Shown here: one piece after another, positions 1 to 30,543 of the stretch
Layout of the letters: each line of letters opens with the position of its first letter
Numbering within the stretch: the first letter of the stretch is position 1
Assembly (NCBI GenBank): GCA_016717595.1
Contig: JADKFE010000010.1
Span: 113,031 to 143,573 of the forward strand
Length of the DNA: 30,543 bases
Direction: 5' to 3'
From: Deltaproteobacteria bacterium
Lineage (GTDB): Bacteria; Myxococcota_A; UBA796; CAJQPC01
Made by a program: the position numbers and the translations under genes
Notes under the pieces: generated by a model
The model's database searches: none
What the model saw: the letters and a program-made list of their open reading frames with translations, nothing else
What the model was told of the DNA's origin: nothing

Positions 1-1472
1 GCCTTGGCCGAGAGGCTCATCTCTTTGACGTCGATGACCACCTCGGGGTGGGCCGGCATCTGCTCGGAGATCTCTTTGAGTAAGCTCAAGACCGGCGGAT
101 CTTGGCCGACGACGGCGGAGAGCGCCTCTACCCGGGCCCGGAGCGCGTCGTTCTTCTCCAGCAGGATCGTGCGGGCCATGCCCGGCTGCTTGGCGCGATC
201 CGCGGTGACCTCGGGGAACGCCCCGGTGACCAGCCCGGCGATCTCCTCTTGCACCGCGTCGGTGTCTTGGGAGAGGCCCACGGCGCGAACGGCGAACATC
301 GCCAAGGCCGCCACGGCGAAGAAGCCCACGGCGACGAGCGCGTAGCCCATCGCCGAGCGAAGGATCGCGACGTCTCCCCGAAACGCGAACTCTCCTTGGC
401 GAAAAGACAGGCTCGTGCCGCCCGCCGCGGCGCGCTGGGCGACGGCCTGGGCCAAGGCGAGGCGCGGCGCGTCCATCGCCACCGCCAAGCTGCCGCTCAG
501 CTCAACCCGGCGCACGGGCACGCCGAGCTCGGCGGCGAGCAGCTCAGGCAGCCCGCCCAGAAGCGCGCCACCCCCGCACAGCACCAGCTCATCAATGCCG
601 ACGCCCAGCTCATCCTCTAAGCCGATGAGCGAGCCACGAAGCTCGGCGAGCCAAGGGGTGATCCCGTCACGCAGGGCGGCCAGGGCCTTCTCGAGATCCG
701 GCGGCGCGGCCTGGCCCGAGGGGGTGACCTGCTCGTCGGGCGCCTCGGGGGCGACGGAGATCGCCTCCGGGCGCATCGCCCCGCCGAGGTGCAGGCCGAG
801 CTTGAGCGCCTCGGCCTCTTCATCGGGCAAGGTGAGCGCCTGGGCCAACGCCACGGTGAGCGCGCCGCCGCCAAAAGAGAGCGCGCGGGCGCCCAAGGTC
901 TGGCCGTCGCGGGCGACGGAGAGCAAGGTGCGGGAGTGGCCCACATCGACCACGGCGGTGACGCCGGGCCCGCGGGCCAAGGCCCCCAAGGCGTCGGTGT
1001 CGAGCATCACGAGGCGAGGGTCTACGTCGATGGCGTCTAAGCCGCCGAGCAGGGCGCCGACCTCAGCCTTGGGCGCCAGCGCCGCGAACACCCGGGCGCC
1101 GCCGCCCCGAAGCTCGGAGATGCGCCAGTCGAGCAAAAAGTCGGCGAGGTCGAAGGGCACGAGGCCCTCCAGCTCAAAGGGCAGGGCCCGGCCGATCTGC
1201 TCGCGGTCGGCGAAGGGCATGTCCACGAGGCGCACGGAGACGCTCTCTGCGCCCAGGGACGTCGCCCACAGCGCGCCCTCTTGAGGCCCGAGGTCTTGCA
1301 GCAGCGCGTCTAAGGCCGCGAGGCGCGCGCCCAGAGGCGAGGCCGTCGCGCCGGAGACGGCGACGGGGCGGCTGCGCTGCTCTAGACTCTCGCCGCCGCG
1401 CCCAGAGCGCGCGCCGCTGAGCACCAGCTTGACGCTGGAGGAGCCGAGGTCGATGGAGATCACGGAGGCCAT
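1..1472 (-). CDS. gspL: T2SS GspL-like assembly protein: PilM/actin-like cytoplasmic domain, one TM helix, periplasmic domain. The 3' end is truncated by the window start. It is absent from the ORF track; the ORF stays open to position 1.
   Basis: Hand translation of the reverse complement from the ATG at 1472-1470 gives MASVISIDLGSSSVKLVLSG..., the FtsA/PilM/GspL N-terminal signature. Later segments read VVDVGHSRTLLSV and GGGAL, then the TM helix AMGYALVAVGFFAVAALAMFAV and a periplasmic tail ...LSLLKEISEQMPAHPEVVIDVKEMSLSAK. It lies 19 nt downstream of gspK in the same operon. Segments 1-480 and 841-1140 were checked codon by codon. Confidence 0.7.
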   Translation of the reverse strand, partial: MASVISIDLGSSSVKLVLSGARSGRGGESLEQRSRPVAVSGATASPLGARLAALDALLQDLGPQEGALWATSLGAESVSVRLVDMPFADREQIGRALPFELEGLVPFDLADFLLDWRISELRGGGARVFAALAPKAEVGALLGGLDAIDVDPRLVMLDTDALGALARGPGVTAVVDVGHSRTLLSVARDGQTLGARALSFGGGALTVALAQALTLPDEEAEALKLGLHLGGAMRPEAISVAPEAPDEQVTPSGQAAPPDLEKALAALRDGITPWLAELRGSLIGLEDELGVGIDELVLCGGGALLGGLPELLAAELGVPVRRVELSGSLAVAMDAPRLALAQAVAQRAAAGGTSLSFRQGEFAFRGDVAILRSAMGYALVAVGFFAVAALAMFAVRAVGLSQDTDAVQEEIAGLVTGAFPEVTADRAKQPGMARTILLEKNDALRARVEALSAVVGQDPPVLSLLKEISEQMPAHPEVVIDVKEMSLSAK

Positions 1473-1491
1473 AGGCTTGAATCCTTCAGGT

Positions 1492-2739
1492 CTACTCTAC
1501 CCGCCAGTAACGAACGCGGCCCTGGGCGGACGAGGAGAAGTCGAAGACGGCGGTGATCGACGCGCTGGTGTCGCCCACCTGCCCCGTAGACTGAACGGTG
1601 AACACGCTGCTCTTAAACTTGATCGCGTTCTGGAGCTTCTGCTCGTCGAGGAGCGTGAGGCTTTGGTTCTTGATCCAGTCGGCGAAGTCTTTGGGTTTGC
1701 TCGGGATGAGGATGGAGCTGTCGAGCTCCCACTGCTGGATCAGGCGCTCCAGCTCAAAGTCCGACGGCGGCGGCGTGACGTGGGTCTTGAGCAAGGCCTC
1801 CAACATCTCCGGGCTCGCCGTGAGCAGGTTGATCTTGCCGTCCCCATAGAGCGTGAGGTTCGCCCCGAAGCGGTCCATCACGTCGTCTTGCCAGCCCTCG
1901 ACCAGCCGAATCTCCTCCATCGTGTCAAACGGGCCGTTCTTCGAGAGATACGGCGGCTCAAACCGTTGGTAGAGGCTGTCCTCATAGCCGCCCTGGGCCG
2001 TGCAGCGCGTCGTGTCGAGGTCGATCCAGTCCGTGAGGTTCGCGATGAGCTCCCAGCGGTCGAGGTTCCGCTCGTAGAACCACTGGTCGTTCTCTTGGCC
2101 CGACATCAGGCCGAAGAGCGCCTGGGCCATCGGATCTTGCTGGAGCGTCGCGAAGCTGCACACCCCGCCGTCGCAGGTCTTGCCCAACATCGAGACGTTG
2201 ATCTTCTGCTCTTCGTCCGTGATCTCGGCGTAGAAGTCGCCCTCGAAGTCCAAGAAGCCCTTGTCGGCGAAGCGGCTCTCCTCGCGGCTCTCTTCAGCGA
2301 TCTCATCCGAGACCTGACCGGCCTGGGCCATGGCCTTGACCTCGTCCTCGTCCACCGAGCCGCCGCCCACCAACAACATACGCATCAGGGGCGTGTTGAT
2401 CGGCGGGATGAGCTGCCAGAGCGCCCCGAAGGTGGAGGGGATGCCCTGATCCGCCATCTGGCGGTCGGCGATGAGGATGAGCTGGTACAGGCCCACGCCG
2501 CTTCTGGCGAGCCAATACGCCCCGGCCTCGTCTCGACCGTGGGCGCTCATCACCAGGCGCACCCGGGCGGTGTAGTTGATCTCCGTGACGAGGATCGTCA
2601 TGAACGCGATGGTCGTGATCGCCATCAAGAGCGCGACGCCCCGGCGGCTGCCCCGGCGGCGGGCGGCGCCATAAAACGGGTGCCCCGTGAGGCCACGCGG
2701 CAGGGTCAGAAACCGCCAGATCGTGCGTAGTGTGGTCAT
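1492..2739 (-). CDS. gspK: T2SS minor pseudopilin GspK
   Basis: The ORF track gives the 422-aa ORF 1492..2760. The likely start is the internal ATG at 2739, which gives an ATGA overlap with the gspJ stop. A hydrophobic prepilin-like N-terminal segment (GVALLMAITTIAFMTILVTEI) sits after an RRG leader. At ~415 aa it is larger than typical GspK. It is the last pseudopilin in the operon. Confidence 0.75.
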   Translation of the reverse strand: MTTLRTIWRFLTLPRGLTGHPFYGAARRRGSRRGVALLMAITTIAFMTILVTEINYTARVRLVMSAHGRDEAGAYWLARSGVGLYQLILIADRQMADQGIPSTFGALWQLIPPINTPLMRMLLVGGGSVDEDEVKAMAQAGQVSDEIAEESREESRFADKGFLDFEGDFYAEITDEEQKINVSMLGKTCDGGVCSFATLQQDPMAQALFGLMSGQENDQWFYERNLDRWELIANLTDWIDLDTTRCTAQGGYEDSLYQRFEPPYLSKNGPFDTMEEIRLVEGWQDDVMDRFGANLTLYGDGKINLLTASPEMLEALLKTHVTPPPSDFELERLIQQWELDSSILIPSKPKDFADWIKNQSLTLLDEQKLQNAIKFKSSVFTVQSTGQVGDTSASITAVFDFSSSAQGRVRYWRVE

Positions 2740-3464
2740 TGGGCCGTCCCCGGCACACACTCGGCGCGTTTGCCGTACTCCAGGATCACCGTCGTCGCGA
2801 AGGCGCGCTCTAGGGTGACGTCCTCCTCGACGGGGTCGTCCATGAGCATGATGAGCACGATCTGCACCGCCCGAGGCAAGGCGTTTGTCTGCCCTGACTC
2901 AATCGAACGGTCGTCCCAGTCGTCTTGCCACTCGCAGGTCGTGGAGTTTAACGAGCGCACCTGGAACGACTTCACGCCATACGCCAGGGGCAAGATCGGG
3001 CCGTCTTTGTCGGTGAGGTGGTCGATGCGTTGGGCCTCACGCATGAGGAGCACCTGGGCGCCGCGCCGGTTGGGATCGGGCTCACCCCAGATCGTGAACT
3101 CCGTCTGGTCAGACTCTCGGGTGTTTCGATACAGTCGTTGGTGGGCGAGGCTGGTGAACCACAAGGTGTCTACGGGGTTGTCGTCCCGGGTGGCGAACCG
3201 TGTGACGTAGGTGTTGACCGTCTGCAGGTTGCTCGTGAGGTAGGCGAGCTGCAGGCTGCGGGTGATGCGCTGCAAGGCCACCCGGGCGGACTGCTGCAGC
3301 TCATCTTCAGCGTCGAGGATGTCCCGGGCCTGCACGGTGCTGGCGATGGACTGCCAGGCCATCACACCCAGCACAGACAGCACAGAGATCGCCACCATGA
3401 CCTCCACCAAGGTCATGGCGCGGCGCAGGAGCCTCGGCTTACGAAGGGGGCGTTTGACCATCAT
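2736..3464 (-). CDS. gspJ: T2SS minor pseudopilin GspJ
   Basis: Prepilin-type N-terminus LRRA|MTLVEVMVAISVLSVL with E at position +5. The ATG overlaps the gspI stop (ATGA). Its position is between gspI and gspK. Confidence 0.75.
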   Translation of the reverse strand: MMVKRPLRKPRLLRRAMTLVEVMVAISVLSVLGVMAWQSIASTVQARDILDAEDELQQSARVALQRITRSLQLAYLTSNLQTVNTYVTRFATRDDNPVDTLWFTSLAHQRLYRNTRESDQTEFTIWGEPDPNRRGAQVLLMREAQRIDHLTDKDGPILPLAYGVKSFQVRSLNSTTCEWQDDWDDRSIESGQTNALPRAVQIVLIMLMDDPVEEDVTLERAFATTVILEYGKRAECVPGTAQ

Positions 3465-4171
3465 CGTAGCCCGTCACAGCCGACGCCTACGGGGCCGTCG
3501 GCGCCTTGGTCGCCGGTGACGACGTTGGCCTTGGGGTTGATGACGTGGGTGACCAGCTCGACCTGCTGATCTTCGTCTTCGTTCTCGCCCCACCACACGA
3601 TCACCCGCACCTCCCGCATAAACGGCGAGAGCTTCTCGGTGAGCATGTCGTTGGAGATGCCGAGATCCTCCAGATCGGGCTGGTTCTGTGTAGGATCAAA
3701 CCCAGAGGCCGACGAGCCGCTCTGCTGGGCCTCTTGATCGGCGCCGGGCATGAGCCCCATGCCCTCCAGATCCCCCATCAACGAGCCCACGTCGCCGCTG
3801 ATCTCTAGCTTGACCTCTCGCACGGTGTAGGCCCAGCGGAAGTCCTCAAAGGCCTCCTCGTTGAGCTTCTCTAGCTCACCGTCTAGCCCGCCGGCCTCGT
3901 AGCCGCCGAAGATGCCTTGGTCGAAGTCCCCTTCAGCCTCGATGTCTTGCTCTTGAATGCCCGCGGACTCCATACACAGGAGCGCCTGGTTCATCTTCTC
4001 TTGGGCCAGCGCCGTGGCGGTCATGATGCGGTCGGACTGTGTGGTCATCATCACCGCCGTGGACTGGCTGTCCACGAGCACGACCATCGCCGTGACGAGG
4101 ATGCCCAAGGCGACCATGACCTCTAAGATCGTGAATCCGCGGCGCCGCGCTGTATGGATTGGGTGAGTCAT
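3461..4171 (-). CDS. gspI: T2SS minor pseudopilin GspI, with an acidic C-terminal extension
   Basis: RRRG|FTILEVMVALGILV prepilin motif. ATGA overlap with the gspH stop. At 236 aa it is about twice the usual GspI length, with an acidic low-complexity tail. Confidence 0.75.
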   Translation of the reverse strand: MTHPIHTARRRGFTILEVMVALGILVTAMVVLVDSQSTAVMMTTQSDRIMTATALAQEKMNQALLCMESAGIQEQDIEAEGDFDQGIFGGYEAGGLDGELEKLNEEAFEDFRWAYTVREVKLEISGDVGSLMGDLEGMGLMPGADQEAQQSGSSASGFDPTQNQPDLEDLGISNDMLTEKLSPFMREVRVIVWWGENEDEDQQVELVTHVINPKANVVTGDQGADGPVGVGCDGLR

Positions 4172-5100
4172 GGCTGCTCAAGCTCCGGGCCCTCATCAGG
4201 CAGCCAGCTCGTCGCGTCTTCAGGGCGACGCTCCTCCTCCATGATGTTCACCCGGCCCGAGACGGGCTCCACCTCGATGGTGTAGCCCTCTTCAGGATCA
4301 TCTTCAGACACGATCCGGATGAGCGTGTACTCCACCGTGCCGTTGGGGAAGATGTAGGTGTAGGCCATCGTGCCCAGCTCACCCTCCTCCAGAGGGTCCT
4401 CTTCAAGATCACGAGAGGGGGCGACGGGCTCGGCGTACTGCGGCGTCCACACCCAGGCGAAGATGGTGCCTTCAGGCAAGGCCACCGGGCCCAACAGCGC
4501 GGGGTCGGCGAGGCCCGCGGCGCGCGCGGCCACGTCGCCGCCGCTGCCCGACTCAACGGGGCCGTCGTCTGTGGGGGGTGGCGGCGGCGCGGCGGCGTCT
4601 TCCCCTTCGGCGTTCTCGGCGTTGTCCCCTCCCCCGCCAGTGAACAGCGCGCTGATGCCCTGAAAGCTCAGGAGCCCAGCGTCATCGCCGTCTTCCCCGG
4701 CGCCCTCCTCCCGCTCACGCTCCGTCGTCGAGGCGAGCTTGTCCTCAAGCGCGTCCTCGTAAGCGACACGCTCATCGGGGGTCAGAAAGATGAGCGTGCG
4801 GGGGTCGCCGACCTGGACCTCGTAGGTGCGTTTGTCGAGATCAAACGCCACGCGGAAGGTGACGTTTCGTAGGGCGGCCTCATCCCGAAGGTACTTAAAG
4901 GTGATGCCCAGGTTTTTTGCGGCGGCGGACTGCTCCATGAGCAAGAAGCCGTTGAGCGCGGGCAGGGCCACGGCGCCGATCATCAGGATAATCGCGATGA
5001 CGACGGCGATCTCGATGAGCGTCATGCCCACCCGCCCACGCCGAAGCCCGCCGCGTCTGTGCGCGGGGCGGGTCGGCAGCGTGGGCGGGCTGCGGTGCAT
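4168..5100 (-). CDS. gspH: T2SS pseudopilin GspH-like, with a large acidic/Gly-rich insertion
   Basis: RVG|MTLIEIAVVIAIILMIG prepilin motif after a 25-aa basic leader. 310 aa against the usual ~170-190. Its start codon shares one base with the gspG stop (TGATG). Confidence 0.7.
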   Translation of the reverse strand: MHRSPPTLPTRPAHRRGGLRRGRVGMTLIEIAVVIAIILMIGAVALPALNGFLLMEQSAAAKNLGITFKYLRDEAALRNVTFRVAFDLDKRTYEVQVGDPRTLIFLTPDERVAYEDALEDKLASTTEREREEGAGEDGDDAGLLSFQGISALFTGGGGDNAENAEGEDAAAPPPPPTDDGPVESGSGGDVAARAAGLADPALLGPVALPEGTIFAWVWTPQYAEPVAPSRDLEEDPLEEGELGTMAYTYIFPNGTVEYTLIRIVSEDDPEEGYTIEVEPVSGRVNIMEEERRPEDATSWLPDEGPELEQP

Positions 5101-5513
5101 CAGTTCTTGAGCTCGGCGGAGTTGATGTCGGCGTCGTAGTCCTCGCCGCCCTCGACGCCATCGGCGCCCAAGGAGACGATCTCGTAGCCACGGCCGCTGG
5201 CGGTGTAGATGAACTCGTTGCCCCAGGAGTCTTTGGGCACCGCGCCGTCGGGGAAATACTTCGCCGCGGCGGCGAGGCCTTCAGAGGTGGTGGGGAACTT
5301 GCCCTTCTTCGCCGCGGCGTACATGCCGAGGTTCTTGTCGATCTGCTGCATCGTGAGCTTGGTCGTCTCGACGTTCGCCTTGGCGAAGTTGTCGGCGACG
5401 GCGAAGCCGACGATGCTCATCATCGTGCCGATGATGGCGATGACGACCATGATCTCCACCAGGGTCATGCCCCGGCGACGGCGCCCTAGCGCGCTGGCGA
5501 GGTTCTTCCGCAT
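5100..5513 (-). CDS. gspG: T2SS major pseudopilin GspG
   Basis: MRKNLASALGRRRRG|MTLVEIMVVIAIIG followed by a conserved GspG body (...FPTTSEGL...YEIVSLGADG). A strong AAGGAG Shine-Dalgarno lies 6-7 nt upstream of the ATG. Confidence 0.9.
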   Translation of the reverse strand: MRKNLASALGRRRRGMTLVEIMVVIAIIGTMMSIVGFAVADNFAKANVETTKLTMQQIDKNLGMYAAAKKGKFPTTSEGLAAAAKYFPDGAVPKDSWGNEFIYTASGRGYEIVSLGADGVEGGEDYDADINSAELKN

Positions 5514-5529
5514 GAGGGTGCTCCTTTGT

Positions 5530-5556
5530 GTTGAGTGATTGGTTGAGACGGTTGAG
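5530..5556 (-). repeat. Three direct CTCAAC repeats (GTTGAG on the + strand at 5530-5535, 5542-5547, 5551-5556) in the 54-nt gspF-gspG spacer, just upstream of the gspG SD
   Basis: Direct reading of 5521-5567: ...tgTTGAGtgattgGTTGAGacgGTTGAGggggag.... This is the only real intergenic gap in an otherwise overlapped operon. Confidence 0.5.
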
Positions 5557-5567
5557 GGGGAGTCCGC

Positions 5568-6806
5568 TCACCGGGCGATGGCGGACATGTTCATCATCGG
5601 GAGCATGATGGCGATGGCCACGAAGGCGACGATGCCGCCCATGGCCAAGATGAGCACCGGCTCCAGGAGGCTCGTGAGCGCGCCGACCATGTTGTCGACC
5701 TCCGAGTCATAGGCGTCAGCCACTTTACCCAGCATAGACTCTAGCTCACCCGTCCGCTCGCCGATGGCGATCATGTGGGTCACGATGGGCGGGAACTGGC
5801 CGCTGGCCTTGAGCGGACCCGCCAAAGACTCACCTTCAGTGACGTTTTTGCTGGCCTCCACCACGGCCTTCTCGATGACCTTGTTGTTGACGACCGTGGC
5901 GACGATGCCCATGGCGCTCAAGATCGGCACGCCGGAGTTCAACAGCGTAGACATCGTGCGGCAGCAGCGTGAGACGGCGACGAGGCGGTTGAGCCGCCCG
6001 AAGATCGGCACCTGGAGCAGATACCCGTCAAACTTGAACCGCCCTTCTGGGGTGGTGACCCACCGACGGAAGAAGAAGGCCGCCGCCCCCGCGAGCAGAA
6101 AGAACGCCCACCAGTAGCCGACGACCACGTCGGACACCCCCAAGAGCGCCCGGGTGATGAACGGCAGGCTCTCGCCGAAGGTGTCGAACACCCGGCGGAT
6201 CTTGGGGATGACAAACACGAACAGGCCGAGCACGATGCCCAGGCCCACAAGCGTCATCAGCACCGGGTAGATCATCGCCGAGATGAGCTTGCCCTGGAGC
6301 TTCACCTGGCTCTCGGTGTACTCCGCGAGGCGCAGCAGCACCACGTCCAAGGCCCCAGACGTCTCTCCGGCGCGCACCATGTTGACGTACAGATCGGAGA
6401 AGATGTTCTTGTGGTCCCGCATGGCCTGGGCCAAGGTGCTGCCCTCGTTCACCTTGTCGCGCACCTCGGCCAGGACCACCCGCAGCTTGGGGTTCTCGAC
6501 CTGGTCAATCATGGCGCTGAGCGCCTCGACCATGGGGATGCCCGCGCCCACCAAGGTGGAGAGCTGGGAGGTCAACGACGAGAGATCCTGCGCGCTCACC
6601 CGCTGGAAATACTTCGAGAAGTCGATCTGGATGTTGATGCCTTTGCCGCGCACACCGCCCGCTTTGGCGTTCTGCTCGACGACATCGGTGGGGAAGACGC
6701 CCTGCTTGCGCAGCTTGGCCCGGGCGTTCTTGGCGCCGTCCGAGTCCACGCTGCCCGAGACGGCCTTGCCCGCGGCGTCAAATCCTTTGTATTCGAAGAC
6801 GGCCAC
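5568..6806 (-). CDS. gspF: T2SS inner-membrane platform protein GspF
   Basis: 412 aa with typical GspF/PilC sequence and TM pattern. GTG start 3 nt after the gspE TAA stop. Confidence 0.9.
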   Translation of the reverse strand: MAVFEYKGFDAAGKAVSGSVDSDGAKNARAKLRKQGVFPTDVVEQNAKAGGVRGKGINIQIDFSKYFQRVSAQDLSSLTSQLSTLVGAGIPMVEALSAMIDQVENPKLRVVLAEVRDKVNEGSTLAQAMRDHKNIFSDLYVNMVRAGETSGALDVVLLRLAEYTESQVKLQGKLISAMIYPVLMTLVGLGIVLGLFVFVIPKIRRVFDTFGESLPFITRALLGVSDVVVGYWWAFFLLAGAAAFFFRRWVTTPEGRFKFDGYLLQVPIFGRLNRLVAVSRCCRTMSTLLNSGVPILSAMGIVATVVNNKVIEKAVVEASKNVTEGESLAGPLKASGQFPPIVTHMIAIGERTGELESMLGKVADAYDSEVDNMVGALTSLLEPVLILAMGGIVAFVAIAIMLPMMNMSAIAR

Positions 6807-6809
6807 AGC

Positions 6810-8516
6810 TTACTCCAGCGCGTCTTCCTGGGTGATTCGCATGATCTCCTCAAACGAGGAGGCCCCTTCAAACACCTTGCGGACGCCGTCATCACGCAGG
6901 GTCTTCATGCCGTCGGCCAAGGCGGCCTTGCGGATGGTGCCCGCGTCTTTGCCCTGCATCACCAAGGCGCGCACGGAGTCCGTCACCACGAGGATCTCGT
7001 AGATGCCGGTTCGGCCCTTGTAGCCGGTGCTCAGGCAGGCCGCGCAGCCCTTGGCCCGGTACACCGTCTGACCGACCAGAGAGGCCCGGGTGAGGCCAAG
7101 CTCACGCAGCTCCAAGTCGCTCGGGTCGTAGACCTCCTTGCAGCTTGGGCAGAGCCGCCGCACGAGGCGCTGGGCGAGCACCATCAACAGCGAAGACGAC
7201 ACCAAGAAGGGCTCGACGCCCATGTCGGTGAGCCGGGGGAACGCGCCAGCGGCGTCGTTCGTGTGCAGTGTGCTGAACACGAGGTGGCCGGTGAGCGAGG
7301 CTTGCACGGCGTTGTCGGCCGTCTCCTTGTCGCGGATCTCACCGACGAGGATGACGTCGGGATCCTGGCGGAGGTGGGCGCGCAGGGCGCTGGCGAAGGT
7401 GAGGTCGATCTTGGGGTTGACCTGGGTTTGGCCAACGCCACGAAGCTCGTACTCAATGGGGTCCTCGATGGTGAGGATGTTGAGATCCGGCGCGTTGATC
7501 TCGGCGAGGGCCGAATACAGCGTCGTCGTCTTGCCCGAGCCCGTGGGGCCGGTGACCAAGATGATGCCGTGGGGCCGCTGGATGTAGCTGCGGAAGGTCT
7601 CCAGGTTGGCCTTGGCCATGCCCACGGCGTCCAGAGAGAACACCGAGCCCTTCTCCAAGATACGCATGACCACCCGCTCGCCGTGGCGCACGGGCAAGGT
7701 GGACACACGAAGGTCTACCTCGCGGCCCGCCATACGAATCCGGATGCGGCCGTCCTGGGGGATACGTTTCTCGGCGATGTTCAGACCGGCCATGATCTTG
7801 ATACGCGACACGATCGAGGCCTGCAGCCGGGGCGGCGGCTTCACGATCTCATACAGAACGCCGTCGATGCGGAAGCGGACGTTCAGCTCTTTCTCAAACG
7901 GCTCGATGTGAATGTCAGACGCGCGGTCTTTGATGGCCTGGGTGAGCAGGGTGTTCACGAAGCGGATGATCGGCGCCTGGTTGGGATCATCGAGGATGTC
8001 GTCTTGGAGGTTGAGATCGCCCTCTAAGTCGCCCTCTTTCTCCTCACGCACCTCCTCCAGCACCGCTGATGCGCTGCGGGAGGCCTTGTCAAACGCCTTG
8101 TTGATCGCGTTGCGCAGCTCATCGGCGGGCACGAGCACGGCCTGAATCGGCTTACGCAGCATCACCCGCAGATCGTCCGCCGAGGGCAGCGTCGCCGGGG
8201 AGGCGATGGCCACGAGCACCCGGCCGTTCTCCTCCCAAAGCGGCAAAAAGCCCTTCTCGCGGGCGAGGCCGAGGGGCAGCGCGCGCACGACGTCGAGATC
8301 GAGGCGATCGAGGTTGATCGTCTCCATCACCGGCAGGCCGCTGATGACGCTCAGGCTGTGCGCCAAGGCCGACTTGGAGAGGCCGTCCGCGCGCTGAAAC
8401 GCCTCCAGAAGCGGCATCTCGTTCTTGGTCGCGACGCCTTCAGCCTCCTTGACGCGCTGGGCGGTGACCCCAGCCTCGACCAACAGCTCGGAGAGCTCCC
8501 GGCGGCGAATGCTCAC
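6810..8516 (-). CDS. gspE: T2SS ATPase GspE
   Basis: Walker A GPTGSGKTTT, a GspE N1 domain, and the C-terminal tetracysteine pair CPSC...CAAC. The GTG start overlaps the gspD stop (GTGA). Confidence 0.92.
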   Translation of the reverse strand: MSIRRRELSELLVEAGVTAQRVKEAEGVATKNEMPLLEAFQRADGLSKSALAHSLSVISGLPVMETINLDRLDLDVVRALPLGLAREKGFLPLWEENGRVLVAIASPATLPSADDLRVMLRKPIQAVLVPADELRNAINKAFDKASRSASAVLEEVREEKEGDLEGDLNLQDDILDDPNQAPIIRFVNTLLTQAIKDRASDIHIEPFEKELNVRFRIDGVLYEIVKPPPRLQASIVSRIKIMAGLNIAEKRIPQDGRIRIRMAGREVDLRVSTLPVRHGERVVMRILEKGSVFSLDAVGMAKANLETFRSYIQRPHGIILVTGPTGSGKTTTLYSALAEINAPDLNILTIEDPIEYELRGVGQTQVNPKIDLTFASALRAHLRQDPDVILVGEIRDKETADNAVQASLTGHLVFSTLHTNDAAGAFPRLTDMGVEPFLVSSSLLMVLAQRLVRRLCPSCKEVYDPSDLELRELGLTRASLVGQTVYRAKGCAACLSTGYKGRTGIYEILVVTDSVRALVMQGKDAGTIRKAALADGMKTLRDDGVRKVFEGASSFEEIMRITQEDALE

Positions 8517-11062
8517 GGCGCCTCCTCGGGGTTCGTGGGATCCGCGTCGGGATCCCCCTCGTCGCCCTCCACGGGATCCGCGCCCACGCCGCCCGCGCTG
8601 GGCGGGGCCTCGGGGGCGGCCTCCAAGGGCGTGTAGCTCACGTCGTCGATGTTGCTGCGGTACAGAGAGGGCTCGTCGATGATGTTCATCGAGTGACCCA
8701 GCAGCGTGTTCAGCGCCTCGACCTGCTCCAGCTCCGACTTGCCGTAGAAGCGGCGCAAGAACTCCTCACGCTGGGCCACCTTGATGCGGTACACCTCCTC
8801 CAGATCCGCCGGCTCGTCGATGACGTGGGGCGTGAGGAAGATGAGCAGGTTGGTCTTGCGGGTGGACTCGCGGCGGCCACGGAAGAGCGCGCCGACGAGG
8901 GGAAGATCACCCAGAAGGGGGATCTTCGTCTCCACCTGGGTGGACGTCTGGCCCATGAGGCCGCCGATCACGACGGTCTGGTTGTCACGAACCAACACAG
9001 TCGTCTCGGCGCTGCGTTTGGAGGTGATGAAGCCCGCCGTGGAGACGTCGAGGCCTTGGGCGTCCTCTTCGATCTCCGAGACCTCTTGGAAGACCTCCAG
9101 CGTCACATAGTCCGACTCGTTGATCTGCGGCGTCACCTTCAAGGTGATGGCGACGTCCTCACGCTGATACGTCACGAGCGGGTTGTTGTTGGAGTCACGA
9201 CCCGAGGCCACGGGGAACGGGATGTTACGACCGACGACGATCTTCGCCTCCTCGTTGTCCATGGTGAGGATGTTCGGCGTCGAGAGGATGTTCACCTGAG
9301 AGTTCGACTGTAGCGCGTTGAGCACGATGCCGAAGGCGGGGATGGTGAGCGCCGTGCCGCCGGAGAGGGGGTCACTGTTCACGGTGATGCTCTCACCGAA
9401 CACGCCCATCGCCAAGCCCGAGAGCAGGTCCGAGGAGAGGCCTAAGGACGAGGCGCCGAGCTGGGCTGAGCCCAACACGATGCCGCCCGCGTCGCCGGGC
9501 TTGCCGACGTGAACACCGGCGCCGACGCTGATCTCGTCCTCGCTCGCGAGCTCCATGATCACGACCTCTACAAACACCTGCTTGCGGCGGATGTCGAGCT
9601 GGTCGATGACGTGGCGGAGCGTGTCGTAGGCCTCAGGCGAGGCGATGATCACCAGCGAGTTTGTGTTCTCATCGGAGGTGACGCGGATGCTGTCGTCGAG
9701 GAGCGAGGCCGCGCCGCCTTCGCCCGCCGCTGGGCCCGCGTCCGCCGGAGCGCCGCCCGCGGGCTGGTTACGCCGCTGGGCCGCCGTCTGTGTGGTGCTG
9801 CGCTGCTGGGCGGCGCCGCCCGTGCGGTTCGCTTGGCTCAGGTTGGAGAGCACCTGGGCGACGTCTTCAGCCTTGGCGTGCTCCAGATACACCACATGAA
9901 TCTGGGAGCGTGAGGCGGGATCGACGTCGCGGTCAAGCTCGGCGATGAGCGCGAGCACCTTGGCCATCGCCTCTTCGTTCGCGAGCAAGATCAGGGAGTT
10001 GGTGCGCTCATCCGCCACCATCTTCTGGATGTAGCTGCCTTCACTGCCGACGTTTGAGGCGGTGGACGCGGCGGCGGGCGCGGCCTCTGTGGTGGCCCGG
10101 CGGCGGCGGTTGCCCGCGGCCTGGGGCGCCTGGGCGCTGGAGGCAGACGAGGTCGTCTCGGCGGAGCCGTAGATCTGCTCGATGAGGGTCTTGACCTCGG
10201 TGGCCGTGGCGTATTGCAGCGTCACGATCTTGAGCTCAGCCCGAGGCGCGGCCACATCAAGCTGGCTGATCACCTTCCACATGCGGCGAATGTTCACCGC
10301 GGCGTCGGTCACGATGAGCGTGTTGGTGGGCGCGTACGCCACGATCTTCGCCTTGGGACCGGCGAGGCCTTGGGCGACGGAGGAGATGTCGGAGACGCTG
10401 ATGTTGTCGAGCTGGAAGATCTGCGTGATGTACGCATTGGACGACGAGACGGTGGAGCCCTCGTACACCCGCACCGGGGACTGCGCGGCCTCGCCGTTGG
10501 GGATGACCTTGGTGCTGGTGCCCACCTCAACCGTCGTGTAGCCCGCCACCTCCAGGGCCGCGAGGAAGGCCTCATAGGCGCTGGCGATGGTGACGTCGGT
10601 GTGGGAGATGATCGTGATCTTGCCCTTCAGATCGTCCTGCAGGATGTAGTTCCGGCAGGTGATGCGGGCCATGTACTCGACCAGATCGCGGATCTCGACG
10701 TCGACAAAGTCCATGCGCACCTTGACCGTCGGGTCGATGCACGGGGGCTTGTTGACCACAGCGGTCTTGGGGGTGCCGGTGGCGTCGGTGGCGCCGGGCT
10801 CACCGGGGTTGCCGCCCAGCTCAGGCTGCGGGTCCTCGGGCGTGGCGGGGGCCGGCACGGGCAGCGGCGCTGGGCCACCCGGACGAGGCGCGCCGATCAC
10901 GGGGGCGGAGGGCCCGTCGATGCGCGGCGGGATTTGAGGGTCTTCGCCGTCCTGGGCATAGGACGGACGGCCCGCGAGAAGGCCAGCGCACAACAGCACG
11001 CAGCTCGGGATCAGCGCTCGCAACAGGTTCCGGCTCGCCACATCGGCTCCGCGTCCGCTCAA
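8513..11062 (-). CDS. gspD: T2SS outer-membrane secretin GspD, with a Pro-rich N-terminal extension and an acidic C-terminal tail
   Basis: Signal peptide, N-domains and a secretin domain (...VVIGGLMGQ...LLGDLPLVGALF...). 849 aa. The start is uncertain: either a TTG at 11062 overlapping the gspC stop (TTGA) or a GTG at 11041 that has a GGAG SD. Confidence 0.88.
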   Translation of the reverse strand: MSGRGADVASRNLLRALIPSCVLLCAGLLAGRPSYAQDGEDPQIPPRIDGPSAPVIGAPRPGGPAPLPVPAPATPEDPQPELGGNPGEPGATDATGTPKTAVVNKPPCIDPTVKVRMDFVDVEIRDLVEYMARITCRNYILQDDLKGKITIISHTDVTIASAYEAFLAALEVAGYTTVEVGTSTKVIPNGEAAQSPVRVYEGSTVSSSNAYITQIFQLDNISVSDISSVAQGLAGPKAKIVAYAPTNTLIVTDAAVNIRRMWKVISQLDVAAPRAELKIVTLQYATATEVKTLIEQIYGSAETTSSASSAQAPQAAGNRRRRATTEAAPAAASTASNVGSEGSYIQKMVADERTNSLILLANEEAMAKVLALIAELDRDVDPASRSQIHVVYLEHAKAEDVAQVLSNLSQANRTGGAAQQRSTTQTAAQRRNQPAGGAPADAGPAAGEGGAASLLDDSIRVTSDENTNSLVIIASPEAYDTLRHVIDQLDIRRKQVFVEVVIMELASEDEISVGAGVHVGKPGDAGGIVLGSAQLGASSLGLSSDLLSGLAMGVFGESITVNSDPLSGGTALTIPAFGIVLNALQSNSQVNILSTPNILTMDNEEAKIVVGRNIPFPVASGRDSNNNPLVTYQREDVAITLKVTPQINESDYVTLEVFQEVSEIEEDAQGLDVSTAGFITSKRSAETTVLVRDNQTVVIGGLMGQTSTQVETKIPLLGDLPLVGALFRGRRESTRKTNLLIFLTPHVIDEPADLEEVYRIKVAQREEFLRRFYGKSELEQVEALNTLLGHSMNIIDEPSLYRSNIDDVSYTPLEAAPEAPPSAGGVGADPVEGDEGDPDADPTNPEEAP

Positions 11063-12057
11063 CGGACCTCATACTCGAAGGTCTGCCGCTTGTTTCGCCG
11101 GGAGACCTCGAAGGTGAAGTTGGACTCGCTCTGAAGGCTCTGAAAGGCGGAGAGCGCCTGGTCGGGGCTGGTGAGACCCATCCCGTTGACCTGGTGCACG
11201 ATGTCGCCGTTCTTGATGCCCAGCTTGTCGAAGATGCTGCCACGACGGATCGCGCTTAAGCGATACCCGTCGACCTCACCGTCCGCTCCGCGATGCGGGA
11301 CGACCCGCACCTTAGAGGCCAAGGAGTCGATGTTCGCCATCGCGTCCTCAAGCAGCTTTCGCTCGACGATGAACTTGTTGTCGCCCTCTTTGGTGATGCC
11401 GCCGTCGGACTCACCCGCGGGCTCGGGCTCGGAGGCGGGCCGGGGTTTGGCCTCACCCTTCGCGCCCATCTCGATGTACTCAAGCTCCCCGGTGCCACGA
11501 TCGATCCAGACCTTCTTGGCCTCGATGCGTACGATCTTGCCCTCACCGCCCTCTAAGGTGTCGCCGACGCCATACCCTTGGCTGCGGCTCTCGCGGTCGT
11601 CTTTGGCGATGAGCGCTGAGGAGAACAGCTCGGGCTCGGCCACCATGGTGGCGATGAGCACATACCGAAGCTCGCTCGCGCCGACCTCGCCGCCGGCCAC
11701 GCCGTCCGCCGTGGCGCCGACCTTGGTGGAGTCAAAGATGGACCGCCGCACGAAGGGATCGACGAGGTCACTCTTGCTGAGCCGACGGGCGCTGGCGACG
11801 GGGTTGTCTTCAGGGGGCGGCGGCGCGTCGTCGGGGCCAGGCTCGGCGTTCTCAGGAGCGCCGCCCTCGGCCATCGGCTCGTCCCCGGCGACGACGGGGC
11901 TCGCGTCGATGGGCTCAGCGCCTTCAGGCAACGTGAACACCACACGCTTGAGCGTCTGGTTGAGGGTGGCCGCCGACAAGAACGACGTCAGCGCGATCAT
12001 GGCCGCGCCCGCTTGGACGCGCCGAGTCTGGAGCAGAGCTTTGAGGGCCACGATCAC
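11059..12057 (-). CDS. gspC: T2SS GspC: TM helix, Pro-rich linker, HR domain and PDZ domain
   Basis: N-terminal TM (AAMIALTSFLSAATL). An HR-domain-like segment (LRYVLIATMV...YGVGDTLEGGEGKIVRIEAKKVWIDRGTGELEYIEM). A C-terminal PDZ (GYRLSAIRRGSIFDKLGIKNGDIVHQVNGMGLTSPDQAL). GTG start with an AGGAGA SD. Confidence 0.75.
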   Translation of the reverse strand: MIVALKALLQTRRVQAGAAMIALTSFLSAATLNQTLKRVVFTLPEGAEPIDASPVVAGDEPMAEGGAPENAEPGPDDAPPPPEDNPVASARRLSKSDLVDPFVRRSIFDSTKVGATADGVAGGEVGASELRYVLIATMVAEPELFSSALIAKDDRESRSQGYGVGDTLEGGEGKIVRIEAKKVWIDRGTGELEYIEMGAKGEAKPRPASEPEPAGESDGGITKEGDNKFIVERKLLEDAMANIDSLASKVRVVPHRGADGEVDGYRLSAIRRGSIFDKLGIKNGDIVHQVNGMGLTSPDQALSAFQSLQSESNFTFEVSRRNKRQTFEYEVR

Positions 12058-12082
12058 GAAGACTCTCCTGACCTTTGCCGAT

Positions 12083-12097
12083 GCAAGATCCGGGCCA
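12083..12097 (-). promoter_or_regulatory. Candidate sigma54 (-24/-12) promoter for the gsp operon
   Basis: The minus strand reads TGGCCCGGATCTTGCA against the consensus TGGCACG-N4-TTGCW. GG and GC have the correct spacing and there is one mismatch. It sits ~26 nt upstream of the gspC GTG, and the predicted TSS falls just upstream of the SD. Confidence 0.4.
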
Positions 12098-12179
12098 GCT
12101 TTGGAGGTGCTCAGGCTGCCGTCGGGGCCTCGGGTTCGCGACAGCGTGTCATCAGCGACCGGGGGAGGGCCCAGGGCCG

Positions 12180-12192
12180 TGACAAGTTGTCA
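12180..12192. promoter_or_regulatory. Perfect palindrome TGACAAGTTGTCA, ~95 nt upstream of the sigma54-like element. A candidate enhancer-binding-protein or transcription-factor site.
   Basis: Read directly: gtGACAAGTTGTCAtcg. It lies in the 272-bp divergent gspC/nudix intergenic region. Confidence 0.4.
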
Positions 12193-12328
12193 TCGCGTGC
12201 TCGACCGCGCCGACTTGAGCCCGTTAACCGCTCCGGCGGGCCGCCGCCCGGTCTCAGAGGGCCGCTCCCCGAGAGTTTCCGAGCCCAAGCCTTCTAGCCC
12301 CGCCGCCGAGGCGGTTATCTTGCGCGGC

Positions 12329-12817
12329 ATGTCTCGCAGCCCGATCCCCACCTGGACCTTCGCCCTCGTCGCTGTGCGGCGAGAAGATCAATTCCTGCTT
12401 GTACAAGAAGACAAGAAGGAGAAGCCTTGGTATCTGCCCGCCGGACGGGTGGAGGCCGGGGAGAGCCTCGTGGACGGCGCCGTTCGCGAGACGATGGAGG
12501 AGGCCGGGGTGCCCGTGGCCATCGACGGCGTGGTGCGCATCGAGCACACCCCGGCGTCGAAAGACAACTCCCGTCTTCGGGTGTTCTTCACCGGCCACGC
12601 CATTGATGACCGGCCCCCCAAGTCGGTGCCGCGCAAAGACACCCTGCGGGCGGCGTGGTTCACCCTCGATCAGATCCGGCAGCTCAAGCTGCGCAACACC
12701 GAGGCCTTGGAGATCTGCGAGTACCTCGCCGCGGGCGGGCCGGTGTACCCCATCGCGCTCCTCGCGCCCAAAGGCTCCGCGCCCTTCGCGGCGACTGCGG
12801 CGGATCAGCGGGGCTGA
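12329..12817 (+). CDS. Nudix hydrolase
   Basis: Nudix box GRVEAGESLVDGAVRETMEEAGV (GX5EX7REUXEEXGU). 163 aa from the ATG at 12329. The upstream part of track ORF 11171..12817 is antisense to gspC. Confidence 0.85.
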   Translation: MSRSPIPTWTFALVAVRREDQFLLVQEDKKEKPWYLPAGRVEAGESLVDGAVRETMEEAGVPVAIDGVVRIEHTPASKDNSRLRVFFTGHAIDDRPPKSVPRKDTLRAAWFTLDQIRQLKLRNTEALEICEYLAAGGPVYPIALLAPKGSAPFAATAADQRG

Positions 12818-13417
12818 GCCTCAGGCGCCTCTTCTAGGGGCACCTCTTCCGCTGGCGGCGGCTCCGCTGGCGGCGGCGTGCGTAGGGTCTCGATCAAGAA
12901 GAGCAGGCCCGGGTCGGGCAGCTCGACGTGCAGCGCCGTGAGGGCGAGGATCGCCTCATCCACACGATCCTCAGCGACGAGCGCCAAGGCCGCGTCGTGT
13001 TTGGCCTGGGCGGCGAGCAGGCCCACGGCGAGGCGCTGGCCGTCGGGGCCGTCTACGACGCTGAGGCGCTGGGGGCGGTCGATGTGGGGCAGATCCGCCA
13101 CCTCGTCGATGACGAAGCTCGCCGGGTTCACCTCGGGCTCGCTGCGCACGACCGTCACGGCGTTGCCTTCGATCGCCTCGACGCGGCAGGCGCTCGACGC
13201 CCGGATCACCCCGTAGCCCTTGAGGCTCAAGGCCATCATCCCGGGGCTCATGGCGGTCTGCTGATCCCAGGCGAGGAGCTCCTCGGCGACGACCTTGTCC
13301 GCGAGGATCTGCCGGGCCGGAGCGTCGATGGAGAGCCCCGGGAGCGCCTCACATACCGAGACGGCGAGGGGGGCGAGGCCAGGGCCGCAGCCCACGAGCA
13401 GGGCCAACAGGAGCATA
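12805..13417 (-). CDS. Hypothetical lipoprotein
   Basis: Starts at [11 protein letters not shown] (lipobox LVGC), the internal ATG of track ORF 12805..13749. High GC3. The 3' end overlaps the nudix 3' end by 13 bp, convergently. Confidence 0.55.
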
Positions 13418-13475
13418 CACACCTCAGGTCGTCTGGCCGTACCCCATATCCGGGCGGCGGCGCGCCGGGGATGGA

Positions 13476-13492
13476 CTGTTGGCCTGTTCAGT
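13476..13492 (+). promoter_or_regulatory. LexA/SOS-box-like site upstream of uvrB
   Basis: CTGTTGGCCTGTTCAGT matches the Myxococcus-type LexA consensus CTRHAMRYBYGTTCAGS at 14 of 17 positions, including the GTTCAG core. It is 31 nt upstream of the uvrB ATG. Confidence 0.35.
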
Positions 13493-13522
13493 TGGCCCGG
13501 CGCGAGATACAACCGCGGCTCT

Positions 13523-15658
13523 ATGCAGATCACGCTCAACGCGCCCTTCGCCCCCGCCGGGGACCAGCCCAAGGCCATCGCGACGCTCACCGAGGGCCTC
13601 GCCCGGGGGGAGAAGCACCAGGTCCTCCTGGGCATCACCGGCTCGGGCAAGACGATGACCATCGCGCATGTCATCGCGAACAGCCAGCGCCCAACGCTCG
13701 TGCTGGCCCACAACAAGACCCTCGCCGCCCAGCTCTTCGGCGAGCTCAAGAACCTCTTCCCCCAGAACTGCGTCGAGTACTTCGTCTCGTACTTCGACTA
13801 CTACCAGCCCGAGGCCTACGTCCCGTCCTCCGACACCTACATCGAGAAGGACAGCCTCATCAACGAGCGCATCGACAAGCTGCGCCACGCCGCCACCCGG
13901 GCGCTCTTGGAGCGCCGCGACGTGATCATCGTCGCGTCCGTGAGCTGCATCTACGGCCTTGGATCTCCCGAGGCGTACAGCAACATGCTGCTGCGCTTAG
14001 AGAAAGGCCAGCGGGTGAGCCGCGAGGCCATCCTGCGGAAGCTCGTCGAGATTCAGTACACCCGCAACGACATGGACTTCCACCGGGGCACCTTCCGCGC
14101 CCGGGGCGACGTCATCGAGATCTTCCCCGCCCACGAACAAGACCACGCCCTGCGGGTGGAGCTCTGGGGCGACGAGGTCGAGGCGATCTCGGTCATCGAC
14201 CCTCTGCGCGGCGTTCGTTTGGAGGCGCTGGACCTCTGCTGCATCTACCCGGCCTCGCACTACGTCACCCCCAAGTCGCAGACCGATCGGGCCGTGGCGT
14301 CGATTCGGGCCGAGCTTGTCGAGCGCCTCGCGACGCTGAACGCCGAGAACAAGCTCGTCGAGGCCCAACGTCTTGAGCAGCGTGTTCAGTACGACCTGGA
14401 GATGATCGAAGAGCTCGGCTACTGCTCGGGCATCGAGAACTACTCTCGGCACCTCACCGCGTCTGCCGAGGGCGCCCCGCCGCCAAACCTGCTGTCGTAC
14501 TTCCCAAAGGACTGGCTGCTCGTCGTGGACGAGTCCCACGTCAGCTTGCCCCAGGTCCAGGGCATGTACGTCGGCGACCGCAACCGCAAAGAGACCCTCG
14601 TGCGGTACGGCTTCCGCCTGCCGAGCGCCATGGACAACCGCCCCCTACGTTTTGACGAGTTTGAGGAGCGGGTGAACCAGGTCATCTACGTGAGCGCTAC
14701 GCCGGGCCCGTATGAGCTGGAGAAGGCCGGGGATCAGCTCGTGGAGCAGGTGATCCGCCCCACGGGCCTGCTCGACCCCTTGGTGGAGGTGCGCCCGGCG
14801 GTCACCCAGGTAGACGACCTCCTCGCCGAGCTTCGCCTCGTGATCAGCCAAGGCTGGCGCGCGCTGGTCACCACGCTCACCAAACGCCTGGCGCAGGAGC
14901 TCACCGACTACTTCCGCGAGCTGGGCCTGCGGGTGCGCTACTTACACAGCGACGTAGACACCTTAGAGCGCATGGAGATCCTGCGGGATCTGCGCCTGGG
15001 CGAGTTCGACGTGCTCGTGGGCATCAACCTCTTGCGAGAGGGCCTCGATCTCCCCGAGGTCGCCCTGGTGGCCATCCTCGACGCCGACAAAGAGGGCTAC
15101 CTGCGCAGCGAGCGCAGCCTCATCCAGACCATCGGCCGCGCCGCGCGAAACGTCGAGGGCCGCTGCATCCTCTACGCCGACCGGGTCACGGAGTCGATGC
15201 GGAAGGCGATGTACGAGACCGCCCGCCGCCGGACGATTCAAGAGGCGTACAACCTTGAGCACGGCATCACGCCCCGCACCATCGTGCGCGCCATCGAGAG
15301 CCACCTCGCCGACATGTTGGGCGGCACCACCGACACCGGCGCCGAGGCCAAGCTCGCCGCCGATGGCGCCTCCCGGGCCCCTGAAGACGCCAAGAGCCTG
15401 CCGCTCACGGCGATCCCCGAGACGCTCAAGCGCCTACGCGCCGAGATGAAGGCCGCCGCCGAGCGCCTCGACTTTGAGGAGGCCGCCCGCCTGCGCGACC
15501 GCTTGCGCGCCTTAGAGAGCTGGGCGATGGAGCTCTCGGGTGAGCTGCCCAGCGAAGAGCGCACCATCGGCGCCCGGGCCGCCGCCGCCTCCAAGGCCGA
15601 TCCTGGCCAAAAAGCCCCCCGCCGCACCTCCAAAGGCCGCCCTCCCCGGCATAAGTGA
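13523..15658 (+). CDS. uvrB: Excinuclease ABC subunit B
   Basis: [22 protein letters not shown]...GITGSGKT..., helicase motifs, and the C-terminal UvrB/UvrC interaction region. 711 aa from the ATG at 13523. Confidence 0.97.
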
Positions 15659-15667
15659 AGGTTCCCC

Positions 15668-15964
15668 ATGCTCCTCCTGATGTTTGTGATCGGCTGCGGC
15701 TACTCCGTCGAGGCCTGGTGGACCGATCTCGCTGAGGCCCACTGCCGCTGCGTGGCGCCTGAAGACTGGCGCGAGTGTCTGGACGAGCAGATGGTGATCT
15801 ACGAGTCCACGCCGGAGTGGGAGGCCTGCCACGATGAGGCCGCGCCCGTAGACCGCGAGGCCGTTCGGGAGTGGACAAAAGACTACTCAGACGCCTGCCG
15901 CACCCCGTCCGAGCCCGCGCCCGAGCCCGAGGACCCGAACTGGGTCGACGCCTGTGAGCTCTGA
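15668..15964 (+). CDS. Small acidic Cys-rich lipoprotein
   Basis: MLLLMFVIGCG lipobox and 7 Cys in 98 aa. Starts 10 nt after the uvrB stop. Confidence 0.5.
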   Translation: MLLLMFVIGCGYSVEAWWTDLAEAHCRCVAPEDWRECLDEQMVIYESTPEWEACHDEAAPVDREAVREWTKDYSDACRTPSEPAPEPEDPNWVDACEL

Positions 15965-16615
15965 GTGAGCCTACGCGTCTGGGTCTGCCTCGACCAACAC
16001 GACCTTGAGCACCTGGCCCTGGCCGCTGTGCGAGCGGCCATGCCCGCTGAGCGGCTGCACCCCGCCGCGCGCCTGCACCTCCAGATCTCCCCGCCAATCA
16101 CCCCCGGCGAGCTCTTCCGGCATGGCTCCGTCGAGCCCCCGCGCCTGCGCCTGATGGCCCTGCGCAACAGCGACCGCCGCGGCCGCCTGCTCGACCCGCT
16201 GGGCGAAGAGGCGCTCTCGTTGGCGCCGCAAGGCCCCGTCGCCCGGGGCGGTCTGCCGTGGGTCGAAGAGCTCGGCTGCCCCGCGCTCTCCAAGGCCCTC
16301 GGCGCCTGCCTGCTTTTGTGCTGGGAGGAGTCGCCGAGCCTCGCCTACGCCGCGCTCTACCGCCAAGGCCGCTGCCAGTGGTCTCTGGCCCTGCGCCCGT
16401 TCAAGGACGTCGTGCGGTTTGACGGCGGCCGCGCCTGGCGCGACAAGGGCCGCCTCGTCGCCGATGGTGACCGCGCCGAGATCATCCGCCTGGGCTTTGA
16501 GAAGCTCTTGACGGAGCCCCTGCCGATCGATCCCGACGAGGCCCTCGTCTTGCCCGACGTGCTCGCCGAGGCGCTCATGGGAGCGCCCGACGTGCCCCTG
16601 AAGTTGAAGACTTAG
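15965..16615 (+). CDS. Hypothetical protein, 216 aa
   Basis: The GTG follows the upstream TGA directly. Strong GC3 bias throughout. No recognisable domain. Confidence 0.5.
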   Translation: MSLRVWVCLDQHDLEHLALAAVRAAMPAERLHPAARLHLQISPPITPGELFRHGSVEPPRLRLMALRNSDRRGRLLDPLGEEALSLAPQGPVARGGLPWVEELGCPALSKALGACLLLCWEESPSLAYAALYRQGRCQWSLALRPFKDVVRFDGGRAWRDKGRLVADGDRAEIIRLGFEKLLTEPLPIDPDEALVLPDVLAEALMGAPDVPLKLKT

Positions 16616-16621
16616 CGGGTC

Positions 16622-20210
<3,589 letters not shown>

Positions 20211-20218
<8 letters not shown>

Positions 20219-21197
20219 AGACGTCGAGCCCGAGGCCCTTCACGCGGAGGAGGCGCTCGGCTCGGCGCGCGCGCCCCGAGCGCTGTTGGCCCCGGCGAAC
20301 GTCGATCAGAACCTCCGCGACGCCGCCCAGGTCTGGGCGGTGATGGTGGGCTGCTGGCTGGGCATCATCTTTGGTCCGGCCGCCCTCTATCCGCTCTGGG
20401 TGCTGATCTTGGGGGGTCGCCTGAACGCCTTGGGCGTGATCTTGCACGAGCTCTGCCACATGCCGCCCCAGCGCGGCGGGCGGGCCCTGCTCCTGGAGAT
20501 GTTGGCGGGCTGGCCGATCATGTCCACCGTCGACGCGATGCGCTACCACCACCTGCGCCACCACCGCGACTCAGGGATGCCCACCGACCCGTACCTCAAG
20601 CCGCCCTTGGCCGGCCGCCCGCTGCTGCGCCTGTTCTATTGGCAGCGCACGGGCCTGTTGATCTTCGTGTGGACCCTCCGGATGATCGTGGGCAACCTCG
20701 CCGCGGTGATCCCGGCCCTGCGGACCTTCTACGCGAGGGGGCTCCTTCAAGATCGCTCCGGCGCGCCCCTTCGGGACAGCCCCGAGGTGATCCGCTGCGC
20801 CCAGGCCGAGCGGCGCTTGATCCTGCCGCTCGTGCTGCTCGTGATCTTGGGGGGCCTGTCCCCCGGCGCGCTGGTCTATGGCGTGATCCTCCCCGCTTGG
20901 GTGGCGGGGCTTCTGTGCGGCTGGCGGCTTCTGGAGGAGCACAGCGACGCCCGCGCCACGGACCGCCGGGTCGAGACGACGCTGCGCACCACCCGGGATC
21001 ACAACCTCGACCCCTTGGGGCGGCTCTTCTTCGCGCCGCTCAACGTCGGTTACCACGTCGCGCACCACCTGCACCCCCAGGCCGCAAAAGAGCGGCTGCC
21101 CGAGCTCGCCGCCTGGACCCGCGCGCAGCATCCCGAGGCCTACCCGCGGCTTCGTCGCTGGTGGGGAGGCGACGAAGCGGCCCGCGACGGGGTATGA
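20211..21197 (+). CDS. Membrane fatty-acid desaturase family protein (three His boxes)
   Basis: HELCH, HHLRHH and HVAHHLHP with several TM segments. The likely GTG start at 20211 overlaps the upstream stop (GTGACTGA). The Pro-rich start of track ORF 20130 is shadow. Confidence 0.65.
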
Positions 21198-21225
21198 TGA
21201 GGCGTCCCCGCTGGAGCTAGGCCCC

Positions 21226-22296
21226 ATGCCCGTCTCGTTCACCCGCCGGAACCTGCTCACCTGGCTCGGCGCAGGCGCCCTGACCGCCGCGCTGCCGGGC
21301 CGCGCCTTCGCCAAGTCCGATGAGATCGAGCCCCTCGCCGCGCTGAAGCTCGCGACGATGAACCAGCGCGACGACGCCTGGGGCAAGGTGCTCAGCGTGT
21401 GGGCCCGCCACTTAGAGAAGGTCTCCAACGGCCAGCTCGACACGAGCGTGATTCACGACGGCGGCGATCGGGGCCTCGATGAAGAAGAGGTCACCCGGCG
21501 CCTGCTCGCTGGGGTGTGGGATGGCGGCGTGGTCACGGCCACGGGGCTCTACCAGGCCGCCCCCGCCGCCCAGGTGCTCCAGCTCCCCGGGCTGTTCGGC
21601 GCTTGGGCCGATGTAGAGGGCGCCTTGGGCCGCGCCCGCCCCGAGCTCGACCGCCAGCTCGCCGCCGCCGGGCTCACCGTGCTCGGCTGGGGCAACGTCG
21701 GCAGCCGCTACCTGTTCACCCGCGGCGTCGCCCTACGCTCTCCCGCCGACATGGGCGCCCAGCAGGTCTATCTGCCCAAGGGTGATCTCGCGCTCAAGGC
21801 GCTCTATGAGGTCGCCGGGGTGCCCGCCCCGCTCACCTTTGATGAGGCCGCCGTGCGCCACCGCCTCACCAAGGCCGAGCTCTCCGTGGTGCCCGCCACC
21901 TTGATGCAGGCCGAGTCCCGCGGCTGGCTCGGCGCGCCGCGCCTCGACCAGCTCGTCGCCGTGCGCCTGGGGGTGCAGGTCGCCGCCCTCGTCATGCGCA
22001 CCGACGCCCTGGACGCCTTGCCCAGCCACCTTCGTGAGCTGGTCTTAGAGACCGGCCCCCTCGCCGCGAGCGGCCTCACCACCCGCACTGAAGAGCTCGA
22101 GGCCGCCGCCTTGGCGCGTGTGCAGCAGCTCACCGCGCCGATCGAGCTCGCTGAAGGGTTTGTGACCCAGTGGGACGACGCCTTCAAGGCCGCCCGCGAG
22201 CGGCTCGTCTCCGGCGGCGCCATGCCCCAGGCGCTCCTGGACCTCATGGCCGCCCCCGCCGCGCCTTCGGGCTTCTCCGGCGCCCAAGGCGGCTGA
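21226..22296 (+). CDS. TRAP-type DctP-like periplasmic solute-binding protein with a Tat signal
   Basis: Twin-arginine signal FTRRNLLTWLGAGALTAALPGRAFA. The body matches the DctP pattern (...GLTVLGWGNVGSRYLFTRGVALRSPADMGAQQVYLPKGDLALKALYEVAGVPAPLTFDEA...). No dctQ or dctM nearby. Confidence 0.5.
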   Translation: MPVSFTRRNLLTWLGAGALTAALPGRAFAKSDEIEPLAALKLATMNQRDDAWGKVLSVWARHLEKVSNGQLDTSVIHDGGDRGLDEEEVTRRLLAGVWDGGVVTATGLYQAAPAAQVLQLPGLFGAWADVEGALGRARPELDRQLAAAGLTVLGWGNVGSRYLFTRGVALRSPADMGAQQVYLPKGDLALKALYEVAGVPAPLTFDEAAVRHRLTKAELSVVPATLMQAESRGWLGAPRLDQLVAVRLGVQVAALVMRTDALDALPSHLRELVLETGPLAASGLTTRTEELEAAALARVQQLTAPIELAEGFVTQWDDAFKAARERLVSGGAMPQALLDLMAAPAAPSGFSGAQGG

Positions 22297-22314
22297 GCTT
22301 CGGCGGTCAGCGCC

Positions 22315-22953
22315 TCAGGGTGTAGGTTTTGTGCGCGGCTCGCTGCGCTCAAACCAGAGGTCAAGGAGCGGCCCGAGCATCGGCAACAAGGCCCAGCGCC
22401 AGTTGCGGCCGAGCTCACGGTGAATGAGCATCGAGGTGAGCCAGAACGCCAGAAAGTCGAAGCCCATGATGAACATGAAGGCTTCAGTTCGGGTGGCGTG
22501 CCACCACACGCCGGGCTCGGTGGCGACGAGGCCCCAGGCGCCCAGGCAGAGCGTCGCCAAGGTGAGCACGCTGACGATGCGGCGCCCGGCGAGGAGCTTG
22601 AGCGGCCCCGTCACCGGCTGGCGTTGGTTAAACGCCGAGCGCAAGAAGAAGCCCGGCAAGAGCGCGAAGGCCCCGAGCACGTTGGCGAGGAGCACAAACG
22701 GCCACAGCGGCAGGGGCCGAGCGTTCAAGAGCGGCGCCGCGCGCGCCCCGATCACCCACGGCCAGATGCCCATGAGCATAAAATGCACGATGACGAGGGG
22801 GTCCTCTCCTTCCCAATCCCCGGTGAGCAGGCGAATCACCCACTCTGACTGATCCGGGCGCGCATCGGGCGAGCCGATGAACGACACGGCCATCAGGGCG
22901 ATCCACACGATCAGATAGCCCAGGCGGTGAACCGGCGGCTCAGGGCTCTCCAC
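22315..22953 (-). CDS. Hypothetical polytopic membrane protein
   Basis: 212 aa with several hydrophobic helices and a WPW motif. Overlaps the upstream gene by 14 nt. Confidence 0.5.
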   Translation of the reverse strand: MESPEPPVHRLGYLIVWIALMAVSFIGSPDARPDQSEWVIRLLTGDWEGEDPLVIVHFMLMGIWPWVIGARAAPLLNARPLPLWPFVLLANVLGAFALLPGFFLRSAFNQRQPVTGPLKLLAGRRIVSVLTLATLCLGAWGLVATEPGVWWHATRTEAFMFIMGFDFLAFWLTSMLIHRELGRNWRWALLPMLGPLLDLWFERSEPRTKPTP

Positions 22954-24019
22954 GGGGGGCCTCCTCGGCGGGGGAGCTGGACGGCGAGGCGGGGACGCCG
23001 CCTTTGATTCTCACCCAGGCCGCGAGGAACTTCTGGTGCAGCCAGTCACGGATGTGGTGGCGCCGACGCCACAAAACCACGGTGCCGATGCCCTTGATCG
23101 TCCACCAGGCGATCATCCACTTGCCGGCGTTCAGCAAGAAGTCCGCCGAGGGGATCCAGGCGAAGGGCAGCTCCGTGGCCTCCGCGGGCGCGGCGACGGG
23201 CTCCTCGGTGGCGATGACCAAGGCGTCGTCTCCACAGCGTAGAACGACCTCGACGGGCCCGGCGCGCCAGCTCTGGTCAGGCGCCCCCGGGAGGCTCGCG
23301 ACGAGCTCGACGCGGTGCGGGCCGGGGCTGAGGCTCACGGGCGCGTGGTGGTCAGGGGTGCAAGCGGCGTAGATCAGGTCTTGGCCGCGGCCAACCCAGC
23401 TCCCGCCAAACGGCGCGGGCTCTGGCAGCGAGGCCGACGGGCGCCAGAGCTGGCCGTCTACCCAGGTCTCGAACAGGAAGGCGTCGCGCCAGGGCTCGGC
23501 GGAGGGGTGAAGGGTGAGGCTCACCTTGGCCGAGGCGGCGTCGAGGGCCTCGGAGCAGGCGCCAGAGTCCGTGGCGACGACCACGGGGCCGCGCTCGTGG
23601 GGATCGACGGAGAGCGCGCCCAACGCGACGGGCGGCGGCGCGGGGGCGGTGAGGTTCAGGTGCAGCGCGCGGGGCCCCCGCTGATCCCCGGCGCCGCCCA
23701 AGATGACCCGGCTTCCTGGGCGCAGCGCGCCCTCTTGAGGCCTCACCAAGAGCACGCCGGGGTGGGTGGCGCTGGCCTCCTCGACGACGGGCACCGCCGC
23801 GCCGCCCTCGACGGTGAGCCCCCGCGGCTCATCAAAGGGCGCGCAGCCCGAGCGGAGGAGCGCGATGGCGCTGAGGTTGGCCGGGACCGAGGCGCCGTCC
23901 CCCGGCACCGAGGCCGCGGGGTGGCAAGGATGGGGGGAGCACGCCCAGGCGGCGGCGGGCGCCAGGCCAGAGAGGCCGACCACCGCAGCGGACAGGAGCA
24001 GGGCGCGCTGAAACACCAT
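22940..24019 (-). CDS. Secreted protein with a cleavable signal peptide and a C-terminal TM anchor
   Basis: The internal ATG at 24019 gives MVFQRALLLSAAVVGLSGLAPAAAWA|CSP.... The C-terminal TM is WMIAWWTIKGIGTVVLW followed by RRRHH. Strong GC3 bias. The N-terminal 70 aa of the track ORF is 5' UTR. Confidence 0.55.
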   Translation of the reverse strand: MVFQRALLLSAAVVGLSGLAPAAAWACSPHPCHPAASVPGDGASVPANLSAIALLRSGCAPFDEPRGLTVEGGAAVPVVEEASATHPGVLLVRPQEGALRPGSRVILGGAGDQRGPRALHLNLTAPAPPPVALGALSVDPHERGPVVVATDSGACSEALDAASAKVSLTLHPSAEPWRDAFLFETWVDGQLWRPSASLPEPAPFGGSWVGRGQDLIYAACTPDHHAPVSLSPGPHRVELVASLPGAPDQSWRAGPVEVVLRCGDDALVIATEEPVAAPAEATELPFAWIPSADFLLNAGKWMIAWWTIKGIGTVVLWRRRHHIRDWLHQKFLAAWVRIKGGVPASPSSSPAEEAPRGEP

Positions 24020-24091
24020 CACCTCGGCGCATGACGTGGACACCAGGACGTAGCGCGGCAAGCGGGGGGGTGCATCTTGGCGGATGGTTGA

Positions 24092-24107
24092 TTGGTTGAC
24101 CAACCAA
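24092..24107. promoter_or_regulatory. Perfect palindrome TTGGTTGACCAACCAA, preceded by a direct TGGTTGA repeat, 73-88 nt upstream of the 24019 gene
   Basis: Read directly: ggaTGGTTGAtTGGTTGACCAACCAAaca. Sits in the low-GC intergenic region. Confidence 0.45.
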
Positions 24108-24252
24108 ACACGCGATAGCCCTCCCTTCCGGAGTGGGGCCGGGTTGGCGCCTGCGGCGCCAGTGTTCAGCGCGGCGGTCGGCTCGACATCATGAGCCCGA
24201 CTTCGCAACCGCTCGCACCTTATAGGCATCGATATCTCCTAAAGCCGTAAAT

Positions 24253-24288
24253 CGCTGACTAATACCCTGAGTTCCAGTGGTATCAGCG
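24253..24288 (-). terminator. Imperfect hairpin: CGCTGA/TCAGCG and TACC/GGTA stems, 12-nt loop. The minus-strand RNA continues UUUACGGCUUU. A possible terminator for the upstream minus-strand operon.
   Basis: Self-complementarity read from the sequence. It lies ~330 nt downstream of the 24616 gene end, inside the low-GC spacer. Confidence 0.2.
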
Positions 24289-24615
24289 ACGCCTACGACA
24301 ACTCTTCCGCCTTTGCGGCGATCGACACTCCTCAACGCACGTCGGGAGACTCGCTTTGATGGCGCGCCCCCTCAAATCCAATCTCCACAGATGAGCGTCT
24401 GGGTATGCGCAGCACCATGTCCTGGCTCAGGCAAGGCCCCTGAACGTCACCCCTAAACACGAGGTGATTCTTACACCTCACCCGACAGTCGGTAGCCGAA
24501 GGTCAATCTTAGGAATGCGTCTTGTTTTGTGCCTTTGTAGCCAATAGGCTGAATTCGAGCGTTAGTCTTTGGGTCTGGCCCGATCTGCCCACAATCCTGT
24601 TGGTCATTGTTGTCG

Positions 24616-25071
24616 TCATCGCGAAAGCTTGGAGTCGTCGCGCTCACCGCTGCAGTCATTGACCACACCATCGCAGACCTCTCTCGCACCAGGAAAACGA
24701 CTACGATCCGCATCGTTGCAGTCCCCCTCCTTTGGGGCCGTTCTCTTCGGGCAGACGCTCCCCGCGTACCGCTCGGGGCGAGCGCCCTTCCTCCCAAAAC
24801 CATCCCCGTCGTCGTCGGGATAACAGTCAACCCCCGCCGCAATGGCGCCCTTGGGGGGCTCACCCTCCGCGACGGCGTCATTCGCCGCCCCTTCCCCAGC
24901 CGTTGGTGGCTTTGGCGCCGCTGGAGGCTTCGCGGCCTGCTCGCCGAGGGCTGGCGCCCCCGGGCCGCCCAACGTCTCGTCTTGGGGCGTCGACCGAGCC
25001 CACACGATCCACAACGCGAGCAGCGCGGTGACGAGCCCCACCAATCCGCCGATGATCAGCGGTCTCTTCAT
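24616..25071 (-). CDS. Small membrane-anchored protein with a Pro-rich linker and a MopE-like Cys-rich putative metal-binding motif
   Basis: N-terminal TM MKRPLIIGGLVGLVTALLALWIVWA. The motif is VDCYPDDDGDGFG...GDCNDADRSRFPGAREVCDGVVNDCSGERDD (DCDD...PGAxExCDGxDNDC repeat). Its ATG overlaps the upstream stop (ATGA). Confidence 0.6.
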   Translation of the reverse strand: MKRPLIIGGLVGLVTALLALWIVWARSTPQDETLGGPGAPALGEQAAKPPAAPKPPTAGEGAANDAVAEGEPPKGAIAAGVDCYPDDDGDGFGRKGARPERYAGSVCPKRTAPKEGDCNDADRSRFPGAREVCDGVVNDCSGERDDSKLSR

Positions 25072-25844
25072 CTCGTCGTTCGGAAGGGGCTTAGGGGGCC
25101 CTCACTGCGCTGGCGGCGCGCGCGGCTGCTCAAGGGCAAGGGAGACAGCGCGGGAGGCGGCGAGGGAGACGCTGCGGTCAGGCTCGCGAGCTGGGCGGCG
25201 GTGGGGACCGGGATGTTCAGTCGTGTCTCCGCCTCGCTCAAGGCGCTCGGCAGCGGAGCGGCCGCGGGGAGAGGCGCAGCGCTCGGGCGCGCCGCAACCG
25301 TCGAGGGCCGGGTCGGCGGCGAGATCACCGTCTTGTCGTCGTCCTCCTCGTCGTCCTCGTCGAGCTCTGGGTGAAGCGCGACGTGCTGGAGCTGGGCCGT
25401 GCGGAACCGGTCCGAAGGCGCCATGAGCCCCGCCGCAGGGGCGGGCTCGGCGGCGGGGGACGGGGGCGCTCGCCGGACTCGGCACGAAGCTCTTCCTCTT
25501 CTCCGGCGCGGCTCAAGCTCAAGCTCTTCCGTAGGCGGACGAAAGACGGCGTCGGGGAAGTCGCTGGTCGCCCTCGACAGGCTCGGCCAACCCCGGCCGA
25601 TGTCCAACCCGGCGGCGTCGATCTGCGAGCGGCCCTCTCTCAGGCAGCTCGGTCTGTTGCGCCTGCGGCGGGCGAGGCTCAGCCGCCATCCGCTCGCCCT
25701 CCAGACCGGCCCTTCTCGACGGTCAGAGCGGTCGAGGAGGCCTCTTCTGCCGCGCCAGTCTCCGCGGACCCTGCTCCTTGAGGGCTCTGCCTCCCTCTCG
25801 TCTGAGTCACGAAGCGCGGCCGCTCCTCCCCGGGATGCGAACAT
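25068..25844 (-). CDS. Hypothetical Arg/Pro/Ser-rich, low-complexity protein. Frame uncertain.
   Basis: It is the only ORF spanning the gap. Both ends overlap neighbouring start/stop codons in this frame (TGATG at the 5' end, ATGA at the 3' end). The composition looks like a disordered protein or an off-frame artefact. Confidence 0.3.
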   Translation of the reverse strand: MFASRGGAAALRDSDEREAEPSRSRVRGDWRGRRGLLDRSDRREGPVWRASGWRLSLARRRRNRPSCLREGRSQIDAAGLDIGRGWPSLSRATSDFPDAVFRPPTEELELEPRRRRGRASCRVRRAPPSPAAEPAPAAGLMAPSDRFRTAQLQHVALHPELDEDDEEDDDKTVISPPTRPSTVAARPSAAPLPAAAPLPSALSEAETRLNIPVPTAAQLASLTAASPSPPPALSPLPLSSRARRQRSEGPLSPFRTTR

Positions 25845-26512
25845 CAGGCCGGCGGGGCAGGGGGCTCCGGCTCCAACGGCGGGCGCCCCGAGGGCGGAGG
25901 ATCACCCTCAGCGGGCTCCTCGGCGATGCGCCCTGTAGACAGCGCCTCCCGCTCCTCTACAGTCGGCCTATCGAGCACCCCCGGCGCGCCCGCGCCCACC
26001 AGGAGGCTCTTCAGCGCGTCGAGCTGCGCGGCACGCTCCGGTCCAGGCGGCAGGCGGGACGACCAGAGCTCGCGGATCAGCGTGGCGGCGATGGGCTCGG
26101 GGGGCGTCGTCGTGGCGCCGATGAACATGCGGCGCGCGAGGGGATCGCCCTCCCAGTGCTCCAGCGGCGCCAGAAGCTCGTACAAGACCGGCAACAAGAG
26201 GCCGGGATCACCTCCGTACGCGGCGCGAAAGATCCCCCGCGCCGCCGCGCGGTCGAGGGTGCCCAAGGGGTAGATGAGGCTGTGCTGCCACACCGCCCGG
26301 CGCCCATCAAACTCCAAAAACTTGCGTCCGAACAGGGTGATCACGTCACCCACCCCCGCGAGCGACTCCTCATAGAGCGCCCACGGGTCGGGCTTGGTCT
26401 GCTGCAGACGAAGCCCCACCTGCTCCACGGGCCCGACGCCTCGCCCCCGAAGCTCGGTGACGAAACGATAGTCCTGCCTCCAGCGGAGATTTAGGAAGTG
26501 GGCGGGCTTCAC
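25844..26512 (-). CDS. Hypothetical protein, 222 aa, translationally coupled to the GTPase gene
   Basis: The GTG start overlaps the GTPase stop (GTGA). Good GC3. No recognisable motif. Confidence 0.5.
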   Translation of the reverse strand: MKPAHFLNLRWRQDYRFVTELRGRGVGPVEQVGLRLQQTKPDPWALYEESLAGVGDVITLFGRKFLEFDGRRAVWQHSLIYPLGTLDRAAARGIFRAAYGGDPGLLLPVLYELLAPLEHWEGDPLARRMFIGATTTPPEPIAATLIRELWSSRLPPGPERAAQLDALKSLLVGAGAPGVLDRPTVEEREALSTGRIAEEPAEGDPPPSGRPPLEPEPPAPPA

Positions 26513-27609
26513 CGGTCGGCGCTCCCGTATACCTCAGTGCTCCCCGTGAACAGATGATCAAGCTCTAGTCCCGCCACGATCGCGCCCAGGCACTCGTGAA
26601 CCCCGGCGCCTGAGCGCGCAGACCCGAACACATACCAGGAGTCTCGTCGGGGGTTGAAGCTCTTCTGCAGCAGGAGATCGACGTGCTGGCGTAGCTCCAA
26701 CATCGCCGGATCCGCCTCGGGGCCCTGCGCTGGCACGTTGGGGAGCTTGTCTACCTTGTTAAAGAACACCACGATCGAGGAGACGACCTCCCGGGCGACG
26801 TCTCGCTCGTAGGTGGCGCGCAGCCGCGCCTCGCTGACATAATCCGCGTTCTTGGCCACCCCCGCGCAGACATCCCAGATCATCAGCGCCACCGCGCGGC
26901 CTTTGTTCTCTTTGTGATGGCGATCGATCATGTTCCCGATCTGCTCGGGGGAGCCGCCCGCGATGTCCACAAAGTCAACGGCGTGCAGCACACGCAGGCC
27001 GTTCTCGTCTCCCCAGCACAGCGGCACCGGGCTCGTCCGATATTGCGCCATGGTGGACTGTATCGAATCTAAATCTTTCGGCGTCGCGGTGGGGTTGGTG
27101 AGGCGCTCCATCAGCGTCGTCTTCCCGCCCTTGGACATCCCGTCCATAAAGACGGTGTGGATACGAAGCGGCACGGCCTGCTTCGCGAGCTCCATGTTGA
27201 TGCGGTTGATGTGCGCGAGCTCTCGCTTGAGATCGGTGTTCTGCGCGTCGTAATCTCGATTGGCCGTGCGGTACTCGCTGAGCTGGCCCTCGACCTGGGC
27301 GGAGCGGGACTTGAGGTGGGTGAGCTGGGCCCGAAGATCGGTGACCAGCTTCTCTTGTTCAGCAAAGCTGGCCAACATCCCCTCGCGCTCCCGCTGATGT
27401 CCCTCCATGCGTGAGATCAGCTCGCGCCTCTGCTGAGTCGAGTCATCCACTTGCGCAAGAAGCTCAGCGGTGTGCTGCTGCGCCTCCTGGAGCTGGGCCA
27501 AGATGGCGTTATGCTCTTGTTCGTGATCCCGAAGCTGAAACCCCAACCAAACCACGACGACGACCAAGACAACAACCGAGACGAGCAGAGCGACGACGAG
27601 AACTTCCAT
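26509..27609 (-). CDS. Membrane-anchored coiled-coil Ras-like small GTPase
   Basis: N-terminal TM MEVLVVALLVSVVVLVVVVVWLGF. About 140 aa of heptad-like coiled coil. G1 GMSKGGKTT, G3 DIAGG, G4 NKVD, G5 SAR. ATG at 27609 with a GAAGGTG SD; the track begins at an upstream GTG, 27618. GC3 is visibly lower than in the flanking genes. Confidence 0.65.
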   Translation of the reverse strand: MEVLVVALLVSVVVLVVVVVWLGFQLRDHEQEHNAILAQLQEAQQHTAELLAQVDDSTQQRRELISRMEGHQREREGMLASFAEQEKLVTDLRAQLTHLKSRSAQVEGQLSEYRTANRDYDAQNTDLKRELAHINRINMELAKQAVPLRIHTVFMDGMSKGGKTTLMERLTNPTATPKDLDSIQSTMAQYRTSPVPLCWGDENGLRVLHAVDFVDIAGGSPEQIGNMIDRHHKENKGRAVALMIWDVCAGVAKNADYVSEARLRATYERDVAREVVSSIVVFFNKVDKLPNVPAQGPEADPAMLELRQHVDLLLQKSFNPRRDSWYVFGSARSGAGVHECLGAIVAGLELDHLFTGSTEVYGSADR

Positions 27610-27640
27610 CACTGACACCTTCGAGACCTAGTTTCAAGCG

Positions 27641-27672
27641 CCGATGATCGCTCAGCGCCAGCGCATCATCGG
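27641..27672. promoter_or_regulatory. Inverted repeat CCGATGAT-N16-ATCATCGG in the divergent GTPase-operon/kinase promoter region
   Basis: Read directly: gCCGATGATcgctcagcgccagcgcATCATCGGatc. Confidence 0.4.
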
Positions 27673-27680
27673 ATCTGCGT

Positions 27681-27686
27681 TATAAT
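27681..27686 (+). promoter_or_regulatory. Consensus TATAAT -10 box, 54 nt upstream of the kinase ATG. No good -35; the inverted repeat occupies that position.
   Basis: gcgtTATAATagag, in a locally AT-rich stretch of a 70% GC genome. Confidence 0.35.
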
Positions 27687-27739
27687 AGAGTCGATAAGGA
27701 AGCACAACCACCCCGCTGTTTTTACCAGGTAGTGAAGCA

Positions 27740-29272
27740 ATGCTCGCGCCTTCGCAGATCCGTCCCGGCCAAGTCTTTGGTAAGTACACCCTCGTCAAGC
27801 CCCTCGGCGAAGGAGCCTTCGGCGGCGTGTGGCTCGCAGAGCGCGTCACCAACCACCAGCAGCACCAGCTCAACCGCCCCGTCGCCTTGAAGCTGCGCCA
27901 TCGGCACGAGTCGCAGACGGACATGCACGACGCCAACCTGTCCTTTCTGCGCGATTGGTACGTCGGGAACCTCATCCAGCACCCCAACATCGTCGCGATT
28001 CAAGACGTGGTGACCGAGGGCCCCGACATCGCCATCGTCATGGAGTGGGTCGACGGGTACACCTTTGGCGACATCTTCCGCCGCCTGACGTCTCTGGACG
28101 CGTTCTTGCCGTTGTCCGCGGTGCTTGAGGCCGGGATCGGCGTCTGCGCGGGGCTGCACGCCTTACACTCCGTTCGGCGCCCCGACGGCACCCCCTACAA
28201 CATCGTGCATCGCGACATCAAGCCCCAAAACCTGATGATCGACCTTCACGGCGTGGTGCGGGTGCTTGACCTCGGCATCGCCAAGAGCGAGGAGCTCCCC
28301 GGAGAGCGCACCGCGCACGGCATCGCCAAAGGCACCATCGAGTACATGGCGCCTGAGCAATACCTGAGCGACAACCTCTCTCCCGCCACCGACCTCTTCC
28401 CCTTGGGGGTGGTGCTGTTTGAGCTGGCGACAAAAGAGCGGCTCTTTCGGCCTGAAGCGGACGACTCCCGGCTCTTTCGGCGCAAGCGCAGCGGCCACGC
28501 GGCGAGCCGAGTCAACGCGCATGAGGCTCGCCTCGGCCCCTTCGCGCCTGTGCTGCTGGACTGCCTGGCCATCGAGCCTGAGGATCGCCCGCAGAGCGCT
28601 GAGGAGCTCGGTCATACGCTGCAGGGGCTCTTGGACGGCGCGCCCCGCGGGCCGGGGCTGCACGACCTGATGTCGGCGTTTCGAGGGGAGATCCCGCCCC
28701 GAATGGCCCAGAGCCCGGAGTGGGCGCCGTTGGCGCTGGCCCTCGATCGCCCCCGCCGCCCAACCCCCGTGGTTCATCTGCCGCGAAAAAACATCGCGCT
28801 GCTGCTGCCTGGCCTCGACATGCCAGAGACGATCGTCGAGGCGCTCTCGCCCATTGATGAAGACGGTGATGTTGCCATTGAGCATAGCGTCGTTGTTCCC
28901 GCGACGCTCCCAACCCCAGAGGCGAACCTCACGCCCCTCCCCCTCCCCGACCCGCCCACACGCTCGCTGCCGTTCTCGCCGACGCCCAGCCCGATCCCGC
29001 TCTCGGGCCAGACCACGAGGATCAGGACGACGACGCCGTCTCCGACCCCACCACCGACGCCGACCCCACCCCGCCCAGAGCGCGCCCGGTCACGCCGACG
29101 CCACCGCCCACGCCGGTCGTGGCGCCGCCAGCCCCCCCGCCGCTCATCCGATCCGCGTTTGTGCCGCCCAAGGCGCCGACGCCGCCCAGCCCTCCGCCCC
29201 GCGCCCCGATCGCGGCGCCGCCGCTGGCGCCCGCGTTCATGTCAACCAGAACGCCCTCCCCCGCGCTCGTGA
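27740..29272 (+). CDS. Hanks-type Ser/Thr protein kinase. The N-terminal kinase domain runs to about residue 300. The C-terminal ~170 aa in this frame are Pro-rich, then Arg-rich, and are probably off-frame.
   Basis: Gly-loop LGEGAFGGV, VALKL, HRDIKPQN, DLG and APE motifs. After ~29060 the frame turns Arg-rich (RSRRRHRPRRSWRRQ...), whereas frame 1 reads as a natural Pro/Ala linker. Confidence 0.8.
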   Translation: MLAPSQIRPGQVFGKYTLVKPLGEGAFGGVWLAERVTNHQQHQLNRPVALKLRHRHESQTDMHDANLSFLRDWYVGNLIQHPNIVAIQDVVTEGPDIAIVMEWVDGYTFGDIFRRLTSLDAFLPLSAVLEAGIGVCAGLHALHSVRRPDGTPYNIVHRDIKPQNLMIDLHGVVRVLDLGIAKSEELPGERTAHGIAKGTIEYMAPEQYLSDNLSPATDLFPLGVVLFELATKERLFRPEADDSRLFRRKRSGHAASRVNAHEARLGPFAPVLLDCLAIEPEDRPQSAEELGHTLQGLLDGAPRGPGLHDLMSAFRGEIPPRMAQSPEWAPLALALDRPRRPTPVVHLPRKNIALLLPGLDMPETIVEALSPIDEDGDVAIEHSVVVPATLPTPEANLTPLPLPDPPTRSLPFSPTPSPIPLSGQTTRIRTTTPSPTPPPTPTPPRPERARSRRRHRPRRSWRRQPPRRSSDPRLCRPRRRRRPALRPAPRSRRRRWRPRSCQPERPPPRS

Positions 29273-29988
29273 GCGCCCCCAGCGGCGCCGGTGAGCGGCC
29301 TTCACCCGCCGTCGAGGACGAAGACGACGGGCGTCCTACGGTCTTGATCGTCGTGGCCGCGATGATGGCGGGGGTCATGCTGGCGGCGGGAATGTTGGTG
29401 GTGAGCCAGATCATGTTCAAAGACCCCAAGCCCATCCCCGAGGAGGTCCTGGTCAACAAGCCCGCCGAGGACCTGCCGCCCGAGGACGTGCCGGCCGAGG
29501 TCGCCCCTCCCCCCGAGGCCGACCCGTGTGATGGCGTCAGCGACGAGGACGGCGACGGCTATCTCCCTTGTGCCCCCGAGACCGATGCGGCGCTGGCCCG
29601 CGTCAGCCTAGGCGAGCTCAAGGCGAACGACTGCGACGACAAAGATCCCAAGGTGTACCCCGCCGCCAAAGGGGACGGGCGCGGCGTCGACAACAGCTGC
29701 GACGGGAAGATCGAAGGGAAGGAGCGGCCCGTGACCGAACCCCCGCCGCCGCAGGAGACCTGTTTTCAAGACCTGGACGGAGACGGCTACGGAAACGTGC
29801 TGAAGCCCCTGCGCGGGGAGGCCTGCCGTGGAAAAAACGTGAGCAAAAACAGCGAGGACTGCCTCGACACCAACGCCCGCTGGTACCCAGGCGCGGCGGA
29901 GCCGCCCGGATCGCCTGACATGAACTGCGACGGGAAACCGACGCCCGCGGTCGAGAATCCAAGCTCCCTGTCGCGCCGCAGGTGCTGA
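29119..29988 (+). CDS. Pro/Ala-rich linker, TM helix and an extracytoplasmic MopE-like Cys-rich domain (three motif copies). Either a separate gene or the frameshifted C-terminal half of the kinase.
   Basis: Frame 1 is open from 28888 and has good GC3. TM TVLIVVAAMMAGVMLAAGMLVVSQIMF. Motifs ANDCDDKDPKVYPAAKGDGRGVDNSCDGK, CFQDLDGDGYG and EDCLDTNARWYPGAAEPPGSPDMNCDGK. In-frame candidate starts at GTG 29119 or ATG 29239. Confidence 0.55.
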   Translation: MAPPAPPPLIRSAFVPPKAPTPPSPPPRAPIAAPPLAPAFMSTRTPSPALVSAPSGAGERPSPAVEDEDDGRPTVLIVVAAMMAGVMLAAGMLVVSQIMFKDPKPIPEEVLVNKPAEDLPPEDVPAEVAPPPEADPCDGVSDEDGDGYLPCAPETDAALARVSLGELKANDCDDKDPKVYPAAKGDGRGVDNSCDGKIEGKERPVTEPPPPQETCFQDLDGDGYGNVLKPLRGEACRGKNVSKNSEDCLDTNARWYPGAAEPPGSPDMNCDGKPTPAVENPSSLSRRRC

Positions 29989-30254
29989 GGGCCACGGGCT
30001 CGCTCAGAGGCAAGAAGCTCACCGTGAACGCTGCGCTCGACCCAAACGGCGTCCGGTGCAAGGCGCTCTATGTTCATGTCAGCGGCTCTCCCAGCTTCAT
30101 CACCGGCGAGACCACCATCCAACAGATGAGCGGCGGCCCCACCGATTGGCAGGCGAGCGTGCCCGTAGACCAGAAAGAGTTGTACTTTAAGCTCATATGC
30201 AACGACAATGGCCCTTTGCGCATCGGCGCCAAGTACTACGGGGTCTCGCAATGA
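29982..30254 (+). CDS. Beta-rich domain ORF in frame 0. A possible further C-terminal extension of the receptor, or a small separate gene.
   Basis: Frame 0 is open from 29919 and reads ...KKLTVNAALDPNGVRCKALYVHVSGSPSFITGETTIQQMSGGPTDWQASVPVDQKELYFKLICNDNGPLRIGAKYYGVSQ. It overlaps the end of the MopE-like ORF by 7 nt. Confidence 0.4.
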   Translation: MLRATGSLRGKKLTVNAALDPNGVRCKALYVHVSGSPSFITGETTIQQMSGGPTDWQASVPVDQKELYFKLICNDNGPLRIGAKYYGVSQ

Positions 30255-30309
30255 GCGGCGATGTCTGTTATGCTGCGGCCATGAACCTTGCCGCGGATAG
30301 GGTTGCCCT

Positions 30310-30543
30310 GTGAAGCTGCTCCAGCTCGTGAGAACCTTCGCCCGAACCTCCCTTCTTTTGGGGCTCGTCGGCGCCTTCAACGTCGGCGATGTCTACGCCC
30401 AGACCAAGAACCGCGCCGCCGAAGAGGCGAATCAACAGCGGGATCTGGCGGAGCGGTACTTCGGCGAAGGGGATCTCGACCGGGCGGAGCTCGCCGCGAT
30501 GCGCGCCGTAGAGCTCGACAAATCGAGCCTCACCGAGCGCGCC
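30310..30543 (+). CDS. Secreted TPR-like protein. N-terminal fragment that continues past the window end.
   Basis: The GTG at 30310 gives MKLLQLVRTFARTSLLLGLVGAFNVGDVYAQ (signal peptide) then ...AERYFGEGDLDRAELAAMRAVELD (TPR-like). Open to the window end. Absent from the track because it is truncated. Confidence 0.4.
   Translation, partial: MKLLQLVRTFARTSLLLGLVGAFNVGDVYAQTKNRAAEEANQQRDLAERYFGEGDLDRAELAAMRAVELDKSSLTERA

Follow-up and report, generated by a model that had tools for sequence, protein, structure and literature searches.

The window, as we call the whole 30,543-nt stretch of DNA that was analyzed, comes from a MAG (MBK9645016.1, IPO67_07680). Positions 24020–24615 were described in the initial annotation as a low-GC intergenic island with a perfect palindrome and no convincing ORF. 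This part of the window contains the following features:

22940–24019, minus strand: gene for a 359-aa protein with a signal peptide and a C-terminal transmembrane (TM) helix, the likely regulated target (ORF call)
24020–24075, minus strand: near-invariant leader of the 359-aa gene
24088–24107, no strand assigned: 20-bp dyad TTGATTGG-TTGA-CCAACCAA (pattern match), which contains the 16-mer at 24092–24107; candidate TetR operator, "site 1"
24108–24636, minus strand: frame-scrambled 3' end of a long gene, corresponding to a variable, low-GC, Cys-containing C-terminal ectodomain (blastn and frameshift-aware alignment)
24253–24288, minus strand: hairpin specific to the window, within the scrambled region
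24616–25071, minus strand: open 151-aa piece of the long gene, with a TM helix and a MopE-type Cys motif (Pfam PF11617)
25068–26512, minus strand: upstream parts of the long gene, as two ORFs (25844–26512 and 25068–25844) in differing frames (tblastn)
26509–27618, minus strand: GTPase-like coiled-coil gene (GTP_EFTU), at the head of the operon and overlapping the long gene by 4 nt

The drop in GC content is real: 24020–24615 is 58.1% GC, as compared to a mean of 67.6% for the window (SD 3.9%, 596-nt windows), and the minimum among all 596-nt windows of the 30.5 kb (56.2% GC) starts at 24161. From about 24100 to 24700, the GC3 coding signal is absent in every reading frame. The related remarks about codon composition also hold. 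The GC3 of the ORF at 24471–24881 is unlike that of the host (0.64 overall and 0.55 for the portion within the island), and the GC3 of the GTPase-like gene is lower than that of the left-hand genes (0.80 vs. 0.90).

Related loci were found in Myxococcota MAGs and metagenomes (L001–L005, L014, L017, and L018) by using the adjacent 359-aa protein as the query. In six of these relatives, one ORF (727–807 aa) spans the DNA that is equivalent to the island, and its stop codon lies 0–20 nt ahead of the dyad. This long-gene ORF encodes 795 aa in L005, 807 aa in L002, more than 675 aa in L003, 784 aa in L014, and 727 aa in L017. In L018 (protein P0001), it encodes 390 aa, with just 84 nt of contig upstream of the called start. 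The long ORF of the relatives begins at the ortholog of the window's ORF 25844–26512, and by tblastn, the 795-aa protein of L005 matches the window in three successive frames (residues 1–234 in frame 3, 219–481 in frame 2, and 466–630 in frame 1), with the changes of frame near 25840 and 25090. The island itself aligns to L005 by blastn (E = 8.6e-26, 69% identity, 25 gap openings). So, the description of the island as intergenic and without a convincing ORF is true of this assembly only: in the relatives, the homologous DNA forms the 3' coding end of an intact long gene. The C-terminal coding part of the long gene is also low in GC in the intact alleles (52–62% GC and GC3 of 0.57–0.72), and this intrinsic property of the C-terminal ectodomain, shared by all intact alleles, accounts for the dip in GC in the island. 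We consider it likely that 24108 to about 24636 is the final ~520 nt of the long gene, rather than a spacer, and that the palindrome beside it is a candidate TetR operator. Whatever the cause of the scrambling, the stretch is coding (or formerly coding) sequence and not an intergenic element.

The long protein is predicted to begin with a conserved cytoplasmic domain at its N-terminus, joined by a variable acidic linker to a single TM helix, after which come the MopE Cys motif and, at the C-terminus, a hypervariable ectodomain. The piece at 24616–25071 scores above the gathering cut-off for PF11617 (35.5 bits vs. 27), its product shares 89.5% identity with P0001 across 153 aa, and its frame agrees with that of the relatives' long ORFs. 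Besides PF11617, no family could be assigned to the long protein, and its C-terminal domain has a single database homolog. A fold search with a single-sequence model of P0001, which was a poor model (pLDDT of 43), gave no match at E ≤ 0.001. The best matches were generic Ig/FnIII-like beta-sandwiches (E ≥ 0.007), and we set the model aside as evidence. The hypervariable ectodomain lies at 24108–25900 in the window, at 5300–5893 in L005, and at 9400–9936 in L017. Although L017 and L005 are 98.3% identical at the nucleotide level in the left-hand block, the last 170 residues of their long proteins have just 26% amino acid identity. There are at least four classes of ectodomain alleles (L017/L018/P0001; L005; L002/L003; and L014).

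The GTPase-like gene and the long gene are also found as a pair in L014 and L017, and the long gene is probably translationally coupled to the GTPase-like gene upstream of it. The match of the GTPase-like gene to GTP_EFTU is weak (25.3 bits, slightly under the cut-off of 26.5). The window and L014 have an intact copy of this gene (369 and 366 aa, respectively), but in L017 (6720–7756), it is broken into ORFs of 289 and 56 aa. The split gene suggests that the L017 assembly contains single-base indel errors, so indels do cause trouble in assemblies of this set.

How did the window lose the reading frame? A frameshift-aware alignment of the window to L005 contains 11 frameshifts and two in-frame stops (from about 24630 to 24130), and an alignment of the island to P0001 contains 14 frameshifts. 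We also made a three-way alignment of 24108–24720 with the intact alleles of L017 and L005, which are identical to each other at 257 of 635 columns (about 40%). The window agrees with both alleles at 241 of these 257 columns. The other 378 columns distinguish L017 from L005; here, the window has the L017 state at 197, the L005 state at 154, and a state of its own at 27. The matches to the two alleles form 94 runs in 613 nt, as compared to 174 ± 9 if they were random. The remainder of the long gene has longer single-allele tracts. Rather than having diverged on its own as a separate allele, the island is a fine mosaic of an L017-like class and an L005-like class.

The most likely cause of the frame loss, which we favor with some reserve, is that the MAG consensus blended two co-occurring strains. 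(We take the MAGs of this set to be long-read based.) A second gene in the window is broken as well: the Ser/Thr kinase gene at 27740–30273 (plus strand), which encodes 819–842 aa in L014 and L017, lies in three frames in the window (27740–29023, 29236–29949, and 29958–30251). The breaks fall at its variable regions, which are patchy too, and the assembly problem is probably the one that also affects the island.

Alternatively, the island could be a real pseudogene, that is, a natural recombinant of two classes of variable-domain alleles that lost its frame, so that the 151-aa ORF is the sole remnant of the ectodomain. We consider this possible but unlikely. A natural origin would fit with the clean flanks (the left flank aligns to L005 with zero indels, or 0 gap columns, across 7 kb) and with the private state of the window at about 7% of the informative columns. 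The long clean single-allele tracts in the rest of the gene also resemble recombination tracts, and the frame junctions at 25844 and 25068–25071 coincide with TGATG and ATGA overlaps. However, 94 switches in 613 nt between alleles that are about 40% alike is far finer than expected from homologous recombination. Also, the gene is intact in six relatives, including L017 and L018, which share one intact allele; L018 is an Illumina-type contig (with a SPAdes-style name), and L017 is a MAG from the adjacent accession range. The kinase gene, a second gene, is likewise broken at variable regions only. Finally, we searched the window for silent donor cassettes that could have contributed to the mosaic and found none.

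If the sequence is real, the stop/start overlaps at 25844 (TGATG) and 25068–25071 (ATGA) could couple the translation of the pieces. In L005, where the gene is intact, the ATGA of 25068–25071 occurs as well and is in frame.

We now turn to the palindrome. The 16-mer TTGGTTGACCAACCAA is at the reported position (24092–24107, or 73–88 nt from the ATG at 24019), and the direct TGGTTGA repeat is present (24085–24091 and 24093–24099). The 16-mer is not a perfect palindrome, however: its arms are 7 nt with a 2-nt centre, and its reverse complement, TTGGTTGGTCAACCAA, is mismatched at both central bases. We describe it instead as part of a 20-bp dyad with arms that are complementary at 7 of 8 positions; other registers are 7+2+7 or, with extended arms, 9 of 10. 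The pattern TTGNTTGG-N4-CCAANCAA matches site 1 without a mismatch, while shuffled windows give 0.13 matches at two or fewer mismatches. The dyad can be written as TTGATTGG-N4-CCAAyCAA, and it lies 69–88 nt ahead of the next gene, just past the position of the long gene's stop. Elsewhere in the window, the 16-mer does not recur at up to three mismatches, except for self-overlaps (0.02 expected by chance).

The dyad is conserved in the relatives. Its core TGnTnGGTCAACCA is unchanged across nine aligned loci, and the DNA on either side is variable. In the seven loci that share the gene order of the window, the core TGGTTGACCAACCA is always found at this position upstream of the 359-aa gene. The length of the arms differs between genomes but their complementarity is maintained (17 of 18 positions in L005 and 9 of 9 in L014). 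A promoter scan of the spacer in the window found no sigma-70-like promoter overlapping the dyad, and a scan for intrinsic terminators found none at the dyad or at the hairpin (the single match, at 24721, is at chance level).

A regulator that might bind the dyad is suggested by L001, where the upstream neighbor of the 359-aa gene is a divergent TetR gene with its ATG 13 nt from the dyad. The protein has a TetR_N domain (PF00440, 1.2e-14) and a BetI-type C-terminal domain (TetR_C_6, 6.1e-11). Orthologs of this TetR with 82–100% identity were collected together with their context (L006–L013, L015, L016, and L019). In every ortholog, the gene is preceded by cTTGACAc-N-TATAGT-ATGGTTGACCAACCAATCTATGAGCGTCT-ATG, where N is a variable spacer. 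The tetR promoter (TTGACA-18-TATAGT) is a near-consensus sigma-70 promoter, with a score of 11/12 in the promoter scan and 0 matches in shuffled sequences. The copy of the dyad at tetR begins within the −10 element and stops 13 nt short of the ATG, and its core is invariant over −10/+1 in the orthologs examined. Overlap with −10/+1 is the classic location for the operator of an autorepressor. The centre of the dyad at tetR differs slightly from that of site 1.

Further copies of the dyad were sought with a weight-matrix scan of 192 kb and of four loci that were added later (shuffled sequences gave 0.6 matches per whole set). Only four classes of sites were recovered in about 190 kb. All of them are within 20 kb of tetR, and there were none in the 24-kb left block. 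Besides site 1, these are:

Site 2: candidate operator of tetR
Site 3, L015 14882–14901 and L008 14872–14891: within the gene for a 375-aa protein (tetR operon), with conserved arms and a variable 4-nt centre
Site 4, L006 4256–4275 and L015 4264–4283: at a convergent junction, past the stop of a kinase-MopE gene

The C-terminal modules of the long gene and of the kinase-MopE gene at site 4 are paralogs. On a contig of a close relative (JADJYZ010000025.1, which comprises L017 and L015), all four classes of sites lie within 20.2 kb, and the 359-aa gene is separated from tetR by 15,348 nt. A site no more than about 130 nt upstream of the 359-aa gene is present in all arrangements.

Some other details of these sites are worth recording. 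Site 3 translates as VDW(T/V)TNQ, and 24084–24107 of the window would give MVDWLTNQ on the plus strand, which is probably a coincidence of motifs. Site 4 is 23 nt past the stop of the kinase-MopE gene and 12 nt past a convergent gene that ends in an RRRRD tail. Similar Arg-rich tails also end the genes just upstream of tetR, and in L006, the stop codon of the gene upstream of tetR overlaps the −35 hexamer of tetR. The tetR operon (L015 10001–15752 and L008 10001–15740) contains tetR and genes for an MBL-fold hydrolase, a 365-aa protein, a DUF2252 protein, the 375-aa protein, and an LTD-domain protein. The MBL-fold hydrolase matches Lactamase_B and also has a Pfam hit to the Anti-Pycsar protein Apyc1.

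The window itself contains no TetR gene or remnant (all tblastn matches had E > 2). One TetR protein, P0036, has an NCBI accession that neighbors the window's MAG, a hint that the MAG may encode such a regulator, and its sequence context is a 2.2-kb ENA contig. A literature search for a described operator that matches the half-site TTGATTGG, or for BetI operators, gave no usable match, and no close solved homolog of this TetR with a known operator was found. We also considered a RutR-like half-site (TTGACCA) but set it aside, as the match covers just one half.

Homology, conservation, the position in the promoter, and the clustering of the sites give the operator reading good comparative support, from which we infer binding and the direction of regulation. 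The suggestion in the initial annotation that the palindrome is the operator of a dimeric HTH regulator thus gains support from comparison, as the core is conserved both at this position and over the tetR promoter. We propose that a TetR dimer would bind the dyad, that it would repress its own operon from the copy over −10/+1, and that at site 1 it may control or insulate the 359-aa/212-aa gene pair.

The gene next to site 1 has some unusual features at its 5' end. No Pfam family was found for the 359-aa protein. The ATG at 24019 reads ACG in L003, L014, and L008, which makes the GTG at 24016 the likelier start. The 100%-identical NCBI protein P0015 (373 aa) has 14 codons beyond the ORF that starts at the ATG, so it begins farther upstream. 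The leader (24020–24075) has just four variable positions in nine loci, and the coding DNA of the same loci differs by up to 18%. Its collinearity with the tetR-adjacent relatives stops at 24075. A C7 run in the leader could pair with the GAGGTG Shine-Dalgarno sequence. The leader also carries a conserved upstream ORF of 18 codons (MHPPACRATSWCPRHAPR), which ends in a TGA that overlaps with the ATG of the gene (24019). A structured leader RNA was considered and rejected: the leader folds with ordinary stability (z = +0.3), and Rfam gave no match.

Instead of an operator, the dyad could be a structural element, such as the hairpin of a terminator or insulator, a low-copy REP-like palindrome, or a recombination anchor that bounds a variable cassette. 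Sites 1 and 4 do lie 0–24 nt past the stops of two paralogous MopE-module genes, the homology with the relatives breaks at the dyad (24107), and the RNA hairpin is modestly stable (z = −2.6). The complementarity of arms of varying length, described above, also fits such an element. Nevertheless, a structural role for the dyad seems doubtful. There is no T-tract and the terminator scan was empty at the site; one copy lies between the −10 element of tetR and the ATG in all orthologs, and another is inside a coding region. Also, conserved arms around a variable 4-nt centre are the pattern expected of a site that is contacted by a protein, and there are just four site classes in ~190 kb, all of them near tetR.

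A more elaborate idea is that the long gene encodes a strain-specific surface recognition module that is wired to a cytoplasmic GTPase and whose hypervariable ectodomain is maintained as deeply divergent classes of alleles (26% amino acid identity in strains with flanks that are 98% identical), that the dyad at the 3' boundary, with a further copy past a paralogous MopE-module gene, is both a TetR site and a fixed anchor for swapping cassettes, and that the mosaic is the real product of such an exchange. We view this combination as distinctly doubtful.

Another explanation is that the region rightward of 24.1 kb is a horizontally acquired island that was inserted between the 359-aa gene and tetR, with the 14–15-nt core repeats acting like att sites. 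A 15.3-kb block, from the 359-aa gene to tetR, is missing in L001 and L008–L010, where tetR adjoins the 359-aa gene, and is present in the window, L002, L003, L005, L014, and L017. The core is in direct orientation at both ends of the segment, and the genes in the segment have lower GC3. The break in identity is sharp: the window is 97–100% identical to L005 over 16943–24107, abruptly 54–70% identical in the island, and 66–98% identical from there to 30000. Even so, we consider acquisition improbable. A tRNA scan of the window found none, and no integrase, transposase, or other mobility family is among the recorded Pfam hits of the segment, most of whose genes have no hit at all. In the genomes that lack the block, the junctions are at 24075 and just before the −35 element of tetR, and not at the repeat core. 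Furthermore, in a tree of the left-hand block, the tetR-adjacent genomes are not monophyletic, and the junction sequences differ between them. Because presence and absence are interleaved and the junctions differ, it is more parsimonious to assume two or more losses of an ancestral block than a gain. Neither a mobility gene among the recorded Pfam hits, nor a tRNA or att target, nor a clade-restricted presence marks this segment as an integrated island. The initial annotation proposed that the segment was horizontally acquired or was evolving differently. The second part stands, given the fall in identity to L005 from about 24108, but a recent acquisition is not supported, as the segment is in most lineages and was apparently lost at least twice. 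As a separate observation, the distribution of the block among the relatives is discordant with the flanking-block tree, which points to recombination or to two or more independent losses.

Finally, it is very improbable that the island encodes an unannotated ncRNA, for example around the hairpin at 24253–24288: this hairpin exists as reported (−20.5 kcal/mol; z-scores of −4.2 for the gene strand and −4.0 for the opposite strand) and the window has no intact ORF here, but Rfam gave no match (for the whole window at gathering thresholds or for 23900–24800 at E ≤ 10), the orthologous segments fold weakly and lack the hairpin (−8.0 kcal/mol in L017 and −10.7 kcal/mol in L005), and the region codes for protein in six relatives and is the least conserved DNA of the locus.

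Overall, we read the locus as an ordinary regulatory site plus a coding region that was garbled in assembly, which is unsurprising to specialists. For annotation, the lesson is that a hypervariable coding region that has been collapsed in a MAG can look like a "gene-free, low-GC island." The reads should be checked before such islands are mined for ncRNAs or counted as pseudogenes. The analysis also yields a candidate small regulon for an uncharacterized TetR of uncultured Myxococcota, which would comprise four 20-bp sites, the tetR/MBL-fold hydrolase/DUF2252/LTD operon, and the secreted-protein gene pair. The most interesting by-product is the strongly polymorphic membrane-protein gene beside a GTPase, which may be a strain-recognition locus.

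How do these elements compare to known systems? First, the arrangement at tetR resembles that of autoregulated TetR pairs (TetR-tetO, QacR-IR1, or BetI-type) in that a 20-bp dyad lies over −10/+1 of a sigma-70-type promoter for the regulator's own gene. As in those systems, there are extra copies of the site by neighboring genes and the layout is divergent in some relatives; here, the regulator combines a TetR_N HTH with a BetI-type C-terminal domain. However, it is not BetI itself (it scores 72.7 bits, as compared to the equivalog cut-off of 201), and, unlike in the known pairs, window-type genomes have a copy of the site that is 15 kb from tetR and right past the stop of another gene. Second, the long protein resembles the polymorphic MopE-type surface proteins of myxobacteria, which carry Cys-rich "putative metal-binding motifs," as it has a membrane anchor and the PF11617 Cys motif and then, in this case, a strain-divergent ectodomain. 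It is presumably also comparable to variable receptors such as TraA. In contrast to MopE-type and TraA-like proteins, the long gene is coupled to a gene for a cytoplasmic GTPase-like protein. Third, the island itself looks like the consensus of a MAG in which strains have been collapsed: near-identical clean flanks surround a short hypervariable stretch that alternates between two haplotypes and has lost its frame.

Follow-up and report, generated by a model that had tools for sequence, protein, structure and literature searches.

Comparison with relatives indicated that, at the level of sequence, the locus studied here is a two-gene module composed of a GTPase and a receptor-like partner rather than four genes, and the pair, whose GTPase is unannotated, appears to be a membrane G-protein switch that has not been described before. 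The module lies on the minus strand of a 30,543-nt stretch of a deltaproteobacterial contig (hereafter, the window) and diverges from a gene for a receptor Ser/Thr kinase. On balance, we consider it likely that the locus encodes a two-protein GTPase switch embedded in the membrane, to which the receptor kinase is added in Myxococcota.

The GTPase and its membrane anchor

The GTPase gene (26509–27609, minus strand) encodes 366 aa from an ATG at 27609 preceded by the Shine–Dalgarno-like GAAGGTG, with a GTG at 27618 as an alternative start. The product was 366 aa long in all calls in relatives, and dN/dS values of 0.08–0.17 indicated purifying selection. The gene had been described as encoding a membrane-tethered, coiled-coil, Ras-like GTPase, and this description was supported. 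A signal-anchor TM helix (aa 4–26; 27532–27600, minus strand) was identified from the sequences of the window and of family members, nearly all of which (52 aligned) carry a hydrophobic N-terminal segment ahead of the G domain. Since positively charged residues follow the helix in family members, the C-terminus should be cytoplasmic. The adjoining helical stalk (aa 27–144; 27178–27531, minus strand) is probably a coiled coil, as suggested by weak matches to coiled-coil families (SMC, Rad50 and FPP among them) and by the AF2 model, in which residues 2–144 form a single helix (mean pLDDT 89). The stalk was about 125 aa in the window GTPase and, among family members, varied between 25 and 127 aa.

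In the G domain (aa 148–366; 26512–27168, minus strand), the motifs G1 (GMSKGGKTT, 27115–27141), G3 (DIAGG, 26953–26967), G4 (NKVD, 26749–26760) and G5 (GSAR, 26614–26625) occurred in order, with G1, G3 and G4 invariant and G5 near-invariant among the 52 members. The domain has the small-GTPase fold, and this fold is that of the Ras superfamily within the TRAFAC class, Arf/Rag/Rab-like. The best PDB sequence matches were G-alpha s and q. In the profile search, the GTPase reached no Pfam or NCBIfam cut-off (GTP_EFTU, 25.3 vs 26.5 bits; Roc, 15.9 vs 27). Its architecture, which had not been recognized earlier among characterized bacterial small GTPases, is not that of MglA/SofG; weak Pfam matches within the family (n = 52) were to Gtr1_RagA (7), Roc (6), Arf (5) and G-alpha (5). 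Identity to the eukaryotic Arf/Arl, Rag/Gtr, Rab, G-alpha and SR-beta proteins was 13–20%, and unlike them the present bacterial GTPase has no G-alpha helical-domain insert, catalytic Gln or lipid-modification motif. The residue after DxxG, which is a near-invariant Glu in the rest of the family, is Gly in the window clade and Ser in P0004; given this replacement, the GTPase chemistry of the window clade may differ or be impaired.

A single partner gene in place of three ORFs

Four minus-strand ORFs were indeed found in the window (26509–27609 or 27618, 25844–26512, 25068–25844 and 24616–25071), and the junction strings GTGA, TGATG and ATGA are consistent with their coordinates. The four-gene operon proposed from them did not withstand comparison, because the ORFs of 222, 258 and 151 aa together make up, in collinear order, what is a single gene in orthologues. 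This held for all relatives examined, whose identity ran from 47% in the G domain to 89% over the full length: the partner is one gene of 565–807 aa, read as a single ORF in L002 and L003 (801 and 806 aa), L006 and L007 (807 aa), L015 (795 aa), L013 (596 aa), L016 (565 aa) and L017 (565 aa), and the three frames of the window line up collinearly with such an intact ORF. The partner gene thus spans 24191–26512 (minus strand) and appears in the window as three ORFs and an unreadable 3′ remnant, with about 15 frame changes. When frameshifts were allowed, 751 codons could be aligned with the L015 partner (72% identity); this took 15 frame changes and met no stop in frame, while the GTPase, taken as a control, required no frame change.

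Coupled translation and fixed stoichiometry had been deduced from the overlapping start and stop codons, but two of the three overlaps, 222/258 and 258/151, arise as a side effect of the shifted frames. At a +2 offset, every TGA of the old frame has an NTG triplet of the new frame ahead of it, and three of the four possible bases make that triplet a start codon, so these two overlaps are uninformative; only the GTGA overlap between GTPase and partner also occurs in relatives. A translationally coupled operon producing the GTPase together with separate 222-aa, 258-aa Arg-rich and 151-aa MopE polypeptides in fixed stoichiometry was accordingly judged highly improbable, since, although the ORFs and overlaps are real, GC3 peaks in the own frame of each of the four ORFs and the ATG of the 151-aa ORF lies immediately upstream of the TM helix, the three pieces are fused in all eight intact relatives, homology to the orthologue changes frame several further times within the 258-aa ORF and continues beyond the stop of the 151-aa ORF, and the Arg-rich stretch is in part an acidic, disordered linker read out of frame.

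Assembly error or gene decay

The split of the partner into three ORFs most probably reflects clustered small indels left as residual assembly errors, as judged from sequence comparison. The frame changes are clustered, and about 20 kb of other window genes are intact. A parallel was found in L001, an NCBI MAG of the sister species, whose copy of this linker carries five small indels in a stretch of 170 nt; other contigs with the identical GTPase are intact.

Genuine decay of partner and kinase in this organism, with the module real in relatives but reduced here to an orphan GTPase plus a soluble fragment of 222 aa bearing the N-domain, is a less likely explanation, but one of some weight. In its favor are the frame changes themselves (about 15 for the partner, 2 for the kinase) and several indels of 4–11 nt that are not of the homopolymer type; moreover, dN/dS rises to 0.5–0.95 in the ectodomains, and errors, if any, cannot be evenly spread because the remaining window genes are intact. 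Should the frameshifts prove genuine, this organism would carry both genes as pseudogenes. Against this, no in-frame nonsense codon appeared when the frames were followed, identity was kept at 72–85%, and the indels are tightly grouped, leaving the N-domain, TM helix and kinase domain unaffected. A similar cluster lies in an unrelated MAG (L001) and is not shared by other contigs from that strain group, and the ectodomains evolve fast between intact copies as well.

Domain organization of the partner

The partner begins with a conserved cytoplasmic N-domain (aa 1–135; 26108–26512, minus strand), corresponding to the first part of the 222-aa ORF. H77, F95 and Y99 were invariant and R71 and G100 near-invariant in the cross-family alignment, and dN/dS of 0.10–0.24 indicated purifying selection. 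The domain had no match in Pfam, NCBIfam, PADLOC or PDB, and sequence searches of the partner found neither a GAP or GEF signature nor one of roadblock or longin type; Robl_LC7 likewise matched no partner or window ORF at the sequence level. The AF2 model of the N-domain, built from a two-sequence alignment, had a pLDDT of 38. The proposal that the two proteins of unrecognized type were GAP, GEF or adaptor candidates survived for the 222-aa piece, which contains the N-domain of an obligate neighbor, and failed for the 258-aa ORF, which is linker. We regard the N-domain as a genuine candidate regulator of the GTPase.

A disordered, acidic, Pro/Ala-rich tether follows (25060–26107, minus strand), running from the last part of the 222-aa ORF through the whole 258-aa ORF, in which frame changes cluster at 25638–25858 and again at about 25127. 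Divergence between strains begins at 25900, and the tether is hypervariable between strains of about 99% nucleotide identity. The TM helix (LIIGGLVGLVTALLALWIV; 25003–25059, minus strand) is preceded by K/R residues, which places the N-terminus in the cytoplasm. Beyond it, extracytoplasmic MopE-type Cys motifs (24634–24825, minus strand) comprise CYPDDDGDG (24799–24825) and a PF11617 match (24634–24723; aa 117–146 of the 151-aa ORF; 35.5 bits vs a cut-off of 27), and PF11617 was also present in the partners of L002, L013, L016 and L017. The C-terminal, Cys-containing ectodomain remnant (24191–24633, minus strand) is collinear with L015 and L002 given about seven frame changes; its low GC content (0.54) is native to the same domain in L015 and L006. 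Across the family, the ectodomain varies: some partners have a MopE-type Cys motif there, others SH3 or rhodanese, and others none of these.

Conservation of the gene pair

A search of 1.84 billion representatives matched the GTPase to only 55 clusters, defined at 50% identity. A homologous N-domain gene lay directly after the GTPase gene in 11 of 11 contexts (from 11 of the 55 clusters), among them one MAG each from Competibacteraceae, Acidobacteriota and Myxococcota_A; the pair spans several bacterial phyla, including Myxococcota, Acidobacteriota and Gammaproteobacteria. When cross-clade HMMs of the N-domain were run against 295 and 823 ORF segments, the sole match was the gene after the GTPase. 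The two genes overlapped by 4 nt at one extreme and stood 35 nt apart at the other. The lengths of stalk and tether were correlated (Spearman 0.81, n = 10), a value that ignores kinship and in which 3 of the 10 points are close relatives. Conservation of the block as a unit with a kinase was upheld for the GTPase–partner pair, and for the kinase in Myxococcota-type loci, but not for four genes or for a kinase elsewhere. PAAR-toxin and TssM-like genes adjoin the module in two loci.

The divergent receptor kinase

The intergenic region (27610–27739) contains a promoter-like TTGTGC-N17-TATAAC site facing the GTPase, whose hexamers were read from the alignment of relatives; a formal promoter scan gave no match in 27610–27739. 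The inverted repeat reported earlier is a perfect one of 8 nt (CCGATGAT-N16-ATCATCGG, 27641–27648 and 27665–27672), and the region shows 91% conservation across five relatives.

On the other side lies the receptor Ser/Thr kinase gene (27740–30254, plus strand; 843–882 aa in close relatives), consisting of a kinase domain (27785–28615), a Pro/Thr-rich linker, a TM helix (29338–29403), MopE-type motifs (29761–29934) and a C-terminal domain. The kinase is of the Hanks type (PF00069, Pkinase, 115.8 bits, aa 16–292 of the ORF at 27740). The earlier call of a divergent receptor kinase held as to the kinase domain and the shared motif, but in the window the gene is split into three frames, and alignment of an intact orthologue required two frame changes, at about 29068–29078 and about 29953. 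PF11617 was detected in the downstream frame (36.5 bits vs a cut-off of 27). Kinase and partner do share the MopE-type ectodomain motif (E = 5e-5), and the link is kept down to 37% identity in the G domain. The family PF11617 is named Cu-binding_MopE, "putative metal-binding motif", and the metal-sensing idea derives solely from this name. The divergent kinase was present in L002/L004, L005–L007, L013, L015, L016 and L017, with PF11617 at every locus whose contig includes the kinase ectodomain. Outside the Myxococcota-type loci, the link was absent from L011, L012 and L018 (L014 and L019 have little upstream sequence).

Proposed mechanism

The analysis shows how the genes and domains are arranged, which class of fold the G domain has, and that the two genes are conserved and occur together. 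Transmembrane GTPase signaling is the role that we infer for the module from its sequence, together with physical interaction of the two proteins, dimerization, a direction of signaling and coupling to the kinase. The GTPase is bitopic, its short TM anchor and long helical stalk keeping the G domain cytoplasmic and distant from the membrane, and the stalk would form a parallel coiled-coil dimer. The partner is a single-pass, receptor-like protein with a cytoplasmic N-domain, flexible tether, TM helix and variable extracytoplasmic domain. Its N-domain may bind the G domain and set or read the nucleotide state as a GAP, GEF or effector; as the G domain has no Ras-type catalytic Gln, trans-supplied catalytic residues or dimer-dependent hydrolysis are plausible. 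The ectodomain, Cys-rich and MopE-type in this clade, could couple the switch to an envelope or extracellular cue, and in Myxococcota-type loci the kinase with its related motif might respond to the same cue or phosphorylate the module. In its fullest form, which we put forward tentatively, this would be a cross-phylum bacterial transmembrane G-protein module not described before, in which a single-pass receptor-like protein controls, through a novel cytoplasmic N-domain, a membrane-tethered, stalk-dimerized GTPase at a matched distance from the membrane, with a hard-wired receptor kinase of the same ectodomain in Myxococcota.

Relation to known systems and other possible roles

The module resembles the group 1 Rup neighborhoods (Wuichet and Sogaard-Andersen, 2015; PMC4316618) in having a bacterial Ras-superfamily GTPase without the G3 glutamine, a linked coiled-coil element, a protein with an uncharacterized domain, TM helix and extracytoplasmic domain, and an adjoining signaling output gene. 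Rup is, however, single-domain and closely Ras/Rab-like, whereas the present family falls below the Ras, Arf and Roc cut-offs and carries the coiled coil and TM anchor within the GTPase polypeptide. Where Rup systems have OmpA as ectodomain, the present loci have MopE-type, SH3 or rhodanese domains, and the output is a Ser/Thr kinase (in Myxococcota-type loci only) instead of a GGDEF/EAL protein or histidine kinase; the "Unc" domain–TM–OmpA partner of Rup is analogous to the present partner by described architecture only. MglA/MglB and the actinobacterial conservon (CvnA-D) likewise link a bacterial small GTPase to a membrane sensor, but with a Roadblock/LC7 partner, for which sequence search gave no Robl_LC7 match in the present partners.

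A role in conflict or defense, with a variable extracellular or tether region sensing an invader and the GTPase setting the response threshold, was considered unlikely. It is suggested by the DO-GTPase/GAP1 dyads (Kaur, Burroughs, Iyer, and Aravind, 2020; PMC7159879), which share a TRAFAC GTPase defined by a Walker B/G3 Glu (DxxGE in the present family), sometimes an N-terminal TM, and an obligate partner directly downstream, often with a C-terminal TM helix and extracellular domains; the hypervariable tether and the PAAR-toxin and TssM-like neighbors at two loci also count in its favor. Only 3 of the 52 family members, however, weakly matched the DO-GTPase1/2 models (2 and 1), which were absent from the best 25 of the 28 Pfam matches of the window protein, and the window clade is without the G3 Glu. 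The GAP1-N, -M and -C domains typical of the DO partners were absent from the window pieces and ten partners (Pfam), as were a paralogous GTPase pair, zinc ribbon, GASH/FNIII third component, EAD and effector domain from the loci examined. PADLOC was negative, the GTPase giving coiled-coil noise only and the other ORFs nothing, and the module was not found on viral contigs.

Equally improbable in our judgment is a structural or spatial envelope factor, in which the stalked GTPase would be a membrane-anchored ruler or scaffold and the partner an anchor to the cell wall; the arrangement would compare with that of SR-beta and the SRX domain of SR-alpha, or with coiled-coil proteins of the divisome. 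Some ectodomains are typical wall-binding modules (SH3_3 in L012), stalk and tether co-vary in length, and the TM-plus-coiled-coil arrangement weakly resembles FtsL, DivIC and ZapG; these matches were, however, generic and all under cut-off, the loci examined showed no conserved association with genes for division, secretion or SRP, and the neighboring receptor kinase suggests signaling.

Implications

As a practical lesson, runs of ORFs with overlapping start and stop codons in high-GC MAG sequence can be frameshift artifacts. Few bacterial small GTPases have known partners, namely MglA/MglB, the conservon and the predicted Rup and DO-GTPase systems, and how such GTPases are coupled to the membrane is mostly unknown. 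Useful properties of the present pair are that GTPase and candidate regulator are both membrane-anchored and that the sensing domain of the partner is modular between lineages; the covariation of stalk and tether makes a testable geometric prediction, and one clade has added a receptor kinase with a matching ectodomain. This compact two-gene module would offer a tractable entry to receptor-coupled G-protein logic in bacteria and to the diversification of Arf/Rag/G-alpha-like GTPases and, if the cross-phylum reading is true, would represent a prokaryotic counterpart of receptor-to-G-protein coupling.

Relatives encode one partner gene in place of three ORFs

The four minus-strand ORFs from which the preliminary description built an operon were all recovered where it had placed them, namely the GTPase ORF (26509-27609/27618) and ORFs of 222 aa (25844-26512), 258 aa (25068-25844), and 151 aa (24616-25071), and the GTGA, TGATG, and ATGA overlaps reported between them were implied by these coordinates. 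Third-position GC peaked in the own frame of each of the four ORFs, indicating that each stretch is coding in that frame. In Pfam, the divergent ORF starting at 27740 matched a protein-kinase domain (115.8 bits), and the MopE-type Cys motif PF11617 scored above the cut-off both in the 151-aa ORF and, downstream of the kinase domain, in another plus-strand frame. Neither the 222-aa nor the 258-aa ORF had any match in Pfam, NCBIfam, or PADLOC, the latter two assigning no family; exact look-up returned no record of the 222-, 258-, or 151-aa products, and Rfam gave no match within 24000-30543.

A single-sequence word-indexed search of a 5.8-billion-protein collection yielded three close clusters of the GTPase. 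In three loci whose GTPase is 89% identical to that of the window (L002, L003, and L004), the GTPase gene is followed by one gene encoding 801-806 aa (interrupted in L004 by the contig end), and in two others (L006 and L007; 77% identical) by a single partner gene of 807 aa. In these close relatives, the partner gene overlaps the GTPase gene by 4 nt and encodes a C-terminal MopE motif, and the divergent kinase is also a single gene (849-882 aa). The JGI contig L015, found via the N-terminal domain of the partner (N-domain), likewise carries single genes for the partner (795 aa) and the kinase (843 aa), and the more distant loci L013, L016, and L017 have single partner genes of 596, 565, and 565 aa, respectively.

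By tblastn, the three window ORFs were shown to be collinear on the single partner protein, corresponding to residues 1-190, 312-453, and 487-641 in one frame each, and past the 151-aa stop, further frames gave weaker matches, again collinear, to the partner C-terminal domain. When the intact L015 partner was aligned to window positions 24180-26512 with frameshifts allowed, 751 codons were covered at 72% identity with 15 frame changes and zero in-frame stops; seven of the changes clustered at 25638-25858 and six at 24442-24639, the single ones lying at about 25127 and about 24191. The GTPase, aligned in the same fashion as a control, gave zero frame changes, and two were needed in the kinase, one within a Thr-Pro repeat at about 29078 and one at about 29953. 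The kinase is split into three frames at 29068-29078 and about 29953, with a deficit relative to L015 of 16 nt in the Thr-Pro (ACACCA-type) repeat and of 1 nt near 29953, and its last 90 aa form a separate ORF (29982-30254).

The collinearity and the frameshift-aware alignment thus identified the 258- and 151-aa ORFs as pieces of the partner. The "258-aa Arg-rich unknown" arises in part from reading the acidic, disordered tether out of frame, and the "151-aa MopE protein" is the TM helix with the first part of the partner ectodomain. At a +2 frame offset, a TGA that closes the old frame always has NTG before it in the new one, a start codon unless N is C. Because NTG precedes any TGA in this arrangement, the two internal junctions carry no weight for the coupled translation that had been read from the start and stop overlaps, and the GTPase-to-partner GTGA is the sole overlap conserved in the relatives. 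The preliminary description as a whole was about half right.

Origin of the frame changes in the window

The frame changes in the window are probably an assembly artefact, and real decay, i.e., pseudogenisation in the organism itself, appears less likely. The indels are tightly clustered, while the GTPase, the N-domain, the TM helix, and the kinase domain are intact, as are about 20 kb of other window genes, including the type II secretion cluster and UvrB, and the syntenic enolase, TPR, desaturase, and DctP genes. Moreover, zero nonsense codons were met when the frames were followed. For decay speak the sizes of several window indels (4-11 nt, not of the homopolymer type), the ectodomain dN/dS of 0.44-0.95, and the hypervariability of the tether between strains, as seen on comparing the window with L009. 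The latter contig, which ends 13 nt before the 222-aa stop, follows the window for 2255 nt at 98.9% identity in an ungapped alignment and then diverges abruptly at 25900; this point (L009 2255-2297) is the exact start of the partner tether. Low GC in 24230-24616 might have indicated decay, but this reading was discarded, since intact orthologues are equally low there and the low GC of this 3′ remnant is native to the domain.

Further evidence against decay came from the NCBI MAG locus L001 of a sister species (GCA_016706815.1), in which five indels of 1-2 nt fall within 170 nt of the tether (8342-8511) and the kinase is fragmented, while the other contigs carrying a GTPase protein identical to that of L001 (L002-L004) are intact. 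These observations pointed to a recurrent assembly problem at this locus.

Elsewhere in the window, a complete-looking type II secretion cluster occupies 3-12189 (minus strand) and 13265-15658 (plus strand), comprising genes for a PilM/GspL-like protein, GspK, a GspJ-like protein, another pseudopilin, GspF, GspE, the GspD secretin, and GspC with a PDZ domain, and is followed by UvrB; all these genes read intact. Two more genes lie 3′ of the partner on the same strand (22315-24229), encoding a 429-aa protein, lipoprotein-like at the N-terminus and with a C-terminal TM helix, and, overlapping it, a 212-aa multi-TM protein. Neither product has a Pfam match, and both genes are kept only in close relatives (L001-L007 and L015) and not in L013, L016, or L017.

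A family of membrane-tethered GTPases

The window GTPase gave only sub-threshold Pfam matches (GTP_EFTU, 25.3 against 26.5 bits; Roc, E = 0.016). An exhaustive phmmer search of 1.84 billion representatives placed only 55 clusters in its G-domain family at E ≤ 1e-3, and two word-indexed profile searches, dominated by coiled-coil words, contributed just P0046 and P0058. A genome scan with a narrower family alignment gave three loci, the first metagenome scan none and the second L015, and a scan of viral contigs none. Nearly all members are of 210-400 aa and share an architecture in which a short N-terminus leads into a hydrophobic helix, followed by a helical stretch that differs in length among members (the stalk) and, C-terminally, by the G domain. 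The invariant columns are G157, G162, and K163 (G1), D215 and G218 (G3), and N284 and D287 (G4), and K285, G329-S330 (G5), and E219 are near-invariant. The family G3 motif is DxxGE, whereas the window clade has DIAGG (26953-26967) and its nearest outgroup DIAGS; judging from this replacement of Glu, intrinsic hydrolysis may be altered or lost in the window clade.

Among 52 members, Pfam matches were to GTP_EFTU (41), RsgA (11), Gtr1_RagA (7), Roc (6), Arf (5), G-alpha (5), DO-GTPase1 (2), and DO-GTPase2 (1), that is, the members have no specific family allegiance. Their source names are "hypothetical protein", "GTPase domain-containing protein", or, mistakenly, "CHASE3 domain sensor protein", and all members looked up came from MAGs or metagenomes. 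The shared architecture, the motifs, and the non-specific Pfam matches bear out the earlier proposal that this is a Ras-like GTPase with a membrane tether and a coiled coil that does not belong to the characterised bacterial families. Its dN/dS of 0.08-0.17 indicates purifying selection.

The partner protein and its N-domain

A homologous domain of about 135 aa opens the gene directly after the GTPase in every neighbourhood retrieved: L002/3/4, L006/7, L015, L013, L016 (a Myxococcota_A UBA796 bin), L017, L018, L019, L011 (a Competibacteraceae MAG), L012 (an Acidobacteriota MAG), and L014. HMMs built from one clade found only the partner gene in the loci of the other (E = 6e-15 to 2e-3 among 295 ORF segments), as did those in the reverse direction (7e-11 to 7e-3; 823 ORF segments), and a model built without L018 and L019 detected their N-domains at 2e-11 and 9e-20, respectively. 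The domain carries the motif HFLNLRWRQDYRFVTE in the window versus NYFNLRWxxGYxYVSD in the others; H77, F95, and Y99 are invariant, and R71 and G100 near-invariant. No match to it was found in Pfam, NCBIfam, PADLOC, or, with an N-domain profile, the PDB sequences. An AF2 model built from a two-sequence alignment (pLDDT 38) predicted at low confidence a beta-beta-beta-beta-alpha-alpha secondary structure, giving a low-confidence hint of a longin- or roadblock-like order of strands and helices. The N-domain is also under purifying selection (dN/dS 0.10-0.24).

In the ten complete partners, L019 being truncated by the contig end, a tether of low complexity and a single TM helix connect the N-domain to a C-terminal region that varies between loci. 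This region holds a MopE-type motif and a Cys-containing domain in Myxococcota-type loci, SH3_3 in L012, rhodanese in L014, and a Ser/Pro-rich stretch in L018, and is almost absent in L011. The charges on either side of the TM helices predict a cytoplasmic location for the N-domain as well as the G domain, and an external one for the Cys-rich domains. From L002 to L018, longer stalks (25-127 aa) go with longer tethers (39-371 aa; Spearman 0.81, p = 0.005, n = 10, uncorrected for relatedness), as expected if contact between the two cytoplasmic domains requires both to reach equally far from the membrane.

The divergent kinase and the intergenic region

Every Myxococcota-type locus, including those with as little as 37% G-domain identity, has a Hanks-type kinase gene transcribed divergently; the kinase has a TM helix and, wherever the contig covers its ectodomain, PF11617 motifs. 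It was not seen upstream in L011, L012, or L018, and the upstream sequence of L014 and L019 is too short to judge. A common motif, CxDxDxDG...DCxDxxxxxxPGA, occurs in the ectodomains of partner and kinase (E = 5e-5 within L015), which otherwise have no detectable similarity; the common motif noted earlier was thus correct and is conserved across the Myxococcota-type loci, and the "metal sensing" attached to it is only the name of the Pfam family.

Among five relatives at synonymous divergences of 0.04 to 0.9 from the window, the 130-nt intergenic region (27610-27739) is 91% conserved, more than the synonymous sites of the flanking genes. It contains the conserved inverted repeat CCGATGAT-N16-ATCATCGG (27641-27672) and a promoter-like TTGTGC-N17-TATAAC facing the GTPase, with TATAAC as the -10-like element, and matches no Rfam family. 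In L013, two FHA-domain genes and an IcmF/TssM-like gene lie 3′ of the partner (3657-7864), the former compatible with phospho-Thr signalling, and in L017 a Tox-PAAR-like gene (1659-2627) adjoins the kinase; these neighbours, each seen once, are a hint that the module may be connected with phospho-Thr signalling or type VI secretion.

Proposed mechanism and relation to known systems

The two genes of the module, which are conserved and tightly linked, code for bitopic membrane proteins. One is predicted to present a Ras-superfamily G domain to the cytoplasm on a helical stalk, and the other a novel, conserved domain borne by a flexible tether. In the mechanism we propose, the stalk would dimerise the G domains, and the N-domain would bind the G domain and regulate or read its nucleotide state. 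Because the catalytic Gln is missing, a residue acting in trans is plausible, with R71 and H77 as candidates; dimer-dependent hydrolysis would be an alternative. The ectodomain would supply input or anchoring, and in Myxococcota the kinase may share that input or phosphorylate the module.

A defence or conflict role related to DO-GTPase/GAP1 and a structural role in the envelope are rivals to such signalling. The logic of the module resembles that of Group 1 Rup neighbourhoods (PMC4316618), DO-GTPase/GAP1 dyads (PMC7159879), and the conservon, all of them bacterial systems that have been predicted or characterised, but when the defining features of the dyads and of the conservon were checked, the module did not show them. 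A literature search found no description of the GTPase family. The module would accordingly belong among the bacterial modules that pair a small GTPase with a membrane partner, its GTPase family and its partner domain both being unannotated.

Follow-up and report, generated by a model that had tools for sequence, protein, structure and literature searches.

Hanks-type (eukaryote-like) receptor Ser/Thr kinases are represented in bacteria by PknB and Stk1, and myxobacteria have a large kinase complement. The Pfam "putative metal-binding motif" PF11617, which is named after MopE, is common in Myxococcota.

In the present study, we analyzed a window (the whole stretch of 30,543 nucleotides) from an uncultured wastewater myxobacterium. 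The initial annotation described a receptor-like Ser/Thr kinase at 27740-30254 that is split across three successive reading frames (2, 1 and 0), and the open reading frames, the switches in third-position GC and the Pfam matches bore out this split. From comparison of the sequence with its relatives, the three open reading frames are almost certainly one receptor kinase gene. The features of the locus are as follows.

27740..29080 (+): frame-2 segment, with the start codon, kinase domain, juxtamembrane region and initial part of the Pro/Thr-rich linker
~27785-28615 (+): Hanks-type kinase domain (Pfam and motifs)
29060..29082 (+): lesion 1, frame 2 to frame 1 (DNA alignments and protein alignment)
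29081..29272 (+): tail of the frame-2 open reading frame, Arg-rich and off-frame (translation; third-position GC favors frame 1)
29083..29955 (+): frame-1 segment, with the remaining Pro-rich linker, transmembrane (TM) helix and MopE-like modules 1 and 2
29341-29403 (+): TM helix (hydropathy peaks at VLIVVAAMMAGVMLAAGMLVV, Kyte-Doolittle 19-residue score 2.57)
29521-29705 (+): MopE-like module 1 (PF11617, frame 1)
29761-29934 (+): MopE-like module 2 (PF11617, frame 1)
29954..29956 (+): lesion 2, frame 1 to frame 0, one base absent at 29955 (GTC GAG [G]AA)
29958..30254 (+): frame-0 segment, with a short linker followed by a C-terminal 7-strand beta-sandwich (FN3/Ig-like); stop codon at 30252-30254

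Reading frames and domains of the receptor kinase

The locus contains three open reading frames, at 27740-29272 (+, frame 2, 510 aa), 29119-29988 (frame 1, 289 aa) and 29982-30254 (frame 0, 90 aa). Coding signal and homology followed frame 2 at 27740-~29080, frame 1 until 29955 and frame 0 until 30254, while third-position GC moved from frame 2 to frame 1 at ~29000-29060 and from frame 1 to frame 0 near 29955. Both shifts are thus in the -1 direction, as originally described, and frames 1 and 0 are indeed open from 28888 and 29919, respectively. The Arg-rich off-frame text noted downstream in frame 2 is present in the translation after ~29072; an intact gene would presumably not encode the tail at 29081-29272 as protein.

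The kinase domain was matched by Pfam Pkinase (PF00069) in frame 2 with 115.8 bits (cut-off 31.7) over residues 16-292, and the orthologue P0001 scored 119.7 bits. The catalytic motifs are complete, with GEGAFG at 23, VALK at 48, HRDIKPQN at 157, DLG (a DFG variant) at 177 and APE at 204. A Pro-rich linker of ~190 aa lies between the kinase and the TM helix. In the reconstructed protein there is a single hydrophobic stretch, at residues 531-561; the window as deposited does not encode this polypeptide without a break.

In frame 1, the MopE motif PF11617 was found with 35.1 bits (cut-off 27) in two stretches, and each DC.D...P.A.E...NCDG motif has a DxDGDG calcium-site-like motif ahead of it. 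Three MopE-like repeats had been claimed, but only two modules of DxDGDG plus DC.D...NCDG were found. The frame-0 piece was modeled by AlphaFold2 as a 7-strand beta-sandwich (pLDDT 89.9, pTM 0.80) with Foldseek TM scores of 0.6-0.66 against CBM56 and FN3 domains, and it keeps every family-conserved residue. Pfam detected no PASTA domain, and the NCBIfam model PknB_PASTA_kin (NF033483) reached 134.7 bits (cut-off 450) and matched the kinase part only. The PF11617 motif also occurs in the neighboring gene and in a paralogous kinase.

Single-frame orthologues and the two lesions

Comparison with orthologous kinases, which the initial annotation had proposed, gave single-frame proteins with the kinase-linker-TM-MopE-beta order. 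At least nine related assemblies have, in a single frame, the protein in full (842-882 aa) or a portion across the break points. In these orthologues a Hanks-type Ser/Thr kinase comes first, and after the Pro-rich linker and a single TM helix follow two MopE-like modules and, at the C terminus, an FN3/Ig-like beta-sandwich; the neighbors of their genes match those of the window. The 837/838-aa reconstruction aligned end to end with the single-frame 842-882 aa proteins P0001, P0121, P0002, P0004 and P0005 and with L002, and the window-like alleles of the partial contigs L120, L121 and P0148 traverse both junctions in one frame. Orthologues encoding three separate proteins were found in none of the at least nine related assemblies. 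A genome scan for relatives returned one true relative only, L002; the source genome and the two genomes closest to it were absent from its results. In a metagenome scan with protein alignment and generic patterns (EYMAPEQ), the matches listed were unrelated kinases with identities of at most 36%.

The initial annotation proposed that correcting two single-base deletions would restore one receptor of ~838 aa. The single receptor stood, as did a 1-nt lesion 2, but lesion 1 is a net gain of 5 nt relative to L001, L114, L120 and L121. The alignment at lesion 1 can be drawn in two ways, with a 5-nt CCGAC insertion at 29060-29064 or with an in-frame gain of 6 nt and one G lost in GAG(G)CGCGCC at 29080/29081. 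From the alignments, lesion 1 is best read as an in-frame 6-nt length variant plus a lost G in GAG[G]CG; the deposited sequence at 29078-29086 is GAGCGCGCC. DNA identity of the frame-2 segment to L001 is 98-100%. The C7 run (cccccccgcc, ~29131) that had been offered as a shift site is not a lesion, since L001 and L114, which are intact, have the same bases at 29132-29138, and frame 1 already agrees with the orthologues upstream of this run.

At lesion 2, the window has GTCGAGAATCC (29950-29960), while window-like alleles have GTCGAGGAGCC or GTCGAAGAGTCC. The single-frame proteins P0146-P0148 read ...PAVEESKPPV... at this site. Lesion 2 is the sole frameshifting difference from L120 and L121 over 29250-30260.

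If the three frames were instead translated separately, the products would be a soluble kinase, an anchored MopE protein (from GTG 29119) and a beta protein (from GTG 29982 or 30024). GTG codons are present at 29119, 29982 and 30024, that at 29982 overlaps the frame-1 stop, and the last piece is listed in NCBI as the 76-aa product MBK9645022.1. However, single-frame orthologue homology extends upstream of each candidate start; in frame 1, where GTG 29119 is the earliest start codon, it begins at 29083 or further upstream. In the 76-aa product, the beta-sandwich would lack its first strand and a portion of its second, the beta domain is without a signal peptide of its own, and the parts are encoded separately in no relative found. 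The "standalone anchored MopE-like protein" at 24616-25071, cited as an example of small proteins of this kind, proved to be one piece of a 783-aa gene that relatives carry unbroken, and thus sets no precedent for separate small genes. This neighboring MopE gene has at least 7 frame switches, together with stop codons, within 24100-25870. Three separate genes are therefore very improbable.

Fusion of the three frames by programmed -1 ribosomal frameshifting or transcriptional slippage is, if anything, harder still to credit. Both shifts are -1, and in-phase A_AAA_AAC heptamers occur at 28786 and 29832, but the -1 frames entered from these heptamers are closed by stops at 28885 and 29916. On direct reading, no slippery heptamer X_XXY_YYZ was present within 29060-29082 or 29935-29972. 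Shuffled sequences fold at least as well as the RNA past the junctions (z = +0.6 and +2.5), all orthologues read through both sites without a change of frame, and a long homopolymer that could support transcriptional slippage is absent. Programmed frameshifting was rejected, as the junctions offer neither a slippery site nor a stimulatory structure and the shift is not conserved.

Origin of the lesions

A technical origin of both lesions appears most likely, and they are probably consensus errors of long-read metagenome assembly. One receptor kinase gene would then be cut in this record by two small indels (net +5 at 29060-29082 and -1 at 29955) that are residual consensus errors of a Nanopore-derived, Illumina-polished MAG. 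The lesion sites coincide exactly with strongly diverged alleles of co-existing strains, so that short-read polishing would fail there. The two closest genomes, JADJYZ and JADJIW, are MAGs from strain-mixed populations (CheckM strain heterogeneity of 44-55%), for which Nanopore reads were assembled with CANU and the result polished with Racon, medaka and Illumina reads (Singleton et al., supplementary table). The window record has IPO67_ locus tags and names styled like those of these two MAGs. If consensus errors are the cause, Illumina reads are expected to show GAGGCGCGCC and GTCGAGGAATCC, or mixed alleles. In the organism, a signal at the ectodomain would cross the membrane to the kinase, by analogy with other bacterial receptor kinases.

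On the other hand, both indels may exist in cells, in a real and very recent strain-specific pseudogene. A soluble kinase of 510 aa would then be made, ending in nonsense Arg-rich sequence and cut off from its ectodomain. We regard a pseudogene as possible but clearly the less probable origin. Within the window, only two adjacent receptor genes, both fast-evolving, contain frameshifts, and the neighboring 783-aa MopE gene is much more damaged. The rest of the window has no broken genes: ~24 kb of housekeeping sequence, with T2SS genes, uvrB and enolase, is intact, and there are zero indels relative to L001 over 17688-24100. Errors would therefore have to be limited to the hypervariable loci, a pattern that genuine decay of fast-evolving, dispensable genes would also produce. 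Replication slippage is also a plausible source of lesion 1 (net +5 nt), as the Pro/Thr-coding sequence there is rich in repeats.

Against a pseudogene, the 1.2 kb past the first lesion is free of stops and other defects; the segments past the lesions contain zero stop codons and retain all conserved residues. No excess of relaxed selection was detected on the downstream parts of the window copy, since the window-private nonsynonymous/synonymous count ratio was 1.48, compared with 2.2 for L120 and 1.67 for L121, both intact. Along the gene, omega rose from 0.19 through 0.43 to 0.69, and the parallel 8-fold increase in dS indicates that this gradient is one of allele age, not decay. The sister long-read MAGs have differing private frameshifts in the same gene families: the two closest MAGs carry private 1-nt gene-breaking indels elsewhere (L001 at 8609 and L114 at 8370), the L114 indel interrupts a paralogous kinase within the linker, and L114 has a further patch at 5900-7630. 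The short-read assemblies of relatives are intact, with these genes unbroken in the MEGAHIT and SPAdes contigs L117, L118, L115 and L002.

A broader form of real frameshifting seems quite unlikely. In this reading, two adjacent membrane receptors of the UBA796 wastewater population have nearly identical cytoplasmic modules and deeply diverged classes of ectodomain alleles, and small indels, in the linker and where the beta domain begins, would time and again remove or uncouple the ectodomain in individual strains. If it were true, it would point to diversifying selection on surface sensors (phage, kin or prey recognition) with strain-specific inactivation.

Independently of the lesions, the ectodomains show allelic hypervariability against near-identical kinase domains, and synonymous divergence along the kinase gene rises from 0.05 to 0.43. 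A diversity-generating retroelement was considered as the source of the variable C-terminal domain and was set aside, as the window contains no template-like DNA repeat of the ectodomain and the variation includes indels and covers the entire ectodomain.

Annotation and comparison with known systems

The main value of these results is for annotation. The three open reading frames and the NCBI 76-aa "hypothetical protein" should be treated as one kinase gene, frameshifted or mis-assembled. In the source record, no protein accession is given for IPO67_07710 and IPO67_07715, the tags between the proteins of 54 aa and 76 aa, and this implies annotation without product. For long-read MAGs in general, clusters of frameshifts can fall on strain-hypervariable surface genes. 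The sole biological point of some interest is the hypervariability of the ectodomain against near-identical kinase domains.

Compared with the -1 frameshifting of dnaX and IS elements, the direction of the shift is the sole likeness; unlike those systems, this locus has no junction heptamer, stimulatory structure or conserved shift. Consensus errors of long-read or collapsed-allele assemblies are a documented source of apparent frameshifts (PMC12007338, PMC8445201), and the locus resembles the documented cases (PMC12007338; PMC8445201) in its small indels in a conserved open reading frame, the private frameshifts of sister genomes and the strain-variable sites. It differs from them in that lesion 1 is a net +5 nt, while the typical error is 1 nt in a homopolymer.

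Among PF11617 proteins, the receptor has two motifs above the Pfam threshold, with the likeness confined to the short motif and metal binding putative. Unlike PknB and Stk1, it has no PASTA repeats in its ectodomain, where two Cys-rich, MopE-like modules are followed by an FN3/Ig-like beta-sandwich, and its activation segment has DLG instead of the DFG of Hanks-type kinases. As reconstructed, its overall plan follows that of the Hanks-type receptor kinases: the N-terminal cytoplasmic kinase carries the full set of catalytic motifs and is joined by a juxtamembrane linker and a single TM helix to a predicted extracellular sensor.

A receptor gene lying in three reading frames

The gene for a receptor-like Ser/Thr kinase at window 27740-30254 (+) is distributed over three open reading frames (ORFs):

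27740-29272, +, frame-2 ORF of 510 aa, overlapping the next
29119-29988, +, frame-1 ORF of 289 aa, overlapping both neighbours
29982-30254, +, frame-0 ORF of 90 aa, overlapping the frame-1 ORF

The open stretches begin at 28888 in frame 1 and at 29919 in frame 0. At the composition of the window (66-72% G+C), third-position G+C is a strong indicator of frame, and it tracked frame 2 to ~29000-29040, then frame 1 to ~29955, and from there frame 0 until the stop codon (30254). In a Pfam search, residues 16-292 of the frame-2 ORF matched the protein kinase domain (115.8 bits), two stretches in frame 1 matched the MopE-type "putative metal-binding motif", and the frame-0 piece matched nothing. At its 3' end the frame-2 ORF has an Arg-rich tail, as is typical when Pro/Ala codons are read off-frame. 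ORFs, third-position G+C and Pfam thus agree with the three-frame layout described in the initial annotation.

Using an 837-aa reconstruction with the three frames joined as the query for a protein search, we found single-frame proteins with the same domain order, which aligned with it end to end (alignment A3).

Proteins related to the 837-aa reconstruction
P0001, 842 aa, single frame, NCBI "protein kinase" of MAG JADJYZ, kinase part 98% identical
P0002, 882 aa, single frame, query coverage 100%
P0004, 846 aa, single frame, match of the reconstruction
P0005, 854 aa, single frame, match of the reconstruction
P0121, 842 aa, MAG JADJIW, in the 90% cluster of P0001

In a more distant Myxococcota MAG (contig L002), residues 1-842 were encoded in one frame. 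The gene neighbourhoods were also shared, with a coiled-coil/GTPase-like gene upstream on the opposite strand and a 576-aa gene downstream. A search with the ectodomain only yielded three partial proteins of the window's allele class (P0146, P0147 and P0148), which were 80-85% identical to the window in the last 130 residues and crossed junction 2, the frame 1-to-0 shift at 29955, uninterrupted (...NCDGKPTPAVEEPKPPVPPRVL...). On L120, the contig of P0147, junction 1 (the frame 2-to-1 shift, 29060-29082) was continuous too. The single-frame orthologues, with their common domain order and neighbourhood, bear out the proposal that one receptor is split over three frames; the frameshifted gene was accurately described in the initial annotation, and its interpretation there was right in essentials.

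Three separate genes were rejected because of these single-frame orthologues and because orthologue homology in frames 1 and 0 begins 5' of all possible starts for the second and third ORFs. A separate beta-domain gene was likewise rejected, as the 76-aa product at NCBI would be without strand 1 and part of strand 2 of the beta-sandwich.

Public annotation by locus tag
IPO67_07695, 222 aa, MBK9645019
IPO67_07700, 289 aa, MBK9645020
IPO67_07705, 54 aa, MBK9645021
IPO67_07720, 76 aa, MBK9645022.1 "hypothetical protein", window 30024-30254, from an internal GTG at 30024

MBK9645022.1 is no more than the kinase gene's C-terminal beta-sandwich in truncated form. Since the tags IPO67_07710 and IPO67_07715 are without protein accessions and the products of the 510-aa and 289-aa ORFs were not found in the protein collection, the annotation pipeline would, on the simplest reading, have flagged the pieces with kinase and MopE as pseudogenes. 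Intact copies of the kinase gene are already annotated in NCBI, and nothing suggests a new mechanism. The upstream coiled-coil/GTPase-like gene (26509-27618, -) is 289 aa in three NCBI MAGs and 366 aa in several short-read assemblies; because its ORF is open for 369 aa in the window, the NCBI start is probably placed too far downstream.

The two lesions

Over 29250-30260, comparison with contigs L120 and L121 gave in-frame 3-nt indels and exactly one frameshifting gap, where the window reads GCGGTCGA-GAATCC and the two relatives read GCGGTCGAGGAGCC and GCGGTCGAAGAGTCC. Since this gap is the only one that shifts the frame, lesion 2 is one base missing at 29955, by which GAG GAA becomes GAGAA.

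At junction 1, all four relatives (L001, L114, L120 and L121) are without 5 nt and read ...CCCGAGG(C/T)GCGCCCGGTC, and the window reads ...CCGACCCCACCCCGCCCAGAGCGCGCCCGGTC. This fits an insertion of the 5 nt CCGAC (29060-29064) with three adjacent substitutions after it. It also fits a 6-nt in-frame length difference plus the loss of one G from GAG GCG at 29080/29081, which requires fewer substitutions and gives a repaired protein of 838 aa. In-frame length differences are common in this Pro/Thr repeat, with 12-nt and 9-nt ones in L120 and L121. With the G lost, both lesions would be a G loss in a GAGG context, a two-case pattern that proves nothing. The C7 run (29132-29138), initially suggested as a lesion site, is the same in the intact L001 and L114, and the match of frame 1 to the orthologues has already begun 5' of it.

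A programmed decoding device was rejected. Sequence inspection found no in-phase slippery heptamer at either junction, the RNA 3' of the junctions showed no excess of structure over shuffled sequence (z = +0.6 and +2.5), and the frame shift was seen in no orthologue. Two in-phase A_AAA_AAC heptamers (28786-28792 and 29832-29838) resemble slippery sites; they encode the conserved RKN and GKN, and their -1 frames are shut by stops at 28885 and 29916.

Assembly artefact or recent mutation

From lesion 1 onwards, 1.2 kb is free of stops and keeps all family-conserved residues, and the nonsynonymous/synonymous count ratio of window-private substitutions (1.48) is not raised relative to the intact L120 (2.2) and L121 (1.67), pointing to a recent or artificial event. 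We lean towards an assembly artefact. The two closest genomes (identity 96.6% over 17688-25077, 93% elsewhere in the window) are the high-quality MAGs Lyne MAXAC.002 (JADJYZ) and Ejby BAT3C.362 (JADJIW) of Singleton et al. 2021, from Myxococcota class UBA796 (16S "OM27 clade") (PMC8012365). For both, CANU was used to assemble Nanopore reads, with polishing by Racon, medaka and finally Illumina reads; their strain heterogeneity is 44-55%, and the authors caution against platform errors and chimeric population bins (PMC8012365). The window's record is an NCBI MAG whose locus tags (IPO67_) follow the same naming style, and we infer that all three MAGs are from one project. JADJYZ and JADJIW differ by many gene-breaking 1-nt indels in short G, C or A runs. 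On sister-MAG contig L114, a GG/G difference in the linker turns a paralogous kinase-MopE gene (7714-9796; 693 aa in L001) into 481 + 238 aa, and a patch of homopolymer indels fragments a 586-aa gene (5900-7630). On sister-MAG contig L001, a 783-aa gene is broken into 56 + 727 aa by the private loss of 1 nt at 8609, a site intact in the window, L114 and MEGAHIT contig L118. The genes are intact in MEGAHIT and SPAdes contigs of relatives, and apparent frameshifts have been documented to arise from long-read errors and from collapsed-allele consensus (PMC12007338, PMC8445201).

A real, recent pseudogene is possible but rather doubtful. In its favour, lesion 1 is unlike a textbook homopolymer error, and the other ~24 kb of the window, including the type II secretion cluster, uvrB, enolase, desaturase, DctP and other genes, is clean, with no indel relative to L001 over 17688-24100. 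The damage is therefore limited to two adjacent fast-evolving receptor genes, which fits failed polishing at strain differences and equally fits real decay of dispensable genes.

The second damaged gene (24100-26512, -) is a single 783-aa ORF in relatives (P0128 on L118; 56 + 727 aa in L001), whose cytoplasmic N-domain is conserved and which also has an acidic linker, TM helix, MopE motif and Cys-rich C-domain. The window's copy is shattered:

25844-26512, -, ORF of the N-domain, with the linker in a different frame
24616-25071, -, ORF of the TM and MopE part

Its C-domain has at least seven frame switches with stops inside, and 24113-24701 differs from L001 by ~31 indel events and 128 mismatches. 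The ORF at 24616-25071, initially taken for a standalone anchored MopE-like protein, is thus a fragment.

Several side observations concern the surroundings and relatives. Each sister MAG of the same species (L114, L001) has private frameshifts. Window 1-18235 is ordinary and intact, with the type II secretion cluster (GspC, D, E, F, pseudopilins, K), uvrB and enolase. Past the window, L001 10001-21650 holds a duplicated cassette of a kinase-MopE receptor followed by two 530-590-aa genes, which had no family match; the gene-pair copies are ~90% identical at the DNA level and probably add to assembly trouble. In a 75%-identical orthologue (P0003; L116 2560-2831, Logan SRR34217589), the C-terminal beta domain also lies over three frames, with + shifts that are close to an A5G3 run and do not coincide in position with the window's.

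The encoded receptor and its ectodomain

The kinase has the Gly-rich loop, VALK lysine, HRDIKPQN, DLG and APE motifs. A ~190-residue Pro-rich linker precedes VLIVVAAMMAGVMLAAGMLVV, the sole strongly hydrophobic stretch. MopE-like modules were rightly recognized in frame 1, but the ectodomain has two rather than three, each with a DxDGDG and a DC.D...NCDG motif. The last 90 residues are predicted with high confidence to form a seven-strand beta-sandwich (pLDDT 89.9, pTM 0.80). The nearest solved structures to this model are FN3 domains and a CBM56 module (TM 0.6-0.66, identity 8-20%), a generic fold likeness only.

Compared with L001, L114, L115, L120 and L121, divergence rises steeply along 27740-30254. 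Identity to L001 is 98-100% in the kinase part (dS 0.05); dS is 0.18 in the linker, TM and MopE part and 0.43 in the C-terminal beta-sandwich (58-70% identity). Ectodomain alleles fall into at least two classes, L001/L114/L115 and window/L120/L121/P0148. This gradient and the allele classes suggest that the exposed part recombines or is under diversifying selection. Allelic hypervariability of the ectodomains is the sole lead worth noting from the locus.

In NCBIfam, the protein reached no equivalog, and the PknB/PASTA model matched its kinase part only. The underlying gene is an ordinary bacterial receptor Ser/Thr kinase with a MopE-motif and FN3-like ectodomain. If it works like other bacterial receptor kinases, its ectodomain would bind a ligand or surface outside the cell and control the cytoplasmic kinase.
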